DNA from: an uncultured Phycisphaeraceae bacterium
Lineage (GTDB): Bacteria > Planctomycetota > Phycisphaerae > Phycisphaerales > UBA1924
DNA: 64,000 bases
Assembly: GCA_942490855.1 (NCBI GenBank)
Contig: CALNYS010000002.1
Location: forward strand, 92,341 to 156,340
Direction: 5' to 3'
In this document: positions 1 through 64,000 of the stretch, in pieces
How the letters are laid out: each line of letters starts with the position of its first letter
Numbering within the stretch: the first letter of the stretch is position 1
Notes under the pieces: generated by a model
What the model was told of the DNA's origin: nothing
Seen by the model: the letters and a program-made list of their open reading frames with translations, nothing else
Databases searched by the model: none
Program-made: the position numbers and the translations under genes

Positions 1-215
1 GCGTCCCCGCTGGGGTGCATCGCGCGGTGGTGGGCGAGGAGGATCTTCGCGTCCTCCTGCTGCGACCCGCCCAGGGCGCACCCGAGGGAGTCATAGAGAA
101 AGAGCTTCGCCGTCTGGATCGCCTCCGGCGAGAGGTCCTCGTAGCGGAGCCCGCAGGCCCACTTGGCGAGGTCGTAGGAGATGAAGTTGTCCGTCTTGAA
201 GGTGCCGCTGGCCAT
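1..215 (-). CDS. MmgE/PrpD family protein (2-methylcitrate dehydratase-like), N-terminal fragment running off the window start
   Basis: Minus-strand translation from ATG at 215 reads MASGTFKTDNFISYDLAKWACGLRYEDLSPEAIQTAKLFLYDSLGCALGGSQQEDAK, a typical PrpD/MmgE N-terminus. GGAG lies upstream. The ORF is absent from the track because it has no stop inside the window. Confidence 0.7.
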   Translation of the reverse strand, partial: MASGTFKTDNFISYDLAKWACGLRYEDLSPEAIQTAKLFLYDSLGCALGGSQQEDAKILLAHHRAMHPSGD

Positions 216-470
216 GCCTGGGGGTGCTCCGGAGAAGGGTCGCCGCCCGGATTCAGGCGGTCCGAGGAGCGTAGCAGGCGGATCAGGGTTCGTCAGGGGC
301 GTCTTCTTAGTGGTGGCCGTAGACGGTAAACGAGCTTCCCGTAACAGCGGCAGAGCTACTCCTACGCGTTGGCCCAGGCAAACCTACAACCTGCTGAGCA
401 AGCCCCATTTTTTTCATCCCGATCGATCCGATGCTGCGTGGCTAAACGGAAGCCCCTGGAGACAACTCGC

Positions 471-815
471 ATGAACATGCCTACGGTTATGGAAGCGACC
501 TTCTTCGCGACGATTCCGTACTTAGCAAGCTACCCGGACTGCATCATGACTTATGAAAACAGAACGATCGTATGGCGTCACGACAGCGAGTACATCGCGA
601 TTGGGCACACCGGCTACACCACAGAAAACGGTGAAGAGCTTGAGTACGCGATCAGTGAGAGCCCGAATTCCACGAATACCCATTCATTGTACCACTGCCG
701 CATTAGCCCTCATTCGTCAGCGCTCTGCACCTTCAACAACGAGATTCGCTTATCTCTTGATGATGCCAAGCGCACCTGTGAACGCCATTTTCAGTCGAAG
801 GCTCTTGGTTACTGA
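471..815 (+). CDS. Orphan hypothetical protein in an A/T-richer island
   Basis: ORF 369..815. The internal ATG at 471 is preceded by GGAGA (MNMPTVMEATFF...). It uses codons that are rare in the neighbouring genes (TTA, AGA, GTA, AAT, CAT). I recognise no family. Confidence 0.35.
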   Translation: MNMPTVMEATFFATIPYLASYPDCIMTYENRTIVWRHDSEYIAIGHTGYTTENGEELEYAISESPNSTNTHSLYHCRISPHSSALCTFNNEIRLSLDDAKRTCERHFQSKALGY

Positions 816-945
816 ATTTCGCACGGCCACACTCTTGCTCGCCGCACCACGCGCAGCCAGCACCTCCGTTGATATCCCGTGCTGCTGGCTAACTGGCTAA
901 AACATTGTCGGTTGTAAGCCTTTACTTTCCCCTGCCAAATTTACC

Positions 946-1305
946 TCAGCGCTGGACGAACTCCGCGCCCGCGCACCACTGCTCCTCGGCCGTCTGCCCG
1001 GACCACACCACCCGCGCGGTGCGCATCAGCGGGACCTCGCCCGTCGGGGATTCCACGGTGATCTCGAGAACGTCGCCGACGCCCAGCTCGTGGGGCGTGT
1101 TCAGGCGCAGGCCGGTGCCGGAGAGATCGCACACCGTGACGGGGAAGGAGCACCCGACGTCGATCGGCTGGGGGCGCGTCTGCTGCACGCTCTTGGCGAT
1201 CCCGCCGAGGCTGTAGGCCGCCCGGTCGATGTGGCGTCGGTCCACGTCCTGCCAGAGGGCCGCGGCTTCCTGTTCGCTGAGGTGGCTGCTCTGAGGCGTA
1301 TCCAT
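946..1305 (-). CDS. PilZ domain protein (putative c-di-GMP receptor)
   Basis: 119 aa. The RxxxR motif (RHIDR) is followed by DxSxxG (DLSGTG), the two PilZ c-di-GMP binding motifs. GGAG lies upstream of the ATG. Confidence 0.75.
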   Translation of the reverse strand: MDTPQSSHLSEQEAAALWQDVDRRHIDRAAYSLGGIAKSVQQTRPQPIDVGCSFPVTVCDLSGTGLRLNTPHELGVGDVLEITVESPTGEVPLMRTARVVWSGQTAEEQWCAGAEFVQR

Positions 1306-1390
1306 AGCCGGGGCTCCGCAAGAGGTGATGCGGGTATGTCGGCAGGATCCGGGCTCAGATGTAGGGGAACATGACGCGGTTCTCGGACAG

Positions 1391-1516
1391 TCAGCCCGCG
1401 TGGGCGGCCGTGGCCGTCAGGACCATCGCGGCGAGGCCGGCGATCCATGCGGCCGAGAGGCCGGCGAGGACAGCTTTGCGGTAGTTCGAGCGTCTCTTGC
1501 GTGCGATCGTCTTCAT
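1391..1516 (-). CDS. Possible small membrane protein (41 aa)
   Basis: An internal ATG in ORF 1391..1660 gives MKTIARKRRSNYRKAVLAGLSAAWIAGLAAMVLTATAAHAG, a basic N-terminus followed by one TM helix. There is no homology evidence. Confidence 0.3.
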   Translation of the reverse strand: MKTIARKRRSNYRKAVLAGLSAAWIAGLAAMVLTATAAHAG

Positions 1517-1570
1517 GCCACAGTCTTCGCACCCCCCGCTGGAGGGTTCCGTGGGCGATCGTGTCTGGTC

Positions 1571-1613
1571 AAAAAGAACGAAAAACGCCCGCGCCGGGGT
1601 TCGGCGCGGGCGT
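1571..1613 (-). terminator. Rho-independent terminator downstream of the 1642..2460 gene
   Basis: Perfect 12-bp stem ACGCCCGCGCCG/CGGCGCGGGCGT (1585-1596 / 1602-1613), followed on the minus strand by a T-rich run (TTTTTCGTTCTTTTT). Confidence 0.8.
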
Positions 1614-1641
1614 CGTACTGTTCCGAGGTCATCGGCTTCGC

Positions 1642-2460
1642 TTAGAAGCAGGGCCCCCACGCGGCGAGCATGATCGCCAGGTCGCTGGAGGTGACGCGCC
1701 CGTCGCCGTCGAGGTCGGCGTTGCAGGCGCCGCGGACGACGCGGAGGGTGTTGGAGGCGCCGGGCTCGGGGCTGCCGTCGCCGTCCTGGTCCCAGGAGTA
1801 GATGATGTCAAAGAAGGAATCGAAGGTCGCGCCGCCGCCGCGGGCGAGTTCGATGCGGTTGACGCGGACCTCGATGGTCTGGGTGACGCCGGGCTGGAGG
1901 ATCATCGGCTCGATGGTCTCGACCTCGAAGACCCCCTGCGGCATCGCCTGGGCGCGGGGCGCCCACTGCACGGGCTGATCGGACGAGTTCGTCGCCGACA
2001 GCGAGAGGTTGACGGTGCGCGGGTTGTCCACCACGACGACGGGCGTCCCGGGCGTCGCCTTGACGTCGCCGGTGTGCCGGATGGAGCCCTGGCACTTCAT
2101 GATCCCGCCGGTGGTCGTGTTCTCGAGCACGGCGGTAAAGAGCACCGTCTCGCCCACTGCCCCCGGGTCGCAGAGAATGGTGACGGGGATGTCGACGCAC
2201 TGCCCGGGCTGGAGCGTGACCATGCCCTGGGAGGGCATCGCGGTGACCTGGTCCTTGATGAAGAACCACGTGTAGTCGCTGGTCACGTCGGTGCAGTTGC
2301 AGATCGTCAGGACGACGTTGGCGGTGCCCATCGTCTCGCACCCGGGGACCGGGCAGCACGGGACGTCCCAGCTGAGGTGACAGCTGTCCGCGTTCGCCAC
2401 ACCGACGGACCCGAGGACGGACGCCACACCAACGCAGATCATGTGCATCAAGTTACGCAT
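1642..2460 (-). CDS. Secreted Cys-rich protein with a single C-terminal dockerin-like repeat
   Basis: The ATG at 2460 gives the signal peptide MRNLMHMICVGVASVLGSVGVANA. A Cys-rich stretch follows (CHLSWDVPCCPVPGCE). The C-terminus is NADLDGDGRVTSSDLAIMLAAWGPCF. Confidence 0.75.
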   Translation of the reverse strand: MRNLMHMICVGVASVLGSVGVANADSCHLSWDVPCCPVPGCETMGTANVVLTICNCTDVTSDYTWFFIKDQVTAMPSQGMVTLQPGQCVDIPVTILCDPGAVGETVLFTAVLENTTTGGIMKCQGSIRHTGDVKATPGTPVVVVDNPRTVNLSLSATNSSDQPVQWAPRAQAMPQGVFEVETIEPMILQPGVTQTIEVRVNRIELARGGGATFDSFFDIIYSWDQDGDGSPEPGASNTLRVVRGACNADLDGDGRVTSSDLAIMLAAWGPCF

Positions 2461-2854
2461 CGCAATACTCCTTTTTTCTTCGAAAGAAAAGAACGAAAGC
2501 ACAAGGCATCGAACACTCAACGCTACACGCGTCGATTCCCGACGCCGCATCGACCCTACCGCAATCGGCGCCCTCTGACAAGCATGAAAAGAGTTATGCG
2601 CCCCGTGCTGCACCATGCGCGCCCGCGCGCCGCGGCGCGACGGCGCGGCTCGTCCCCGTCCCCTTGCGCCCGCGGCGCACGGGCGGTAGTGCGCACGAAA
2701 CCCGGGCCCGGGCAACGTCCGAGAGCCCACCGACAGCGGGGCGCGAGGCTCGCCCGATCGCCATATCCGCTCGGACCGGCCCCTTCCACTCGCCCGCCGC
2801 GCGAACGCCGCTTGACGCGTAACGAGCCCCCCTTTCCCGGCCGATACCGCCCTC

Positions 2855-3709
2855 ATGCTGCCGCCCATGCCACACGACGCCACGACGCCACGCGCCCCAT
2901 CCCCTGAGCCGACCGGCTTCGCCCCGATGCTCGCCCAGAGCTCCGGTCGCTACGTCGGCTCGCTCCGCGACGGCGCGCTCTTCGTGCTCGTCGCGATGGT
3001 CATCAACCTGGCCACGACCCTCGGCGCCATCGGCGCGGGCGTCATGCTCGCGATGTCGGCGCCCGCGTCGGGCGAGCTGCCCACCGGGGCCATGGCCATC
3101 GTCGAGATGGCGCAGGCGCTGCTGATGCTCGTGGCCGCGGCCGCCGGGATCATCGGGTGGTGGTGGTTCACGACCCGCGACCCGCAAGAGCACACGTACA
3201 ACGAACCCTCGCGCTCGCGCCCGCTCGTGCGCACCGCGGTGCTCGCGCAGGCCGTGTGCCTGCTCGGAGTGGCGATCAGCCCGTTCGTCATGGGCGCCGC
3301 CGCGCCGGAGCTGTCGCAGGACGCCGCGCTCACCGGCCCGCTGGCGCTCGTCATGGCGCTCGGTCTCGGGGCCGGGCTCGCGATGATCGTGAAGTTCTTC
3401 GCGTCGATGTCGTACCTGCGCTGGATCGCCTCGCGCATCCCCGACGAGACGCTCGAAGAGGGCGCCGCTCGCTTCATGTGGCTGGGCCCGTTCCTGATCG
3501 TGGGCGTCCCGATCCTGGGCGGCGTCATGATGTTCTTCGTGCCGGTGATCATCGGTCTCGGCGTGATCATCGCCCCGCTCATCGCGCTGGTGATGTACTG
3601 GAACCTGATCTTCAAGGCCTGGAAGGGCCTGAGCGAGATCGCTTCTGATCAGCGCGACGAGGCCGAGCTGCTCGCCCAGGCGCGCCGGGACACGAATCTC
3701 GCCGCCTGA
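2855..3709 (+). CDS. Multi-pass membrane protein, paralog of the next gene
   Basis: 284 aa with several hydrophobic helices. It shares GWWWFT(T/Q)..(P)(Q/E)E and a Y(L/I)(R/Q)WIA(S/P)R motif with the 3730..4605 product. Confidence 0.7.
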   Translation: MLPPMPHDATTPRAPSPEPTGFAPMLAQSSGRYVGSLRDGALFVLVAMVINLATTLGAIGAGVMLAMSAPASGELPTGAMAIVEMAQALLMLVAAAAGIIGWWWFTTRDPQEHTYNEPSRSRPLVRTAVLAQAVCLLGVAISPFVMGAAAPELSQDAALTGPLALVMALGLGAGLAMIVKFFASMSYLRWIASRIPDETLEEGAARFMWLGPFLIVGVPILGGVMMFFVPVIIGLGVIIAPLIALVMYWNLIFKAWKGLSEIASDQRDEAELLAQARRDTNLAA

Positions 3710-3729
3710 GTTTTCAGTATCGTTCGTGG

Positions 3730-4605
3730 ATGAACGACGACCCCCAGCACGCTCCGCAGAACTGCGTTCTCTGCGGCTCGGATCTCACGCACGCGCACCC
3801 CGACGCGTGGTGCCCGACGTGCCGTGCGCCGGTGGCGCGTTCGATCCCCGGCGACGCGCTCGAGCACAGCGAGATCGAGCACGTCCGCACGCTGAAGAAC
3901 GGGTGGTTGCTCGTCCTCGCGCAGATCCCCCTCGCGATCGCCACGCTCGGGATCGTGCTGTACCTCGAGTTCACCGGGCAGCTCACACTCGCCGCCGAAC
4001 AGACGATCACGGTGTTCTCGCTCGGGTCGATGCTCCTGTTGCTGCTCGGCTGGTGGTGGTTCACACAGCCGGAGGAGCGGGTGCGCGGCGCGCACGACGC
4101 CGCCAGGATCAGGTCGTGGCTGCGCACGTCGCTCCTGATCAGCACCGCTCTGAGCATCCCCGCGACCATCCTCGACACCTTTCTCTACCCGGGCCTGCTG
4201 AACCAGCCGAGCTCCGCGCCGGTGTGGGCGACGCTGCTGCATCTCGTGCTCAGCCTGCTGTCGGGGCTCGCGGGCTTGTCGTTCGTCTTCGCGGGGTTGA
4301 AGTACATCCAGTGGATCGCCCCGAGGCTGCGGTCGATCACGGCGTTCCTGTACTCGTCCCGCGCGTTCAAGTACACGCTCTGGGCGATCCCCTGCGGCGT
4401 TCTCACCGTCGTCTTCGCCGTCCTCTCGCTCATCCCCGGGCTCGAGTTCTTCGCGCTCCTCACGCTCGCGCCGGCGCTCGCGCTCCTCGGGTTGATGCTC
4501 GCGGTCGGGATCTACCAGCTCGTGCTGCTCGTGGTCGTGTGGCGACGCCTCAGCGCGATCTACAAAGCCAAGCTCGACGCGCAGCTGGCGACCCCAACCT
4601 TCTAA
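3730..4605 (+). CDS. Zinc-ribbon-fused multi-pass membrane protein, paralog of the previous gene
   Basis: 291 aa. The N-terminal CxxC...CxxC (CVLCGSDL..WCPTCRAP) is followed by TM helices and the motifs GWWWFTQPEE and KYIQWIAPR. Confidence 0.7.
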   Translation: MNDDPQHAPQNCVLCGSDLTHAHPDAWCPTCRAPVARSIPGDALEHSEIEHVRTLKNGWLLVLAQIPLAIATLGIVLYLEFTGQLTLAAEQTITVFSLGSMLLLLLGWWWFTQPEERVRGAHDAARIRSWLRTSLLISTALSIPATILDTFLYPGLLNQPSSAPVWATLLHLVLSLLSGLAGLSFVFAGLKYIQWIAPRLRSITAFLYSSRAFKYTLWAIPCGVLTVVFAVLSLIPGLEFFALLTLAPALALLGLMLAVGIYQLVLLVVVWRRLSAIYKAKLDAQLATPTF

Positions 4606-4610
4606 ACAAA

Positions 4611-4640
4611 CAACGCCCGGAGCCGAAGCCCCGGGCGTTG
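4611..4640 (-). terminator. Hairpin terminator between convergent genes
   Basis: 10-bp stem CAACGCCCGG/CCGGGCGTTG. On the minus strand it is followed by GTTTGTTTAG, so it most likely terminates the ICDH-family gene. It may also serve the plus-strand gene. Confidence 0.6.
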
Positions 4641-4667
4641 CCGTTGGTCCGATCGTGATGCGATCCC

Positions 4668-5810
4668 TTACAGGTTGCGCACCACCTCGTTCGCCACGTC
4701 GATCGTCGAGTCGCCCTTGCCGCGACCCTTGACGTCGTACGTCGCGACCTTGCCTTCCTTGATGACCTTCGCGATGGCGGCTTCGAGCGCCTGCGCGTGG
4801 TCGGTCTCGTCGAGCCAGTCGAACATGAGCTTGACGGTCAGGAGCATGGCCATCGGGTTGACGACCTTCTGCCCGTCGTACTTGGGCGCCGAGCCGTGGG
4901 TGGGCTCGAAGACGGCGTAGTCGTCGCCGATGTTCGCGGCGCTCGCGAAGCCGAGGCCGCCGACGAGGCCGGCGCAGAGGTCCGAGAGGATGTCGCCGAA
5001 CATGTTCGACGCCACGAGGACCGAGTAGTCCTGCGGGTTCTTGATCATCCACATCATGATGGCGTCGATGTTCGTCTCCCACGCCTCGATGCCCGGGTAG
5101 TCCTTCGCGACCTCGCGGAACGTGCGGGTCATCAGGCCGCCCGTGGCGCGCACGACGTTGGGCTTCTCGGCGAGGCTGACGCTCTTGCGCCCTTCCTTCT
5201 TCGCGAGCTCGAACGCCTGGCGGCAGATCGACTCGCACCCCTGGCGGCTCATGACGCGCGTGGAGATCGCGACGTTCTCGAGGCCCTTGTCGTACCAGCG
5301 CTTCATGCGCGCCGGGTGACCCCACTCGGGGTTGGCGAGCGCGTCGGCGAGCTCCTTGGGCATGGGGTCCCACTCGATGCCGCCGTAGAGGCCCTCGGTG
5401 TTCTCACGGAAGACGACGAGGTCGATGTCGTCGCCCAGCTTGTTGAGCGGGTTGCCGGGGTACGCCTTGCAGGGGCGCATGTTGGTGTGGAGGTTAAAGA
5501 GCTGGCGGAGCTTGACGATCGGGCTGAAGTAGTCGAGCCCGGTGTCCTTGAGCTCGGGCACGAGTTCCTCGGCGGCCTCTTCGCGCGGCTTGGAGGTGAT
5601 GGCGCCGAAGAGCGCGCAGTCCGTCTTCTTGAGGATCTCGATGGTGCGGTCGGGGAGCGGGTTGCCCTCCTTGCACCAGAACTCCCAGCCGATGTCCGCC
5701 GGGACGTACTCCGCGTCGAACTTCATGGCGTCGAGCACGATCTTGGCGGCTTCCATGACGTCGTTGCCGACGCCGTCGCCGGGCATCCAGGCGATGCTGT
5801 ATTTGGACAT
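4668..5810 (-). CDS. Isocitrate/isopropylmalate dehydrogenase family protein (beta-decarboxylating dehydrogenase)
   Basis: The ATG at 5810 gives [18 protein letters not shown].... Family motifs present: [27 protein letters not shown]. Substrate (isocitrate, homoisocitrate, isopropylmalate or tartrate) cannot be assigned by eye. Confidence 0.85.
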
Positions 5811-5931
5811 GTCCCTTGAGACTCCTGCTGGGTGGGGATGCAAAGAAACCCGCGGGATTCCGGCCCGCGGGGGCGTGCAGGATAGCGACCCCGCCCCCCG
5901 GCTCAAGACGTCGCGCCGGACCCCGCGCCGC

Positions 5932-7638
5932 CTAGTCGCACGGGCCCCACGCGGCGAGCATCACCGCGATGTCCGCGGCGTCCACAACCCCGTTCCCGTC
6001 GGTGTCCGCCCCGTTGTCCGAGCCCCAGGAGGCCAGGAGCACCGCGAGATCGCTGGAGTCCACCCAGCCGTCGGCCACGACGTCCCCGACGCACGGGGCG
6101 ATCGCCGCGCGCCCGAAGACCACGTACGCCCCCTCGCCGCGGGAGGAGAGCAGCAGGTCGTCCACCCCGTCGCCGTTGGTGTCGGGCATGAACGCGCCAG
6201 AGAACCCGATCCAGTCCCCGTCGATCCACCTCCCGAGCGTCTCGTCGAGCTGGGTGAGGTCCACGACCCCGCCGGCGCCGAGCGTGTCGCTCCCGTAGAG
6301 CACGTAGCACCGCCCGGGGACCCCGTCGCCGGAGGTGAACCCCGGCGCCCCGAGAAGGAGGTCGGGACGCCCGTCGCCGTTGACGTCGCCGCCGGAATCG
6401 AGCGAGTACCCCAGACCGTCGCCGGGCTCCTCGCCGTCGATCCGGAACCCCTCGCTCGCGATGTCCGCGGCGGACATAGACCCCCCCGCGACCGCGCCCG
6501 CACGCCCGTAGACGACGTACACGCTCCCGGCGCCCTCGCGTCCGCCCGGGTTCGCCCCCCGTGCCGCGATGAGGAGATCGTCGAACCCGTCCTCGTTCAG
6601 GTCAACGTCGCCCGCGATCGCCAGCCCGAGGATGTCGCCCTCGACGCCGGTGGTGAACACAAAGCCGTTGGAGCCGTCGAGATCGCTCGCCGTGATCACG
6701 CCGCCCGTCCCCACGCTCTCGCCGCCGAACACGATGTAGCACGAGCTGAGCCCGTCTTCGATCTGGTTCCCCAGCGCCGGCGCGCCGACCGCGACGTCGT
6801 CGTAGCCGTCGCCGTTGAAGTCGCCGATGCCGCGCACCTCTACGCCCGCGTAGTCGTAGTCGCCCTCGCCGAGAACGACGAGCCCCTGCTGCGCGCTGAG
6901 GTTCGAGAGCTGGACGCTCGCGGGCGACGCCCCGTGCGTGTTGCCGAACACCACGTACGCCTTCCCGGAATCGATCGCCCCGTCGGCGCCGTTGGCCTCG
7001 TGCGCGCCGAGCACGATGTCCGCGTACCCGTCGCCGTTGAAGTCGCCCGCGCTCCTGACGCTGCGCCCGCACAGCTCGTTGCTGAGCTCTCCCTCTACGC
7101 GGTACCCGTTGTGCGGGAGCATGGTGTCGAGGTTGAACATCCCGTTCCCGCCGAACGACACGCGCGAGTACATCACGTAGCAGTAGCCGACGCCGTGGTT
7201 GGTGAAGTTGGGGTTGTACCTCGGCGCCCCGATGAGCAGGTCCGGTCGCCCGTCGCCGTTGATATCCCCCGCGCTCGCCACGGCGCTCCCGCTGTAGACG
7301 AACTCCGACGGGCTGAGCCGCCCGCCGTTGACGCCGTCGGCGTCCTGGAGGCGGATCTCCCCCGACGCCCCGACCCCGACGCCGCCGTACACCACGTGCG
7401 TGTTCCCGCGGTTGGATCGGTCGGTGGCGAACCCGAGAACGAGGTCGCCGAACCCGTCGGTGTTGAAATCAGCGGACGCGACCTCGACGCCGACGAGATC
7501 GCCGTCGGGCGACGGGAGCGGGAGGACGCGGTAGCCCGTCGTGCCGTCGAGCTCGGTAACGAGGGTCCCCGGGCCCAGCTCCGCGCCCGCGAGCGTCTGG
7601 ACCGCGAGCGCAAGGACAACGAAGGATGCGTGGTGCAT
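5932..7638 (-). CDS. Secreted seven-repeat FG-GAP (integrin-alpha-like) propeller protein with C-terminal double dockerin-like module
   Basis: Signal peptide MHHASFVVLALAVQTLAGA. Seven repeats of the type D(F/V)NGDG..D(L/I)..G...YV(V/L)(F/Y)G. The C-terminus is VDSSDLAVLLASWGSDNGADTDGNGVVDAADIAVMLAAWGPCD. Confidence 0.85.
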   Translation of the reverse strand: MHHASFVVLALAVQTLAGAELGPGTLVTELDGTTGYRVLPLPSPDGDLVGVEVASADFNTDGFGDLVLGFATDRSNRGNTHVVYGGVGVGASGEIRLQDADGVNGGRLSPSEFVYSGSAVASAGDINGDGRPDLLIGAPRYNPNFTNHGVGYCYVMYSRVSFGGNGMFNLDTMLPHNGYRVEGELSNELCGRSVRSAGDFNGDGYADIVLGAHEANGADGAIDSGKAYVVFGNTHGASPASVQLSNLSAQQGLVVLGEGDYDYAGVEVRGIGDFNGDGYDDVAVGAPALGNQIEDGLSSCYIVFGGESVGTGGVITASDLDGSNGFVFTTGVEGDILGLAIAGDVDLNEDGFDDLLIAARGANPGGREGAGSVYVVYGRAGAVAGGSMSAADIASEGFRIDGEEPGDGLGYSLDSGGDVNGDGRPDLLLGAPGFTSGDGVPGRCYVLYGSDTLGAGGVVDLTQLDETLGRWIDGDWIGFSGAFMPDTNGDGVDDLLLSSRGEGAYVVFGRAAIAPCVGDVVADGWVDSSDLAVLLASWGSDNGADTDGNGVVDAADIAVMLAAWGPCD

Positions 7639-7685
7639 GAAAGCGGCTTTCGTTCTGTCGGGGGCGCGGGCGCGCCGGTTGCTGC

Positions 7686-8432
7686 TCAGCCCCAGGCCGC
7701 GAGGAGGATCGCGAGATCCGAGGCGCCGGTGGAACCGTCGTCATCGAGGTCGGCGTCGGGGCCGCCCCACGCGGCGAGCATGATCGCCAGGTCCGCCGAA
7801 TCCACGACGCCGTCGCCGTTGAGATCCGCGGGGGAGCCCGCGGGCACGCCCGTCGCCCGCAGCATGAACGCGCCGGGGAAGATGACGAACTCCGGGTTGT
7901 CCATCCGCGTCCCGAAGGGCGCCGACGCGAGATCATTGATCACGTCGTCGATCTCGGGCGCGTAGAAGAACCACGACCGGTCGCCCGCGGCGTCGGTGTC
8001 CACGCGCATGGGCGTGTCCTCGCCCCCCATCAGGAACGCGTTCGCGCCCACGAAGAACCCGCCCGAGACCTCGGTCGGATCAATCGGAAAATCGACAAAG
8101 ACGTTCCCGCTGGTCCCGTCGTGCAGGAACTCGGCGCTCGTCAGGGCGACCGCGTTGGTCGGGTCGAAATCGTTATCGGGGTCGTCGAGCAGCCAGATGG
8201 TGATCGGCGTGTCGAGGGGGAAGCTGGGGCCGAACGCGACGGAGACAGTCGTGATGACCTCGCCGCCCGCCTCGGCCATGAAGTAGTTGCCCCAGAGCGT
8301 GTCCGGGTCAAACGTGGACGGCGGGCCCTGGTTGGTGTTGGCGACCCCGTCGTCAAGGGTGTACTCGACGGTGGCGGCGTGCGTGAGACCGGCGCAGAGC
8401 AGCGCCCCGACGGCTGGAACGAATGAACGCAT
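7686..8432 (-). CDS. Secreted protein with C-terminal double dockerin-like module
   Basis: Signal peptide MRSFVPAVGALLCAGLTHA. The C-terminus is ADLNGDGVVDSADLAIMLAAWGGPDADLDDDGSTGASDLAILLAAWG. Confidence 0.75.
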   Translation of the reverse strand: MRSFVPAVGALLCAGLTHAATVEYTLDDGVANTNQGPPSTFDPDTLWGNYFMAEAGGEVITTVSVAFGPSFPLDTPITIWLLDDPDNDFDPTNAVALTSAEFLHDGTSGNVFVDFPIDPTEVSGGFFVGANAFLMGGEDTPMRVDTDAAGDRSWFFYAPEIDDVINDLASAPFGTRMDNPEFVIFPGAFMLRATGVPAGSPADLNGDGVVDSADLAIMLAAWGGPDADLDDDGSTGASDLAILLAAWG

Positions 8433-8456
8433 GGTATGTGTCCTCCCGCTCCCAGC

Positions 8457-8654
8457 TTACAGGTCGGACCGCTCGTTTCCATCATCGTCGTACCGAAAAA
8501 TCGCAAAGTAGAGGATCGTCAGGACCGCGAAGGGCGGCATGAAACAGGCGATCCACGGCTCGACGAAGAACCAGACCACCGGCGCCACCGCCAGTGTGAT
8601 CAGAGCGATCCACCACATATCGCGCATCGCGCCTTTGAATCGGTTTCCGGTCAT
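8457..8654 (-). CDS. Small two-TM membrane protein
   Basis: 65 aa (MTGNRFKGAMRDMWWIALITLAVAPVVWFFVEPWIACFMPPFAVLTILYF...). High GC3 in this frame. Confidence 0.45.
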   Translation of the reverse strand: MTGNRFKGAMRDMWWIALITLAVAPVVWFFVEPWIACFMPPFAVLTILYFAIFRYDDDGNERSDL

Positions 8655-8691
8655 AGGGCGGGAGTGTAGCCGCGCCGATACGCCCGGTGGT

Positions 8692-9012
8692 TCAGCCCGC
8701 GTCGGGGTGCAGGCGGTCGTGGATCTTGCGTCGCACGCGGGCGCGCTCTATCACGCCGAGCACAGCCGCGGCGCCCCCGAACGCGATGTACGCGACGAGC
8801 ATCGCGCCGCCGACCAGCACCGCCGAGGCGCCGTCGAGGAGGAACAGCGTCGCGATCGTCCCGAGCGCGAGAACGCTCAGGCAGATCAGCGCGACCACCG
8901 CCCACTTCCGGTTGACGTCCCGCGCCGGCGGGGCGCCCTCCGGGAACTCGTGCTCCTGGATCGAGCGGATCTCCCGGTCCTCCGCGATCATCGTTTCATC
9001 AACAAGTGTCAT
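8692..9012 (-). CDS. Small membrane protein
   Basis: 106 aa. An acidic cytoplasmic N-terminus is followed by two hydrophobic helices. Confidence 0.5.
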   Translation of the reverse strand: MTLVDETMIAEDREIRSIQEHEFPEGAPPARDVNRKWAVVALICLSVLALGTIATLFLLDGASAVLVGGAMLVAYIAFGGAAAVLGVIERARVRRKIHDRLHPDAG

Positions 9013-9132
9013 ATCGCGCTCCTTTCATTGACAGCCACTACAGCCGTAGCGCGCACGGCGGCGACGGTCAATACTCCGGCGCACTATGAGTTGTTTCTCA
9101 TGTCGCACCTTCGCTCGGAGCGCGCAGGGGCG

Positions 9133-10158
9133 TCATTCGACCGCGTACAGATCCAGGTACGCGCCGCTCGCGTTGTTGCCCATCCCGAAGACGAGGCGCC
9201 CGCGCTTCGCGTCGTAGAAGCCCATCCCGCTCGCGCGGATCTCCACGTCGCCGGCGTCGCAGTCGCTCCACCCCGCCGTCTCGCCGCTCAAGTCGAGAGC
9301 GACGAGGTCCTGCACGGCGCTGCGCCCGTCGGGCGTCCCGCCCGTGACGTACAGGCGTCGCGACGACGGATCGAACGCCCACTGCGGGTTGCGCCGCCCC
9401 ACGGGCGTGGCGTCTTCGTCCGTCAGGCGTTCCCACGCCGGCGGGTCCGCGGAGAGATCCAGCGCCCACGCGTCGCGCGCGCACACGAGCCCCTGCGCGG
9501 GGATCGCGCCGCTGAACACCACGAGGCGATCGCCCGCGCCGTCTACCGCGTACGCGAACCCGTAGCGCTCGCCCGGCCCGCGCTCGACGTCGAGCTGTTC
9601 CCACATCGCGACGCCGTCCTCAAGGCGCATCGACCACACGTCGTCGTACATCGCCCGCTGCGACACCCCGCCAAAGAGGAGGTAGCGGTCCCGCGCCGCG
9701 TCGTACACGAACCCGTGCAGCGCCCGCGCGGGCGGGGCGTTGCGCTGCTCGATCGTCTCGAACACGAGGGCGTCATCGACAAGCCGCGCGCGCACGAGAT
9801 CGTTGTTCACCTCGAACCCGGCGCCGTAGCCCCCCCACAACAGGAAGCCACCGCCGCCGGCCGCGGCCGCACGCTTCGACCCGCCCCCCGCCGGAGCGTC
9901 GCCGCGCGTTTCGAGCGGCGTCCACGCGCCGTCCGATAGCGACACCGCCCACGCGTCGCTCAGCGGCGCCAGCTGCGGCTGGTACCCGCTCCCGGCATAG
10001 AACACCGCGCGGTCCCGCGCCGGGTCCACGAGCACGGCGGCGTGCTCGCGTCCGATCGGGCCGTCGCCGGCTTCCCATTCGACCCATTCCGTCGCGCGCT
10101 GCGCGGCGCAGAGGGGCACGAAGAGCAGTGAGATAACGATCGCGTTTAATCTGCGCAC
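9133..10158 (-). CDS. Secreted Kelch-repeat beta-propeller protein
   Basis: GTG start preceded by AGGAGA. Signal peptide (M)RRLNAIVISLLFVPLCAA. Repeated units resemble Kelch motifs (e.g. RxxHxxV.D....R..(V/L)FGG...........D(V/L)W). Confidence 0.7.
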   Translation of the reverse strand: MRRLNAIVISLLFVPLCAAQRATEWVEWEAGDGPIGREHAAVLVDPARDRAVFYAGSGYQPQLAPLSDAWAVSLSDGAWTPLETRGDAPAGGGSKRAAAAGGGGFLLWGGYGAGFEVNNDLVRARLVDDALVFETIEQRNAPPARALHGFVYDAARDRYLLFGGVSQRAMYDDVWSMRLEDGVAMWEQLDVERGPGERYGFAYAVDGAGDRLVVFSGAIPAQGLVCARDAWALDLSADPPAWERLTDEDATPVGRRNPQWAFDPSSRRLYVTGGTPDGRSAVQDLVALDLSGETAGWSDCDAGDVEIRASGMGFYDAKRGRLVFGMGNNASGAYLDLYAVE

Positions 10159-10224
10159 GGGCGTTCTCCTGCCCCGACGGGCTGTCGCCGGGGCGCTCGT
10201 GTACCCGCGCCGTGCGCTGAGGTT

Positions 10225-12177
10225 TCACCCGCCCGCGGCGAGCTTCCGCTTGACGACGTTCTCGCTGCCGCCGGCCGCGACGAGCTCCTGCGCCGCGGGG
10301 CCCAGCGCCGGGAACCGGAACGTGCGCTCGCCGAGGGTGATCTCCGAGTCCTCGAAGTTCACGACGAGCGTCTCGCCGGGGATCGTCAGCGCGTCCGAGC
10401 CGCCGTTCGCCTCGCGCAGCGCGGCGACGAGGTCGGGGCACACGATGCAGATGAACCCGTTGTTGAACGCGTTGCGGGTGTAGGTGGCGCTGAAGGTCTC
10501 GGCGATCACCAGCTGGATGCCGAAGCTCGCCAGCGCTGTCGCCGCCTGCTCGCGCGACGACCCAGACCCGAAGTTCGCGCCCCCGATAATGATGTCGCCC
10601 GACTGCGCGATCTGCTGGAACGAGGGGTCGTAGTTGAGCATGGCGTACTGGCCCTGCTGCTCGAGCGTGATGTCGTCGCGGTAGGTGACGTCCTTGCCGT
10701 AGATGCCGTCGGTGTTGAGGTTGTCCTGCGGGAGGAAGAGGGATCGCCCCTCCATGCGCGCCGGGAAGCCGTCGATGATGGTGGTCTTCCCCGCCGCCGC
10801 GGCCGGCCGCGGCTGGACGACGCACCCGCCTAGCGAGCCGTCGCCCTCGTCGAGCGCCATCGGGGAGGCGATGTGCCCGCGGATGGCGCTCTCGGCGACC
10901 ACGGCGGGGCTGGCGAGGTAGCACTGGGCGTCGCGGCTGCCCATGCGTCCTTTGAAGTTGCGGTTGGTGGCGCTGATGCCGACCTCGCCGGCTTCGAGCA
11001 GCCCGGTGCCGAGGCCGATGCAGGCGCCGCAGCCGGGCGGGAGGGCGCGGGCGCCGGCGTTGATCAGCACGTCCCAGTCGCCGCTGGCCTTGGCCTTGGC
11101 CTCGACCTCGCTCGACGCGGCGGCGACGTAGAAGTCCACGCCCGTCGCGACGCGTCGCCCGCCGTCTTTGGAGAACACGCGTGCGGCCGCGGCGAAGTCG
11201 GACTCGCGGGCGTTGACGCAGCTCATGAGGTACGCCTTGTTGATGCGCACGTTGCGGGCTTCCATGTCGGACACGCTGGTCATGTCCTTGACGGTGTCGG
11301 GCCCGCTGACGTGGGGCGCGACCTTGGAGAGGTCGAGCGTCAGCTCCTTGGCGTAGTAGGCGTCCTTGTCGGGAGCCCACTCGGCGCGCGCTTCCCACCA
11401 CTCGTTGACGTCCTCGGCGGTGTAGCGGGGTTCGTCGCGGGCGCTGAAGACCGCGGCGCGTTCGAGGAGGAACGCGAGGAGCGTCTCGTCGAAGGGGAAC
11501 ATGCCCGCGAGGGCGCCCCACTCGGTGGTCATGTTGGAGATGGTCAGTCGCTCGTCCATGCTGAGCGTCGCGACGCCGGGGCCGACGAACTCGATGACGC
11601 AGTTGAGCACCTCGTCGTTATTGAAGTGCCCGCACAGGGCGATGATGACGTCCTTGCCCACGGCGCCTTCGCGCAGCTCGCCGGTGAGGGTGACCTTCAC
11701 GACGTCGGGCACCTGCCACCACGTTTCGCCGGTGGCCCAGATGGCGGCGGCGTCGGTGCGCACGACGGGGGTGCCCACGGCCGCGGCGGCGCCGTAGATG
11801 TTCGAGTGGGAATCGGACCCGACCACAAGGGAGCCGGGGGTGACGTAGCCCTCTTCGATCATGACCTGGTGGGCGATGCCGCGCCCGGGCGGGTAGTAGT
11901 CGATCCCGTTGTCGCGGGCGAACTTCTCGATCTTGGCGTACTTGCCGAGGTTCTCGGGGGTGGTGTTCTGGATGTCGTGGTCCATGCCGAAGACGGGCTG
12001 CTTCGGGTCGCGGACTTTGGTCGCGCCGATGGACTGAAACTTGGGGATGACCGCGCCGGTGTTGTCGTGGGTCATCACGTGCTTGGGGCGGATGGCGACG
12101 ATGTCGCCGGAGCGGACGTCGCCGGTGGAACCCACGGCGTAGCGCTGGACGATCTTTTCGATGGAGGTCTGGGGCAT
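10225..12177 (-). CDS. Aconitase-family hydratase with fused large and small subunit domains (homoaconitase / 3-isopropylmalate dehydratase-like)
   Basis: The ATG at 12177 gives MPQTSIEKIVQRY.... Motifs present: VMTHDNTG, GSDSHS, CGACIGLG, ATNRNFKGRMG. A C-terminal swivel (LeuD-like) domain lies in the same ORF. Confidence 0.85.
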   Translation of the reverse strand: MPQTSIEKIVQRYAVGSTGDVRSGDIVAIRPKHVMTHDNTGAVIPKFQSIGATKVRDPKQPVFGMDHDIQNTTPENLGKYAKIEKFARDNGIDYYPPGRGIAHQVMIEEGYVTPGSLVVGSDSHSNIYGAAAAVGTPVVRTDAAAIWATGETWWQVPDVVKVTLTGELREGAVGKDVIIALCGHFNNDEVLNCVIEFVGPGVATLSMDERLTISNMTTEWGALAGMFPFDETLLAFLLERAAVFSARDEPRYTAEDVNEWWEARAEWAPDKDAYYAKELTLDLSKVAPHVSGPDTVKDMTSVSDMEARNVRINKAYLMSCVNARESDFAAAARVFSKDGGRRVATGVDFYVAAASSEVEAKAKASGDWDVLINAGARALPPGCGACIGLGTGLLEAGEVGISATNRNFKGRMGSRDAQCYLASPAVVAESAIRGHIASPMALDEGDGSLGGCVVQPRPAAAAGKTTIIDGFPARMEGRSLFLPQDNLNTDGIYGKDVTYRDDITLEQQGQYAMLNYDPSFQQIAQSGDIIIGGANFGSGSSREQAATALASFGIQLVIAETFSATYTRNAFNNGFICIVCPDLVAALREANGGSDALTIPGETLVVNFEDSEITLGERTFRFPALGPAAQELVAAGGSENVVKRKLAAGG

Positions 12178-12267
12178 GCGAGCAGCGTAGCGGGTCCGGC
12201 CCTTTTCTCCCACGCCACCAGCGCGGGGATACGGGGAACAGCACGGACGCGTGCGCTGTTCAATAGG

Positions 12268-12310
12268 GAGCCCTCACCCCGGCCCTCTCCCCGGGGGAGA
12301 GGGAGGTGGG
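12268..12310. repeat. REP-like palindromic intergenic element, copy 1
   Basis: GAGCCCTCACCCCGGCCCTCTCCCCGGGGGAGAGGGAGGTGGG. It contains the inverted repeat CCCTCTCCCC/GGGGGAGAGGG. Confidence 0.8.
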
Positions 12311-12338
12311 CGCGGCTCGCGGCGCTCGCTTGTTACTC

Positions 12339-12382
12339 GGCCCCTCACCCCAGCCCTCTCCCTGTGGGAGAGGGGGCGGAGG
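12339..12382. repeat. REP-like palindromic intergenic element, copy 2
   Basis: GGCCCCTCACCCCAGCCCTCTCCCTGTGGGAGAGGGGGCGGAGG. Same orientation as copy 1, with a few substitutions. Confidence 0.8.
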
Positions 12383-12386
12383 ACGC

Positions 12387-12752
12387 ATGAAGATCCAGAT
12401 CAAACGCATCTATGAAGACCCGGCGCGGGGGGATGGTTTCCGGGCGTTGGTGGACCGGCTGTGGCCGCGGGGCGTGTCGAAGGACACAGCGGAGCTCGAC
12501 GCGTGGGCGAAGGACGTCGCGCCGTCATCGGAGCTGCGGAAGTCGTGCCCGCGCGACCCGGAGCACTTCCCGGAGTTCCGGAAGCTGTACCTGAAGGAGA
12601 TCAGTGCGAACGGCGATGCGATCGACGCGCTGCTGGCGGAGGTGCGCAAGAGCCGGAAGACCACGCTGACGCTGCTGTACGCGTCGCGGGAGGCGGAGCT
12701 GAATCACGCGGTGGTTTTGAAGGAGGGGATTGAGCGGCGTGTGGGGCGCTAA
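12387..12752 (+). CDS. DUF488 family protein
   Basis: The ATG at 12387 gives MKIQIKRIYEDPARGDGFRALVDRLWPRGVSKDTAELDAWAKDVAPSSELRK.., the characteristic DUF488 N-terminus. The upstream part of ORF 12306.. is only a translation of the REP element. Confidence 0.8.
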   Translation: MKIQIKRIYEDPARGDGFRALVDRLWPRGVSKDTAELDAWAKDVAPSSELRKSCPRDPEHFPEFRKLYLKEISANGDAIDALLAEVRKSRKTTLTLLYASREAELNHAVVLKEGIERRVGR

Positions 12753-13756
12753 GCGGAGTCGCCGGGATTGCTCAGCCAGAGTTTCCAGAGTGACTGGAAC
12801 TTCTTGCTCTTGACCCCGCGGGAAAACTGCAGCGTCGCGGTCCCCTGCGGGCCTACGAGTCTCGCGTTGACGAGCTGCAACTTGTTGCGACCGGCGCGCC
12901 TCGCGGTCAGGTAGATACACGCGTCGCCACGGCGCCATTCTGCGCCGAGCGCCTCGCGGACTCGCCCGGCTTGAAGCCTGTAGGGCCACGCGCCAGCGGT
13001 CATCATCCCAAGCAGCAAAGCCGAGATGGCGATGAGTGCGACCCAGCCGTACGCCCCAGAGACGGAACTCTGGACATCCCAGGTGTACGAGGTTGCGTAG
13101 TCGAAGAGCTCGATCGCTACGAGCAGGAGGACGCTCAAGGCTATCGCTCCCAAGAAGTACGGTATGAGAAAGAACAGCAGCGAGTCACGCTGACCGAACA
13201 TCTGTCGGCGGGGTTCGTTCATTGGCTCCCGTGCGGTCTCTATCGCCTCCCTGAGCGCTTTGGGTGCGTAGACATCAAACCCGCCGGCCCCGCAACGATC
13301 GAGCATGGCGCAGGTCTCTGCCCACGCCTGCTCGCTCTCGGCTCGCTGGACAGCGGCACGGCGAAAACAAAACACGGGGCCACGCAGCGAGAGATAGATC
13401 GCATCAAAGAGCGTTTCGCGCTCGAGCGATTTCGATCTCTTCACGTGTCGCCGCTCCGCGATGAGAATCGGCCCGAACATGGTCCCACAGAGCCCGACGG
13501 TGAGGGGCAACGAGAACCAGAGGGGCAGGGGTCCGGATGGTCGCCCATATAGGACCGCGACCGGGACCGCGATCAACAGGAAGACGATGAGTGGCCCGGC
13601 GTAGAAAACGAACGCACGGGCGCCGGAGATCGTTGGCGTCGGCGGCTCCGGTAGGTCGCTCTCGTCCCACCAGTACACGCGCCCGTTGCTCTTTGGTGCG
13701 GGGGTATTCAGCCGTGCGCCCTCAGCTCTTCTTCCCGAGGTACTTCGCGATATCAA
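12749..13756 (-). CDS. Hypothetical four-TM membrane protein with relaxed codon bias
   Basis: 335-aa ORF beginning at a TTG that overlaps the upstream HD-like gene by 35 nt. An alternative GTG start at 13678 is possible. Two pairs of TM helices plus soluble segments. Third-codon positions are less GC-biased than in neighbouring genes. Confidence 0.55.
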   Translation of the reverse strand: MISRSTSGRRAEGARLNTPAPKSNGRVYWWDESDLPEPPTPTISGARAFVFYAGPLIVFLLIAVPVAVLYGRPSGPLPLWFSLPLTVGLCGTMFGPILIAERRHVKRSKSLERETLFDAIYLSLRGPVFCFRRAAVQRAESEQAWAETCAMLDRCGAGGFDVYAPKALREAIETAREPMNEPRRQMFGQRDSLLFFLIPYFLGAIALSVLLLVAIELFDYATSYTWDVQSSVSGAYGWVALIAISALLLGMMTAGAWPYRLQAGRVREALGAEWRRGDACIYLTARRAGRNKLQLVNARLVGPQGTATLQFSRGVKSKKFQSLWKLWLSNPGDSA

Positions 13757-14291
13757 AGTCCACGAAGTCGGCGTGGTGGAAGATGATGGACTCGATGGAG
13801 CGCTGGACTTTGTCGCCCTCGTGGGAGTGGGTGGCGACGATGTGCATCACTTCGGGGGGGATGCCGTGCTTGTAGCACATGGCGACGCCGGAGAAGGGGT
13901 GGCGGAGCATGTCGCCGTAGTGGCCCTTGACGAGTTTGCCGTCGACCTTGTCGAACTCGAGGGGCTTTCCGACGTCGGCGAGGAGGGAGCCGGCGAGGAG
14001 GTGGTCGCGGTTGATGGGGATGCGGTCGGCGAAGATCTTGGTGAGGACGTCGGCGATCGCCATGCACTGCTGGGCGCAGGAGCGGAGGTGCTCGATGTAG
14101 CGGAGGTCGATGTCGCCGGCGAGGAGGGTGAAGGGGACGGCGCGGAGCTCGTCGAAGGTCCAGCCCTTGCCGCCGGCTCCGGTGGTGAGGGCTTCGGACC
14201 AGACGGCGGCGACGTTGTCGCGCAGCTGGGCGTCCTGGATGTCCATCACTTCGGGCAGGAGCTCGGCGATCTGTTCGGTCGTGAAACTCAT
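13722..14291 (-). CDS. Divergent HD-superfamily-like protein
   Basis: 189 aa. It contains His/Asp-rich motifs (YIEHLRS, LLADVGKP, ATHSHEGD, FHHADFVDF). Where canonical HD proteins read HD.GK, this protein reads ADVGK. Confidence 0.55.
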   Translation of the reverse strand: MSFTTEQIAELLPEVMDIQDAQLRDNVAAVWSEALTTGAGGKGWTFDELRAVPFTLLAGDIDLRYIEHLRSCAQQCMAIADVLTKIFADRIPINRDHLLAGSLLADVGKPLEFDKVDGKLVKGHYGDMLRHPFSGVAMCYKHGIPPEVMHIVATHSHEGDKVQRSIESIIFHHADFVDFDIAKYLGKKS

Positions 14292-14312
14292 GGCGTCGTT
14301 CTTCCCTGTTCT

Positions 14313-14858
14313 CTAGCTGTTTTGCTCGACCCACTCGCGGCGGAGAAGGCCGTAGTAGACGTCGTCTTCGTACTGGCCCCACTTCAGGGCCTGCTCACGC
14401 AGCACGCCCTCGCGGGTGAAGCCTAGCTTTTCGAGGATGTGCGCGGAGCGTTCGTTGCGGGCCCAGCAGGTCGCGTAGACGCGGTGGAGCCCGACGCTCT
14501 CGAAGGCGAAGCGGAGGAGCTCGGTCGCGGCTTCGAAGGCGAAGCCGTGCCCGCGGTGGTCCTTGCCCACGATGTACCCGATGTCGCCGATGTTGTGGGT
14601 GGGGTCGCGGTTGAGCATGACGTCGCCGACGATGGCGCTGGTGTCTTTGCGGACGAGGAGGAAGGCGTACTTCTTCTCTTCGTCGGCGTCGGCGCCGGTC
14701 TTGGTCACCCACTCCCGCGCCTTTTCGAGCGTGTAGGGGCTCGGGATGCCGTAGCCGCCCCAGGAGGACTCGGGGTCGTCGCAGAAGGCGACGATGGCCT
14801 CGGCGTCGTCGAGGGTCGGGGTGCGCATGAGGAGGCGCTGGGTGTGGAGTTCGATCAT
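14313..14858 (-). CDS. GNAT family N-acetyltransferase (RimJ/RimL-like)
   Basis: The ATG at 14858 gives MIELHTQRLLMRTPTLDDAEAIVAF.... It contains the motif GYIVGKDHRGHGFAFEA. A 4-nt ATGA overlap joins it to the upstream GNAT gene. Confidence 0.85.
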   Translation of the reverse strand: MIELHTQRLLMRTPTLDDAEAIVAFCDDPESSWGGYGIPSPYTLEKAREWVTKTGADADEEKKYAFLLVRKDTSAIVGDVMLNRDPTHNIGDIGYIVGKDHRGHGFAFEAATELLRFAFESVGLHRVYATCWARNERSAHILEKLGFTREGVLREQALKWGQYEDDVYYGLLRREWVEQNS

Positions 14859-15409
14859 CGCTGGATCCCCGCGGCCCATTCGTCGCGCGTGAGTGTGAAG
14901 CCCTCGGCGTCGAAGAACTCGCCGTCTTTTTCGCATTGGTTAGGCAGGACGCCGACGGAGCGCATGCCGATCTTCTCAAGTACGCGAGACGAGGCGGGGT
15001 TTCGCGTCATCGCGTGTGCGCAGAGTTCGGCGAACCCGAGCGTCGCGAAGCCGTAGGCGAGCAGGGCGCTGCAGGCTTCGGTCGCGTAGCCCCTCCCCCA
15101 CCACGGGCGCCCGACGACGTAGCCGAACTCGGCCTCGTCGCGCCCCTTGATGTTGAGGAAGCCGATCGATCCGATGAGCGTGCTCGTTTCGCTGAGATCG
15201 ATGAGGAGGGTCAGCGCGTCGCCGGCGGCGCGGAGGCGTTCGAAACGCGCGATTGCTTCGGCGGCGTCCGCTTCGGTGTAGGGGTAAGGGATTGAGCGGG
15301 TGAAGGCGGCGATGTCGCGGTCGGAGAAGACGGCGGGCATCGCGGGGATGTCCGCCTCGCTCGGGGCGCGGAGGACGAGGCGCTCGGTCTCGAGTCGGGG
15401 GAGGTTCAT
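14855..15409 (-). CDS. GNAT family N-acetyltransferase (RimJ/RimL-like)
   Basis: The ATG at 15409 gives MNLPRLETERLVLRAPSEADIPAM.... It contains the motif GYVVGRPWWGRGYATEA. A 4-nt overlap joins it to the lyase-like gene upstream. Confidence 0.85.
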   Translation of the reverse strand: MNLPRLETERLVLRAPSEADIPAMPAVFSDRDIAAFTRSIPYPYTEADAAEAIARFERLRAAGDALTLLIDLSETSTLIGSIGFLNIKGRDEAEFGYVVGRPWWGRGYATEACSALLAYGFATLGFAELCAHAMTRNPASSRVLEKIGMRSVGVLPNQCEKDGEFFDAEGFTLTRDEWAAGIQR

Positions 15410-16170
15410 TGGTTGAGCGTGCGGTCGGCGGGGCCGTCGTACTCGTGGGCGCCGGGGATGACGCGGCGCATGGGCTTCATGCGTTCGCGTTCTTCGGTGG
15501 CGTGGGCGACGAGGCCGGGGACGCGGGCGATCATGAAGAGGCCGTTCATGACGGAGGGGTCGAAGCCGAGGTCGGCGAGGATGGCGCCGATCGCGCCGTC
15601 GACGTTGATGGGCAGGGCCTTGCCGCTGGCGGCGAATGCGGATTCGACGGCGCGGGCGGCGGCGACGTGGGGGCCGGTCGCGCCGGCTTCCTCGGCGAGC
15701 TCGAACAAGCGCGCCGTGCGCGGGTCGGCGGTGTGGATGCGGTGCCCGAAGCCGCTCATGCGTTCGCCGCGGGTTTTCATGTCGGCGAGCTCGGCGTTGG
15801 CGGCCTCGCTGAGGTCGCCGCCGCGGGCGATGATCGCGCCGAGCTGGCGGGCGCACTTCTCGATGGCGCCGCCGTGGAAGTTGTTGATGGAGAGGATGCC
15901 GGCGCTGACGGCCTGGGAGAGCGAGGCGCCGGTGGAGGCCACGGTGCGGGCGGAGAGGACGCTGGGGGGCGTGGCGCCGTGGTCGATGCTGGAGACGACG
16001 ATGGCGTCCATCAGCTTGCCGACAGGTTCGCTGGGCATTTCACCGCGGAGGATGAGGTAGACGGCGGCGCCGAAGGAGACGCGTCCCATGAGGTCGGCGA
16101 TGTCGTAGCCGCGGACGCGGACCTCGTTGGGTCGGATGTTGGTGATGGCGGTGGGCCAGGTGTCGGGCAT
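15406..16170 (-). CDS. Short citrate-synthase-fold protein, citryl-CoA lyase-like
   Basis: 254 aa and lacks the large N-terminal citrate synthase domain. It contains the citrate synthase family signature MSGFGHRIHTADPR and later the catalytic-region motif ARVPGLVAH. Confidence 0.75.
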   Translation of the reverse strand: MPDTWPTAITNIRPNEVRVRGYDIADLMGRVSFGAAVYLILRGEMPSEPVGKLMDAIVVSSIDHGATPPSVLSARTVASTGASLSQAVSAGILSINNFHGGAIEKCARQLGAIIARGGDLSEAANAELADMKTRGERMSGFGHRIHTADPRTARLFELAEEAGATGPHVAAARAVESAFAASGKALPINVDGAIGAILADLGFDPSVMNGLFMIARVPGLVAHATEERERMKPMRRVIPGAHEYDGPADRTLNQ

Positions 16171-16242
16171 GGGTGTGCTCTGTCGTGTGTCAGCGGGGGA
16201 AACGCGGCGCTAGAAATACGCTTGAAAATCAGAGGAATACGG

Positions 16243-16284
16243 AGCCCTCACCCCGGCCCTCTCCCCGGGGGAGAGGGGGCGGAT
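16243..16284. repeat. REP-like palindromic intergenic element, copy 3
   Basis: AGCCCTCACCCCGGCCCTCTCCCCGGGGGAGAGGGGGCGGAT, nearly identical to copies 1 and 2. It lies in the 116-nt gap between the CoA-ligase alpha gene and the lyase-like gene. Confidence 0.8.
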
Positions 16285-16286
16285 TC

Positions 16287-17204
16287 TTAGGCCTTGGCTC
16301 CGATGGTTTCGAGGACGGCGGCGGGGAGGTCGCCGAAGGAATCGACGACGGTTGCGCCGGCTTTCGTGAGCGCTTCGACCTTGCCGGCGTGGGTTCCGGT
16401 GTTGCCCTCGATGATCGCGCCGGCGTGGCTGAAGCGGGTGCCTTCTTTGGCGACCTTGCCGCCGATGTAGGCGACGACGGGCTTGGTGACGCGCCCGGCC
16501 TGCATCAGCTCGGCGAGGTCTTCTTCCTGGGAGCCGCCGATCTCGCCGAAGATCGTGATGACTTCGGTGTCGGGGTCGTCTTGGAATCGCAGGGCGATGT
16601 CGGGGATGCGCAGCCCGAGGACGGAGTCGCCGCCGACGTGGCAGAGGGTGGAGAGGCCGACGCCCTGCCGGCAGAGGTAGTAGCCGCAGGAGCTGGTCAT
16701 GCCGCCCGAGCGGGAGATGATGCCGACGCTGCCGGGGGTGAACCACTCGCGGGCGCTGGCGGCTTTCCCGCCGATCATGCCCATGACGGCTTTGCCGGGC
16801 GAGAGCACGCCGAGGGTGTTGGGGCCGATGAATTCGGCGCCGTGCGTGTTAGCAGCCTTGGCGATCGCCATGGCGTCCCAGACGGGGACGCGGTCGGGGA
16901 CGAGGAGCAGGAGCTTGACGCCGGCCTCGATGGCTTCGATCGCGGCGTGCTTGATGAGGCGCGCGGGGACGAAGAGGACGGAGATGTCTACGGGCCCGGC
17001 GTGCTCGGCGTTGGAGTGGGCCATCGCCTCGGAGACGTGGTCCCAGACGGGGAGGCCTTCGACCTCCTGCCCGCCCTTGCCAGGGGTGCAGCCGCCGATG
17101 ATGCGGGTGCCGAACTCGCGCATGAGTCGTGTGCGGGCGCGCCCTTCGCGCCCGGTGATGCCCTGGACGATGACGCGTTTGGTTTCGTCGATGAGAATCG
17201 CCAT
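16287..17204 (-). CDS. Succinyl-CoA synthetase alpha-like CoA-ligase subunit (citryl-CoA synthetase small-subunit-like)
   Basis: The ATG at 17204 gives MAILIDETKRVIVQGITGREG.... Motifs present: SRSGGMT and the phosphohistidine loop FSHAGAI. The start overlaps the stop of the upstream gene (TGATG). Confidence 0.85.
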   Translation of the reverse strand: MAILIDETKRVIVQGITGREGRARTRLMREFGTRIIGGCTPGKGGQEVEGLPVWDHVSEAMAHSNAEHAGPVDISVLFVPARLIKHAAIEAIEAGVKLLLLVPDRVPVWDAMAIAKAANTHGAEFIGPNTLGVLSPGKAVMGMIGGKAASAREWFTPGSVGIISRSGGMTSSCGYYLCRQGVGLSTLCHVGGDSVLGLRIPDIALRFQDDPDTEVITIFGEIGGSQEEDLAELMQAGRVTKPVVAYIGGKVAKEGTRFSHAGAIIEGNTGTHAGKVEALTKAGATVVDSFGDLPAAVLETIGAKA

Positions 17205-18763
17205 CAGGCCGCCTCCTCGCTGACGGCGAGCTCGTTCTCGAGCCCGTCGATGGGGATGTCTACGAAGACCGCGGGGACGCCGGCGCGGATGCATTCGACC
17301 TCGAGGGCGATCCAGTCGGAGTCGCGCTTGGTCGCGTCATCGGGGTCGATGCCGAGGGTCAGGCGCTCGTCCTGGACGCGGAGGAGATCGCCGGCGAGTT
17401 TCAGGACGGTTTGGGTTTGCCCGGCGTCGAGGTTGGCGGCGTCGATCCAGACCTCGCCGGTCCAGTCGTCGCCCAGGGCGACGTCGCAGAGCTTCACGCC
17501 GTCGCCGTCGACGAACGCGGGGACGATGCGGTCCGTGGGTTCCCACACGCTGCCGGCGGCGGCGTCAACGAGTTCGGTGAAGCGCTGGCCGATGGCGCGG
17601 GGCGGGTCGTCTTTCTTGTAGCCCTCGACGGGCGCGGGGAGGTCTTTGCAGGCGTCCTGGAGGATCTCGACGGCGCGGTCCTCGCTGTTCCCGCCGAGGC
17701 GGATGAGGGCGGGGACGGAGAGGTGCAGCTCGTTGAAGGCCTTGGCGAGCCCGTAGGCGGACCAGTACTGCTCCTGGCTGGCGACGCCCGAGCCCGAGCC
17801 GAAGTACCCGACGAGGCCGGGCTGGCTGAGGATGATGCGGGCGGCGGCGTAGACCTTCGCAGCGCTGGGGTTGCCCGAGGTGTCGGTGAAGTTGGCGGGG
17901 GTGAACCCGGCTTGTGAGACGGCGTCCATGCTCATCATGGAGCCGCCGCCGCCGGCGCCGTGGAAGCCGATGACCTTTTCGCCCGTCTCGCCGGTGCGCG
18001 GGAGGACGGCGAAGTAGAACGTGCCGCGGTGGTCGCGCTGCTCGAGGTCGTAGGCGATCTCTTCGAGGCGCGTGGGCGGGTGGTCGAGCTCGCGGGCGAT
18101 GCGGATGCCCAGCTCGGGGTGACGGAAGACGGCGTAGTCGTCGATGGTCACGCGGCAGTCGGCGGCGAGGACGCGCCCGTCGGTGGTGGTGACGAGCGGG
18201 TTGACCTCCATCGAGCGGGCTTCGACCTCGCGCGCGGTCGTGGCGATCTGCTGGATCGCTTCGGCGACGGCGGCGCGGAGGGATTCGGCGATGGGCGAGG
18301 ACGCCATGAGGGCCGTGAGCGCCGCGGCGTCGATGCCGGTCTCGCTGTCGACGGGGAGGCGGTGGACGGAGTCGGCGCGGTCTTCGATGCCCGAGCCGCC
18401 GCCGAAGGCGACGAGCATGACGGGGGCGCGCTCGCCGTCGTCGATGGTCTGGCTGACGAAGATCTCTTCGGCGATGTCGATCTTCTCTTCGACGAGGACG
18501 GTCTCGACGGGGAAGGCGCCGACGCTCATCCCGAGCAGGCGCGACGCGTGCTCGCGGGCCTGCTCCGGGGTGTCGGCGAACGCGACGCCGCCGAGCGCGG
18601 CGCGTCCGGTGGTCCAGGCCTGGATCTTGAGAACGACGGGGCCGCCGATCTCGGCAGCCGCGGCGTACGCCATGTCGGCGCTCCCGGCGACGGCGCCTCT
18701 GGGCACCGCCAGCCCGCGCTCGCGGAGGAGCTTCTTGCCCTCGTGTTCGTGCAGTCTCGCCAC
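17204..18763 (-). CDS. ATP-grasp succinyl-CoA synthetase beta-like subunit with a C-terminal extension of about 130 aa (citryl-CoA synthetase large-subunit-like)
   Basis: Proposed GTG start at 18763, preceded by GGAGAGGAGA, giving (M)ARLHEHEGKKLLRERGLAVPRG, which matches the canonical SucC N-terminus (M.LHEYQ.K). The ORF is 519 aa, compared with roughly 390 aa for typical SucC. Confidence 0.8.
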   Translation of the reverse strand: MARLHEHEGKKLLRERGLAVPRGAVAGSADMAYAAAAEIGGPVVLKIQAWTTGRAALGGVAFADTPEQAREHASRLLGMSVGAFPVETVLVEEKIDIAEEIFVSQTIDDGERAPVMLVAFGGGSGIEDRADSVHRLPVDSETGIDAAALTALMASSPIAESLRAAVAEAIQQIATTAREVEARSMEVNPLVTTTDGRVLAADCRVTIDDYAVFRHPELGIRIARELDHPPTRLEEIAYDLEQRDHRGTFYFAVLPRTGETGEKVIGFHGAGGGGSMMSMDAVSQAGFTPANFTDTSGNPSAAKVYAAARIILSQPGLVGYFGSGSGVASQEQYWSAYGLAKAFNELHLSVPALIRLGGNSEDRAVEILQDACKDLPAPVEGYKKDDPPRAIGQRFTELVDAAAGSVWEPTDRIVPAFVDGDGVKLCDVALGDDWTGEVWIDAANLDAGQTQTVLKLAGDLLRVQDERLTLGIDPDDATKRDSDWIALEVECIRAGVPAVFVDIPIDGLENELAVSEEAA

Positions 18764-18835
18764 GCCGGTCTCCTCTCCAGCGGGCGCTGGCCCGCGGATC
18801 GGCGATGGTAGTGCCCCCCTATTGGCCCGCAAGAC

Positions 18836-19687
18836 TCAGGACGCGCCGGCTTCGTGTTTCTCTGCGGTCCCGGCCCATTCGCCGGAACACACGACGGCCG
18901 TGGGGCCGGTCAGTCGGACGCGTCCGGCGGCGTCGTCCCACTCGGCCTCGAGTGTGCCGCCGGGCATGCGGACGGAGGCGAAGCGGTCGAGGCGCCCGGT
19001 GAGGACGCCCGCGACGACCACGGCGCAGGCGCCGGTGCCGCAGGCGAGGGTCATCCCCGCCCCGCGTTCCCAGGTGCGGACGGTCGCGGAGTCGCGCGCC
19101 GTGATCCGCGTCACGTGGAGGTTCATCCCCTCGGGGAAGGCTCGGTGGTTCTCGACGCGGGGGCCGACGACGCCGAGCTCGACCCCCGCGGGGTCCTCCT
19201 CGATCATCGCGACCATGTGGGGGTTGCCCATCGAGACGAAGACGGCGGGGAGCCCGGCGACCTGGTGCTCGAGCCCGAGCGTCCCCGTCTCGTCGAGCTC
19301 TGCCGCGAGGACGGGGACCTCCCCGAGCGCGACGACCGGCTCGCCCATGTCGAGACGGACGACGCCGCGCCCGAGGCGTTCGGCTTCGAGGGTGCGCCCG
19401 CCCACGTTGATGCGGAGTTGGTCGTCGCTCCAGCCGAGGGCGGCGGCGCGTTCGGCGACGCAGCGGGCGCCGTTGCCGCAGACGCCGCCGTCGCGTCCGT
19501 CGGCGTTGTAGATGGTCATGGAGACCTGGGCCCCGTGCTCGCTTGTGCGGGAGATGGCGATGACGCCGTCGGCGCCGACGCCGGTGCGCCGGTCGCACAG
19601 CGCGCGCACGATCGCCCCGCTCAGCTCGACGGGTTCGTCGAAGAGCAGGTAGTCGTTCCCGCAGCCGTGCATCTTGGTGAAGCGCAC
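18836..19687 (-). CDS. dapF: Diaminopimelate epimerase
   Basis: (M)RFTKMHGCGNDYLLFD, the catalytic-Cys motif GNGARC, and the second motif ACGTGACA. Confidence 0.92.
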   Translation of the reverse strand: MRFTKMHGCGNDYLLFDEPVELSGAIVRALCDRRTGVGADGVIAISRTSEHGAQVSMTIYNADGRDGGVCGNGARCVAERAAALGWSDDQLRINVGGRTLEAERLGRGVVRLDMGEPVVALGEVPVLAAELDETGTLGLEHQVAGLPAVFVSMGNPHMVAMIEEDPAGVELGVVGPRVENHRAFPEGMNLHVTRITARDSATVRTWERGAGMTLACGTGACAVVVAGVLTGRLDRFASVRMPGGTLEAEWDDAAGRVRLTGPTAVVCSGEWAGTAEKHEAGAS

Positions 19688-19708
19688 GGCGGGATCGTAC
19701 CGGATCGC

Positions 19709-20401
19709 TTATCGCCGGCGCTGGAACCCGAGCGCGCCGGCGAGGCCGAAGAGCGCGATCGGTCCGGGCGCGGGGAGAACGACGAAGGAGAGGTTGTCGG
19801 CGGACGCGTCGTTGAAGGCGTTCCCGTCGAGGTTGCGGAGGAACGTGAGTTCGACCACCGCTTCGCGCGCGCCGACGGGGATGAGGTCGTCGGTGGTGAA
19901 GAAGCTGAGCCCGACGGCGCTGGCGATCCCGCGGATCACGGTCCCGGTCGAGGCGCTGCCGATCTCGGACAGCGTGTTGTCGAGGAACGTGACGCTGAAC
20001 AGCGCGCCGTCGAGGTCGGCGTTCGCGGCGCCGAGCCAGCCGCTGAGCTCGAAGCTGATCTGCCCGGCGTCGATCTGCCCCGCGAGCGGGAAGAGGTTGA
20101 AGCGTTGTTCGGCGACGGAGGTGTCGGACCCGCCGCCGGTGAAGTAGTTGGCTCCTCGGGCGACCGGGCCTGGGTCGGCGATCTGGAGCGCTTCGGGCGT
20201 CGAGCCGTAGGCGGCGACGGTGAAGAGCCCGTCGGTGACGGACCAGCCGGGGATCGGGACGACCTGCCCGGAGCCGCCCGGGCCTGCTTCGGCGTTGTGA
20301 TTGTTCAGAAGGTTCTCGCCAAGGATGATCCCGCCCGGCGCCGCGGCAGCGAGCGCGCAGAGGGGAACAGCCGCAAGAACGGCGTGGGTACAGATCTTCA
20401 T
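19709..20401 (-). CDS. PEP-CTERM sorting-domain secreted protein
   Basis: The ATG at 20401 gives the signal peptide MKICTHAVLAAVPLCALAAAA. The C-terminus VLPAPGPIALFGLAGALGFQRRR shows the PEP-CTERM architecture: VPxP, a TM helix, then a basic tail. Confidence 0.8.
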   Translation of the reverse strand: MKICTHAVLAAVPLCALAAAAPGGIILGENLLNNHNAEAGPGGSGQVVPIPGWSVTDGLFTVAAYGSTPEALQIADPGPVARGANYFTGGGSDTSVAEQRFNLFPLAGQIDAGQISFELSGWLGAANADLDGALFSVTFLDNTLSEIGSASTGTVIRGIASAVGLSFFTTDDLIPVGAREAVVELTFLRNLDGNAFNDASADNLSFVVLPAPGPIALFGLAGALGFQRRR

Positions 20402-20531
20402 CTCTCGAACTCCTCCGTGGCGCCGGCGGGTGTGCAGCCCGATCGGCGTCAACTACACCATACCGCGGAAGTCGCGCCGGACCAACGCAAGAGTGCAGAG
20501 AGATTGGGTTGTGCGGTCTGTGCGGGTTGCG

Positions 20532-21398
20532 CTAGCGCCCGAGCGCCGCGATCTGCCCGGCGAGGGCGGCGTTGGATTTGACCAGCGCGATATTGGACGT
20601 GAGCGTCGCTCCGCCGGAGATCTCGTGGAGGGCGGCGAGGACCGCGGGGGTCACGGCGCGGCCGGCGGCGCCCGCGCTGTGCGCGCGCTTCGTGGCCTGC
20701 TTGAGCCACTTGGCCCAGTCGTTCTCGGGCAGCTCGTCGGTTTCTGGGACGGGGTTGCAGACGAGCACCCCCCTGCCGGTGCGGTTGGTCTCGCTGCGGC
20801 AGTAGGCGGCGAGTTCGGCGGGGTCGTCGAAGCGGGCGTCCACGCCGGCGTCGGATTCGCGGCGGTAGAAGGCGGGGAAGGAATCGGTGCGGTAGCCGAC
20901 GACGGGGACGCCCAGGGTCTCGAGGGCCTCGCGGGTGGAGACGACGTCGAGGATGGACTTCACGCCCGAAGCGACGACGGCGACGGGGAAGCGGGTGAGG
21001 GCGGTGAGGTCGGAGGAGATGTCGAGGCGCTCGGCGTAGCCGCGGTGGACGCCGCCGATGCCGCCGGTGGCGAAGACCCCCACGCCGGCCGCGGCCGCGA
21101 GTTCCATCGTGGCGCTGACGGTGGTGGCCCCCGATTGTGCGCGCGCGAGGGCGAGGCCGAGGTTGGCGGTGTTGAGTTTGGGGAGATTGTCGATCGCGAG
21201 CATCTGGGCGAGCTCGTCGTCGGTCATGCCGACGATGGGCTGGCCATCCAGGACGCCGACGAGCGCCGGGTGGGCGCCGGCGTCGGCGACGATGCGCGAG
21301 AGTTCGTGGTGGAGCGGGAGCGCGGCGTCGGCGGGGACGCCGTGGGCGAGGAGGGTGGTTTCGAGGGCGACGGAGTGTGGGGTGGTGCGGCGGAGCAT
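20532..21398 (-). CDS. psuG: Pseudouridine-5'-phosphate glycosidase
   Basis: ALETTLLAHGVP, GATTVSATMELAA, GVFATGGIGGVHRG, VVASGVKSILD: the IndA/PsuG family pattern. Confidence 0.88.
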   Translation of the reverse strand: MLRRTTPHSVALETTLLAHGVPADAALPLHHELSRIVADAGAHPALVGVLDGQPIVGMTDDELAQMLAIDNLPKLNTANLGLALARAQSGATTVSATMELAAAAGVGVFATGGIGGVHRGYAERLDISSDLTALTRFPVAVVASGVKSILDVVSTREALETLGVPVVGYRTDSFPAFYRRESDAGVDARFDDPAELAAYCRSETNRTGRGVLVCNPVPETDELPENDWAKWLKQATKRAHSAGAAGRAVTPAVLAALHEISGGATLTSNIALVKSNAALAGQIAALGR

Positions 21399-21493
21399 GG
21401 GAGAACGATAACGCAGAGATCACCGCCTGCGTCGCGTACGCGTCGATCGCGCCGCCAGCATCACGAACGTGCTGAATACAATCCTGCGTTGGT

Positions 21494-23224
21494 TTACCCC
21501 GTCCACGCCGCGAGGAGGATGGCGAGGTCAAAGGAATCGACGACGCCGTCCGCGTTGAGGTCGGCGCCACCGGCGCCGCCCCACGCATCGAGGAGGACGG
21601 CAAGGTCAGCAATGTTGACGCACCCGCTGGCGTCGAGATCCTGCGGGACCGTCTGCCCGAGTGTGGGCGAGCCGAAGACCACGTACGTTTCGCCGGCGTT
21701 CGTATTGCCGTTCGGGTCGGCGAAGGGCGCCCCGATGAGGAGGTCATCGACGCCGTCACCGTTCACGTCCCCCGCCGAGGAAACGGAGCGGCCGCTCAGA
21801 TCAAAGGTATCGACGCCGTTGAGGACGAAGCCATCGGCGCCGCTGAGCCCCGAGAGCTCGACGACACCGGAGGACCCGACGCCCGCGCCCCCAAAGACCA
21901 CGTACGTTTCGCCGGCGTTCGTGTTCGAGTCGACGGCGAGTATCCCGATGAGGAGGTCATCGACTCCGTCCGCGTTCACGTCCCCCGCCGAGGAAACGGA
22001 GCGGCCGCTCCGATCATCGGCATCGACGCCGTGGAGGACGAAACCATCGGCGCCGTTCAACCCTGAGAGCTCGACGACGCCGGAGGACCCGACGCCCGCG
22101 CCCCCGAAGACCACGTACGTTTCGCCGGCGCGATTGTTGCCGTTCGGGTCGGCGTTGTGCGCCCCGATGAGGAGGTCATCGACTCCGTCCGCGTTCACGT
22201 CCCCCGCCGAGGAGACGGAAACGCCGCTCTGATCACCGGCATCGACGCCGTTGAGGACGAAGCCGTCGGCGCCGCTGAGCCCCGAGAGCTCGACGACACC
22301 GGAGGACCCGACGCCCGCGCCCCCGAAGACCACGTACGTGTCGCCGGCGCCAGTGTTGCCGTTTGGGTCGGCAGAGTACGCCCCGATGAGGAGGTCATCG
22401 ACGCCGTCACCGTTCACGTCCCCCGCCAAGGAGACGGATAGACCGCTGAAATCACCGGCATCAACGCCGTGAAGAACGAAGCCGTCGGCGCCGCTGAGCC
22501 CCGAGAGCTCGACGACACCGGAGGACCCGACGCCCGCGCCCCCGAAGACCACGTACGTTTCGCCGGCGCGACTGGTGCCGTTCAGGTCGGCGTTGTGCGC
22601 CCCGATGAGGAGGTCATCGACTCCGTCCGCGTTCACGTCCCCCGCCGAGGAAACGGAGCGGCCGCTGAAATCCGAGAAATTAACGCCGTGAAGAACAAAG
22701 CCGTCGGCGCCGTTCAAGCCCGAGAGCTCGACGACACCGGAGGACCCGACGCCCGCGCCGCCGAAGACCACGTACGTTTCGCCGCCCGGGTCGGCGCCGA
22801 ACGCCCCGACGAGGAGGTCATCGACTCCGTCCGCGTTCACGTCCCCCGCCGAGGAGACGGAAGCGCCGCTCTGATCACCGGCATCGACGCCGCTAAGGAC
22901 GAAGCCGTCGGCGCCGCTGAGCCCCGAGAGCTCGACGACGCCGGAGGACCCGACGCCCACGCCCCCGAAGACCACGTACGTTTCGCCGGCGCGACTGTTG
23001 CCGTTCGGGTCGGCGCGATATGCCCCGATGAGGAGGTCATCGAAGCCGTCACCGTTCACGTCCCCCGCCGAGGAGACGGAGCGGCCGCTCCGATCATCGG
23101 CATCCACGCCGTTGATGGTGAAGCCGGTGAGGGCTTGGGTACGGTTCATGCAGGCGAGATCGAGGGCCTGCGCGGCGCCTGCGAGGGTGGCGAGGAGGAC
23201 GGCGGCGGGGAAGTGGGGCTTCAT
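21494..23224 (-). CDS. Secreted seven-repeat FG-GAP propeller protein with near-identical internal repeats and C-terminal double dockerin-like module
   Basis: Signal peptide MKPHFPAAVLLATLAGAAQA. Seven units of the type GETYVVFGGAGVGSSGVVELSGL(S/N)GADGFVL.GVD..D.SG.SVSSAGDVN(A/G)DGVDDLLIGA. The C-terminus is ADLAVLLDAWGGAGGADLNADGVVDSFDLAILLAAWTG. Confidence 0.88.
   Translation of the reverse strand: MKPHFPAAVLLATLAGAAQALDLACMNRTQALTGFTINGVDADDRSGRSVSSAGDVNGDGFDDLLIGAYRADPNGNSRAGETYVVFGGVGVGSSGVVELSGLSGADGFVLSGVDAGDQSGASVSSAGDVNADGVDDLLVGAFGADPGGETYVVFGGAGVGSSGVVELSGLNGADGFVLHGVNFSDFSGRSVSSAGDVNADGVDDLLIGAHNADLNGTSRAGETYVVFGGAGVGSSGVVELSGLSGADGFVLHGVDAGDFSGLSVSLAGDVNGDGVDDLLIGAYSADPNGNTGAGDTYVVFGGAGVGSSGVVELSGLSGADGFVLNGVDAGDQSGVSVSSAGDVNADGVDDLLIGAHNADPNGNNRAGETYVVFGGAGVGSSGVVELSGLNGADGFVLHGVDADDRSGRSVSSAGDVNADGVDDLLIGILAVDSNTNAGETYVVFGGAGVGSSGVVELSGLSGADGFVLNGVDTFDLSGRSVSSAGDVNGDGVDDLLIGAPFADPNGNTNAGETYVVFGSPTLGQTVPQDLDASGCVNIADLAVLLDAWGGAGGADLNADGVVDSFDLAILLAAWTG
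21675..23000. repeat. In-frame tandem DNA repeats of about 208-220 nt inside the FG-GAP gene
   Basis: The string GA(A/C)GACCACGTACGT(T/G)TCGCC recurs at about 21675, 21894, 22107, 22325, 22545, 22753 and 22967, with long flanking identity. Confidence 0.8.
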
Positions 23225-23396
23225 GATGCAGGCTCTGAGCGGAATGGACGGGACAGTGGCTCAGGCTGCAACTTAGCTAATCGCAACCCGCTATCACAGA
23301 AAAAATGCGCGATCGCCCCGTCTTTGTACCTGTGCGTTCATGCCCCTCTCGCTCGGAAAACGACCCACCAACCGAACAGCGGAGAGAAGGAACTCT

Positions 23397-24519
23397 TCAC
23401 ACGTTAAACAAGAAGTGCACCACGTCTGAGTCGTGCATGACGTAGCCCTTGCCTTCGACGCGGAGTTTGCCGACTTCGCGGATGGCTTTTTCGCTTTTGT
23501 GTTCGACGAGGTCGTCGACGCTGTAGATCTCGGCGCGGATGAAGCCTTTTTCGAAGTCGGTGTGGATGACGCCGGCGGCTTGGGGCGCGGTGGCGCCGAC
23601 GGGGATGGGCCAGGCGCGGACTTCTTTTTCGCCCGCGGTGAAGTAGGAGTGCATCCCCAGCAGCTTGTAGGCGGCGCGGGCGACGGAGTGGAGGGCAGGC
23701 TCTGAGAGGCCGACGGCCTCGAGCATCTCCAGCTTGTCGGCCTCTTCGAGTTCGGAGAGCTCGGACTCGATCTTGGCGCACACGGGGACGACTTCCATCC
23801 CTTCGGCTGCGGCGCGTTCGCGCACGGCCGTCGCGTGGGCGCCTTCGCCCAGCGCGTCGTCTTCATCGACGTTGGCGATGTAGAGGGTCTTCTTGGCGGT
23901 GATGAGGCCGAGGCTCTTGAGTGCTTTGGCGCGGTCGCCCGAGGCGTCGACCTTGCCCGAGGCGAAGCTGGGTGAGGACGGACTCGCCGGCTTCGAGGCC
24001 GGGGGTCAGGGCTTCGATGAGGGCGAGGCGGAGCTTGGCGTCGGGGTCGTTGCCGCGGGCGGCGCGCTGGGCTTTGGGGCGCGCGGTCTCGAGGGTCTGG
24101 AGGTCGGCGAGCATGAGCTCGGTCTCGATGGTCTCGATGTCGCGGATGGGGTCGACTGAGCCGTCGACGTGGGTGATGTCGTCGCCGCCGGTGTTCTCGA
24201 AGCAGCGGACGACGTGGCAGACGGCGTCCACCTCACGGATGTGGGAGAGGAACTTGTTGCCCAGGCCCTCGCCTTCGCTTGCGCCCTTGACGATGCCGGC
24301 GATGTCCACGAGCCGCATGGACGCGGGGATGATCTTCTGCGTCTTGATGAAGCTCTGGATGAGTTCGAGGCGGGGGTCGGGGACGGCGACGACGCCGACG
24401 TTGGGCTCGATGGTGGCGAAGGGGTAGTTGGCGGCGAGAGCGCCCGCGGCGGTGAGGGCGTTAAAGAGTGTGGACTTGCCGACGTTGGGCAGGCCGACGA
24501 TGCCGGCTTCAAGGGCCAT
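23397..24519 (-). pseudogene. ychF: Ribosome-binding ATPase YchF, interrupted by a +1 frameshift (pseudogene or sequence error)
   Basis: The N-terminal frame from ATG 24519 reads [23 protein letters not shown]...[10 protein letters not shown].. and runs into a stop at 23863. The rest of the protein (..[28 protein letters not shown]...[37 protein letters not shown]...HFLFNV) is in the +1 frame and ends at 23397. Confidence 0.85.
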
Positions 24520-24541
24520 AGCGGGGTCTCCGGGGGACGGT

Positions 24542-25237
24542 TCAGGGCGGGGATGGTAGCCGGTCGTCGTCGGGGAGCGGGCGCCAGCGGGCGGGGTCGC
24601 CCGCGGCGTGCGCCAGGGCCCTGCGGTAGTCGTCGAGCGGGACCTCGCGGAGCCCGAAGCGCTCGGTGTGCGGGTTGGGGATCTGGGCGTCGAAGATGGT
24701 GAAGCCGCAGGCGCGGAGGTGGCGCTGGAGGGCGACGAGGCAGGCGCTTGAGGCGCCCGTGCCGTCGAGCGGGTCGCGGGCGCCGTCGGCGCGGCGCGGG
24801 CGGGCGCGGTGGAACATGGATTCGCCGAGGAACGCGGAGCCGATGGAGACGCCGTAGATCCCGCCGACGAGCGCTTCGTCGCCGTTCTCGTCTGAGGCCC
24901 ACGCTTCGAGGGAGTGTGCGTGCCCGGCGGCGTGGAGCGCGACGCTCCACCCGGCGATTGTGCCGTCGAGCCATGCGTCCTCGGGCTCGGCGCCACGGCG
25001 CGGGCGGGCGCAGCCGCTGACGACCGCTTCGAAGGCGGTGTCGGTGCGGAACTCGAATCGGGCGCGCCGGAGGTCGCGTTCGACGCTGCGCGGGGTGTGG
25101 AAGGCGTCGTCGAGCGGGACGAGCGCGCGGGGGTCTGAGGTGTAGAAAGCGATGTCGCCGGTGCGCGGGTCGGCCATGGGGAACGCGCCGTCGGCGTACA
25201 CCTCGAGCAGCTTGGGGATCAGTCCGGGAGCGTCCAC
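24542..25237 (-). CDS. aat: Leucyl/phenylalanyl-tRNA--protein transferase
   Basis: GTG start. [50 protein letters not shown]: the Aat family pattern. Confidence 0.85.
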
Positions 25238-25255
25238 GCGCCGATCCTACCGCGC

Positions 25256-25289
25256 GGAAAAAAAGCCCCGCCGGTCAACGGCGGGGCTT
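25256..25289 (-). terminator. Rho-independent terminator downstream of the PQQ-dehydrogenase gene
   Basis: Perfect 11-bp stem AAGCCCCGCCG/CGGCGGGGCTT with a 5-nt loop, followed on the minus strand by a T7 run. Confidence 0.85.
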
Positions 25290-25321
25290 GGGGTCTGCGT
25301 GACAGATGGTGCGGTTGGGGG

Positions 25322-26677
25322 TTAGCCCGTGGCGCCCCAGCCGGCGAGCATGATGGCGAGGTCAGCGGAGTTGACGATGCCGTCGTTGTTGAGGTCGGCG
25401 ACGCCGCAGTCGCCGGAGCCCCATGCGGCCAGGAGCACGGCGAGGTCGGCCGAGTCGACGGCGTTGCTCTGGTTGACGTCGCCGAGGGCGACGGAACCGT
25501 TGACGCGGTAGATGTTGCCGTTGAAGCTGAGGATGTAGAGCTCGCCGTTGGCGTCGCGCCCGAAGGCGGAGACGTTGCCGACGCCGCCGAGCTCGGCGGT
25601 GTGCTCGATGTAGTCGGACGCGGAGCCCTCACCGTCGACGTCGAAGGTGACGAGGAACGACGCGACGCGCCCGGAGACGAAGTCGGCGAAGTAGTAGCGT
25701 CCGCGGTTGTGGGCCATCTCGGTCCCGCGGTAGATGTAGCCGCCGGTGATGGAGCGACCGAAGGCGGACTGGGCGTAGTCGAAGATGGGGTCGGTGAAGG
25801 ACTCACCGGCCGGGGGCGCGCAGCCGTTGAAGGCGGCGATGCCCTCGCGGCAGCGCCAGCCGTAGTTGCGGCCTCCCTCGCCGGCGGGCTCGTAGTTGAC
25901 CTCTTCGCGGGCGTTCTGCCCGACGTCGCCCATGATCATGCCGTTGGTGGCGCAGGCGCTGAAGTCGTCGAAGGTGAAGCGCCAGGTGTTGCGGACGCCG
26001 TAGGACCAGATCTCTTCGACGAAGGTCGGGTGCCCGGCGTAGGGGTTGGTGGCGGGGATGTCGTAGCCGGTGGCGGTGTTGATATCGAGGCGGAGGATCT
26101 TGCCGAGGTACTGCGTGCGGGTCTGGGCGCGGTTGTTGGGGTCGCCGCCGGAGCCGCCGTCGCCCATGGCGACGTAGAGGTATCCGTCGGGGCCGGTGCG
26201 GATGCAGCCGCCGTTGTGGTTGGAGAAGTCCTGGTTGATGATGAGGAGGACTTCTTCGGAGCTGAAGTCGCCGACGAGGTGGTTGAAGCTGCCGCCGCCG
26301 GACGTGAGGGTGTAGCGGGCGATATGGGTGTCGCCGAAGTTCGCGCCGTTGGTGGTGTAGTTGATGTAGAAGCGGCCGTTGTTGGCGAAGTCGGGGTCGA
26401 GGGCCATGCCGAGGAGGCCGCGCTCGGAACCGGTGCTGATGCGGGTGGAGATGTTGAGGAACGGTGTGGCGACGAGCGCGCCGTCCTCGATCACCCGGAT
26501 GGTGCCGTTTTGCTGCACGACATACTGGATGTTGTCGAACGCGGTGTTCTGGACGAAATCGAGGGGGCTGCTGAGACCCGAGACGTACACCTCGCGAGAG
26601 ATGGTCTCAGAGGCCAGAGCCGGGGCGGCGCCCAGGACGCACGAAGCAGCGAGCGCAAGACAAGCGGTGCGGAACAT
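25322..26677 (-). CDS. PQQ-dependent sugar dehydrogenase (soluble aldose/sorbosone dehydrogenase family) with C-terminal double dockerin-like module
   Basis: ATG at 26677 preceded by GGAGGAG. Signal peptide MFRTACLALAASCVLGAAPALA. Motifs present: GLLGMALDPDF, HNGG, GDGGSGGDPNNRAQ, LGKILRL, YGVRNTWRF, GWRCREG. The C-terminus is VDSADLAVLLAAWGSGDCGVADLNNDGIVNSADLAIMLAGWGATG. Confidence 0.85.
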   Translation of the reverse strand: MFRTACLALAASCVLGAAPALASETISREVYVSGLSSPLDFVQNTAFDNIQYVVQQNGTIRVIEDGALVATPFLNISTRISTGSERGLLGMALDPDFANNGRFYINYTTNGANFGDTHIARYTLTSGGGSFNHLVGDFSSEEVLLIINQDFSNHNGGCIRTGPDGYLYVAMGDGGSGGDPNNRAQTRTQYLGKILRLDINTATGYDIPATNPYAGHPTFVEEIWSYGVRNTWRFTFDDFSACATNGMIMGDVGQNAREEVNYEPAGEGGRNYGWRCREGIAAFNGCAPPAGESFTDPIFDYAQSAFGRSITGGYIYRGTEMAHNRGRYYFADFVSGRVASFLVTFDVDGEGSASDYIEHTAELGGVGNVSAFGRDANGELYILSFNGNIYRVNGSVALGDVNQSNAVDSADLAVLLAAWGSGDCGVADLNNDGIVNSADLAIMLAGWGATG

Positions 26678-26928
26678 GTGAACGATCTCCTCCTGGCCCT
26701 CCCGGACCATTGGCGACACGATCCCTCACACTCTCGGCGAGCGTTTGAAGGCGTGCGACTCAGCGGGGACGCTGCGACATCGTCCGATCGACGTCGGCGT
26801 CCGTATACCTGACCGTACACAACGCCTCGGCGGTGGACCAGAGCGATCTGGATGATTTGTGACGATCAGGATGGTCCGCGTTCCCGGACGTCCCCCGGGG
26901 GCCGCTACCGGCTACCATCCGACCGGCG

Positions 26929-28971
26929 ATGGTGACGCCCCCCAACCAACCCGACGTCGGCGGCGCGAAGAGCGTCCGGCTTGAGGTCCTCCCGTCGTCT
27001 CCCGGCGCGCCCCGGAGCCGGATGGGTCGTCGGCGGGCGTGGGTGCTGGCGCTTGTTCATGTCGTGATCCTGCTGCACATCGCCCACTGGGTCTGGCGGG
27101 GGGAATCGGTCTCTCCGGTGGAGCCCTCCGAGGCGATGTACACCCTGAGCGAGGGCGAGCTCAACGCCGGGGCGGTGTTCTTCGGGGTCGCGCTGCTGTC
27201 GACGGTGCTGTTGGGTCGGCTCTTTTGCGGGTGGGCGTGCCACATCGTGGCGCTCCAGGACGCGAGCCTGTGGCTTCTGAAGAAACTCAAGCTGCGCCCG
27301 AGCGCGTTCCGCTCTCGTCTGATGCTGTGGTTCCCGCTCGGGCTGGCGCTGTACATGTTCGTGTGGCCGGCGGCGAAGCGCTGGCTGGTCGCGCCCGTGA
27401 TGGAGTCGGCGTGGCCGGCGGGCCTGGCGTACATCGGGGCGGCGCCGGACTGGTCGCACCTGGAGAACGCGTTCATCGTCGAGGACTTCTGGGCGACGTT
27501 CCCGACGCTGTGGGTGGCGATCCCGTTCTTCTTCATCGTGGGGTTCGCGGTGGTGTACACGCTCGGCGCGAAGGGGTTCTGCACGTACGCGTGCCCGTAC
27601 GGCGGGTTCTTTGCTCCGCTCGACAAGATCAGCCCGATGCGCATCGTGGTCGATCACGACAAGTGCGCCAGCTGCGGCGTGTGCACGGCGGTGTGCACGT
27701 CCAACGTGCGCGTCAACGAGGAGATCAAGGACTACGGGATGGTCGTTGACCCGGGGTGCATGAAGTGCCTCGACTGCGTCAGCGCGTGCCCGTCGGACGC
27801 GCTGGCGTACAAGCCGGCGGCCCCCCCGCTCTTTGCGACGAACCCGCGCGAGCCCGACGCCGCCAGCGTCCGCAAGCGGAAGAAAAAGCCGAAAACCCCT
27901 GCGACCAAGGCGAGATGGGACCTCACGCCCACGCAGGAGATTGTCCTCGCGGGGTTCTTCCTGCTCACGTTCGTGTCGGTGCGCGGGCTCTACGGCGTGA
28001 TCCCGATGCTTCTCGCGGGCGGGGTCGCGGCGATCGCGTCGTGGGTCGTCTGGAAGGCGTGGCGCACGCTGACGGACGCGAACGTGCGCGTGCACGGGTT
28101 CCAGCTGCGCCGGCGCGGGCGGATCACCTTCTGGGGCGGGGCGTACCTGGTCGGGACGCTCGCGCTCGTCGCGATGGTGGCGCACTCCGCGGTGCTGAGC
28201 GTGCACTGGGCGTCGGGGATGACCGCGCTCAACCGCGCCGCGCTCGTTTCGGACGGGATGATCGCGGGCGATGCGCGCGAGCACTACGAGGAGGCGGCGC
28301 GCCGCTTCGAACGGGTCCACGCGATCGGGCTCGCGACCACGCCCAAGACCGACTTCCAGCTCGCGCTGGTGAACTTCGCGCTCCAGCGGTACAGCGAGGG
28401 CGAGGAAGCGCTGCGCCGGGTGATCGCGCGCGAGGGCGAGAAGGACGGGCTCGCGGTCGATCTCGCCCAGCTCATGCTCGCGCAGGGGCGGGGCTTCGAG
28501 ACCGTTGACTACCTCAACGCGGTGCTGGAGCGCCACCCCGAGTTCCCCGAGACCCGCTGGACGCTCGGCGCCCTGTATCTCGGCGCGGGCCAGGCGGAGA
28601 ACGCGGTGCGCACGTTCCGGGCCGGCGCCGAGGCGCGTCCTGATGACTACGTCGCGCACGTCAAGCTCGCGGAGGCGGAGATCGCCGCGGGGCGCCCCGA
28701 GGACGCGACGGGCCCCCTCGCCCGGGCGCTCGAGCTCTACCCGGAGGCGGCGGGGTTCCGGAAGGACTATGCGCTGGCGCTGGAGTACGCCGGGGAGCCC
28801 GAGCGGGCGCTGCAGGAGATGGAACGGGCGGCGGGGGACGCCGATCCGAGCGTGCGGGCGGACTTCCTTCGTCTGGCGGCGGGGATCGCCGAGCGGGCGG
28901 GCCGTTTGGAGGATGCTCGGCGCCTCAACGGGCTCGCGGCCCATGCAGAGGGCCTGAGGGCCCGAGAATAG
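26929..28971 (+). CDS. Membrane polyferredoxin (NapH/CcoG-like 4Fe-4S protein) fused to C-terminal TPR repeats
   Basis: FCGWACH, CTYACPYGG, and two ferredoxin motifs (CASCGVCTAVC and CMKCLDCVSACP), followed by more TM helices and TPR-like repeats. An alternative start at ATG 27022 (MGRRRAWVLALV) is possible. Confidence 0.8.
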   Translation: MVTPPNQPDVGGAKSVRLEVLPSSPGAPRSRMGRRRAWVLALVHVVILLHIAHWVWRGESVSPVEPSEAMYTLSEGELNAGAVFFGVALLSTVLLGRLFCGWACHIVALQDASLWLLKKLKLRPSAFRSRLMLWFPLGLALYMFVWPAAKRWLVAPVMESAWPAGLAYIGAAPDWSHLENAFIVEDFWATFPTLWVAIPFFFIVGFAVVYTLGAKGFCTYACPYGGFFAPLDKISPMRIVVDHDKCASCGVCTAVCTSNVRVNEEIKDYGMVVDPGCMKCLDCVSACPSDALAYKPAAPPLFATNPREPDAASVRKRKKKPKTPATKARWDLTPTQEIVLAGFFLLTFVSVRGLYGVIPMLLAGGVAAIASWVVWKAWRTLTDANVRVHGFQLRRRGRITFWGGAYLVGTLALVAMVAHSAVLSVHWASGMTALNRAALVSDGMIAGDAREHYEEAARRFERVHAIGLATTPKTDFQLALVNFALQRYSEGEEALRRVIAREGEKDGLAVDLAQLMLAQGRGFETVDYLNAVLERHPEFPETRWTLGALYLGAGQAENAVRTFRAGAEARPDDYVAHVKLAEAEIAAGRPEDATGPLARALELYPEAAGFRKDYALALEYAGEPERALQEMERAAGDADPSVRADFLRLAAGIAERAGRLEDARRLNGLAAHAEGLRARE

Positions 28972-29201
28972 ACAGCCTCTGACGTGATTCTTACCTCTTT
29001 TCCCTGACTTCTCTCTTTGTCAACCCGCCGAGTCGGCGTATTCTTGAGGTGCAAAGAGGAGTGATGGATACGAGTTCTGCGCCACCTGTGCGGCGCGCGT
29101 CATCCAGCACCGGCGTCAGTGGGACCCTGTCGCCGGAGTGGGAGTCTGTGGTCCTGCCCGTCTGCTGACGGGACTATTTTTCGATAGAGAGGCAGAGATA
29201 C

Positions 29202-30287
29202 ATGATGAAGTTCAACGTCATGCTCGGAGCAGCGCTTGCTTCGGCTGGTGCGGCTATGGGTGGGTTTTCCAACGGCGATATTGTCTTTACCGACAGCCCC
29301 GACGACGCGATCCGCGTGATCCGCGCGGGCTCGGGCACCCTTGAGACCCTGCACACGTTCACCGACCCGAACAACGACATCCGACTCGCGGACATCACCC
29401 GAGTCAACGGCCGTTACTACGTCAACTCCGGCTTCGCCGACGCGGACGCCGGCGTGCCCGGGCAGCTGATCGAGGTCCAGCACCTCTTCGGCGCGTCGTC
29501 GGCTTCGACGTTCTCGAGCGGCAACATGCTGCAGAACCCCATCGGGCTCGGGTACCACCGCGGCTCGGATCAGTTCCTCTCGGTCAACAACACCGGCCAG
29601 ACCGCGATGCAGACGGCGCCCGACTTCGACGGCATCATCGGCGTGTCCCGTGCCGACGGCACGCAGACGTTCCGTTTCGACGAGCTCGTCGGCGACCAGA
29701 ACTTCCCCCGCTACCAGGCCGGCGCCCAGATGACCCGCGACGCCTCGAACCGCGACCGCTTCCTGGTCGCCGCGGTCAACGGCGGCGTCCTCCGCGATCC
29801 GGACAACCTCCCCCCCGGCGACTTCAACAAGGGCTCCGCCATCTACAGCGTTGATGTCGATATCTCCGGCAACACGAGCGTCAGCCTCTTCGCCGACTTC
29901 AGCGCCACCGACTTCGGCCCGCTGACCTTCGTCCGCGGCGTCACCAGCGCCGTCGGCAACGACGGGTTCCTTGACGTGTACGTCTCGGACGGCTTCACCA
30001 ACGCCATCTACCACGTCGACACCGACGCCAACGGCGACGTGGTCGGGATCAACCAGCTCATCGACGGTCTCGACAACCCCGGCGAGCTCATCTACAACCA
30101 GTACAACGACTCGCTCGTCTTCTCCGGCGTCGGCGACAGCACCATCTCCGAGTACTTCTTCGGCGACGGCACGATCACCACGCTCGCGACGGACGTGAGC
30201 TCCCGCGGCTTCTACATCGTCCCGGCCCCGGGCTCGGTCGCTCTCTTCGGCGTCGCCGGCTTCGCCGCCGCGCGTCGTCGCCGCTAA
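29202..30287 (+). CDS. PEP-CTERM sorting-domain secreted protein (propeller-like body)
   Basis: Signal peptide MMKFNVMLGAALASAGAAMG. The C-terminus is VPAPGSVALFGVAGFAAARRRR. Confidence 0.8.
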   Translation: MMKFNVMLGAALASAGAAMGGFSNGDIVFTDSPDDAIRVIRAGSGTLETLHTFTDPNNDIRLADITRVNGRYYVNSGFADADAGVPGQLIEVQHLFGASSASTFSSGNMLQNPIGLGYHRGSDQFLSVNNTGQTAMQTAPDFDGIIGVSRADGTQTFRFDELVGDQNFPRYQAGAQMTRDASNRDRFLVAAVNGGVLRDPDNLPPGDFNKGSAIYSVDVDISGNTSVSLFADFSATDFGPLTFVRGVTSAVGNDGFLDVYVSDGFTNAIYHVDTDANGDVVGINQLIDGLDNPGELIYNQYNDSLVFSGVGDSTISEYFFGDGTITTLATDVSSRGFYIVPAPGSVALFGVAGFAAARRRR

Positions 30288-30316
30288 ACGACACGCCCCG
30301 TCACAAAGTTCGTTCA

Positions 30317-30346
30317 AGCCCCGGCCCACACAGGCCGGGGTTTTTT
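30317..30346 (+). terminator. Rho-independent terminator
   Basis: Stem CCCCGGCC/GGCCGGGG with loop CACACA, followed by TTTTTT. Confidence 0.85.
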
Positions 30347-30401
30347 CGTGCGCGCACCGCGCCGAGTTCGCGCGCACAATGAACGAAACACGGAGGCGAG
30401 C

Positions 30402-32393
<1,992 letters not shown>

Positions 32394-32425
32394 ACGGCGA
32401 CGGCCGGCGCGTGCGCACAAGCCGA

Positions 32426-32448
32426 GCCGCGGGCGACTGACCCGCGGC
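32426..32448. terminator. GC hairpin between convergent genes (weak terminator candidate)
   Basis: Perfect 8-bp stem GCCGCGGG/CCCGCGGC with a 7-nt loop. There is no clear T-run on either strand. Confidence 0.35.
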
Positions 32449-32458
32449 CCGGAGGGTC

Positions 32459-33733
32459 TTATTCGCCGTCGTCCCAGTCGGCGAGGAGGATCGAGAGGTC
32501 GGTGCTGTTCACGACGCCGTCGTCGTTGAGGTCCGCGGGGTCCTGGCCCTCGAGGACGCCCCAGCGGTTGAGGAGGATGGACAGGTCGGACATGCCGACG
32601 CTTCCGCTGAGGTCGATGTCAGACCATGACGTCGCCGGGGGGATGATCTCCACGGTGGTGCGCGGGTCGTCGATGTGGAACACGTCGGCGTAGGCGTGCA
32701 TCCCGATCGCCGCGACGCCGGGGCCGGTCTCGACGGCGTCAACCGTGAACGTGCGCGTTTCCCCGGCGGGGATCGCGATGCTGATCTTCTCGACCGTCAG
32801 GCTGAGATTGCGCCCGAAGATCGCGACTTCGTAGACGTGGTCTTCGTCGTCGATGTTCGTCAGGGTGTTCTCGAACATCATGACGCGCGCCCCGCTCTCG
32901 GTGCGGGCGAGCATCTGCGCGTGCCCGGCCTCGAACTCCGTGTACACATGCGAGTCGGCCACGACGAAGTCCTGCGCCATGCCCTCGGCCGCGACGTCGC
33001 CCGAGATCATGTACTCGTCGAGACGCACGCCGTCGACGCGCACCCGCCCGAGGTCGTCGGGGTTGGAGCGGAGGACCACGACGTCGCTGATGGCGTACCC
33101 GTTTGAGAAGTCGGTCCCGTTGGCGAACTCGGTCGAGACGATCACCATCGGGTCCGCCTCGTTCGTGGTGGCGCTGGAGGCGAGGGGCTCGCAGAAGGTC
33201 TTGGACTTGCCGGAGTAGGGCCAGTGCGTCCCGCCGTCGCGCGTCGTCCACATGCTCTTGGTGAACTTGTCGGGCGTGCCGTCGCCGTCGGAGTCGCACA
33301 CCCAGACCATCCAGGTGTTGCGTCCGCAGGGGTACAGGCACCGCCCGAGCTCTGTGCCCTTGCCGGTCTCGCCCATCTTCTTGAAGGTCGGGCGGAAGTG
33401 ATCGCCGCCCCCGCCGGGGGTGGTCGGATCGCCCACGCACGGGAGCGACAGGGTGTTGCCGCAGCTGTCCGTCGCGGGGAGGTTCGGGCCGCCGTTGGGG
33501 TTGGGGATGATGATCGGCTTGCACCACGAGTCGTTGACGCCGTCGCCGTCGAGGTCGCAGTCGTAGGGCGGCTGCGGGTCCCCGTACGGGTTGGGCGGGC
33601 AGGAGGCGCCGCCGAAGCCGATGGTCGTCTTCTGACACGCCCAGGCCGAGGAGGCCGTCGCCAGCCCGGCGACCGTGACCAGGAGAAGCGACGACGACGT
33701 CAAGCGACCGAGAGTTCGAGTGCGAGTGTTCAT
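32459..33733 (-). CDS. Secreted Cys-rich protein with calcium-loop-like D.D.DG motifs and C-terminal double dockerin-like module
   Basis: Signal peptide MNTRTRTLGRLTSSSLLLVTVAGLATASSAWA. Motifs present: DCDLDGDGVNDSWC and CDSDGDGTPD. The C-terminus is DLSGSVGMSDLSILLNRWGVLEGQDPADLNDDGVVNSTDLSILLADWDDGE. Confidence 0.75.
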   Translation of the reverse strand: MNTRTRTLGRLTSSSLLLVTVAGLATASSAWACQKTTIGFGGASCPPNPYGDPQPPYDCDLDGDGVNDSWCKPIIIPNPNGGPNLPATDSCGNTLSLPCVGDPTTPGGGGDHFRPTFKKMGETGKGTELGRCLYPCGRNTWMVWVCDSDGDGTPDKFTKSMWTTRDGGTHWPYSGKSKTFCEPLASSATTNEADPMVIVSTEFANGTDFSNGYAISDVVVLRSNPDDLGRVRVDGVRLDEYMISGDVAAEGMAQDFVVADSHVYTEFEAGHAQMLARTESGARVMMFENTLTNIDDEDHVYEVAIFGRNLSLTVEKISIAIPAGETRTFTVDAVETGPGVAAIGMHAYADVFHIDDPRTTVEIIPPATSWSDIDLSGSVGMSDLSILLNRWGVLEGQDPADLNDDGVVNSTDLSILLADWDDGE

Positions 33734-34189
33734 TGATGCATCCCATCTGCAATACGTGCGCAGCGACAGCGCCCCGACGCCGGGAGGCCGTCAGACCACG
33801 AGAAATTCCGATGACTTGGAACGGAGACGCCCGAACGCACCGAGGCGTCACTCCGCCCGCGGGAAGCCCCGCTCACCGATCACTATACGCTTATGGGACG
33901 CGTTGGCAAGACAAATATAACTACGGTTATCTATTCGCGCAAAACCCTATCAAACAAGTATCTATCTCTGATCCGAAGCGCGGATCGGCGCACGAACACG
34001 CGAATATTTGGAGCGCAACACCTTAGTTCTAAGAATGCATAAAAAATCCGCCAACACGCCGTACGGCCCCGCCGGGCCTGAAGATCCGGCGCTGGCTGTG
34101 GCAGCGGGTGGCTCACGCCGGGCGGGCTTGGGCAGGGCGCCTCAGAGAACATCGCCTGGGCCCGTGCGCGCTCCTGCGGAGTCGCCGAT

Positions 34190-34621
34190 CTAGCCCGCCC
34201 CACCGCCCAGCTCCACGCGCATCATCGTGCCCTGCATCGCGGCGATGAGTTTCGGCTCGCTGCCCGGCGCGTGCGCGTACACCTCGGAGCGCGCCACGCT
34301 GATGGTGCGTCCTGCGCGCAGCACCTGCCCGATCGCGCAGAAGCTCTCCCCCGCCGCCGGCGAGAGGAGGTTGACCTTGAACTCCACCGCGAGCACGTTC
34401 GACCCGGCGGGCATGCGCGTCAGACACGCGTAACCGCAGGCGGAGTCGGCGATCGACGCGATCGCCCCGGCGTGCACGAACCCGTGCTGCTGGTGCAGCT
34501 TCGGGTCGTTGGGCAGAACGATCTCGACGAGCCCGTCCTCGACGCGCTCGATCCGCGCGCCAAGCGTGCGCATGAGCGCCTGTCGCTCGAATGATTCCCG
34601 CACGACTCGATCCGTGTCCAT
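34190..34621 (-). CDS. PaaI-family hotdog-fold thioesterase
   Basis: 143 aa. LHQQHGFVHAGAIASIADSACGYA and the pattern LAVEFKVNLL..A.G matches PaaI/4HBT-type thioesterases. Confidence 0.8.
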   Translation of the reverse strand: MDTDRVVRESFERQALMRTLGARIERVEDGLVEIVLPNDPKLHQQHGFVHAGAIASIADSACGYACLTRMPAGSNVLAVEFKVNLLSPAAGESFCAIGQVLRAGRTISVARSEVYAHAPGSEPKLIAAMQGTMMRVELGGGAG

Positions 34622-34773
34622 CGGTTCCCCGTCTCCCTTGTGCCAGACGTCCGCTCCGGCGAAGAAACCGTAGCACCCGGCGCGTTGCTGCGATCGGGCT
34701 CGCCCGCGCGTCCGGGCCCTGGATCGGTCGCGCGGCGATTGAACCGCGCCGCGTTCAGCCCTAGATTCAACCT

Positions 34774-35250
34774 ATGCCAGACATCACCACCTTCCTGACG
34801 TTCGACTCCCAGGCGGAGGAAGCCGCGCGCTTCTACACCTCCGTCTTCCCCAACTCGAAGATCACCCGCGTCACGCACTACCCCGACCTCGGGCCCGGGT
34901 CGCCCTTCGAGACGGGCAGCGTCATGACCGTCGAGTTCACGCTCGACGGGCGCCCCTTCACCGCGCTCAACGGCGGGCCGCAGTTCGCGTTCAGCCAGGG
35001 GATCTCGATCGCCGCGCTGTGCGATGCGCAGGACGAGGTGGACCTCTACTGGGAGCGGTTCGTCGAAGCCGGCGGCACGCCCGTCGCCTGCGGCTGGATC
35101 ACCGACCACTTCGGCGTCTCCTGGCAGATCGACCCCAAGTCGCTCATCGAGCGCATCTCCGACCCCGCGACCTCCGCCAAGGCGATGCAGGCGATGATGG
35201 GCATGGTGAAGATCGACAGCGCGGCGATCGAGCGCGCGGTGGCGGAGTAA
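34774..35250 (+). CDS. VOC-superfamily protein (PhnB / 3-demethylubiquinone-9 3-methyltransferase-domain family)
   Basis: ITTFLTFDSQAEEAARFYTSVFPNSKI...FTLDGRPFTALNGGP.F.F...IS....C..Q.EVD.YWE......CGW..D.FGVSWQI is characteristic of this family. Confidence 0.75.
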   Translation: MPDITTFLTFDSQAEEAARFYTSVFPNSKITRVTHYPDLGPGSPFETGSVMTVEFTLDGRPFTALNGGPQFAFSQGISIAALCDAQDEVDLYWERFVEAGGTPVACGWITDHFGVSWQIDPKSLIERISDPATSAKAMQAMMGMVKIDSAAIERAVAE

Positions 35251-35334
35251 CACGCCGAGCCCCACCCGCTCGCCGGCCAGCGACGGGTTGGCGTAAAAAA
35301 ACCTAAGCAACCTATAATGAGTCGCTTAGGGAAG

Positions 35335-35407
<73 letters not shown>

Positions 35408-35487
35408 AGGATGTCCCCGCCGCGGCGGGTGATACACACTACCTCGGGTCGCGCCCGCGTCAAGTTGAGGGCCGCTAGGCTGGGACG

Positions 35488-36129
35488 ATGGCCCGACGTC
35501 AGATCAACGATTCCTACACCAAGCTCGCCCAGCGCGAGGGGTACGTCGCCCGCTCGGCGTACAAGCTCCTGGAGATCCAGGAGCGGTATGACGTCATCCG
35601 GCGGGGCGACCGGGTGCTGGATCTGGGGTGCTCCCCCGGCTCGTGGCTGCAGGTGGCGGCGAAGCTGGTGGGGAAACGGGGCGTGGTGGCCGGGATCGAC
35701 CTCAAGCCCGTCCACGTCTCCCTGGGGCCCAACGTCCGGACGGCCGAGGGGGACGCGTTCGGGCGGCCCCCGGAGGAGCTGCTGGCCCTGGCGGGGGTGG
35801 AGCGGTTCGACACGCTGCTGTCGGACATGGCGCCCAACACGACGGGCGACCCGCGTTCGGACCACTTCAAGTCGATCAACCTCGCGGATCAGGCCCTGGC
35901 GATCGCCCCGGGGGTCCTGATGCCCGACGGGACGATGGTGATCAAGGTGTTCGAGGGGGAGGCGTACCCGGACTTTTTCCGCGAGATGAAGCGGATGTTC
36001 CGGTTCGCCAAGGGCTTCCGCCCCAAGGCGACGCGGGACGTCTCGCGGGAGATGTTTGTGATCGCTCACGGGTTCCAGCGCGGGACGAAACCGGGGCGAG
36101 AGGCGCCAGGGCCCGATAGATCCGCCTGA
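35488..36129 (+). CDS. rlmE: 23S rRNA (uridine2552-2'-O)-methyltransferase RlmE/FtsJ
   Basis: SYTKLAQREGYVARSAYKLLEIQERY, VLDLGCSPGSWLQV, LSDMAPNTTG, VIKVFEG. Confidence 0.9.
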   Translation: MARRQINDSYTKLAQREGYVARSAYKLLEIQERYDVIRRGDRVLDLGCSPGSWLQVAAKLVGKRGVVAGIDLKPVHVSLGPNVRTAEGDAFGRPPEELLALAGVERFDTLLSDMAPNTTGDPRSDHFKSINLADQALAIAPGVLMPDGTMVIKVFEGEAYPDFFREMKRMFRFAKGFRPKATRDVSREMFVIAHGFQRGTKPGREAPGPDRSA

Positions 36130-36255
36130 ATGCGGGTCGTTCTCGGAAAATCGCGCAGGAAATCGCTGTGGAACGGGTATTCTTACGGGTACCTCACGCC
36201 GCCCGAGCGCGGCGAAGAAGAAGTCGCACCAGCTACCCGTAGGGGGATCCCACAC

Positions 36256-37929
36256 ATGTCCGCACGCACGCTCCTGCTGTCGGGCGCTCTATTCACGAGC
36301 GTCCTCGCCTCGTCCGCCTCCGCCGACGTCTTCAACACCGCGACGAAGGCGCCGGTCTGGCAGGGCGAGATGGGCAACGCGCAGATCCGGATGCGGATGG
36401 TCGAGTTCGACAGCTCTGAGATCCTCAACGCGCGCAACGGCGAGGTGACGATCCAGCTCTTTGACGACAGCGTCTTCACCGGCGCGACCGACCTCCTCGA
36501 GCACCGCGACGGCGACAACTTCACGTGGCGCGGGCGCACGGACGACCCTTCCTCTTACGCGATCATCGTGAGCCAGAACGGCGAGACCGCCGGCTTCGTG
36601 CGCGAGGACGGTCGCGTGTTCGAGATCATCCCCAGCGGCAACGGCGTGAGCCGCATCGCTGAGGTTCACGTCGAGGCGCTGATGCCTTGCGGGCTCGACG
36701 CGGCGGAGATCGCCGCGAACCCGCTGATGAACGGCGAGACCATCGACGACCTCATCGCCCGGACGGACAAGGCCGAGGCCGACGCCGCCGCGACCTCCCC
36801 GGAACGCGGCGCCCCGATCCCGACCTTCGACCAGCTCGTGGCGTACACGCCCAACGCGCTCTCGTGGGTGGGCGGTTCTGAGAGCGGCATGTTCGCGTTC
36901 ATCGACGCGGCGATCGCCGACATGAACACGATCCTGAGCAACAGCGCGATCGGCATGACGACCCGCGCCGTCTTCAAGCACCCCCTCGACGAGAACGAGA
37001 CCGGCGAGGGCGCCACGGACCGCAACGCGTTCCGCATCAACGGCGACGGCAAGTGGGACGAGGTGCACGAGCTGCGTGACGACTTCGGCGCCGACCTGTG
37101 CCACATCCTCGTCCGCGACTCGAACGTCTGCGGCATCGCCGCGATGATCTACCGTCGCAGCGCCGGGAGCGACGCCTTCGCGTTCTGCCTCACCGCGATG
37201 AGCTGCGTCTCGAGCCAGACGTTCACCCACGAGGTCGGGCACTGCATCGGCTGCGCCCACGACATCGACAACGCCGGCGGCGTCGGCGGCGCGGGCACGT
37301 TCTCGTACTCCTTCGGGTGGCGCGACCCGATCGACGCCACGTGGCGCACGAACATGTCCTACGCCCCGGGCTCGCGCGTGTCCTACTTCTCGACCCCCGA
37401 CTTCAACCACCCCGACGGCCAGCCCCTGGGCGACCCCGTCTGGGCGAACAACGCCAACACGATCGACCTCAACGTGCCGTTCATCACCGCGTGGCGCGCG
37501 AGCGTCGGCCTCGCGCCGACGGCCATGCAGGCCTCGGTCGACAGCTCCGGCATCGACATCTCCTGGAACCCGGTCGCGCAGGCGGTGAACTACCAGATCT
37601 GGCGCGGCGCTACGGACAACCCCCTCTCGTCCCAGCAGCGCGGCGTCTCCGCTACCACCTCGTGGCTCGACGACAACGTCAACCCCGGGCAGACCTACTA
37701 CTACTTCACCAAGGCGCGCTTCGCCGACGGCGGCCTGAGCCCCTTCAGCGAGGGCATCATGGCCACCGCCGCCGCTGAAGTCGGCGCGGACCTCGACGGC
37801 AGCGGCGTGGTCGATTCGACCGACATCGCCATCATGCTCGCGTCGTGGGGCACCCCCAACGCGGACCTCTCCGGCGACGGCACCACCGACTCGACCGACA
37901 TCGCCATCCTGCTCGCCTCGTGGGGCTAA
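36256..37929 (+). CDS. Secreted metzincin (reprolysin/M12B-like) zinc metalloprotease with C-terminal double dockerin-like module
   Basis: The ATG at 36256 gives the signal peptide MSARTLLLSGALFTSVLASSASA. The zinc motif is HEVGHCIGCAHD (HExxHxxGxxH). An Fn3-like segment follows. The C-terminus is GADLDGSGVVDSTDIAIMLASWGTPNADLSGDGTTDSTDIAILLASWG. Confidence 0.85.
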   Translation: MSARTLLLSGALFTSVLASSASADVFNTATKAPVWQGEMGNAQIRMRMVEFDSSEILNARNGEVTIQLFDDSVFTGATDLLEHRDGDNFTWRGRTDDPSSYAIIVSQNGETAGFVREDGRVFEIIPSGNGVSRIAEVHVEALMPCGLDAAEIAANPLMNGETIDDLIARTDKAEADAAATSPERGAPIPTFDQLVAYTPNALSWVGGSESGMFAFIDAAIADMNTILSNSAIGMTTRAVFKHPLDENETGEGATDRNAFRINGDGKWDEVHELRDDFGADLCHILVRDSNVCGIAAMIYRRSAGSDAFAFCLTAMSCVSSQTFTHEVGHCIGCAHDIDNAGGVGGAGTFSYSFGWRDPIDATWRTNMSYAPGSRVSYFSTPDFNHPDGQPLGDPVWANNANTIDLNVPFITAWRASVGLAPTAMQASVDSSGIDISWNPVAQAVNYQIWRGATDNPLSSQQRGVSATTSWLDDNVNPGQTYYYFTKARFADGGLSPFSEGIMATAAAEVGADLDGSGVVDSTDIAIMLASWGTPNADLSGDGTTDSTDIAILLASWG

Positions 37930-37951
37930 GCCCCCGGACGCCGCGACCGGC

Positions 37952-39007
37952 ATGATCGGACAGCCGCTCAGCGTCGGGCCGCTGCGCCTCGACACCAACG
38001 TCCTCCTGGCGCCCGTCGCGAACTACTGCGATCTGGCGTTCAGGATCGTTGCGCGCGCCTTCGGCGGGGTCGGGTACACCTGCACCGACCTGCTCAGCCC
38101 CCACGGCGTGCTCAAGGGCAACGAGCAGTCGATGGACCTCGCGCGTACCGACCCGCGTGACCAGCCGCTGTGCATGCAGCTCTACGGGCACGACGCGAAG
38201 CTGCTGTCGGACGCGGGCGCGTGGGCGGTCGATCACGGCGCGAGCGTGGTGGACATCAACATGGGCTGCCCCGTGGACAAGGTCGCTAAAAAGAACGGCG
38301 GGTCTCTCCTGCTGCGCGACCCGTGCTCGACCGTCGCGCTCGCCGAGACCGTCCGGCGCGCCGTCGAGCGGGCGTCGGGCGGGCGCGTGCCGCTGACGGC
38401 GAAGGTGCGCCTCGGGTGGGACGACGCCTCGATCGTCGCGCCGGCCCTGGCCCGCGATCTCGAGCGCGCCGGCGTCGCGATGATCACCGTGCACGGGCGC
38501 ACGACCGAGCAGAAGTTCCGCGGCGACGTCCGGCGTGACGGCATCGCCGAGGTCGTCGCCTCTGTGGAGTCGATCCCCGTCCTCGGGAACGGCGATATCA
38601 AAACGCCGGAGGACGCCCTCTCGATGATGCGCGAGACCGGGTGCGCGGGCGTCATGATCGGGCGCGGGGCGTTCTCGCGCCCGTGGCTGATGCGCGACGT
38701 GTGGAACGCGCAGCTCGGGCTCGAGCAGTGCGAGCCGAGCGAGGGCGAGAAGCTCGACATGATCACGCGCTACTTCGAGCTCATGCGCGAATTCCGCGGC
38801 GACCGCTACGCGCTCGCGCACGTGCGCCGGCGCATCTCGTGGTTCTCGAAAACGATGGGCCCGTCCAAGCCGCTCAAGACGCGCTTCAACGACGCGTCGT
38901 GCGTCGAGGACATCTACTCGGCGCTGCGCGAGTTTCGCGACGGTGGGCTGCGCTGGTTCCCCGGCGCCGAGCCGCGCAGCGCACGCGGCGCGCTCGCGTC
39001 CGTTTAA
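37952..39007 (+). CDS. dus: tRNA-dihydrouridine synthase
   Basis: LLAPVANYCDLAFR, VDINMGCPV.KV.K...GS.LL, TVHGRT..Q.F.G: the Dus family pattern. Confidence 0.88.
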   Translation: MIGQPLSVGPLRLDTNVLLAPVANYCDLAFRIVARAFGGVGYTCTDLLSPHGVLKGNEQSMDLARTDPRDQPLCMQLYGHDAKLLSDAGAWAVDHGASVVDINMGCPVDKVAKKNGGSLLLRDPCSTVALAETVRRAVERASGGRVPLTAKVRLGWDDASIVAPALARDLERAGVAMITVHGRTTEQKFRGDVRRDGIAEVVASVESIPVLGNGDIKTPEDALSMMRETGCAGVMIGRGAFSRPWLMRDVWNAQLGLEQCEPSEGEKLDMITRYFELMREFRGDRYALAHVRRRISWFSKTMGPSKPLKTRFNDASCVEDIYSALREFRDGGLRWFPGAEPRSARGALASV

Positions 39008-39276
39008 CCCTCGAGATCCAGGTGTGGACGACGCGCCGGCGCGTTCGTGCCGGCGTGCTCCTCGCGGTCCTCGTGCGCCTCTTCCTGGTCGTTCCCCGCG
39101 ACGCGGCGGGCGGCCTGCGAGAGCTCGGTCTTGGCCGCGGCCTCATCCCCGTAGGGGCGGTCGGTTTCGGGAGAGGGCTCGTGACGCTTGGCGCGGAGTT
39201 TCGCCGCGGCCTGACGGGCCTTCGCCTCGGCCGCGCCGGCGACCGACGACACGATGTTCGCGCCGGGGATCTGCAT
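39004..39276 (-). CDS. Small charged hypothetical protein
   Basis: 90 aa, Ala/Glu/Arg-rich with no TM helix. It converges on and overlaps the dus stop by 4 nt. I recognise no family. Confidence 0.35.
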   Translation of the reverse strand: MQIPGANIVSSVAGAAEAKARQAAAKLRAKRHEPSPETDRPYGDEAAAKTELSQAARRVAGNDQEEAHEDREEHAGTNAPARRPHLDLEG

Positions 39277-39342
39277 AGTCCCGCTATCGACAGCGGGGCC
39301 GCGGAACCTCGAAAGTCTGCGAAAAAGCGGCGTATCCGGACG

Positions 39343-39855
39343 TCAGCCGCCCGTTGCACCCGTCAGGATCCGCCGGGTGTGACGCACCGCCGCCGCGAGC
39401 TCATCCCCCGGGTGGCGCTCGGCTATCTCTATAGCACGATTGCATTTATCGATACTCGACCGCGTCGGCTTGCTGGCGTCGAGCAGGTTGTCCACGGTAT
39501 CGGCCAGCTTGACGAGCTTGGCCCGCCAGTCCGCGGCCTCGATCTGGGCGTCGTACGCCGGCTCCCGCCGGTCTTTCTCGAGGCGCATGTCTTTCGTGAG
39601 CGCGGCGACCCCGTCGGCGACCTCGCGCCCGAAGCCCTCGAGCACGTCGTCGTAGTCGGCGGTGGTGTCCTCGATCACGTCGTGGAGCAGGGCGATCGCG
39701 AGACAGGCCTCGTCGTCGCAGCCGAAGGTGTGGCGGACGGTCATCGCGACGCGGAAGCAGTGGGAAACGTAGGGCGTTTTCCCGTCGCGCCGGCGCTGCC
39801 CCGCGTGCCACCGCGCCGAGGCGGCCGACGCCCGTCTCCAGAGCGCCCCGGTCAT
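39343..39855 (-). CDS. HD-domain (p)ppGpp hydrolase-like protein (small alarmone hydrolase, SpoT/RelA HD family)
   Basis: The ATG at 39855 overlaps the ispF stop (ATGA). WHAGQRRRDGKTPYVSHCFRVA...AIALLHDVIEDT...FGREVADGVAALTKD matches the SpoT hydrolase-domain consensus. Confidence 0.8.
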   Translation of the reverse strand: MTGALWRRASAASARWHAGQRRRDGKTPYVSHCFRVAMTVRHTFGCDDEACLAIALLHDVIEDTTADYDDVLEGFGREVADGVAALTKDMRLEKDRREPAYDAQIEAADWRAKLVKLADTVDNLLDASKPTRSSIDKCNRAIEIAERHPGDELAAAVRHTRRILTGATGG

Positions 39856-40367
39856 GCCCCGTCCTCTTTGACGAGCAGGACGACCGCGTGCGCCTCGATC
39901 GCCTCGCGCCGACCGATCACCCCCACGCCCTCGCCGGTTTTCGCCTTGACGTTCACGCGGTCCGGCGCGACCCCGAGCGCGCCGCTCAGCCGGCGTCGCA
40001 CCTCGTCGCGCGCCGCGCCGAGCTTGGGGCGTTCGAGCAGCACCGTCACGTCCGCGTTGCCCACGCTCCAGCCCCGCCGCGTCGCCTCGGCGACCGCGGC
40101 GCGGAGCAGACCGATCGAGTCGGCGCCCTCGTGGGCCGGGTCGGTGTCGGGGAACATCTGCCCGATGTCGCCGAGCCCGGCGGCGCCCAGCACCGCGTCG
40201 GTCAGGGCGTGGGCCAGGGCGTCCCCGTCGGAGTGGGCGACCGGCCCGAGGTCCGATTCGAGCGTGATCCCCCCCACCACGAGCGGTCGACCGCCCCCGT
40301 GAGGCGCCACAGATTCGAGGCGGTGGCGGTCCCAGCCGTGCCCGACCCGGGTGTCGCTGACCATCAT
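39852..40367 (-). CDS. ispF: 2-C-methyl-D-erythritol 2,4-cyclodiphosphate synthase
   Basis: The ATG at 40367 gives MMVSDTRVGHGWDRHRL. AHSDGDALAHALTDAVLGAAGLGDIGQMFPDTDP and NVKAKT.E..G are IspF signatures. Confidence 0.9.
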   Translation of the reverse strand: MMVSDTRVGHGWDRHRLESVAPHGGGRPLVVGGITLESDLGPVAHSDGDALAHALTDAVLGAAGLGDIGQMFPDTDPAHEGADSIGLLRAAVAEATRRGWSVGNADVTVLLERPKLGAARDEVRRRLSGALGVAPDRVNVKAKTGEGVGVIGRREAIEAHAVVLLVKEDGA

Positions 40368-40492
40368 CCGGTGGGCTCCTGCGCGATCCTGTGGAGTATC
40401 GGCCCCCGCGTGCCGATGTAACCGCCGGGCGAACGCCGCCCACGGCACTATCGTACCGTAGAGCGCCACGCCCCCGCGCAAGGAGACCGACC

Positions 40493-40975
40493 ATGCCCCG
40501 CTTCGCCCGCCCCACTCTCGCCCTCGCCCTCACCGCCAGCCTCGCGGGCTGCGGCTCGGTCTTCAACGCCGGCGGCGACTCGCTGTCGAACGACAACTAC
40601 ACCTACGAGAGCACCACGTGGTCGCCCAAGTCGATCGAGCTCATCGACACCCGCACCGCCGAGACCCTCTGGTCCGTGGACATCCCCGTCGGGCAGAAGG
40701 TCACGATGAAGTTCGAGCGCGAGCACGGCGACCGGGACAACTCGTTCCCCGACCGCATGACCTGGGTCGTCCAGGGCCTCAACTCCGACTCGTGGCGTGG
40801 GCGTCAGAGCATGCTCGTCCCCGGGCCCGGCTCCCGCCTCGTCGAGGTCAGCCTCCGCCCGGCCCCCGAGATGGAGCCGCAGACGGCCGCCTCGCCCGAG
40901 CCCCCGGCCCTCGAGCCCGTGCCCGCCCCCGAGGCGCCCGAGGGTGAGACCGACGCCAACGGCCTCGGCGGCTAA
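40493..40975 (+). CDS. Lipoprotein, function unknown
   Basis: ATG at 40493 preceded by AGGAG. MPRFARPTLALALTASLAGCGS carries an LAGC lipobox. The C-terminal tail is Pro/Glu-rich. Confidence 0.65.
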   Translation: MPRFARPTLALALTASLAGCGSVFNAGGDSLSNDNYTYESTTWSPKSIELIDTRTAETLWSVDIPVGQKVTMKFEREHGDRDNSFPDRMTWVVQGLNSDSWRGRQSMLVPGPGSRLVEVSLRPAPEMEPQTAASPEPPALEPVPAPEAPEGETDANGLGG

Positions 40976-40978
40976 CCC

Positions 40979-43435
<2,457 letters not shown>

Positions 43436-43491
43436 TGCGTTTCTCCTCCGGTAGGTCCGGGGGAGTTATCGGCACAATCTGCGCGGGGGCG

Positions 43492-44178
43492 TCAGTTCGC
43501 CTCGGGGAGGCTCAGTCGCACGGTCACGGGCGTGCCGAGCTCGGGCGTGCGCAGGGGGTCGGCGATCCACACGGGCTCCTCGATCGCCGAGTCGTGGCTG
43601 TAGAGGGCCGGGTAGGCGAGGACCTCGGAGCCGAAGGTCGTCAGCCCGATCAGGACGCCCGTCCCGTCGGCGTCGTACACCTCGCCCGCGCCGCGGTCGA
43701 CGAACCGCGAGCCGGCGAAGACCCACGCCTGGTCCTCGAGATGCCCGTCCCCGTCGTCGCGGGCCACCCACGCCGCGGCCGGCGTCGCGACGCCATCGAC
43801 CACGAACTCGACGATCACCGCGGGACCGTGCGCCGGGAACCCGCGGACGGAGTCGCCGAACTCGCGCCACCCGCCCGGCGCCCCGGGCTCGAGCCCCAGC
43901 GCCAAGAGAGCGGCGTGCACGTGCGCGGGGCGCGCGTCGGTGACGACGAGCGCCTCGTGCTCTTTCGAGTCGCGCGCGCACACCATGACCTCGAGGAACG
44001 CGACCGTGCCGTCGCCGGCGTCGGCCTTGATGGGCACCTCGCCGTCGAACTCGACAGTCCGCGCCTCGGCGTCGAGGCGCACGCCCGGGAACATCTCGAC
44101 GGGATCGGCGGCGCAGGCCGAAACGACAACCGCCGCGATCGTCAAAGCAATCGCGGCGGCGTGGTTGTTCAATTGCAT
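43492..44178 (-). CDS. Secreted hypothetical protein (possibly YdjY-domain-like)
   Basis: Signal/lipoprotein-like N-terminus MQLNNHAAAIALTIAAVVVSAC. The segment EVMVCARDSKEHEALVVTDARPAHVHAALLALGLEPG recalls the YdjY-type domain. This is a recollection and has not been verified. Confidence 0.55.
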   Translation of the reverse strand: MQLNNHAAAIALTIAAVVVSACAADPVEMFPGVRLDAEARTVEFDGEVPIKADAGDGTVAFLEVMVCARDSKEHEALVVTDARPAHVHAALLALGLEPGAPGGWREFGDSVRGFPAHGPAVIVEFVVDGVATPAAAWVARDDGDGHLEDQAWVFAGSRFVDRGAGEVYDADGTGVLIGLTTFGSEVLAYPALYSHDSAIEEPVWIADPLRTPELGTPVTVRLSLPEAN

Positions 44179-44196
44179 CGGGGATCCCCGCAGCGT

Positions 44197-44589
44197 TTAC
44201 CGCTGAACGGTCTTCATGCCCTCGACGTGCTTCATGCCGCGACGGCGGTCGCGGAGACGCGCCCTCTTGCCGGCGCGCTCGCGCAGGAAGTAGAGCTTCG
44301 CGCGACGGACGTCGGCGCGGCGCACGACCTCGATCTTCGCGATGCGCGGGGAGTTGATCGGCATGATGCGCTCGACGCCCTGCCCGTCCACGATGCGGCG
44401 CACAGTGATCATCTCGTTGATGCCCGAGCCCTTGCGGGAGATCAGCGTGCCGGTGAAGACCTGCACGCGCTCCTTCTCGCCCTCGACGATGCGGCAGTGC
44501 ACGTTCACCGTGTCGCCGACGTCCATCCGGGGGAGGTCGGTCTTGAGCACATCTTTGTTCAGGCCGGCGAGAATCTCTTGAGCGCCCAT
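44197..44589 (-). CDS. rplS: 50S ribosomal protein L19
   Basis: The ATG at 44589. DLPRMDVGDTVNVHCRIVEGEKERVQVFTGTLISRKGSGINEMITVRRI..G.GVERI.PINSP.I..IEV. Confidence 0.92.
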   Translation of the reverse strand: MGAQEILAGLNKDVLKTDLPRMDVGDTVNVHCRIVEGEKERVQVFTGTLISRKGSGINEMITVRRIVDGQGVERIMPINSPRIAKIEVVRRADVRRAKLYFLRERAGKRARLRDRRRGMKHVEGMKTVQR

Positions 44590-44682
44590 GGGTTCATCCA
44601 AGCTACGGCCGGTTGGCCGGGAAGGTGTCTGGTGAGCCGCACAGTGTAGCGGATATGGGGGAGGCTTCAAACCCGGGCCGGC

Positions 44683-45231
44683 TCAGTTCCCGCGCAGCCG
44701 GATCTCGTGGCGGAAGCCCCGCCGACCGTCCGCGCCCCGCTCGAGGCGGACGATCACCGTCTCCGCGTCCAGACGACGGCGTTTGGCCGCGGTCAGACGC
44801 GGGTCGCCCTCGAACCAGAACGTCACGTACGTCACCTCGTGCATCGGCGCCGTGACCGTCAGGTGGATGTGCGAGGGGTCGTCCCGCCCCGGGTAGCCCC
44901 CGGGGTAGACGGTCTCAAAGGCGTACCCGCCGGCCTCGTCGGTCACCGCCACTCCGCGCAGGCGGGGGACGCGCGTGCCGCTGGCGGGCGGGGCGTAGTT
45001 CCCTTCGGCGTCGGTCCCGTACGCCACGACCGCCGCGTCGCCCAGCGGGCGCCCGTCCATGTCCAGCACCCGCCCGGAGAACACGATCCGCTCCCCCGGT
45101 TCGTCCGCGGGGCACAGGACGACGGCTTCGGGCGGGGCGGGCGGGGCGGCTACCCCATCAGCCGCCAGCAGGATCACCACGGCCCCCCCCGCCGCGCTGA
45201 GCACACAGAAGAGCCCTCTGGTCGGCTTCAT
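44683..45231 (-). CDS. Secreted intradiol-dioxygenase-like (protocatechuate dioxygenase beta-fold) protein
   Basis: Signal peptide MKPTRGLFCVLSAAGGAVVILLAA. VTDEAGGYAFETVYPGGYPGRDDPSHIHLTV matches the dioxygenase C-terminal-domain pattern. The start overlaps the trmD stop (ATGA). Confidence 0.7.
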   Translation of the reverse strand: MKPTRGLFCVLSAAGGAVVILLAADGVAAPPAPPEAVVLCPADEPGERIVFSGRVLDMDGRPLGDAAVVAYGTDAEGNYAPPASGTRVPRLRGVAVTDEAGGYAFETVYPGGYPGRDDPSHIHLTVTAPMHEVTYVTFWFEGDPRLTAAKRRRLDAETVIVRLERGADGRRGFRHEIRLRGN

Positions 45232-45947
45232 GCTTCGTCCTCCGCGCCGCCCGAGAGGAGGTCCGGGCGTCGGTCCCGGGTCCGCGCGGCGGCCTGCTCG
45301 GCCCGCCAGCGGTCCACAGCCCCATGGTCGCCCGAGAAGAGGACTTCAGGCGCCTCCATCCCCTCCCACTCCCGCGGGCGGGTGTAGTGCGGGCAGTCGA
45401 GCAGGCGCCCGGCGCCCGAGAAGCTGTCCTGGGCGGCCGAATCGTCGTGCCCGAGGGCGCCGGGCAGCAGGCGGACCACCGCATCGGCCAGGAGCATCGC
45501 GGGGATCTCGCCCCCCGAGAGGACGTAGTCGCCCACGCTGATCTCCCGCGGGGCCAGACGCTCGATGACCCGCTCGTCGATGCCCTCGTAGTGCCCGGCG
45601 AGGATGAGCAGGCGCGGCGTGGCGGCGAGTTCTTCGACGATCCCCTGCGTGAGCGGCTCGCCCTGGGGCGTCATGTAGACGCGGGTCGTGGGGCGGGGGT
45701 CCATCGCCTCGACGGCGCACGCGGCGTCCCAGACGGGCTGGCAGGTCATGACCATGCCGGGGCCGCCGCCGAAGGGGCGGTCGTCCACGCGCCCGTGCTT
45801 GTCGGTGGTGTAGTCGCGGATGTTGTGCGCGTGCCACTCGCAGAGGCCCGCGGCGCGCGCACGCCCGCTGATGCTCGCGCCCAGAACGGGTTCGAACACC
45901 TCGGGAAAGATCGTCAAAAAGTCGATCCGGAGCGGCGGGGCGCTCAC
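45228..45947 (-). CDS. trmD: tRNA (guanine37-N1)-methyltransferase
   Basis: GTG start. IDFLTIFPEVF, DDRPFGGGPGMVM, LILAGHYEGIDERV, SVGDYVLSGGE. Confidence 0.92.
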   Translation of the reverse strand: MSAPPLRIDFLTIFPEVFEPVLGASISGRARAAGLCEWHAHNIRDYTTDKHGRVDDRPFGGGPGMVMTCQPVWDAACAVEAMDPRPTTRVYMTPQGEPLTQGIVEELAATPRLLILAGHYEGIDERVIERLAPREISVGDYVLSGGEIPAMLLADAVVRLLPGALGHDDSAAQDSFSGAGRLLDCPHYTRPREWEGMEAPEVLFSGDHGAVDRWRAEQAAARTRDRRPDLLSGGAEDEA

Positions 45948-45953
45948 AGGGGA

Positions 45954-46430
45954 TTACTCGGAGGCTTCGGCGTCGCCCTCGGCGGGGGCGGCAGCGGCCG
46001 CGGCGGCTTCTTCAGCAGCCTTGGCTTCCGCAGCGGCCTTGGCCTCGGCGTCCGCCTTGGCTTTCGCCTCGGCCTCGGCCTTGGCGGCGGCTTCCTCGGC
46101 GGCCTTCGCGGCCGCGGCGTCCGCCTTCATCTTTTCCATTTTCTTGCCGAAACGCTTCTCGTGCTTGGCCTTGAGTTCCTCGGCGTTGAGGATCCCGGCC
46201 TTGGCGAGCAGGCTCGCGCACGTATCAGAGGGCTGCGCGCCCACGTCCAGCCAGTGACGGATGCGGTCTTCCTTGAGGGAGACCTGCTTCGCCTCATCGG
46301 ACTCGATCGGGTTGTACCACCCGAGGTTCTCGAGGATCTTGCCGTCACGCTGGTTGCGCTTCTCGATCGCGTTGATGCGGTAGAAGGGACGGTGCGTGCG
46401 GCCCATGCGGCTGAGGCGGATGCGAACCAT
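45954..46430 (-). CDS. rpsP: 30S ribosomal protein S16 with an Ala/Glu/Lys-rich C-terminal extension
   Basis: MVRIRLSRMGRTHRPFYRINAIEKRNQRDGKILENLGWYNP, followed by a low-complexity tail of about 70 aa (AAAKAAEEAAAKAEAEAKAKADAEAK..). Confidence 0.92.
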   Translation of the reverse strand: MVRIRLSRMGRTHRPFYRINAIEKRNQRDGKILENLGWYNPIESDEAKQVSLKEDRIRHWLDVGAQPSDTCASLLAKAGILNAEELKAKHEKRFGKKMEKMKADAAAAKAAEEAAAKAEAEAKAKADAEAKAAAEAKAAEEAAAAAAAPAEGDAEASE

Positions 46431-46555
46431 GCGTACGGAGCTCCGTGCGGGGTCGTTTCAGTCGGCGATACAGACGGGAACCGGCCCCCCACCAATCAGC
46501 GGGCCGGTGCGAACCGGGAATGATAGCCGAACACGGGCGGGCTGCAAGCCGTGAC

Positions 46556-47359
46556 TCAGGGCAGCAGACCCGCCGTCAGGTCGCTCACCTGCCAGGTCAG
46601 CCACGACCCGACCTCCCAGATCACCCCCCCGCCGGACATGAAGATCACCAGGATCGCCACCAGGGCGATCCCAGTCGCGTGGGGCCCCTCGGCGAGGCGG
46701 CGGTACGCCCCGGAGAACGACGCGAGGATCCGCGACCCGTCCAGCGGCGGGATCGGGAGCAGGTTCAGCACCAGCAGGACCGCGTTGAGCATCGCCCCCG
46801 TGAAAAAGAAGCTGTGGAAGCGTGACGCGACCGGGACCACGGATTCCGTGATCTCCGCCTCTTTCTTCGCCAGCTCCATGAAATGGGCGACCAGCTCCTG
46901 CTCGCCGAGCTCGTCGTACCGCTCGGCAAGATCCGCGGAACTCGCGGCGTAATGCTCAGCCATCGCGTCCGCGACGCGGTCCCCGATCGCGTACTTCGTG
47001 ATCGCGCTGGCGGTGAGCACGCACACGATCAGGAGCCCGATGTTCACCGCCGGGCCGGCCGCCGCGACCAGGGCGTCCGCGTGCTTCCCGCGGAACCGGT
47101 AGGGGTTCACGGGCATCGCGCCCCACGCGATCCCGACGACCGCGAAGACGATCAGGCTCGTCGGCCCCATGTGCACCAGCGGGTTGAGGGTCATGCGGTT
47201 GAGGCGGATGGGCGTGTCGTCGCCGACGCGGATCGCCGCAACCCCATGCCCCAGCTCGTGAAGCGTGATCGAGAGGATCACCCAGAACGCCCACGAAACG
47301 AGCGCCCACGCGCCGCCGTCGCTGTGCAAGAGGTCCGCTACCCACCAGCCGCTGGTCAT
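46556..47359 (-). CDS. Site-2 protease family (peptidase M50) membrane metalloprotease
   Basis: HELGHGVAA (HExxH) in a TM helix, and the downstream motif NLLPIPPLDGSRIL. Confidence 0.85.
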   Translation of the reverse strand: MTSGWWVADLLHSDGGAWALVSWAFWVILSITLHELGHGVAAIRVGDDTPIRLNRMTLNPLVHMGPTSLIVFAVVGIAWGAMPVNPYRFRGKHADALVAAAGPAVNIGLLIVCVLTASAITKYAIGDRVADAMAEHYAASSADLAERYDELGEQELVAHFMELAKKEAEITESVVPVASRFHSFFFTGAMLNAVLLVLNLLPIPPLDGSRILASFSGAYRRLAEGPHATGIALVAILVIFMSGGGVIWEVGSWLTWQVSDLTAGLLP

Positions 47360-47400
47360 CGATCGCCCTTCCTCGTCGCCAAGGCGCGTATCCTACAGGT

Positions 47401-47733
47401 ATGTACGCCACGCATTACGCCGTTGTCGCCACCTGCCCTACGGGCGCCGTCGCAGCCCAGTACCTCGAATGGCTCATCGACGAGGGGCACCTGCAGGCGG
47501 TCCGGGACGCCGGAGCGCTCACCGCGGAAGCCGTGCGACTCGACCCCCCGCCCAACGCCCCGCCAACGCCGATCCGCGTGCTGAGCCTGTACACGTTCGC
47601 GGGCCGCAACGAGTTCGATCAGTACGAACGCGACCACGCCCCGCGCCTGCGCGCCGAGGGCGCCGAGAAGTTCGGCAAATCGGGCATCACGTTCACGCGT
47701 GAAACGGGCGAGGTGATCGCCCAGCTCAGGTGA
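47401..47733 (+). CDS. Small conserved hypothetical protein (DUF4286-like)
   Basis: 110 aa (YLEWLIDEGHLQAV...YTFAGRNEFDQYERDHAPRLRAEG). The family assignment is tentative. The 3' end overlaps the convergent yraN reading frame by 8 nt. Confidence 0.6.
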   Translation: MYATHYAVVATCPTGAVAAQYLEWLIDEGHLQAVRDAGALTAEAVRLDPPPNAPPTPIRVLSLYTFAGRNEFDQYERDHAPRLRAEGAEKFGKSGITFTRETGEVIAQLR

Positions 47734-48125
47734 GCGTGACCGCCGACACGCTGTGACGGACGCTCGGCCCGCCGCGCTCGCCCCACGTCACCGCCACCAC
47801 GTCGATGCGCACTGGGCGGTCCGTCCAGCCGTTCTGTTTGATCACGCTCTGCGCGACCAGCACCAGCTTGCGGGACTTGGCGGCGCCCACCGCCACCTCC
47901 GGCGCGAACCCGCCGTCGTCGCGCGCGCGCGCGCGTCTTGACCTCGACGATCACGATGGATTTCTTATCCGGCGCTCGGCACACGAGGTCCGCCTCGCCG
48001 ACGCCGACGTGCAGGTTGCGCGCCAGCACGCGGTAGCCGCGTTTTCGCAGCCAACGGGCCGCGTAGCGCTCGCCGGCGCGCCCGAGGTTGCTCGGCGGCG
48101 CGCGCCGGAAGAGGCGGCGCATCAC
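47726..48125 (-). pseudogene. yraN: YraN-family (UPF0102) endonuclease-like protein, frameshifted inside a (CG)8 repeat
   Basis: The N-terminal frame reads GERYAARWLRKRGYRVLARNLHVGVGEADLVCRAPDKKSIVIVEVKTRARAR. The conserved C-terminus (DDGGFAPEVAVGAAKSRKLVLVAQSVIKQNGWTDRPVRIDVVAVTW...TLT*) is in the +1 frame and stops at 47726-47728. The track ORF 47619..48125 continues in the wrong frame as an Arg/Gly-rich tail. Confidence 0.8.
47920..47935. repeat. (CG)8 dinucleotide repeat at the yraN frameshift site
   Basis: cgcgcgcgcgcgcgcg read directly from the sequence. Adding one CG unit restores the YraN frame. Confidence 0.9.
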
Positions 48126-49450
48126 CGGCGCGGGGCGTCCGCCCGGGCCGAGATCAGGTAGCGCTCGGCGCCAAGTCGGAACAGCTCGGCCTCCATGCGG
48201 TCCACGTCGCTGAGGCTGCCGCGGCGCTGGAGATCGGTGAAGAACTCCGACTGCACCTGCCCGAGGCGTTCCTGGCGGAGGAGATTGAGGATGTCGTCCT
48301 GCGCTTCGTAGAGGCTGATGCTGTGCGAGCCGAGGGATTCGAGCGTGAGCCAGACCCGCCGGGAATTCCAGTCGATCGGGCCGACGGTCTCCCCCACCGC
48401 GAGCGACGTCGCCGCGTCGTTGATCTCCGGGACGCCGAACACCTCGGTCTCGCCGAGCCCGTTCTCTCCGACCTGCACCTCGTGGAGCCCGCCCTGCGCG
48501 GGGCGGTAATCGCTGTGGCGCTCGGCGATCTCAGCGAAGGGGAGCCCCTCGCTGATCTCGCGCTGCACGGCGGCCGTGCGCTCGGGTTCGTCGGCGGGGG
48601 TCCAGATCATGCGCAGGCGCGCGGTCGCGGGCGGGCGGAACGTGCTGAGGTCGCGCAGGTACGCGCGGCGCACGTCGCGCCACGGGATGTACGCGCGGTG
48701 GCGCAGCAGACGCCCGACCATCTGGCGCACGAGCTGCTGGCGCGATTCGGCTTCGACTTTCTCATCGAGGGTGAGCCCCTCGTCGGCGAGGTAGAGCTCG
48801 TTGGCGAGCTCGGCGCTCCCGCCGCTCTGGCGGATGAGGTCGCCGCGCACGCCCTCGACGAACGCGGCGATGCCCTGGCGCTCAGCGGGGGAAAGGACGG
48901 CCTCGAACTCGGCCAGGAGCAGCTCGTCACGGATGACGTCGCGGAGGGCGGCGCTGATCTGCTCGCGGAGCTCGAGCAGGAACTCGCGCTGCCCGACCTG
49001 CTGGGCCTCGGCGGTCATCTGGGCGTCCATGGCGCTGAAGAACTCGGATGCGAAGATCGGTCGCCCCGACACCTGCCCGATGAGCGCGTCGAGCGGGGCG
49101 GTGACCACGGACGCGGGGCGCTGATCGACGCGCACGGCGCTGGTCGTCGCGCGGGGTTCGGGCGCCGGGGTGTCGGCGGGCGTCGCGACGGCGACGTCGT
49201 CGAGCCCGCGTGTCGCCTCGGCTCGCGTGATGCGCCGGATCGGCTCGGCGGGCGTGAGCCCCGCGCCCTCGAGACGGGTCGAGCGGTAGACGGGGTCGGT
49301 CGTCTCGGCGCTGGCGCGGTCGAGCGCGTCGAGGTCGATCAGCGTGTTCTGCGTCGCCTCGCGACGCAGCGTGCATGCGGTGGCGAGCACGGCGCACGCG
49401 CCAAGGACCGCTGTCCGGAACAGAATCGGGCGGGACGGTGTTGTGCGCAC
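48122..49450 (-). CDS. Periplasmic SurA/PrsA-like chaperone (parvulin-type PPIase-like C-terminal region)
   Basis: Track ORF 48122..49588. I prefer the GTG at 49450, which is preceded by GGAGA, gives the signal peptide (M)RTTPSRPILFRTAVLGACAVLATA, and avoids overlap with the divergent 49530 gene. SurA-N-like helical region. The family call is moderate. Confidence 0.6.
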   Translation of the reverse strand: MRTTPSRPILFRTAVLGACAVLATACTLRREATQNTLIDLDALDRASAETTDPVYRSTRLEGAGLTPAEPIRRITRAEATRGLDDVAVATPADTPAPEPRATTSAVRVDQRPASVVTAPLDALIGQVSGRPIFASEFFSAMDAQMTAEAQQVGQREFLLELREQISAALRDVIRDELLLAEFEAVLSPAERQGIAAFVEGVRGDLIRQSGGSAELANELYLADEGLTLDEKVEAESRQQLVRQMVGRLLRHRAYIPWRDVRRAYLRDLSTFRPPATARLRMIWTPADEPERTAAVQREISEGLPFAEIAERHSDYRPAQGGLHEVQVGENGLGETEVFGVPEINDAATSLAVGETVGPIDWNSRRVWLTLESLGSHSISLYEAQDDILNLLRQERLGQVQSEFFTDLQRRGSLSDVDRMEAELFRLGAERYLISARADAPRR

Positions 49451-49529
49451 GCGCGGTCTCCATCGGGCCGGGACGCGACCCTTCGCATAGACTGCCCACC
49501 ACACCCATCGATGTCCAGCAGGAGCAGGC

Positions 49530-50000
49530 ATGTCAGAGATCATCATCCCGGGGGGCGGCGGCGGGGACAGCGCCGACGACGCACCCAAGATTCACGTTGA
49601 CAGCGACTGGAAGGCCGAGGCCCAGGCCGAGAGGGACCGCCTCGACGCCGAGGCCGAGGAGAAAACCGCGGCCTCGGGCGGCGGCGCGGGCGGCATGCCC
49701 CCCGCCAACTTCCAGACCCTCTGGAGCGAGCTCGCCTCGCAGGCCTACGTCTTCCTCGGCGCGATCCCCGACCCCAAAACGGGGCAGGCGATCGTCGCGC
49801 CCGAGTACGCGAAGCACTACATCGATCTCCTCGGCGTCCTCAGCGAGAAGACCGAGGGCAACCTGAGCGCCGAGGAATCCGACGAGTTCCAGAAGGTCCT
49901 CGTCGAACTCCGACAGGTCTTCGTCCGCGTCGCGGGCTATGTCGCGTCCGAGATGGCCAAGCAGGACGCCGCGGGCGAACAGCCGGCGCCGGACGCCTGA
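49530..50000 (+). CDS. DUF1844 domain protein
   Basis: FQTLWSELASQAYVFLGAIPDPKTGQAIVAPEYAKHYIDLLGVLSEKTEGNLSAEESDEFQKVLVELRQVF matches the DUF1844 pattern as I recall it. Confidence 0.7.
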   Translation: MSEIIIPGGGGGDSADDAPKIHVDSDWKAEAQAERDRLDAEAEEKTAASGGGAGGMPPANFQTLWSELASQAYVFLGAIPDPKTGQAIVAPEYAKHYIDLLGVLSEKTEGNLSAEESDEFQKVLVELRQVFVRVAGYVASEMAKQDAAGEQPAPDA

Positions 50001-50073
50001 CGAACCCGGCCTGATCGGGCCGATAGACCTCTATCTTCCCGCCCATCGACTCACTCGTGAAGGGGACCGACCC

Positions 50074-50874
50074 GTGAGCGATTCCTCGTCCTTCCTGGAC
50101 AAGCACCATTTCCTGCTCCGCCGACTGCACTCGCTCGCCGGCGTGATTCCCATCGGCGTCTTCCTCATCATGCACCTGACGACCAACTCGTCGGTGGTGT
50201 GGGCCGAGGCCTTCGGGCGCGACGGCGCCGAGACGTTCCAGCACGAAGTCAACTTCATCCACTCCATGCCCGGGCTGATCCTGATCGAGGTCTTCGGGCT
50301 GTGGCTGCCGATCTTCTTCCACTCGATCTTCGGCTTCTACTACGCCTTCTCCGGGCGCTCCAACGCCGCGTCGTACCCCTACGGGGGCAGCTGGCGCTAC
50401 AGCCTCCAGCGCTGGACCGGCTACGTCGGCTTCCTCTTCATCCTGTTCCACGTCGCGACGCTGCGCTGGGGGTGGGATTTCCTCCCCTTCTCGTCGGGCT
50501 TTGACGCGCACTCGGCGGCGTCCACCACGGCGCTGTCGCTCCGCGGCGGTCCCGACGCGAGCGTGCTCGGCGGGATCTTCAACATGGTCCTGTACCTCGG
50601 CGGCGTCACCGCGCTCGTCTACCACTTCGCCAACGGGCTCTGGACCTGGGCGATCACCTGGGGCATCACCGTCTCACCGCAGGCGCAGAAGCGCTGGGGC
50701 TACGTGTGCGCCGCGGTCGGCTTCGGGCTCCTCGGCGCCGGCTGGAGCGCGTACTTCGGGTTCGTCGCGCTCGACATCGAAGCCGCGCAGCAGACCGAGC
50801 TCCGCATGCGGGCGCCCGGGCACGCCGAGGCTGAACCTCTCTCCAGCAGCCCCCTTCTCAGCGAGGAGCACTGA
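50074..50874 (+). CDS. sdhC: Succinate dehydrogenase/fumarate reductase cytochrome b558 subunit (type B, five-helix)
   Basis: The GTG at 50074 (after GAAGGGGA) gives (M)SDSSSFLDKHHFLLRRLHSLAGVIPIGVFLIMHLTTN, which closely resembles the Bacillus-type SdhC N-terminus. The upstream part of ORF 49939.. overlaps the DUF1844 gene. Confidence 0.85.
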   Translation: MSDSSSFLDKHHFLLRRLHSLAGVIPIGVFLIMHLTTNSSVVWAEAFGRDGAETFQHEVNFIHSMPGLILIEVFGLWLPIFFHSIFGFYYAFSGRSNAASYPYGGSWRYSLQRWTGYVGFLFILFHVATLRWGWDFLPFSSGFDAHSAASTTALSLRGGPDASVLGGIFNMVLYLGGVTALVYHFANGLWTWAITWGITVSPQAQKRWGYVCAAVGFGLLGAGWSAYFGFVALDIEAAQQTELRMRAPGHAEAEPLSSSPLLSEEH

Positions 50875-50877
50875 CCT

Positions 50878-52833
50878 ATGCCGCTGCCCCCCAACCACGA
50901 CAAGCGTGTGATCGTCGTCGGCGGCGGACTCGCGGGCCTCGCCGCCTGCGTCCGCCTCGCCGAGCAGGGCGTCCCCGTCGACCTCTTCTCCATGGTCCCC
51001 GTCAAGCGCTCGCACTCCGTATGCGCGCAGGGCGGGATCAACGCCTGCAACGACATCGCCCGTCAGCAGGGCTACTCCGAGTGGGAGCACATGGACGAGA
51101 CGCTCTACGGCGGGGACTACCTCGCCGACCAGCCTCCCGTCTACGAGATGACCCACTGGGCGCCGCGGATCATCAACCTCCTCGACCGCATGGGCGTGCC
51201 CTTCAACCGCACCATGGAAGGGCAGCGCGACCTGCGCCTCTTCGGCGGTTCGCTCTTTAAGCGCACGCACTTCTCGGGCGCGACGACCGGGCAGCAGCTC
51301 ATGTACGCCCTCGACGAGCAGGTGCGCCGCGCCGAGGCCGAGGGCAAGGTCACCAAGTACGAGTTCTGGGAGTTCCTCTCCCCGATCCTCGAGGACGGGA
51401 CGTGCGTGGGCATCGTCGCCCAGGACATGCGCACGATGCAGATCCGCGCGTTCCGCGGCGACGCCGTCGTGATGGCGACCGGCGGCTGCGGGCTCGTGTT
51501 CGGCAAGTCCACCAACTCCGTTGTCTGCACCGGCGCCGCGGCCGCGCGCTGCTACCGCCACGGCGCGTGGTACGGCAACCCGGAGTTCATCCAGGTCCAC
51601 CCGACCGCCATCCCCGGCGCCGACAAGTGCCGCCTGATGAGCGAGTCCGCCCGCGGCGAGGGCGGGCGCGTGTGGGTCCCCCGCAAGAAGGGCGACACCC
51701 GCGACCCGCGTCAGATCCCCGCCGAGGAACGCTACTACCTCCTCGAGGAGCGCTACCCCAAGTACGGCAACCTCGTGCCGCGCGACATCGCGTCGCGCGA
51801 GATCTTCGACGTGTGCGTCAACGACCACATGGGCGTTGGCGGCGAGAACCAGGTCTACCTCGACCTGACGCACAAATCCAAGGAAGAGCTCGACCGCAAG
51901 CTGGGCGGCATCCTTGAGATCTACGAGAAGTTCGCCGGCGAGGACCCCCGCGTCCTCCCCATGAAGATCTTCCCCGCGGTCCACTACTCCATGGGCGGGC
52001 TGTGGACGACGTTCACCGCCGAGGACCGCCCCGCCGACCCGATGATGGACAAGGCCGCCATCGCGAAGGGCCACGACACCGTCCGCGGGATGGAGTACGG
52101 GGCGCCCAACACGATGAGCACCAACATCCCCGGGCTGTACGCGCTGGGCGAGGTGAACTTCGCGTTCCACGGCGCGACGCGCCTGGGCGCCAACGCGCTC
52201 CTCTCGTGCATCTTCGACGGGCTCTTCGCGGGCATGGGCATCACGAACTACGTCGCCGACGAGGCCCCCGCCGCGACCGAGGTCGCCCAGGGCGTGTACG
52301 ACTCCGCGGTCGAACGCGAGGAGAAGATCGTTGACGACCTCGTCGGTGAGAACCGCGCCCCGGCCGCCAACGACGACAACGCCTACAAAATCGCCAAGGA
52401 GCTGGGCGTCGAGATGACCGCGGCTTCCACCGTGGTCAAGACCGGCCCGCGCCTCCGCGAGTGCCTCACGAAGATCGACGAGTACAAGGAACGGTTCGAG
52501 AAGGTCCGCCTCGCCGACAGCGAGATGTGGACCAACCAGAACCTCAGCTTCAGCCGGAGCGTCCGCGACATGCTCGTGATCGCCGAGGCGATCGCCAAGG
52601 GCGGCGAGCTCCGCGAGGAGTCCCGCGGTTCTCACTACCGGACCGATTTCCTCGAGCGCAACGACGAGAAGTTCATGAAGACCACCGTCGCCGCGTTCAA
52701 CCCCGAGACGGGACGGCCCGACATCAGCTACCGAGAGGTCGTCACCGGCCTCGTCCAGCCCCGTGCCCGCACCTACGGCAAGACCGACGCCCCCGTCGAT
52801 GAGAAGAAGGAGGCCGCCGCGAGCGCGTCGTAA
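50878..52833 (+). CDS. sdhA: Succinate dehydrogenase/fumarate reductase flavoprotein subunit
   Basis: VIVVGGGLAGLAA, the covalent-FAD site RSHSVCAQGGI, HPTAIPG, ARGEGGR, HYSMGGL, SRGSHYR. Confidence 0.93.
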   Translation: MPLPPNHDKRVIVVGGGLAGLAACVRLAEQGVPVDLFSMVPVKRSHSVCAQGGINACNDIARQQGYSEWEHMDETLYGGDYLADQPPVYEMTHWAPRIINLLDRMGVPFNRTMEGQRDLRLFGGSLFKRTHFSGATTGQQLMYALDEQVRRAEAEGKVTKYEFWEFLSPILEDGTCVGIVAQDMRTMQIRAFRGDAVVMATGGCGLVFGKSTNSVVCTGAAAARCYRHGAWYGNPEFIQVHPTAIPGADKCRLMSESARGEGGRVWVPRKKGDTRDPRQIPAEERYYLLEERYPKYGNLVPRDIASREIFDVCVNDHMGVGGENQVYLDLTHKSKEELDRKLGGILEIYEKFAGEDPRVLPMKIFPAVHYSMGGLWTTFTAEDRPADPMMDKAAIAKGHDTVRGMEYGAPNTMSTNIPGLYALGEVNFAFHGATRLGANALLSCIFDGLFAGMGITNYVADEAPAATEVAQGVYDSAVEREEKIVDDLVGENRAPAANDDNAYKIAKELGVEMTAASTVVKTGPRLRECLTKIDEYKERFEKVRLADSEMWTNQNLSFSRSVRDMLVIAEAIAKGGELREESRGSHYRTDFLERNDEKFMKTTVAAFNPETGRPDISYREVVTGLVQPRARTYGKTDAPVDEKKEAAASAS

Positions 52834-52854
52834 GACGCCCGCACGGATTTCATC

Positions 52855-53682
52855 ATGGTTGCAGAGAACTCCAAAGCGTCCCTCACCCCCGGCGCCAAGC
52901 GCACCGTCCGCCTCAAGATCAAACGCTGCAAGGGCCCCGGCAAGCCCTCCTACTGGGAGACGTTCAACGTCCCCGTCAGCGCGGGCGAGGGCGCCAACAT
53001 CATCAGCGCCCTCCAGCACGTCGCCGCCAACCCCGTCACCGTCGATGGCAACGCGACCACCCCCGTCGTCTGGGACTCCGGCTGCCTCGAAGAGGTCTGC
53101 GGCGCCTGCACCATGGTCGTCAACGGCAAGGTCCGCCAGTCCTGCTCGGCGCTCCTGGACACCATCGCTCCCACCGACGGCGACACCGTCACACTCGAGC
53201 CGATGAGCAAGTTCCCCGTCAACCGCGACCTCTTCGTCGACCGCCAGCGCATGTTCGACACGCTCAAGCGCCTCAAGGCGTGGGTCCCCATCGACGGCCT
53301 CTACGAGCTCGGCAAGGGCCCCACCGAGTCGCCCACCCAGCAGGAAGAACGCTACGTCTACTCCACCTGCATGACCTGCGGCTGCTGCCTCGAGGCCTGC
53401 CCCCAGTTCCAGAAGGAAGACGACCCCGCGAAGTGGGCCGAGTCCTTCGTCGGCGCCAACGCCATGGGACAGGCCCAGCTCTTCAACATGCACGAGACCG
53501 GCGCCCGTCTCAAGGGCGACCGCCTCGACGAGATGTCACGCAAGGGCGGCGTCTCCGACTGCGGCAACGCCCAGAACTGCGTCAAGGTCTGCCCCAAGGA
53601 GATCCCGCTCTCCCAGGCCATCGCCTCCCTCGGGCGCGCCGTCACGATCCACGGCGTCAAGAGCTTCTTCACGGGCAAGTAA
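52855..53682 (+). CDS. sdhB: Succinate dehydrogenase/fumarate reductase iron-sulfur subunit
   Basis: Three Cys clusters: CLEEVCGACTMVVNG, CMTCGCCLEACP, CGNAQNCVKVCP. Confidence 0.92.
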   Translation: MVAENSKASLTPGAKRTVRLKIKRCKGPGKPSYWETFNVPVSAGEGANIISALQHVAANPVTVDGNATTPVVWDSGCLEEVCGACTMVVNGKVRQSCSALLDTIAPTDGDTVTLEPMSKFPVNRDLFVDRQRMFDTLKRLKAWVPIDGLYELGKGPTESPTQQEERYVYSTCMTCGCCLEACPQFQKEDDPAKWAESFVGANAMGQAQLFNMHETGARLKGDRLDEMSRKGGVSDCGNAQNCVKVCPKEIPLSQAIASLGRAVTIHGVKSFFTGK

Positions 53683-53706
53683 GCCCGACATCAAACGATC
53701 CCACCC

Positions 53707-53739
53707 ACGCCCCGAGCGCGCATCGCCCGGGGCGTTTTT
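53707..53739 (+). terminator. Rho-independent terminator after sdhB
   Basis: Stem ACGCCCCG/CGGGGCGT, followed by TTTTT. Confidence 0.8.
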
Positions 53740-53749
53740 CATGCGCGGT

Positions 53750-54538
53750 TTACCCGGCGCACGACCCCCACGCCGCGAGCAGGATCGCCAGGTCGCCCGA
53801 CAGCGTGTCGCCGTCGCCATCGAGGTCGGCGCCGTTGGTTTCCCACGCCGCCAGCAGCGACGCGAGGTCCGACGAGTCGGTCACGCCGTCAGCGTTGAAG
53901 TCCGTCGGGCACGGGACGATCAGCAGGTTCTCCCGGATCCACGCGATCGCGTCCTGCTGCTCGGCCTCCGCCGCCGGGAGATCCCCCGACGTCGGCTCCC
54001 AGCGGTAGACAAAGTAGAACTCTTCCGAGTCCTCCAGCGTCGCGCTCGAGAACCGGAACGTCCCGAGGTAGATCCCCGGCTGCTGATCGATCACGAGGAA
54101 GTGGTCGGCGTGATTGTGCACGTCGCCGAACTCCGTCGCGTTCATCAGCGGGCCCGTGACGACGACGCCCTCGCTCGTCGGCGACTGCGCCGTCTGGTTG
54201 TTGTGCTCGATCTCCAGGTAGTGCGCCGGGTCCACGTCGTCGAACCCGTCGCCGTTCCACAGCTTGAGCGGCGCGGCGAGATCGAGCGAGAAGACCGTGA
54301 ACGCGGGGAGGGCTCCGAGCGCCGCGTTGAAACCGGGGTCGTCGGTGACGATGTTCCCGAAGAAGGAGATCGGGTCGGCGTCGAACACGCGCTCGGGGAC
54401 GACCATCCCCCCCTCCCCGACGCGGTTGGTCGTCAGGCGCCCCTCGTGCGTGTCGAGGATGACGTCGAGGTCGTGCAGCGTGCCCGCGGACGCCGGGCCG
54501 GCGATGAAGAGGACGAACACGAGACGGATGGTGCGCAT
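53750..54538 (-). CDS. Secreted protein, paralog of the next gene, with C-terminal double dockerin-like module
   Basis: The ATG at 54538 gives MRTIRLVFVLFIAGPASAG (the track ORF begins two codons earlier at a TTG). The C-terminus is VPCPTDFNADGVTDSSDLASLLAAWETNGADLDGDGDTLSGDLAILLAAWGSCAG. Confidence 0.75.
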   Translation of the reverse strand: MRTIRLVFVLFIAGPASAGTLHDLDVILDTHEGRLTTNRVGEGGMVVPERVFDADPISFFGNIVTDDPGFNAALGALPAFTVFSLDLAAPLKLWNGDGFDDVDPAHYLEIEHNNQTAQSPTSEGVVVTGPLMNATEFGDVHNHADHFLVIDQQPGIYLGTFRFSSATLEDSEEFYFVYRWEPTSGDLPAAEAEQQDAIAWIRENLLIVPCPTDFNADGVTDSSDLASLLAAWETNGADLDGDGDTLSGDLAILLAAWGSCAG

Positions 54539-54610
54539 GAGCAAGCTCCGGTGGTGGGTGCGTGAATCGCCCCGACGCCGCGTCAGCTGCGCCGGGGCGG
54601 GGCAGTAAGA

Positions 54611-55306
54611 TCAGGCGCGACGACGGCGGGCGGCCGCCATGCCGCCCAGCGCCAGAAGCGCCGCGCCGCCCGGAGCCGGGACGAGTACATCCTCCACGTA
54701 CTCGATCGCCGCCTCGTGATCGATCTCGTCGCCGCCGAAGTTGCCGACGAACCAGAACGTCTCGGAGTTCGCGGGGACGCCGCCACGAACCGAGTCGGTG
54801 GCGAAGAGCTCCATCGCGATCAGGTAGACGCCGTCAGCGCTGCCGTCGAGCGGCGCGTTGAGCACGATCTCGAAGTGATCGTCAAACCCGCCCCCGCCGA
54901 CGGGGACCGCGAAGCCGGGGGTGAACCCGCCGGCGGAACCGGGCGTGTCCATCTCCGCGCCGAGCAGCTCGTAGGTCACGGTGCTTGGGGACACGGCGCT
55001 GAAGTCGCTCCCGTTCCAGACGCGGACGGCGTCCACGAAGTTGACGCCCCAGCTCATGCCGGCGAGCGTGCCCGCCTCCGCGAAGAACCCCGGCTCGTCG
55101 GAGATGTTCTCCCCCTCGCCGTTGCCCCACTCGAACGCGAACACGCGCTCGCGCTCCTCGACGATCGTGTCGCCCGTGTGGCTCCAGGACCCGGTGACGA
55201 GCGTGTCGTCCACGACGTGCAGAAGTACGTCAACGCCCTCCCCGTGCGCAAGGGCGAGGGAAGCAAACGAAGCGGTGCAGACCGAAACAGTAATCGTGCG
55301 AAACAT
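54611..55306 (-). CDS. Secreted protein, paralog of the previous gene, with a PEP-CTERM tail
   Basis: The ATG at 55306 gives MFRTITVSVCTASFASLALA. Its body aligns by eye with the 53750 product (RERVFAFE/PERVFDAD, SDEPGFFAEAG/TDDPGFNAALG, VRVWNGSDF/LKLWNGDGF). The C-terminus is VPAPGGAALLALGGMAAARRRRA. Confidence 0.75.
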   Translation of the reverse strand: MFRTITVSVCTASFASLALAHGEGVDVLLHVVDDTLVTGSWSHTGDTIVEERERVFAFEWGNGEGENISDEPGFFAEAGTLAGMSWGVNFVDAVRVWNGSDFSAVSPSTVTYELLGAEMDTPGSAGGFTPGFAVPVGGGGFDDHFEIVLNAPLDGSADGVYLIAMELFATDSVRGGVPANSETFWFVGNFGGDEIDHEAAIEYVEDVLVPAPGGAALLALGGMAAARRRRA

Positions 55307-55344
55307 GATGGATCTCTCGTGTGTGGTGTGTGAAATGGAAAGGA

Positions 55345-56193
55345 TCAGCGGTACAGACGCGGGTCGAAGAGATTCCTCTCTTCGCTCTCGTAGACCTCGC
55401 TGAACCTCATCGTGGAGCCGTGCCCGTCGAGGAACGTGTAGTTGGAGGCCGTCCCCCACCCCGCGTCCTCGGCGTTGCTCCGAACGCTCGCGCGCTCCTG
55501 TCCGGAGAACCCGCTGTACCCCTCCGCCCAGTTCCCCGGCGCGCCGCCGTAGGCGCCGACCGACGCCTGCTGCGACGCGAAGAACGGGAGGTAGGCAGGA
55601 TCGAACCGCGCGCTCGTCGCCCACTGCTGGACGTGCACGTGGTCAGCGCCCGCGAAGGGCCCGTGCTCGGCCATCAGCAGGAACTGACAGGTGAGCGCCG
55701 GGGCGGCGATCTTCTGCATCCGGTTGAAGTACCGCGACGCGATCGTCGCGGCGCTGTCGCCGGGCTGCAGATCGATCTGGAGCTGCGACGTCACCATGTC
55801 GTTGACGCCGTAGCTCGTCGCCCGGAACCGCCCGGGGAACCCGGGGATGTGCTCCCCCTGCCCCCCCTGTTCGACGGACCAGTGCGGGCTGAGGTCGCCG
55901 GGGGACCGCCGATCGATCCCCTCGTCAACGTAGGAGCGCAGGGTGTTGACCCACGCGAGCTCCTCGCGGGGGCCCACGCCGCCCTCGGGGAGCCCCGGCT
56001 CGATCAGCCGCCCGCGTTCGTCCTCGCTGTACATCAGGCTCCCGATCTGGAGCTGACGCATGGTGCTCAGGCACGCGACCGACCGCGCCGCCAGCCTGGC
56101 GCTGCCCAGCGCGGGCAACAGCAGACCGATCAACACGGCGATGATCGACACAACAACAAGGAGCTCGATGAGCGTGAACGCGCGCGTGCGCAT
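55345..56193 (-). CDS. DUF1559-type pseudopilin-like protein (prepilin N-terminal cleavage/methylation domain)
   Basis: MRTRAFTLIELLVVVSIIAVLIGLLLPALGSAR is a type IV pilin-like N-terminus. The C-terminal motif NYTFLDGHGSTMRF is of the H-X9-DG type. This architecture is typical of Planctomycetota. Confidence 0.85.
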   Translation of the reverse strand: MRTRAFTLIELLVVVSIIAVLIGLLLPALGSARLAARSVACLSTMRQLQIGSLMYSEDERGRLIEPGLPEGGVGPREELAWVNTLRSYVDEGIDRRSPGDLSPHWSVEQGGQGEHIPGFPGRFRATSYGVNDMVTSQLQIDLQPGDSAATIASRYFNRMQKIAAPALTCQFLLMAEHGPFAGADHVHVQQWATSARFDPAYLPFFASQQASVGAYGGAPGNWAEGYSGFSGQERASVRSNAEDAGWGTASNYTFLDGHGSTMRFSEVYESEERNLFDPRLYR

Positions 56194-56271
56194 ACGGGTT
56201 CTCCTGTCTGGAAACCGGACCGGGCGCGCAGAGGGCGCGCGACTACAACGATGAGGCGTTGCGAGGCGGGG

Positions 56272-56634
56272 TCAGGCGCAGACAGGAGGGGCGCGGGGCG
56301 GGCCGGCAGACCAGGCCCAGGCGCGGACGGGCGTCTCGGCGCCCGGTCGTTCGATCCGCACAAACGCGTGCGCATCGATGAACGTGAACCCGCCGGGCGA
56401 CGTGAAGGCGCGGTCGGCTGACTGGAGCGTCAGACAGACCGGGCACTCATCCTCGTCGGGCGATGGCTCGGGGGACTCGTCAGAATCATGCGATGTCGCC
56501 GCCCGCTCGCACCCGTGCGCGTCCGCGGTGTCACCCGGGGCGTGCGCGAGGACCCGGTGCAGCGTCTGCCCGCCACCGCTGACGGCGAGGGCAAAGGCGA
56601 CTATCCCGAGCATGTTGAGAAGGCGAGTCGTCAC
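56272..56634 (-). CDS. Small membrane-anchored acidic protein with a CPVC motif
   Basis: GTG start (an alternative ATG lies at 56613). One TM helix (LLNMLGIVAFALAV), an acidic linker (SHDSDESPEPSPDEDE), then CPVCL. Confidence 0.45.
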   Translation of the reverse strand: MTTRLLNMLGIVAFALAVSGGGQTLHRVLAHAPGDTADAHGCERAATSHDSDESPEPSPDEDECPVCLTLQSADRAFTSPGGFTFIDAHAFVRIERPGAETPVRAWAWSAGPPRAPPVCA

Positions 56635-56680
56635 AGCTTCATTGTTATACGCCCCGGGCGCCGTTCAAGTGGCGAGATTG

Positions 56681-56713
56681 GCAAAAACAAAAAAACCCGG
56701 CCGGGCCGGGTTT
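56681..56713 (-). terminator. Rho-independent terminator downstream of the GFN-repeat gene
   Basis: Perfect 8-bp stem AACCCGGC/GCCGGGTT with a 3-nt loop, followed on the minus strand by TTTTTTTGTTTTT. Confidence 0.85.
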
Positions 56714-56754
56714 CTCGGACACTAGGGAAGGAGAGATTCAGTCAGACGCGAGGC

Positions 56755-57522
56755 TCAGGCGGCTTCGGTGTTGAACTTGGGGGCGCCGGTGAAGCCGATG
56801 CCGCCCTGCTGCTGCCCGTTGGAGTTCGAGAAGCCGTTGGGCGTGGGGCCCTGAAAGCCGTTGGGGGCGCCGTTGAACCCGGCGAAGTTCGGGTTGAACC
56901 CGAAGAAGCCCTGGTTGTTGATCGGGGAGCCGAAGGACGGGGCGATGCCCTGACCGCCGCCGAAACCGTTGGCGATGCCGGGGTTCATGCCGGGGTTGAA
57001 ACCGCCGTTGAAGCCAGCGTTGAAACCGGAGTTGAAGCCGGGGTTGAAGCCGCTGCTAAAACCGGGGTTCCAGCCGAAGCCGTTCCAGCTCGTGGGGCCG
57101 CCGAAGCCGCCCGTGCCGCCGCCGAAACCGCCGTTGAAACCGCTCTGAAAACCGGGGTGGAAGCCACCGTTGAAGCCGGGGTTGAACCCGCCGTTGAAGC
57201 CAGCGTTGAAACCGGAGTTGAAGCCGGGGTTGAAGCCGCCGAACGAGGGCGAGGCGTTCCAGGAGTTCTGGGGGCCGAAGCCGCCGAAGGGCTGACCGAA
57301 GCCGGCGCCGAAGGGCGTGTTGAACGCGGGGGCGTTCCAGTTCGCGGGGCCGTTCCAGTTGGCGGGGCCGTTGTTCCACGAGTTGGTCGGGCCGTTGCCC
57401 CACGCGCCGTTCCACGGGGTGTTCCAGCCGGTGGAGCCGTTGAAGCCGCCGTTGAAACCGGGGTTCCAGCCGAACGTGTTGAAGAAGGGCTGGAAGGGGG
57501 CGGTGGCGAAGGGAGTGGTCAT
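56755..57522 (-). CDS. Gly/Asn/Phe-rich low-complexity repeat protein (GFN/FG-like repeats)
   Basis: ATG at 57522 preceded by AGGAG. 255 aa made almost entirely of GFNxGFN, WN and FG units. Third-codon positions are almost all G/C in this frame and not in the antisense frame. No signal peptide is evident. Confidence 0.75.
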   Translation of the reverse strand: MTTPFATAPFQPFFNTFGWNPGFNGGFNGSTGWNTPWNGAWGNGPTNSWNNGPANWNGPANWNAPAFNTPFGAGFGQPFGGFGPQNSWNASPSFGGFNPGFNSGFNAGFNGGFNPGFNGGFHPGFQSGFNGGFGGGTGGFGGPTSWNGFGWNPGFSSGFNPGFNSGFNAGFNGGFNPGMNPGIANGFGGGQGIAPSFGSPINNQGFFGFNPNFAGFNGAPNGFQGPTPNGFSNSNGQQQGGIGFTGAPKFNTEAA

Positions 57523-57822
57523 GTGTGTCGCTCCTGAGGAGGGTGTGGTTCGGCCGCGGTCTCTGCTCCGCGTCATCGGCCCGTCGGCGCGGCGGGCCGC
57601 GATCCCTGAGGCATAAACGCGTTACCGGACGCCCCGCGGCGGGACGCGTCCGCGTGAGCTATCGGCGACTCCGGGGAGCGACTTCGCGGGCGGCGCGTTT
57701 TTTTCGTTCCGGGCAGCGGGGTTTCTTCACACCCGCTTCAAAACACCCGCGCCCGAAGCTCACGGTTTTTGCGTGCGGCGCCCGCTCCTGGCGCGGTAGC
57801 CTCGCAGACGAGCGAGGAGAGA

Positions 57823-57862
57823 GGCCTCGCCCGGACACCGTCTGGGCGAGGTCGTTTTTATT
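57823..57862 (+). terminator. Strong hairpin plus T-run oriented for the plus strand (orphan terminator, possibly also used by the convergent EamA gene)
   Basis: GGCCTCGCCCGGACACCGTCTGGGCGAGGTC followed by GTTTTTATT. The 8-bp core CCTCGCCC/GGGCGAGG is extended by inner pairs. No credible plus-strand CDS lies upstream. Confidence 0.6.
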
Positions 57863-58349
57863 CCGCGACGTGCGACGCCGGGGTCGCGGCGGGCGCCGAC
57901 CCCCCCGCCGTTAGCAGCACCACCCCCGCGAGGATCGCCAGCACGCCCAGCGCCTTGCGCGTCGTCATCGCCTCGCCCAGCACCAGCCAGCCCAGCACGA
58001 CGGCCGTCGCGGGCGCCACCGCGAACGCGACGGGCTTGACCCGCGAGATCTCGCCCAGGTGGAGCGACACGTAGAAGCAGATCATCGCCAGCGCCCCCGC
58101 GATCAGCCCCGAGCCCAGCACGAGCTTGAGCATCACGGGGCGGTCCGCCTGCGCCCACGACGCCGGCTCGGCGGCGAGACGGTGCACGGCGACCGCGTAC
58201 GCGATCCACAGCACCGGGAGCGCCACCGTGGCGCGCACCGCCAGGGCGGTCAGCGGGCCGACCTGCTTCGAGTGCAGGACCGATTTCGTGAACAGCTCGC
58301 CCACGCCCCAGAAGAGGCCGGCGAGCACGGCAAAGAGGATCGCTTTCAT
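57858..58349 (-). CDS. EamA-domain (DMT superfamily) small membrane transporter
   Basis: 163 aa, about 5 TM helices. MKAILFAVLAGLFWGVGELFTK and C-terminal VVLGWLVLGEAMT..K.LGVLAILAGVVLL are typical of a single EamA domain. Confidence 0.75.
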   Translation of the reverse strand: MKAILFAVLAGLFWGVGELFTKSVLHSKQVGPLTALAVRATVALPVLWIAYAVAVHRLAAEPASWAQADRPVMLKLVLGSGLIAGALAMICFYVSLHLGEISRVKPVAFAVAPATAVVLGWLVLGEAMTTRKALGVLAILAGVVLLTAGGSAPAATPASHVAE

Positions 58350-58358
58350 CGGCGCACT

Positions 58359-60893
58359 CTACTGCGGCGCGCCGCGCAGGAGGTCCCCCGCCCGGAGCGT
58401 CAGCGGGTGCTCGAGGCCCAGCTGCTCGCTCAGCGCCCGCGCGGCCGCGGCGAGGTCGCCCGGCGTCACCAGCTCCCGCCCGGTGTCGCGTTCGATCTCG
58501 CCCAGGATGACCGCGAGGCGTGCGCGCGGGACGGCCCCCGGCGGGAAGAGCGCGTGGCACGTCTGGCGGATCTCGCTCCCGAGCGCGGCCGCGGCCGCCG
58601 TCCGCCCGGCCCGGCGCATGGCGTCGACCGTGTCGATCACCGCATCGACGACCGCCGGGCGGTCGGAGCCGTCGGCCTCGGCCAGCCCGGTGACGCGCCG
58701 GGTGAAGACGTCCACCGCCTCGCTGTCACGCCCTTCGCGCTGGAGCGCGCGCGCCAGCGCGAGGCGCAGCTCGGCGACGGCGGGGTCGGAGGGCGTCAGG
58801 ACGGCCGACGCGCTCGACTCGAGCTCGGTCAGGATCGCCGACCCCGAACCGAGGGCGAGCTCGAGCTCGAGCTGGGCGAGGAGCGTCTCGGGGTGGCGGG
58901 GCCCGAGGCTGCTGCGGTTGATCTCCACGAGCGTGCGCATGCGGGTCTGCGCCGCGGGGAGGTTGCCCGTGAGGCGCGTCGCGGCGCCGAGCAGGCGCGA
59001 CAGGCGCGGGGCAGAGGCCAGCGATCCTGACGCGCGCGGGAGCGCGGCGCGCAGGGCTTCGATCGCTTCGTCGACGCGTCCGTTCTCGATCGCGATCTCC
59101 GCCTCGGCGATCCGCGCCTCGAGCCACTCGGGCGAGTCGGGATCGACCACGCGGCGCGCCCGGGCGTAGAGCCCCAGCGCGTCGCCCGGGCGACCGAGGC
59201 GGTGGGCCAGCTGCGCCCGCACGATCAGAGCCGACCCGACGCGCGACGGATCACCCCCGCCCGGGAGCGCGTTCTCCAGGCGCCCGGCGAGCGCCGTCGC
59301 CTCGGCGAGGTTCCCGCGCTCGGCGAGCGTCAGCGAGAGGACGCCCACGACGTCGAGCGTCTCCCCGGCATCGGGCCCGAGCAGGCTCTCGCGCGCGTCG
59401 AGCGCCGCGCGCAGCTGCGCCTCGGCCTCGGCGTAGCGTCCCAGGCGGTGCAGGGCCTGCCCGATCGCCAGGCGCAGCGACGCCTCGACCAGCGGGTCCT
59501 CGTCGAGTTCTTCATCGAGCCGGGCGACGGCCTCGTCGAGCATCTTCGTGACGCTGGCGTCTCCACCGGTCTCGCTGACGCCGATCATGTCGCGCAGGAG
59601 CGTGACGACGCGCTCGGCGCGCTGCGCGGAATGCTGGGCCTGCTCGCGTGCGAGCGCCTCGGCGCTCTGGGCGCGCCCCGCGGCGACCGCGAACCACACG
59701 CTGACGAGCGTCGCGATGATCAGCGCCGCCGCGACCGCGCCCACCCCCGCGACCATCCCGGCGCGACGCCTCGCGAAGAGACGGAACTGGCGCCACAGCC
59801 CGGGGCGCGACGCCTCCACCGGCTCGCGGCGCAGGTACCGCGCCACGTCGGCCGCGAGCGCCTCGGCCGACTGATAGCGGCGCACCCGCTCGGGCTCGGT
59901 CGCCTTGGAGATGATCGACTCGAGATCGCCCCGCGCCGCCGGGTTGCACGCGCCCGCGCGCCCCACGCGCCGTCGGCGCAGCAGATCCGCGGCTTCCACC
60001 AGCGATAACCCGTCGAGCTCGTGCGGCGGGCGGTCGCACACCAGCTCGTAGAGCACGACGCCGAGCGCGTAGATGTCCGTGCGCACGTCGATGTCGTCGC
60101 CCCCGGGGCGGAGCTGCTCGGGGCTCATGTACTGGAGCGTCCCGACGAGCTGCCCGCCGAGCGTCCCGACCGTCCCGCTCGGGTCGTCCTCGACGGCGCG
60201 GGCGACGCCGAAGTCGATCACCTTCGGCTGCCCGTTCGCGCCGACGAGCAGGTTCGCGGGCTTGAGGTCGCGGTGGATGACGCCCTTCTGGTGCCCGTGG
60301 TGGACGGCGCCGCAGATTTTGATGAAGAGCGCCAGCCGCGCGTCGAGCAGCAGCGCGCTCTCGCGGGCGTAGCGCGTCACAGCGCGGGCCTCCGGGACGA
60401 GCTCCATCGCGAAGTAGGGCGCCGAGAGCGCGCCGTCGGAGTGCGTCCCCGCCTCGTAGATCTGCGCGACCCCGGGGTGGCGCAGCAGCCCGAGCACCTC
60501 GGCCTCGTAGCGGAAGCGGCGCAGCGCTCGCGGCGACATCGCGCCGGCGCGCAGGACCTTCACCGCCACGGCGCGCTTGGGTTCGTCCTGCTCGGCCTCG
60601 TACACCGCGCCCATCGAGCCCGACGCGATCAGGCCCGTGATGGTGAACCGCCCCACACGCTGCCCGACGAGCGCCTCGGCGTCGGGCGTGTCGTCGGGGA
60701 TGCGGTCGATCACCGATTCTTCGAGGAACGTGTCGTCGGGGTCGTGGTGCCCGAGGAGCGATCCGACCTCGGCCGCCACGCCGGGCTCGCGCTGCTCGAG
60801 CGCACCGAGGAACTCCCGCCGAGCCGCGTCGTCCATCCCGAGGGCTTCGGAGAAGGCCTCCTTCACCTGGGCGTGGAAGGCCTCGCCCGTCAC
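58359..60893 (-). CDS. Ser/Thr protein kinase with one TM helix and a large C-terminal TPR-like domain
   Basis: The GTG at 60893 overlaps the sigma factor stop (GTGA). Kinase motifs present: VAVKVL, HRDLKPANLLV, DFGVAR, GTLQYMSPEQ. TM segment MVAGVGAVAAALIIATLVSVWFAV. Repeated helical pairs follow. Confidence 0.88.
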   Translation of the reverse strand: MTGEAFHAQVKEAFSEALGMDDAARREFLGALEQREPGVAAEVGSLLGHHDPDDTFLEESVIDRIPDDTPDAEALVGQRVGRFTITGLIASGSMGAVYEAEQDEPKRAVAVKVLRAGAMSPRALRRFRYEAEVLGLLRHPGVAQIYEAGTHSDGALSAPYFAMELVPEARAVTRYARESALLLDARLALFIKICGAVHHGHQKGVIHRDLKPANLLVGANGQPKVIDFGVARAVEDDPSGTVGTLGGQLVGTLQYMSPEQLRPGGDDIDVRTDIYALGVVLYELVCDRPPHELDGLSLVEAADLLRRRRVGRAGACNPAARGDLESIISKATEPERVRRYQSAEALAADVARYLRREPVEASRPGLWRQFRLFARRRAGMVAGVGAVAAALIIATLVSVWFAVAAGRAQSAEALAREQAQHSAQRAERVVTLLRDMIGVSETGGDASVTKMLDEAVARLDEELDEDPLVEASLRLAIGQALHRLGRYAEAEAQLRAALDARESLLGPDAGETLDVVGVLSLTLAERGNLAEATALAGRLENALPGGGDPSRVGSALIVRAQLAHRLGRPGDALGLYARARRVVDPDSPEWLEARIAEAEIAIENGRVDEAIEALRAALPRASGSLASAPRLSRLLGAATRLTGNLPAAQTRMRTLVEINRSSLGPRHPETLLAQLELELALGSGSAILTELESSASAVLTPSDPAVAELRLALARALQREGRDSEAVDVFTRRVTGLAEADGSDRPAVVDAVIDTVDAMRRAGRTAAAAALGSEIRQTCHALFPPGAVPRARLAVILGEIERDTGRELVTPGDLAAAARALSEQLGLEHPLTLRAGDLLRGAPQ

Positions 60894-61504
60894 TCCTGAG
60901 GATCCTCCGGGGCGATCCCGCGCAGCAGCTCGCGTCGGAGCCACGCCTTGGCCATCGCCCAGTCGGACTCGACGGTGCGCTGCGAGACGCCCAGCACGTG
61001 GGCGACCTCGTTCGCGCCCAGCCCGCCGAAGAAGCGCAGCTCCACGACGCGGGCCTGTCGTTCGTCGAACGCCTCGAGCTTCTGGAGCGCGTCGTCGAGC
61101 GCGATCATCTCGACGTGATCGACGCCCTCGACCAGCGGGCGGTCGAGCGTGACCCGCGCCCACGACCCGCCGCGTTTGGCGGCTTTCGTCGCCCGGGCGT
61201 GGTCGATGAGCACGCGCCGGATCATGCTGGCGCCGACCGCGATGAAGTGAGCGCGGCTCTTCCAGTCGGTCTTGCGCTGATCGACGAGACGGAGGAACGC
61301 CTCGTTGACGACGGCCGTCGGCTCGAGGGTGTGGTTGGCGCGTTCCTGTCGCAGGTAGACGGAAGCGAGGGCCCGGAGCTCGTCGTAGACGAGGGGCATG
61401 AGGTCTGCCGCGGCGCCGTGCTCGCCCTCGGAGAGAGCGTTGAGGCGGTCGGTGGCGTCGGCTGTCTGGTCGGGAGGCCTAGTCATCGCTTCAGATGTAC
61501 GCAT
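60890..61504 (-). CDS. ECF-type sigma-70 family factor (kinase-associated ECF type)
   Basis: LMPLVYDELRALASVYLRQERANHTLEPTAVVNEAFLRL, IRRVLIDHARATKAAKRGG, VVELRFFGGLGANEVAHVLGVSQRTVESDWAMAKAWL. Confidence 0.88.
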   Translation of the reverse strand: MRTSEAMTRPPDQTADATDRLNALSEGEHGAAADLMPLVYDELRALASVYLRQERANHTLEPTAVVNEAFLRLVDQRKTDWKSRAHFIAVGASMIRRVLIDHARATKAAKRGGSWARVTLDRPLVEGVDHVEMIALDDALQKLEAFDERQARVVELRFFGGLGANEVAHVLGVSQRTVESDWAMAKAWLRRELLRGIAPEDPQE

Positions 61505-61619
61505 GGTACGCCCGATGGGTCCGTTTCAGCGGATCGGGGGCGGAGGACGTCAATCTTTCATAAAGAGAAAGGCGCAGGCTTTGCCGGTGTCTATTCTTAT
61601 CGGCGGAGGGGGAGACGAG

Positions 61620-63017
61620 ATGGGACTGTCGCGGAGGGTGTTTCTGGCGCGCAGCGCGGCCTCGGTCGGGCTGGGGTTCGCGGGGCTGCGCGCACTAAGC
61701 GGGTCCTCGGCGCTCGCGGGCGGCCGCGGCGTCGGCGCCCCCGGCTTCGGCGAGCTGCGGCGTGACCCGGCGGGCGTGCTCGATCTGCCCGAGGGGTTCA
61801 CCTACCGCGTGATCTCGCGTTTCGGGGAGATGATGGACGACGGGCTCGTCACGCCCGGGTTCCCCGACGGCATGGCGTCGTTCCCCGGTCCTGACGGCAC
61901 GACGCTGCTGGTGCGCAACCACGAGCTCGAGCCCCACTGGTCGCGCTACGGCGCGTTCGGCCCCCGCAACGAGCGTCTTACCGACGCGCACCGGGAAGTC
62001 GGGTTCGACCTCGTCGGGCGCCAGCCCAGCCAGGGCGGGACGACCACGCTGTGGTACGACCACCGCGCCGGGGCGCGCAAGGGGCAGTGGCTCAGCCTCG
62101 CGGGGACCAACCGCAACTGCGCCGGCGGCCCGACCCCGTGGGGCTCGTGGCTGACGTGCGAGGAAGACACGCTGCGCGCCGGGCAGCGCGGGCGCCAGGA
62201 CCACGGGTGGGTCTTCGAGGTGCCGGCGACGCACGACCGCGCGCTGCACAAGGCCGAGCCGATCAAAGCGATGGGACGCTTCTACCGCGAGGCGGTGGCG
62301 GTCGATGCGCGCACGGGCATCGTGTACATGACCGAAGACCTCGGCGACGCGGCGTTCTACCGCTACGTGCCCGACAAGCCGGGCAACCTGCTCGCGGGCG
62401 GGAAGCTCCAGGCGCTGCGGGTGATCGGCTCGCGCGGGCCGTTTGACACACGGAACTGGGGCGACGCTCCCGGCGTGCGCGTGGGCGAGCGCCTGCGCGT
62501 CGAGTGGGTGGATCTCGACGATGTCGAATCGCCCAGGGACGACCTGCGCACGCGCGCGCGGGACGAGCACGGGTGCGCCGTGTTTGCGCGCACCGAGGGG
62601 ATCTGGGCGGGCGAGGACGCGGTGTACATCGGGTGCACCTCCGGCGGACGCAAGAAGGCCGGGCAGATCTGGACCTACCGCCCGAGCGCGCACGAGGGCA
62701 CCGCGCGCGAGTCGGGCGCCCCGGCGATGCTCGAGCTGTTCATCGAGCCCAACGACCCCGACCTCATCGAGAACGCCGACAACCTTGTCGCGGCGCCCTG
62801 GGGGGACCTGATCGTCTGCGAAGACGCCAGGGACGATCAGCACCTCGTGGGCGTGACGCCCAACGGGGGGCTCTACCGCCTGGCGCATAACGCGCTGAGC
62901 GATTCTGAGTTCGCGGGGGCGTGTTTCTCGCCGGACGGGAAGACGCTCTTCGTGAACATCCAGCGCGACGGGCTCACGCTGGCGATCGACGGGCCCTGGG
63001 ACTCGCGCCGCTCCTGA
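61620..63017 (+). CDS. DUF839 / PhoX-like secreted beta-propeller protein with a Tat-type signal
   Basis: ATG at 61620 preceded by GGAGGGGGAGA. MGLSRRVFLARSAASVGLGFAG carries a twin-arginine-like motif. NCAGGPTPWGSWLTCEE and YMTEDLGD..FYRYVP are PhoX/DUF839-type motifs. Confidence 0.8.
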   Translation: MGLSRRVFLARSAASVGLGFAGLRALSGSSALAGGRGVGAPGFGELRRDPAGVLDLPEGFTYRVISRFGEMMDDGLVTPGFPDGMASFPGPDGTTLLVRNHELEPHWSRYGAFGPRNERLTDAHREVGFDLVGRQPSQGGTTTLWYDHRAGARKGQWLSLAGTNRNCAGGPTPWGSWLTCEEDTLRAGQRGRQDHGWVFEVPATHDRALHKAEPIKAMGRFYREAVAVDARTGIVYMTEDLGDAAFYRYVPDKPGNLLAGGKLQALRVIGSRGPFDTRNWGDAPGVRVGERLRVEWVDLDDVESPRDDLRTRARDEHGCAVFARTEGIWAGEDAVYIGCTSGGRKKAGQIWTYRPSAHEGTARESGAPAMLELFIEPNDPDLIENADNLVAAPWGDLIVCEDARDDQHLVGVTPNGGLYRLAHNALSDSEFAGACFSPDGKTLFVNIQRDGLTLAIDGPWDSRRS

Positions 63018-63073
63018 AGGGGCCGGCGCCCCCTATCATCTCGCCCTTCGCTCCTTCGGAGACCCCCGGCGAG

Positions 63074-64000
63074 ATGGACCGCGCCCCAACCGCACTAACG
63101 ACGACTCTCCCGCCGGACCAGCCGGCGGGGCTGAGCCGCACTGCGCTCACGGGCGTCGGGCTGGGGCTGATCGCGCACGCGGTCTGGGGCACGAGCCCGA
63201 TCTACTTCAAGGCGGTCGGGCACGTCAACGTGTGGGAGCTTCTGGCGCACCGGGCGCTGTGGGCGGCGCCGATGCTTCTCGCGGTCGTGGTGATCTTCAA
63301 GCGGCTCGGCGCGCTGCGCGCGGCGATCACCGACCCGCGCACCCGGCGCACGCTCGCGATCACGACCGGGCTCATCGGCGTGAACTGGTTCCTGTACATG
63401 TACGCGATCGACACCGACCGCGTTCTGCACGCGAGCATGGGGTACTTCTACGGCCCGCTGGTGAACATCGTGCTCGCGCGGCTGTTCCTCGGCGAAAAGA
63501 TGATGCTCGCGACGAAGTTCGCCGTCGGGCTCGCGATCGTGAGCGTCGGGCTCATGACCTGGGACATGGGCGAGCTGCCCTGGATCACCGTGGTGCTGCC
63601 CGTGAGCTTCGGGTTCTACGCGCTGCTGCGCAAGAAAGCGCCGATCGACCCGCTGACGGGGCTGACGGTCGAGGCGTGGGCGCTGCTGCTGCCGGCGATC
63701 GGCTATCTCGTGTGGGCGCACACGATGGGCGGCGGCGCCGACGGGGCGTTCGGGTCGGACCTGACGACGTCCCTGCTGCTGCCCGTGGCTGGGCTGATCA
63801 CGGTGATCCCGCTGCTGACCTACAACGCGTCGGCGAAGCGGCTCTCGCTGACGGCGGTGGGGTTCATGCAGTACCTCGCGCCGACGGGGCAGCTCCTGCT
63901 GGGGTGGCTGGTGTACGACGAGGAGATGTCGCCCGTGCGCGGTGCGGCGTTCATCGTGGTGTGGATCGGGCTGAGCCTGTACACGTTCGCCCAGGTGCGC
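63074..64000 (+). CDS. rarD: RarD-like EamA-family transporter, truncated by the window end
   Basis: The ATG at 63074 gives MDRAPTALTTTLPPDQPAGLSRTALTGVGLGLIAHAVWGTSPIYFKAV...WELLAHRALWAAP...GYFYGPLVNIVLARLFLGEKM. There is no stop before 64000, so the ORF is absent from the track. Confidence 0.8.
   Translation, partial: MDRAPTALTTTLPPDQPAGLSRTALTGVGLGLIAHAVWGTSPIYFKAVGHVNVWELLAHRALWAAPMLLAVVVIFKRLGALRAAITDPRTRRTLAITTGLIGVNWFLYMYAIDTDRVLHASMGYFYGPLVNIVLARLFLGEKMMLATKFAVGLAIVSVGLMTWDMGELPWITVVLPVSFGFYALLRKKAPIDPLTGLTVEAWALLLPAIGYLVWAHTMGGGADGAFGSDLTTSLLLPVAGLITVIPLLTYNASAKRLSLTAVGFMQYLAPTGQLLLGWLVYDEEMSPVRGAAFIVVWIGLSLYTFAQVR

Follow-up and report, generated by a model that had tools for sequence, protein, structure and literature searches.

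Paralogous secreted proteins with dockerin-like and PEP-CTERM-like tails in a putative copper-responsive gene cassette of Phycisphaerales

'Choice-of-anchor' is the NCBIfam/TIGRFAMs name (D. Haft) for one extracytoplasmic domain that is found with differing C-terminal sorting signals. A second set of relevant proteins, CopC and YcnI, comprises beta-sandwich proteins of the periplasm that bind copper, with an N-terminal His as a ligand. Members of DUF2946 are copper-sensing leader peptides which head copper operons (PMC9426467, PMC9973294). The criteria for one of these, CruR, are an export signal, a CXXC motif, a spacer of ~45 residues, RAPP ~3 residues from the end and a position as first gene of the operon; for Planctomycetota the same mBio paper reports just 'a few' DUF2946 homologs (PMC9426467). 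Planctomycetes are known carriers of the PEP-CTERM/EpsH system (Haft et al. 2006, PMC1569441), and tails of both the dockerin and the PEP-CTERM kind are typically found on surface proteins (PMC1569441). Moreover, a 'planctosome' has been hypothesised for freshwater Planctomycetes (PMC6461901), and serves here as a comparison system for a dockerin-like tail.

The stretch of DNA analysed here (64,000 nucleotides from an uncultured Phycisphaeraceae bacterium, hereafter the window) contains two neighbouring genes whose products, A and B, are paralogs with the same body and two different C-terminal appendages. Paralog A (53750..54538, minus strand; 262 aa, MRTIRL...WGSCAG) consists of a signal peptide (residues 1-18, predicted cleavage ASA/GTLHD), a beta-sandwich body plus helix (19-208) and a tail (209-262, nt 53914..53753). 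Paralog B (54611..55306, minus strand; 231 aa, MFRTIT...ARRRRA) has the same parts, namely a signal peptide (1-20, ALA/HGE), a beta-sandwich body plus helix (21-208) and a tail (209-231, nt 54682..54614). Database proteins P0001 and P0018, both from one contig, are identical to A and B, respectively.

A preliminary description of this DNA had claimed that the two products align along their mature bodies and diverge exactly where VPCP in A faces VPAP in B, and both points are borne out. BLASTP aligned A and B at 24% identity over ~198 residues (E = 1e-7), and every motif pair quoted in that description is present in the alignment. Profile-profile comparison (hhalign) of 17 A-type with 32 B-type sequences gave a probability of 99.94% (E = 9e-37) over 200 columns, spanning residues 1-210 of A and 1-213 of B and stopping at ...LIVPC and ...LVPAPG, which is the tag boundary; a Pro is common to both junctions. 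AlphaFold models (pLDDT 91 for A, 88 for B) agree, each having a beta-sandwich and one long helix (A 187-204; B 194-208). Beyond this helix, model A continues into two short dockerin-type helices (222-230 and 247-255) and model B into a single hydrophobic helix (214-230). An apparent third paralog at 7686-8456 (BLASTP E = 5.5e-14) was rejected, because its hhalign match is limited to the dockerin tail.

The tail of A contains two DxDxDG...D loops, DFNADGVTDSSD and DLDGDGDTLSGD, each followed by L(A)xLLAAW. These are tandem repeats of ~22 residues, an EF-hand-like Ca2+ loop followed by a helix, as in the type I dockerin layout, and they are bracketed by a conserved pair of cysteines (C210...C260). 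The A tail scores below the gathering cut-off of Dockerin_1 (PF00404; 12.9 bits versus 22.9) and the curated cut-off of NF041540 (15.1 bits versus 29). However, the tail of family member P0050 passes Pfam Dockerin_1 (34.4 bits), ortholog P0011 carries a precomputed PF00404 match, and 13 of 17 A-type relatives match NF041540 at E<0.1 (best 5.2e-14, in the P0015-17 group). The sole PDB sequence matches are true dockerins, and are weak. At least nine dockerin-like tails occur in the window, on unrelated bodies. No cohesin gene was identified among the ORFs scanned (part of the window ORFs and the related loci), and a literature search for 'GC-type dockerin' returned nothing.

The tail of B, at the extreme C-terminus of a protein with an N-terminal signal peptide, reads VPAPG, then GAALLALGGMAAA (13 hydrophobic residues), then RRRRA. 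Against the PEP_CTERM model (TIGR02595/PF07589) it reaches 14.0 bits, below the cut-off of 16; among the 32 B-type relatives, 10 match at E<0.1 (best 6.9e-4) and nearly all have P-A-P in place of P-E-P. Three tails of the form VPAPG...RRRR lie in the window, at 19709-20452, at 29169-30287 and in B. A scan of polytopic ORFs from the window and related loci against NCBIfam and Pfam, covering a small fraction of any genome, found no exosortase, in agreement with what had been noted for the window, but two window ORFs with 6-7 TM segments have no assignment.

The body is that of a large unnamed family of secreted beta-sandwich proteins with at least four tail types, comprising 1,634 clusters at 50% identity (E<=1e-3). 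It matched no model in Pfam or NCBIfam, choice-of-anchor models included, and the family profile retrieved nothing relevant from PDB sequences. Among 195 family sequences, ~120 tails are PEP-type, ~60 dockerin-like and 11 other, and two proteins (P0050, P0051) contain two or three copies of the body. The C-terminal modules of the family as a whole are PEP-CTERM, several Cys-bracketed dockerin-like variants and at least two further domains, the third and fourth tail types, for which Pfam and NCBIfam hold no model. The occurrence of one body with PEP-CTERM and with dockerin-like tails, seen in the window pair, holds at the level of the family. One homologous body with two or more different C-terminal modules is what defines 'choice-of-anchor', and with four or more tail types this family is therefore a new case of that known pattern. 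Foldseek searches of the PDB with both models were led by FimH/FmlH lectin domains, with chaperone-usher pilins also present. These beta-sandwich matches have TM-scores of 0.26-0.49 and rmsd of 5-9 A, and the fold assignment is therefore weak; we did not assign a fold family from them.

The pair forms the end of a longer transcription unit, whose leader ORF and pilin-like gene were absent from the preliminary description. The 5′ boundary of the unit is a terminator-like hairpin (56690..56716, minus strand; a 12-bp stem followed by a T run) that ends the upstream G/N/F-rich gene. The order thereafter is leader ORF, pilin-like gene, B and A, separated by gaps of 78, 38 and 72 nt; no convincing sigma-70 promoter for the unit was found. 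The first gap, an intergenic spacer (56194..56271, minus strand), is C-rich, with AGGAG 7 nt before the next ATG, and its counterpart in locus L002 is 77 nt long; it is a candidate site for a regulatory step. Next comes a prepilin-type pseudopilin-like protein (55345..56193, minus strand; 282 aa, C-terminal motif FLDGHGSTMRFSEVYESEERNLFDPRLYR), which passes the cut-offs of Pfam N_methyl (PF07963, 25.0 bits versus 21.2) and TIGR02532 (23.0 versus 16.3). In every one of the 16 loci with upstream sequence, and likewise in L021-L025, an N_methyl gene immediately precedes the body gene(s).

The leader ORF (56272..56634, minus strand; 120 aa) is DUF2946/CruR-like. Its product has a hydrophobic N-terminal export segment, CPVC at residues 64-67 (nt 56445..56434) and RAPP at residues 114-117 (nt 56295..56284), followed by VCA and the stop; 46 residues separate CPVC from RAPP and 3 follow RAPP. 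Being also the first ORF after the terminator, it has the full CruR layout (PMC9426467). The ORF scores 22.8 bits against DUF2946 (PF11162; cut-off 23.7), matching profile positions 11-117 of 117, and 11 of 13 counterparts from related loci match this profile (best E = 1.4e-7). Altogether, 14 distinct loci, the window included, have a CruR-like ORF with CxxC, 44-49 residues, R[AGD]PP and 2-7 residues, and in some of them the tail encoded by the body gene is of the third or fourth type. Six loci (L007-9, L013, L018, L019) yielded no leader ORF although both the pair and the pilin-like gene are present, and any copper control is therefore not universal.

Conservation within the body suggests a putative metal site composed of HxxD, (H/D)xH and an Asp. 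Across 193 sequences, D25 is present in 99% and H143 in 98%, and position 141 is always H or D. Shortly before D25 there is a His, in most cases forming HxxD; this holds for 60/61 dockerin-tailed, 15/16 other-tailed and 78/116 PEP-tailed bodies, the remaining 38 PEP-tailed bodies being without an N-terminal His. In 45 of the 116 PEP-tailed sequences, B included, this His directly follows the AxA cleavage consensus, and in A it is the fourth residue of the mature protein. The candidate residues are thus H22, D25, H141 and H143 in A, and H21, D26, D142 and H144 in B. The PEP-tailed bodies mostly have DxH, while dockerin- and other-tailed bodies almost always combine the N-terminal His with HxH; the association of N-terminal His with HxH/DxH (Fisher p = 2e-5) is confounded by phylogeny and is used descriptively.

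Taken together, we favour, with moderate confidence, a reading in which an ancient pair of paralogs belongs to a copper-responsive unit whose metal-binding bodies occupy two envelope positions along with a pilin-like protein. After duplication, the B lineage would have kept a PEP-CTERM-type signal and the A lineage a Cys-bracketed, Ca-loop-bearing dockerin-like module. By analogy with CruR and CutF, expression of the unit would respond to extracytoplasmic copper, being switched either on or off, and the control step would be translational arrest at RAPP, modulated by CXXC. The conserved HxxD and (H/D)xH motifs, together with the invariant Asp, may hold a metal in the body, copper being the likeliest. 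The tails would send the two specialised copies to separate places in the cell envelope; B would start membrane-embedded and possibly be processed by an exosortase, A would be soluble and docked to a partner, and both would act together with the pilin-like protein. The cassette may thus be a putative undescribed copper-handling system. A bolder version is possible, but we hold it only tentatively: an undescribed module for copper acquisition or handling, in which a CruR-type arrest peptide would govern a pilin-like protein and two differently anchored copies of a new His-rich copper-binding beta-sandwich, in the position that TonB-dependent transporters, PepSY proteins, CopC or YcnI have behind the DUF2946 leaders of Proteobacteria, with the tails placing the copies at successive metal-relay stations across the unusual planctomycetal envelope. 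Counted against the copper reading were the best fold matches, which are fimbrial adhesin lectin domains and not copper proteins, the six loci without a leader ORF and the 38 PEP-tailed bodies without an N-terminal His. The window's own scores for DUF2946, PEP_CTERM, Dockerin_1 and NF041540, all below cut-off, were likewise entered against the favoured reading, as were the low bootstrap support for monophyly of the dockerin-tailed bodies (below) and the failure to find an exosortase or cohesin gene in the sequences scanned.

The preliminary description had instead read the pair as a natural domain swap with functionally interchangeable tails. Spelled out as a rival, this would be a recent tandem duplication with an exchange of tails, the tails being equivalent surface-sorting devices and the genes redundant. 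The recurrence of the same body with different tails across the family would suit such a swap, as would the precise swap point with its shared junction Pro. However, A and B are just 24% identical, and 15 of 18 species-representative Phycisphaerales loci have a dockerin-tailed copy next to a PEP-tailed one, with A and B orthologs also co-occurring on eight contigs; a single body gene is found in L006, L010 and L020 and in the loci of the third and fourth tail types. Moreover, in a neighbour-joining (NJ) tree bodies with the same kind of tail come together, and no copy falls with its own neighbour. Three tested species groups were recovered in both lineages with 96-100% NJ bootstrap. Monophyly of all dockerin-tailed bodies received 46%, and in a further 23% of replicates two PEP-only sequences fall inside the dockerin-tailed clade. 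The conserved residues, candidate ligands among them, also differ systematically between the lineages. The phylogeny thus largely refutes a recent swap, which we consider highly improbable, and by sequence comparison A and B are an ancient paralog pair, kept as a cassette across Phycisphaerales. Nor do the tails appear functionally interchangeable: because both copies stand side by side in most loci and their lineages co-diverge, the two tails look complementary, and such long-term retention argues that tails and copies have different jobs.

Two further explanations were weighed. The cassette could be a pilus- or pseudopilus-associated adhesin or lectin system in which metal handling plays no part, which we think rather unlikely: the pilin-like protein would form or prime a fibre, the beta-sandwiches would bind a glycan or surface, the His and Asp residues would hold structural Ca2+ or sugar, and the CruR-like ORF would merely couple expression to copper status or be a generic arrest peptide. 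Lectin domains of FimH and FmlH and chaperone-usher pilins are the top Foldseek matches of both models, the body gene always has a pilin-like gene beside it, the leader ORF was not found in six loci, and the tails are of kinds typical of surface proteins (PMC1569441). However, the TM-scores of those matches do not exceed 0.5, with rmsd of 5-9 A, near-100% conservation of HxxD and (H/D)xH is more typical of transition-metal sites, and the DUF2946 leader ORFs reported to date head copper-related operons (PMC9426467, PMC9973294). The strict co-retention and co-divergence of the copies would also suit an obligate A-B heterodimer, in which the B helix is a permanent, uncleaved membrane anchor and the A module an intramolecular Ca-binding stabiliser or oligomerisation element that does not bind cohesin. 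The sequences examined yielded neither an exosortase nor a cohesin gene, and the B tail, with PAP instead of PEP, scores below the PEP_CTERM cut-off; both points speak for this arrangement. We nevertheless judge it unlikely, and more so than the adhesin system: L006, L010, L020 and the loci with third or fourth tails have one body gene, so the family does not require a heterodimer; the window's three VPAPG...RRRR tails and its nine or more dockerin-like tails on unrelated bodies fit general sorting or anchoring modules; and the exosortase search took in a small fraction of any genome.

If the reading as a copper-responsive pair is true, it would offer the first clue to function for a family of over 1,600 sequence clusters, whose body lacks a model in both Pfam and NCBIfam. 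The pair would also amount to a natural comparison, controlled by evolution, between two Planctomycetota C-terminal modules about which little is understood; having a PEP-CTERM-like and a Cys-bracketed dockerin-like tail on one body within one operon suits localisation experiments. The range of CruR/CutF-type copper-sensing leaders would grow by one phylum and by a new class of downstream genes, one of them coding for a pilin-like protein. Bacteria of this kind appear poor in TonB-dependent transporters, and the cassette would hint at how such bacteria handle copper. Should the copper link fail, the pair would still be a clean and well-documented case of ancient paralog subfunctionalisation by anchor type.

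Lastly, we compared the locus with the systems that it most resembles. Like CruR (Bp2923, of the Bordetella pertussis bp2923-bfrG-bp2921 operon) and CutF (of Rhodobacter capsulatus cutFOG), the leader ORF encodes a small exported first-gene product with CXXC, a spacer of ~45 residues and RAPP 2-3 residues from the C-terminus. However, the genes downstream of CruR/CutF leaders encode a TonB-dependent transporter plus PepSY, a multicopper oxidase, CopC, YcnI or PCuAC, whereas here a pilin-like gene is followed by one or two genes for the unnamed beta-sandwich; the host belongs to Planctomycetota, and the gap after the leader is 78 nt as against 162 nt. CopC and YcnI genes have been reported linked to DUF2946 leader ORFs (PMC9426467), and the A/B pair is likewise. 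As in those proteins, A and B are secreted beta-sandwiches, with His as the first residue after predicted cleavage in B and many PEP-tailed relatives and with DxH or HxH later in the sequence. However, neither CopC nor YcnI has detectable sequence similarity to the A/B family or appears among the best 50 fold matches of either model.

The tails invite similar comparisons. The A tail shares with type I dockerins (PF00404) and with NF041540 ('GC-type dockerin domain-anchored protein') two ~22-residue loop-helix repeats, and its relatives P0050 (PF00404) and P0015-17 (NF041540) pass these models. It differs in falling below both cut-offs, in the conserved C210...C260 bracket of A-type proteins and, compared with type I dockerin systems, in the lack of a cohesin partner among the ORFs scanned and of a carbohydrate-active enzyme context. 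B resembles substrates of PEP-CTERM/exosortase sorting in its signal peptide, Pro-x-Pro, hydrophobic helix and Arg cluster, and in being one of several such tails in the same genome; it differs in having PAP rather than PEP and a score under the cut-off, and no exosortase gene was located in the sequences scanned. The protein as a whole has a parallel in choice-of-anchor families, which like this one are large and otherwise uncharacterised, with a body joined to PEP-type, dockerin-type and other modules at one precise junction. However, the A/B body matches no existing choice-of-anchor model in Pfam or NCBIfam, and its two tail types are fixed in co-inherited paralogs of one operon rather than scattered over unrelated genomes.

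The dockerin-tailed paralog A (53750..54538, 262 aa) and the PEP-CTERM-like-tailed paralog B (54611..55306, 231 aa) lie on the minus strand exactly as the preliminary description placed them, in a window of high GC content (about 64-76%). Identical database proteins (P0001 for A, P0018 for B) are both found on one 260,335-bp NCBI contig. BLASTP aligned A with B over ~198 residues (24% identity, E=1e-7), and all of the motif pairs quoted in that description recur in the alignment. Homologs were gathered into A-type (n=17) and B-type (n=32) profiles, whose comparison gave a match over 200 columns (99.94% probability, E=9e-37), the last of them being ...LIVPC on the A side and ...LVPAPG on the B side. 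Structure prediction, proposed at the time as a check, was carried out with AlphaFold using a joint alignment as input (pLDDT 91 for A, 88 for B). The models agree in the architecture of the body, a beta-sandwich and then a single long helix, after which there are two short helices in A versus one hydrophobic helix in B. The similarity of the bodies is real, far beyond chance, and stops at the tag boundary, the VP(C/A)P junction originally proposed. The junction codons are 53907-53918 in A and 54673-54684 in B (columns 373-375 of the family alignment). Here the first proline of the PAP motif in the PEP-CTERM-type tail is matched, in dockerin-tailed proteins, by the proline of VP(C)P, and the two junction-flanking proline columns are kept in 69% and 81% of the body family. 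The junction is thus partly common to both tail types, and tail exchange took place directly behind a conserved linker proline.

The A tail is built from two EF-hand-like loops, DFNADGVTDSSD and DLDGDGDTLSGD, with an LxxLLAAW helix behind each; C210 and C260, both invariant in the A-type alignment, enclose the entire module. It scores under the cut-offs of Dockerin_1 (12.9 bits, cut-off 22.9) and NF041540 'GC-type dockerin' (15.1 bits, cut-off 29), and its sole matches to PDB sequences were two true dockerins, both weak (E=0.2 and 0.41). Among relatives in the body family, the tail of P0050 passes Dockerin_1 (34.4 bits) and the P0015-17 group scores above the NF041540 cut-off (best 5e-14), P0016 bearing the NCBI name 'GC-type dockerin domain-anchored protein'. 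The B tail consists of VPAPG, 13 hydrophobic residues and RRRRA. It resembles the PEP-CTERM architecture set out by Haft et al. 2006, in which Planctomycetes are among the carriers (PMC1569441), but PAP replaces PEP. TIGR02595 scored 14.0 bits against a cut-off of 16, and matched 10/32 B-type relatives at E<0.1. Within the window, dockerin-like tails occur at least nine times and VPAPG...RRRR tails three times, on unrelated bodies; both are therefore modules of general use in this organism.

No Pfam or NCBIfam model matched the body of A and B, and a profile search of PDB sequences turned up no relative. When 1.84 billion representative proteins were searched by profile, the body family came to 1,634 clusters at E<=1e-3, or 1,085 at E<=1e-10. 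PEP-CTERM-type tails are carried by ~120/195 family sequences, and ~60/195 have a Cys-bracketed dockerin-like double repeat, in several variants; other C-termini (11/195) include two unnamed types of ~100-residue domain. The body is also found in tandem before a single dockerin tail, with three copies in P0050 (681 aa) and two in P0051 (444 aa). NCBI 'choice-of-anchor' families are defined by one body with differing anchors, which the pattern seen here fits; the phenomenon itself is therefore already known, and the body of A and B is a new instance of it.

One genome per species was scanned for related loci, yielding 18, all from Phycisphaerales, Phycisphaeraceae or Planctomycetota MAGs. HMM searches of the ORFs revealed that in 15/18 loci the dockerin-tailed and PEP-tailed copies are direct neighbours on one strand, with PEP preceding dockerin in the clade of the window and the reverse order elsewhere. 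The preliminary description had seen a natural domain swap, with functionally interchangeable sorting or anchoring tails. A simple swap is contradicted by a neighbour-joining (NJ) tree of the bodies alone, which grouped by tail type, no copy pairing with its own neighbour. Three species groups recur separately in each tail lineage (96-100% bootstrap). Monophyly of all dockerin-tailed bodies received 46% bootstrap, and in a further 23% of replicates two PEP-only sequences join this clade. The most parsimonious reading of the tree would be one old duplication with tails fixed ever since, its deepest node being only moderately supported. Because one copy of each kind has been kept long-term, the tails, and the copies, are argued to be complementary. 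The preliminary interpretation is thus supported in part: alternative tags on one body stand, but their interchangeability does not, and the rival view that A and B are redundant sits poorly with the joint retention of both kinds.

A prepilin-type (N_methyl) gene, 55345..56193 on the minus strand of the window, directly precedes the body gene(s) in 16/16 loci with upstream sequence, and in five further loci that include third and fourth tail types. Its product keeps a C-terminal motif, FLDGHAxTxxFxxVY...N.FDP. Upstream of it is a leader ORF of 120 aa (56272..56634, minus strand), whose exact sequence was not found in a collection of 15 billion proteins and which has therefore probably never been annotated at 56272-56634. 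A strong terminator-like hairpin (56716-56690, minus strand) separates it from the upstream gene, and the gaps inside the unit are 78, 38 and 72 nt; leader ORF, pilin-like gene, B and A thus form a transcription unit. Pfam DUF2946 aligns with the leader ORF from end to end, at 22.8 bits against a cut-off of 23.7. The N-terminus of the product is hydrophobic; CPVC (64-67) and RAPP (114-117) are separated by a 46-residue spacer, and three residues follow RAPP. DUF2946 is the CruR family, named for an exported leader peptide of Bordetella pertussis that senses copper through CXXC as it is made; sensing lifts a translational arrest at a C-terminal RAPP motif, by which the downstream genes are controlled (PMC9426467). 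The spacer there is ~45 residues, RAPP is likewise three residues from the end, and CruR homologs stand first in copper-related operons (PMC9426467). CutF of Rhodobacter capsulatus acts similarly (PMC9973294), but in the opposite direction: CruR represses with copper, whilst CutF activates. Ahead of the pilin-like gene, the layout CxxC, 44-49 residues, R[AGD]PP, 2-7 residues recurs in a total of 14 distinct loci, and 11/13 CruR-like leader ORFs of related loci match DUF2946 (best E=1.4e-7); none was found in six loci (L007-9, L013, L018, L019). A histidine just after the export segment is invariant among these ORFs (L-H-x-x-x-x-H), and several have His-rich stretches 5′ of CxxC, for example HTHAHGDHSHHDH in locus L024 (1-507).

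Residue conservation was counted over 193 body-family members, using A numbering. D25 is kept in 99% of them, H143 in 98%; H or D occupies position 141 without exception, and P68-G69, W94, F99 and G155 are likewise nearly invariant. Moreover, a histidine occurs in the few residues between the AxA signal-cleavage consensus and D25, mostly as HxxD; this holds for 60/61 proteins with dockerin tails, 15/16 with other tails and 78/116 with PEP tails. The predicted mature protein begins with this histidine in 45 PEP-tailed proteins, B among them (ALA|HGEGVD). The N-terminal histidine and HxH occur together in 72/77 dockerin-tailed and other-tailed bodies, and DxH is found in most PEP-tailed bodies. 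These conserved His and Asp residues represent a candidate metal site, the N-terminal histidine with DxH being reminiscent of Cu(II) sites in CopC-type proteins. Genes behind DUF2946 leader ORFs include CopC and YcnI (PMC9426467).

Elsewhere in the window, eight more ORFs have a dockerin-like double repeat (...DLNxDGxVxxxDLAxxLAxWG...) at their C-terminus, which makes the module unusually dense here: 1642-2949, 5932-7740, 7686-8456, 21494-23260, 25322-26725, 32459-33790 and 40979-43465 on the minus strand and 36130-37929 on the plus strand. Counting A, 4/9 dockerin-like tails end in WGxC, and FG-GAP repeat bodies seem to be present in the ORFs beginning at 5932, 21494 and 40979, the body at 21494 being assigned through paralogy to 5932. 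Adjoining the operon on its upstream side, and followed by the hairpin 56716-56690, is the gene for a 273-aa protein of nearly all G/N/F/P repeats (GFNPGFNSGFNAGFNGGFNPG...; 56755-57576, minus strand); in L002, a related complete genome, the corresponding position is taken by a 208-aa gene. An ECF-type sigma factor gene and then a Ser/Thr kinase gene with TPR repeats (58359-61163, 60890-61525, minus strand) lie upstream of the cassette, in the same order in L002, and may be linked to its regulation. The 702-aa product of 26863-28971 (plus strand) is a membrane protein (7 predicted TM segments) in which a NapH-like 4Fe-4S ferredoxin region is joined to TPR repeats; these show weak similarity to PrsT of the XrtA/PEP-CTERM system (E=1e-13, well under the cut-off), and just downstream is another VPAPG...RRRR protein (29169-30287, plus strand). 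Two adjacent polytopic membrane ORFs (2816-3709 and 3649-4605, plus strand; 6-7 predicted TM segments each), which matched no Pfam or NCBIfam model, are the sole remaining candidates for a divergent sorting enzyme within this stretch.

Around the paralogy, junction, conserved cassette, leader-ORF motifs and residue conservation established in this analysis, a model may be drawn in which expression of the unit would respond to copper, in either direction, through the leader ORF, and the body would bind copper or another metal. B would first be anchored in the cytoplasmic membrane via its C-terminal helix, with exosortase processing possible; A would be soluble and dock by its Ca-dependent module, and both would work together with the pilin-like protein. 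A rival explanation is a pilus-linked adhesin or lectin system: the FimH and FmlH lectin domains lead the Foldseek matches of both body models, all of them weak (TM-score 0.26-0.49), whilst the CruR-type leader ORF speaks against this reading. Another is an obligate A-B heterodimer whose tails have no sorting role; the adjoining of the copies would favour it, and the recurrence of both tails on unrelated bodies speaks against it. Alternative anchoring of a single body is an established phenomenon, and CruR leader peptides are likewise known; new are the body family with its fixed two-anchor paralog pair, and the finding that in Phycisphaerales this pair is linked to a pilin-like gene and a leader ORF of CruR type.

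Follow-up and report, generated by a model that had tools for sequence, protein, structure and literature searches.

To our knowledge, cohesive low-complexity domains built from aromatic residues and glycine, such as the FG domains, the YG domain of PEX13 and the prion-like domains, have been described almost exclusively in eukaryotes, where they are joined to folded or membrane-anchoring domains. FG nucleoporins bind transport receptors, form a size-selective barrier and are held on the pore scaffold by a structured domain. Their sticky motifs are parted by hydrophilic spacers of roughly 10–20 residues. The motifs themselves are of the GLFG and FxFG types (PMC6449795). In the YG domain of PEX13, which belongs to the peroxisomal import meshwork, the aromatic residues are parted by uncharged Gly/Ser-rich linkers of about four residues, and the domain forms aromatic-dependent hydrogels; exchange of Tyr for Phe leads to a modest import defect only (PMC9795577). 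Behind the YG domain comes a conserved amphipathic helix, in most cases together with a transmembrane segment and an SH3 domain. For the prion-like domains, a heptapeptide of TDP-43, GFNGGFG, forms a steric zipper in crystals (PMC11346406).

Here we describe a gene in the window, the 64,000-nucleotide stretch of DNA that was analysed, whose entire product, here called the GFN protein, is of this cohesive type. We compare the gene with its one ortholog, analyse the composition, predicted structure and distribution of its product, and weigh the readings that the locus allows.

The GFN gene and its signals

The open reading frame that the initial annotation had reported is present, on the minus strand, and translates, as stated there, into a protein of 255 amino acids, with a mass of 25.8 kDa (Table 1). 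The AGGAG site claimed for it was found as well, and its GGAG core and spacer are kept in L006 and L001, the two relatives described below. The terminator, given earlier as 56681..56713, was recovered by a terminator scan that places the hairpin and T-run within slightly different limits, and it is 100% identical in L006. A longer product of 273 amino acids, starting at an in-frame ATG at 57576, was rejected: a 1-nt deletion in L006 puts that ATG out of frame, and the start is therefore placed at 57522.

Table 1 Features of the GFN locus. Positions are those of the window; aa, residues of the GFN protein.
Feature	Position	Strand	Remarks
Coding sequence of the 255-aa Gly/Asn/Phe/Pro/Trp protein	56755..57522	-	Open ORF, GC3 0.92; stop codon 56755..56757
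Shine-Dalgarno-like AGGAG	57531..57535	-	8 nt 5' of the ATG at 57522; read from the sequence
Intrinsic terminator	56680..56716	-	12-bp GC-rich stem, 3-nt loop, T-run; terminator scan
Upstream intergenic region, 335 nt	57523..57857	-	Presumably carries promoter and leader; monocistronic gene
N-terminal Trp/Asn-rich part, aa 1-93	57244..57522	-	F/W-N-x-P/G units, GFGxPFGGFG
GFNx array 1, aa 94-135	57118..57243	-	12-nt tandem period; 21-aa block at 57175..57237
Heptapeptide GFNGGFG, aa 128-134	57121..57141	-	In array 1; conserved in L006
GFNx array 2, aa 150-189	56956..57075	-	21-aa block repeated at 56989..57051
C-terminal Gly/Asn/Phe/Gln part, aa 190-255	56758..56955	-	Ends KFNTEAA; holds the only two charged residues
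Antisense shadow ORF, 349 aa, judged a non-gene	56488..57537	+	GC3 0.49, pN/pS 1.67

The upstream region is 85% identical to that of L006, with indels that are all of 1 nt. A promoter scan of these 335 nt found no sigma-70-like promoter, and a GGAAC-type ECF -35 candidate was dropped, as it is not conserved in L006. A regulatory RNA in the leader was rejected as unsupported: it matched no Rfam family and its fold z-score was -0.83; for covariation, two distinct sequences only are at hand.

Codon choice in the gene agrees with the GC3 of the genome, which is 69% GC; the bacterium probably belongs to the Planctomycetota. The near-exclusive use of G or C at third codon positions was rightly observed, but it is not limited to this strand, as had been claimed; the antisense frame that has its third positions in common with the GFN frame reaches a GC3 of 0.93, with four stops.

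Selection on the reading frame

The ortholog lies at 3128..3814 of the metagenome contig L006 and encodes 228 amino acids with 90% identity to the window protein. This contig of 6.5 kb is fully syntenic with the window at about 90% DNA identity. Three indels, of 1, 5 and 21 codons, separate the two genes, whereas intergenic indels are of 1 nt. There are two independent alleles, that of the window and that of L006 and L001, and in this single pair, on which the selection estimate rests, pN/pS in the GFN frame is 0.26 (Fisher p = 6e-9), similar to the 0.11-0.36 of the neighbouring genes. The antisense frame with common third positions, which has stops, gave 0.53, and the other four frames 1.45-1.73. 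Substitutions at sense codon positions 1, 2 and 3 number 15, 17 and 36. All eight changes in codons 1-45 are synonymous. In the C-terminal part only 2 of 66 aligned residues differ; this conservation is uninformative, because synonymous divergence is also low there (3 changes). By this comparison of sequences, the GFN frame is a real protein-coding gene under purifying selection.

It is scarcely credible, then, that the locus holds no protein gene, whether because the 349-aa antisense ORF is the functional one or because no frame is. Long chance ORFs are expected in high-GC DNA, and the antisense frame is free of stops in both relatives. Its low GC3 and high pN/pS (Table 1) speak against it, however, as does a 1-nt indel in L006 that parts its start from its frame, the ORF ending there after 154 amino acids, and the excess of substitutions at third sense positions speaks against this reading as well. 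The antisense ORF presumably stays free of stops only because A is hardly ever the last base of a sense codon. The initial annotation had assigned coding to the GFN strand and named a conserved antisense frame as what would speak against it; the one ortholog settles this in favour of the GFN frame (0.26 vs 1.67).

Composition, repeats and aromatic spacing

The GFN protein consists of Gly (26.3%), Asn (16.9%), Phe (16.5%), Pro (11.0%), Ala (7.1%), Ser (5.9%), Thr (5.1%), Gln and Trp (3.9% each) and a few other residues. It uses 14 amino-acid types and is devoid of Leu, Val, Cys, Tyr, Asp and Arg; one Lys and one Glu are its only charged residues (0.8%), 20.4% of its residues are aromatic, and Asn and Gln together make up 20.8%. 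The make-up and repeat units described earlier agree with these figures and with the motif counts: GFN occurs 16 times, GFN[PSAG]GFN 10 times, WN 9 times, FGG 5 times, FG 12 times, GF 29 times, GFNGGF 5 times and PSFG twice.

A period of four residues runs through the sequence, with lag-4 autocorrelations of 0.29-0.40 for G, F and N, and the DNA is made of 12-nt tandem repeats, forming a mosaic of 12-, 24- and 36-nt repeats. One block is duplicated, as had been noted, although the exact repeat is the 21-residue GFNPGFNSGFNAGFNGGFNPG (aa 96-116 and 158-178; 62 of 63 nt identical in the DNA), which is shorter than the string quoted at the time. The 21-codon gap of L006 falls in array 2 and reduces it from about eight units to about three; the GFNx copy number therefore varies between relatives.

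The aromatic residues are spaced more evenly than chance would have it. The gap from one to the next is 4 in 23 of 51 cases (expected 5.3, maximum 16 in 5000 shuffles), and the mean gap is 4.8. The standard deviation of the spacing is 2.4 (mean 4.2 and minimum 2.56 in the shuffles), and two adjacent aromatic pairs were observed where 10.4 are expected.

Distribution of the gene

An exhaustive phmmer search of 1.84 billion representatives returned, among the matches listed, a single true relative, the 61-aa ortholog fragment P0020, and the same fragment was the only true relative in a word-indexed search of 5.8 billion proteins. A search with the non-GFNx termini alone gave no match, and the whole GFN protein matched nothing in GTDB species genomes or in viral contigs. 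The exact sequences of the window protein and of its ortholog are absent as called proteins from a collection of 15 billion, as would be the case both for genes that were missed and for genes annotated from a different start. Among the 150 matches listed of 351 (E ≤ 0.001), only the ortholog fragment has a comparable composition; the others have nothing but four-residue G-aromatic-x-x repeats in common with the query (GxxxG tracts of the FliH/Yae1 type and GFNx tails of secreted proteins). Beside the EamA relatives of a Phycisphaerales MAG (L004) and of a MAG labelled Rubrobacteraceae (L003), the GFN gene is absent. In the literature we found no paper describing bacterial repeats of the GFN type. 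As far as these sequence searches reach, the gene does not extend beyond a single narrow lineage, which is consistent with the rarity in bacteria that had been claimed for such sequences.

So narrow a distribution raises the question of whether the gene is a young, lineage-specific ORF that arose by expansion of a 12-nt repeat and is translated with little or no cellular function. Its occurrence in the window and one related population only, its absence beside EamA in two other genomes, the repeat mosaic of the DNA with its near-identical 63-nt duplication and the lack of either exact protein among called proteins all point that way. Against it stand a pN/pS close to that of the neighbours, the lack of non-synonymous change in the first 45 codons, indels that are all in-frame, the conserved ribosome binding site and terminator, and the non-random patterning of the aromatic residues. 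We therefore consider it unlikely that the product is idle. If the gene were nonetheless young and without a role, it would be a clean case of a gene born from a 12-nt repeat and since brought under selection.

Genomic context and the question of export

The neighbours of the GFN gene encode an EamA transporter, a Ser/Thr kinase, an ECF sigma factor, a pseudopilin-like protein and PEP-CTERM proteins. Downstream on the same strand lie genes for a prepilin-type N-methyl protein, a PEP-CTERM-like protein and a protein with a weak GC-dockerin match. Although several envelope proteins are among them, this neighbourhood gives no functional hint. A defence-island context was rejected, as the neighbouring Ser/Thr kinase gave generic kinase-domain matches only.

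Hydropathy and inspection revealed no apparent signal peptide, transmembrane helix or basic N-terminus in the GFN protein, the highest Kyte-Doolittle value over 19-residue windows being 0.45; this bears out the earlier statement on signal peptide and transmembrane helix. These results weigh on the idea of an exported matrix, adhesive or elastomer-like protein that would be released along a non-classical route to make up a cohesive or elastic material outside the cell. A chain rich in Gly, Pro and aromatic residues with short tandem units recalls Gly/aromatic-rich structural proteins, the downstream neighbours are of the envelope or secreted type, and the perfectly conserved first 45 residues could be an unrecognised targeting signal. 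The N-terminus, however, is not Sec-, Tat- or lipoprotein-like and has no hydrophobic segment, and signals of the PEP-CTERM, dockerin or RTX type are absent from the protein. The gene is, moreover, a transcription unit of its own; set off by a terminator and by 335 nt of upstream spacer, it would not be co-transcribed with the envelope genes. With no export signal apparent, the adhesive or matrix role put forward in the initial annotation has no positive evidence in its favour, and we regard it as improbable.

Predicted disorder and the glycine-zipper alternative

No family at or above threshold was found for the GFN protein in Pfam, NCBIfam, PHROGs, PADLOC or PDB sequences. It shows no amphipathic segment, and no SH3 domain was found in Pfam. 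Only the stretch GGFGGGTGGFGG resembles the G/F-rich linker of DnaJ/Hsp40, without an adjoining J domain; no DnaJ domain was found at Pfam E ≤ 10. AlphaFold2, run on the single sequence, returned a mean pLDDT of 40.3 and a pTM of 0.15, with short helices at aa 104-131 and 162-172 of pLDDT below 50. On these predictions the protein is intrinsically disordered and without a confident fold.

The helices invite a different reading, in which the GFNx arrays are GxxxG glycine zippers and the protein is a helical oligomerisation adaptor. FliH/YscL and Yae1/Lto1 (PF09811; deca-GX3), with Gly at every fourth residue and an aromatic residue at x1, are the only families that gave any score. The matches are to Yae1_N (E 0.012) and to the GxxxG region of the FliH models (E 6e-5), and aa 90-190 are matched by about 350 proteins that carry G-aromatic-x-x repeats. 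At x1 the FliH repeats predominantly have Tyr or Phe, as does the GFN protein, and at x3 mostly Glu, Gln or Ala, with Asn rare there; tracts containing Pro were judged non-helical (PMC2674601). Of 25 units of the GFN protein, by contrast, 17 have Pro (9) or Gly (8) at x3, four have Ser and two Ala. The scores, too, are low: 15.7 bits against a gathering threshold of 27.5 for Yae1_N, and at best 22.4 bits against a cut-off of 192 for FliH, with only aa 154-189 aligned, to the repeats within the model. The shortening of array 2 in the ortholog from about eight units to about three is more than a defined helical interface could readily absorb, and no GxxxG register is present in the remaining 60% of the chain. 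Together with the low confidence of the modelled helices, this makes the zipper distinctly unlikely.

A sticker-spacer polymer as the preferred reading

We favour, with about an even chance of being right, the view that the GFN gene is monocistronic and encodes an essentially uncharged, disordered sticker-spacer protein that self-associates, most likely in the cytoplasm. The stickers would be Phe and Trp at about every fourth residue, never clustered, and the spacers short stretches of Gly, Asn, Pro and Ser. In a chain without a folded core, many weak aromatic contacts, joined by hydrogen bonds of Asn and the backbone, would be expected to bring about self-association and thereby a cohesive phase, be it a condensate, a hydrogel or an amyloid-like solid. 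The two GFNx arrays would supply valence, and their copy number would shift through in-frame slippage between close relatives. By analogy with known cohesive domains, the protein probably sticks to itself and forms a gel or an aggregate. We infer self-association, the cytoplasmic location and any cellular role from the sequence, the location because no export signal is apparent. Possible roles would be that of a scaffold for a membrane-less body, of a stress or vitrification protectant, or something similar.

With about 11% Pro and 26% Gly the chain is poorly suited to extended beta-zippers, and whether it would be liquid, gel or solid is therefore not predictable. Since the density of stickers is far above that of FG domains, the protein could also simply be insoluble.

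A bolder form of the argument makes the GFN protein a free-standing FG/YG-like polymer from which a planctomycete-like cell would build a membrane-less compartment or a selective phase, with repeat slippage tuning the valence. Sixteen fast-deamidating Asn-Gly sites may then limit its lifetime, adding negative charge with time. We think this very unlikely.

What we describe is a bacterial gene, kept by purifying selection, whose entire product is cohesive-type sequence (14 residue types, 20% aromatic, below 1% charged). Should a condensate or gel form in vivo, the protein would be a minimal natural sticker-spacer polymer and a new candidate organiser of bacterial membrane-less structure. It could then serve to learn how valence, the chemistry of Asn/Pro spacers and repeat number set material properties.

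Comparison with known systems

The GFNx unit recurs in the C-terminal tails of P0001-P0019, which are otherwise unrelated secreted multidomain proteins. These tails form twin arrays of the same unit (GFNA, GFNS, GFNP and the like) in runs of 6-10. They differ from the GFN protein in being about 90 residues long and attached to folded domains, with two conserved Cys, a basic His/Arg end and few Pro; they match aa 90-190 only and have no counterpart of the Trp/Asn-rich and C-terminal parts. FliH and Yae1 share the glycine period, whereas the GFN protein has Pro or Gly at x3, Asn at x2, an unstable repeat number and no flanking FliH or Yae1 regions.

With cohesive FG domains of the GLFG type (e.g. 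Nup98/Nup100) the GFN protein has in common that it is uncharged, rich in Asn/Gln and Gly and disordered, with many FG and GF dipeptides. Unlike FG nucleoporins, it has a several-fold higher density of stickers, with an aromatic spacing of 4, and neither a scaffold-anchoring domain nor a transport-receptor or pore context; no GLFG or FxFG motif occurs in it. The resemblance is one of analogy, not of homology. It is most improbable that the protein is a bacterial counterpart of the FG nucleoporins or of the meshwork of PEX13 YG domains and fills a planctomycete pore with a selective permeability phase. Composition and aromatic spacing, with the probable phylum, are all that favours a pore meshwork. 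The protein has no anchor, amphipathic helix or transmembrane segment to seat it in a pore, no coat-like or pore-related gene lies nearby, the gene is found in one narrow lineage and not phylum-wide, and FG-repeat terms are absent from the text of the published paper on the pore-like structures of Gemmata. The endomembrane and nucleoporin link suggested in the initial annotation is thus not supported; neither is a tie to nuclear-pore evolution, which is no reason to pursue the GFN protein.

The YG domain of PEX13 comes close in its physical pattern, as the aromatic residues of the GFN protein most often lie 4 apart, with linkers of Gly, Asn, Pro and Ser and next to no charge. The stickers of the GFN protein are Phe and Trp, however, with no Tyr, and its spacers are rich in Asn and Pro, not in Ser. 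It is also unlike PEX13 in being bacterial and low-complexity throughout, without amphipathic helix, transmembrane segment or SH3 domain, and sequence homology to PEX13 was not detected.

Homology to TDP-43 was not found either (BLASTP E = 2.3). Unlike the GFN protein, the TDP-43 low-complexity domain is only 8.5% aromatic and rich in Ser, Met and Gln; part of it is helical, and RNA-binding domains are joined to it. The two are nevertheless alike in Gly (27 vs 26%) and Asn (13.5 vs 17%), both have Phe and Trp as aromatic residues, and the zipper-forming GFNGGFG occurs verbatim in both. With its Asn/Gln and Gly content, its near lack of charge and this heptapeptide, the GFN protein has a prion-like composition, and the likeness to cohesive FG, prion-like and hydrogel-forming sequences that was first proposed for it holds as a physico-chemical analogy: that of an uncharged, disordered chain rich in aromatic residues, Gly and Asn.

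Composition and repeat pattern

The 255-codon frame proposed in the initial annotation is open, and the residue percentages of its product, here called the GFN protein, bear out the five-residue composition described there (26.3% Gly, 16.9% Asn, 16.5% Phe, 11.0% Pro and 3.9% Trp). In 18 ordinary window genes the mean values are 11% Gly, 3.2% Asn and 3.4% Phe. Fourteen amino acid types are in use; Leu, Val, Cys, Tyr, Asp and Arg are absent, the only charged residues are one Lys and one Glu, and His is also single. All of the listed repeat units are present (GFN 16 times, GFN[PSAG]GFN 10, WN 9 and FGG 5) and are seen in the DNA as 12-, 24- and 36-nt tandem repeats. The reported duplicated block does exist as an exact duplication, but it spans 21 amino acids (aa 96–116 and 158–178, 62 of 63 nt identical) and not the longer string that had been given.

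The aromatic pattern is far from chance. Successive aromatic residues lie four positions apart in 23 of 51 cases, where 5.3 would be expected and 5000 shuffles never gave more than 16; the standard deviation of their distances (2.4) falls under that of all shuffles (minimum 2.56), and adjacent aromatic pairs number 2 against 10.4 expected. The protein also includes 16 Asn-Gly dipeptides. Since Asn-Gly is the dipeptide with the fastest deamidation, the uncharged chain would gain negative charge on ageing.

The gene strongly favours pyrimidine-ending codons, unlike the 18 reference genes: GGC and GGT make up 94% of its Gly codons and GGG 6% (33% in the reference genes), CCC accounts for 82% (53%) and GCC for 72% (41%). 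High expression or repeat homogenisation could underlie this bias.

Features of the GFN gene, its product and the surrounding window
Feature	Position	Strand	Remarks
GFN gene	56755..57522	-	255 codons plus stop, open
AGGAG	8 nt upstream of GFN ATG	-	
Terminator	directly 3' of GFN stop	-	12-bp hairpin then T-run; identical in L006
Leader element GUCGCUCC	57675..57682	-	8-nt perfect complement of GGAGCGAC
Ribosome-binding region GGAGCGAC	57527..57534	-	
GFN N-terminal part	aa 1-93		Trp/Asn-rich
GFNx array 1	aa 94-135		
Linker	aa 136-149		G/F-rich
GFNx array 2	aa 150-189		
GFN C-terminal part	aa 190-255		Gly/Asn/Phe/Gln; last residues KFNTEAA
DUF2946-like gene	56272..56634	-	120 aa, just downstream of GFN gene; 22.8 bits, cut-off 23.7 (borderline)
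Ser/Thr kinase with TPR repeats	58359..61163	-	934 aa
ECF sigma factor	60890..61504	-	PF07638 type
Isocitrate dehydrogenase	4668..5906	-	
Aconitase	10225..12213	-	
ATP-grasp_2/citrate-synthase-N-like protein	17204..18832	-	
Succinate dehydrogenase genes	49939..53682		
Large FG-GAP repeat (beta-propeller) proteins (3)	5932..7638, 21494..23224, 40979..43435	-	

The GFN frame is under purifying selection

A JGI metagenome contig of 6519 nt (L006) is ~90% identical to the window at the DNA level and keeps its gene order: the Ser/Thr kinase, an EamA transporter, the GFN gene, the DUF2946-like gene, a prepilin-type N-methyl protein and a PEP-CTERM-like protein. Its GFN ortholog has 228 amino acids, is 90% identical over aligned codons and includes 15 Asn-Gly dipeptides. 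The gaps within the gene measure 1, 5 and 21 codons, every one in frame, and 1-nt indels are found in the intergenic flanks. Substitutions at codon positions 1, 2 and 3 number 15, 17 and 36, giving a pN/pS of 0.26 and a dN/dS of 0.23 (Fisher p = 6e-9), and the neighbouring genes have pN/pS values of 0.11–0.36. Codons 1–45 differ by eight synonymous and no non-synonymous changes.

The same comparison contradicts an antisense or non-coding reading of the locus. The antisense ORF named as the alternative frame (56488..57537, 349 aa) has a pN/pS of 1.67, within the 1.45–1.73 of the remaining four frames, and a GC3 of 0.49. A 1-nt indel downstream of the GFN gene in L006 splits its start from the frame, so that it stops after 154 amino acids; we infer that it is free of stops only because codons of the GFN gene hardly ever have A at the third position. 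The claim that high GC3 is confined to the sense strand does not hold, as the antisense frame with common third positions reaches 0.93; that frame has a pN/pS of 0.53, with four stops in the window and two in L006.

The AGGAG site and clean terminator of the initial annotation were both recovered. A longer start at an in-frame ATG (57576, minus strand) was rejected; this ATG is out of frame in L006, and the start is therefore 57522. With a 335-nt spacer upstream and its own terminator downstream, the gene is probably monocistronic. Judged from this one allele pair, it is very probably a real protein-coding gene.

Repeat number and recombination

The 21-codon gap lies in array 2 and was either lost in L006 or gained in the window. 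Together with the two 63-nt block copies in the window, one base apart, it indicates that repeat number is actively changing. The DUF2946-like protein and its L006 ortholog have just 2 differing residues out of 120, and the dS of its gene (0.02) is more than ten-fold below that of the flanking genes, which suggests a recent recombination tract spanning this gene and the GFN gene's 3' end.

Distribution

An exhaustive phmmer search of 1.84 billion representative proteins returned 351 matches. Among those listed, only P0020, a 61-aa fragment on the ENA contig L001, convincingly covers residues outside aa 90–190; the others align solely via G-aromatic-x-x tetrapeptide runs, and among 150 listed of the 351 no protein but P0020 is near in composition. 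No homologs were found with a termini-only query, and GTDB species genomes and viral contigs gave no match. The nearest GTDB relatives of the EamA transporter are in a Phycisphaerales MAG (52% identity) and a Rubrobacteraceae-labelled MAG (59%), both of which have unrelated genes in place of the GFN gene. On the basis of these searches and gene neighbourhoods, the GFN gene is an orphan of one narrow lineage. Such a distribution would fit a young repeat-born ORF without a role; the selection signal does not.

L001 (ERZ650156 NODE_163812, 1141 nt, low coverage) is chimeric, which is why P0020 ends after 61 residues: positions 333..982 match L006 at 99.2%, and the sequence at either end has a lower GC content and is unrelated. 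L001 and L006 are one population, and two alleles of the gene are known. A Logan contig of 1253 nt (L002) is identical to the EamA region of the window.

GFNx arrays were also observed in unrelated, secreted-looking multidomain proteins (P0001–P0019, e.g. L007 3001..4098) with SGNH lipase, Big_3_5, FN3 or phosphoesterase domains. Their common C-terminal tail of ~90 residues closes with a basic His/Arg stretch and includes two arrays with a conserved Cys ahead of each (C.DP.GAYNQGFNAGFNSGF... and C..QFNQGFNTGFNPGFNSGFQKGF...). In Pfam it shows only a weak Yae1_N match, and the tail looks like an undescribed C-terminal module.

Leader and neighbouring genes

The GFN leader includes, ~140 nt upstream of the ribosome-binding region, the complementary element GUCGCUCC, which is kept in L006 and could sequester the ribosome-binding site. 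The overall leader fold is no more stable than that of shuffles (z = -0.83; two distinct sequences compared).

The ECF sigma factor gene overlaps the predicted start of the kinase gene (region 58359..61504, minus strand). Because of this overlap, and because EamA directly follows the kinase, an operon of the three genes is possible. PADLOC PD-T4-6 models match the domain of the kinase, in what looks like generic kinase similarity. By inference the host probably belongs to the Planctomycetota; the indications are the PF07638-type sigma factor, the prepilin-like N-methyl protein, tails of PEP-CTERM and GC-dockerin-like type, and the presence of one of the two nearest EamA relatives in a Phycisphaerales MAG. 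The isocitrate dehydrogenase, aconitase and ATP-grasp_2/citrate-synthase-N-like genes cluster at 4668..19700 (minus strand), and the window may hold a TCA cluster of the ATP-citrate-lyase or succinyl-CoA-synthetase type. The 'FG' of the FG-GAP proteins refers to an integrin-type repeat and has no relation to the GFN protein.

Protein architecture

The GFN protein is disordered: AlphaFold2 without an alignment gave a mean pLDDT of 40 and a pTM of 0.15, with low-confidence helices confined to Pro-free array parts. In agreement with the initial annotation, no signal peptide or membrane segment was seen, since no 19-residue stretch has a hydropathy above 0.45 and the N-terminus lacks basic character. 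No family model reached threshold, and PDB sequences, PHROGs and PADLOC gave no match.

By comparison with FliH or Yae1, the arrays might be read as glycine-zipper helices of the GxxxG kind, a reading weakened on several counts. Of 25 GFNx units, 17 have Pro or Gly as their third variable residue; in FliH, Glu, Gln or Ala usually stands there, and tracts with Pro are deemed non-helical (PMC2674601). The only scores obtained, for Yae1_N (15.7 bits, cut-off 27.5) and for the GxxxG portion of FliH models (22 bits, cut-off 192), are below threshold, and repeat number is unstable between the window and L006. A secreted matrix or elastomer-like protein has its one point of support in the envelope-type neighbour genes; these are not co-transcribed with the GFN gene, and no export signal is apparent.

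Comparison with known low-complexity systems

The GFN protein has the sequence features of a sticker-spacer polymer: its aromatic stickers are numerous and evenly spaced, the spacers between them are short, flexible and uncharged, and a folded domain is absent. We propose that it self-associates, as would be expected from two analogues characterised by experiment, PEX13 YG and TDP-43; the assembly would be a condensate, a gel or an amyloid-like solid. Which state would result is unpredictable, as Pro and Gly are high and sticker density is very high. As no export signal was seen, assembly would most likely be cytoplasmic. As a minimal natural model the protein would be well suited to sticker-spacer biophysics, and it is a candidate for organising membrane-less structure in bacterial cells.

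In the PEX13 YG domain, aromatics are spaced by ~4-residue, Gly/Ser-enriched, uncharged linkers; purified YG domains gel in a manner dependent on aromatic residues, and a Tyr-to-Phe change causes only a modest import defect (PMC9795577). TDP-43 forms a steric zipper through 396-GFNGGFG-402 (PMC11346406). This heptapeptide occurs verbatim at aa 128–134 of the GFN protein and is kept in L006, GFNGGF occurs five times, and the TDP-43 low-complexity domain has nearly equal Gly and Asn content, although the two proteins are not homologous (BLASTP E = 2.3). The suggested likeness to FG nucleoporins did not extend to a pore barrier, a reading left unsupported as the protein has no anchor and no canonical FG-nucleoporin motif, and the window no relevant neighbour genes.

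In its probable mode of action the GFN protein resembles the cohesive FG, YG and prion-like low-complexity domains, but it belongs to none of them: each comparison fails on one or more defining features, be it an anchor domain, the motif type, a family threshold or homology. What is unusual is that low-complexity sequence here makes up the whole of the protein, is bacterial and is under purifying selection.
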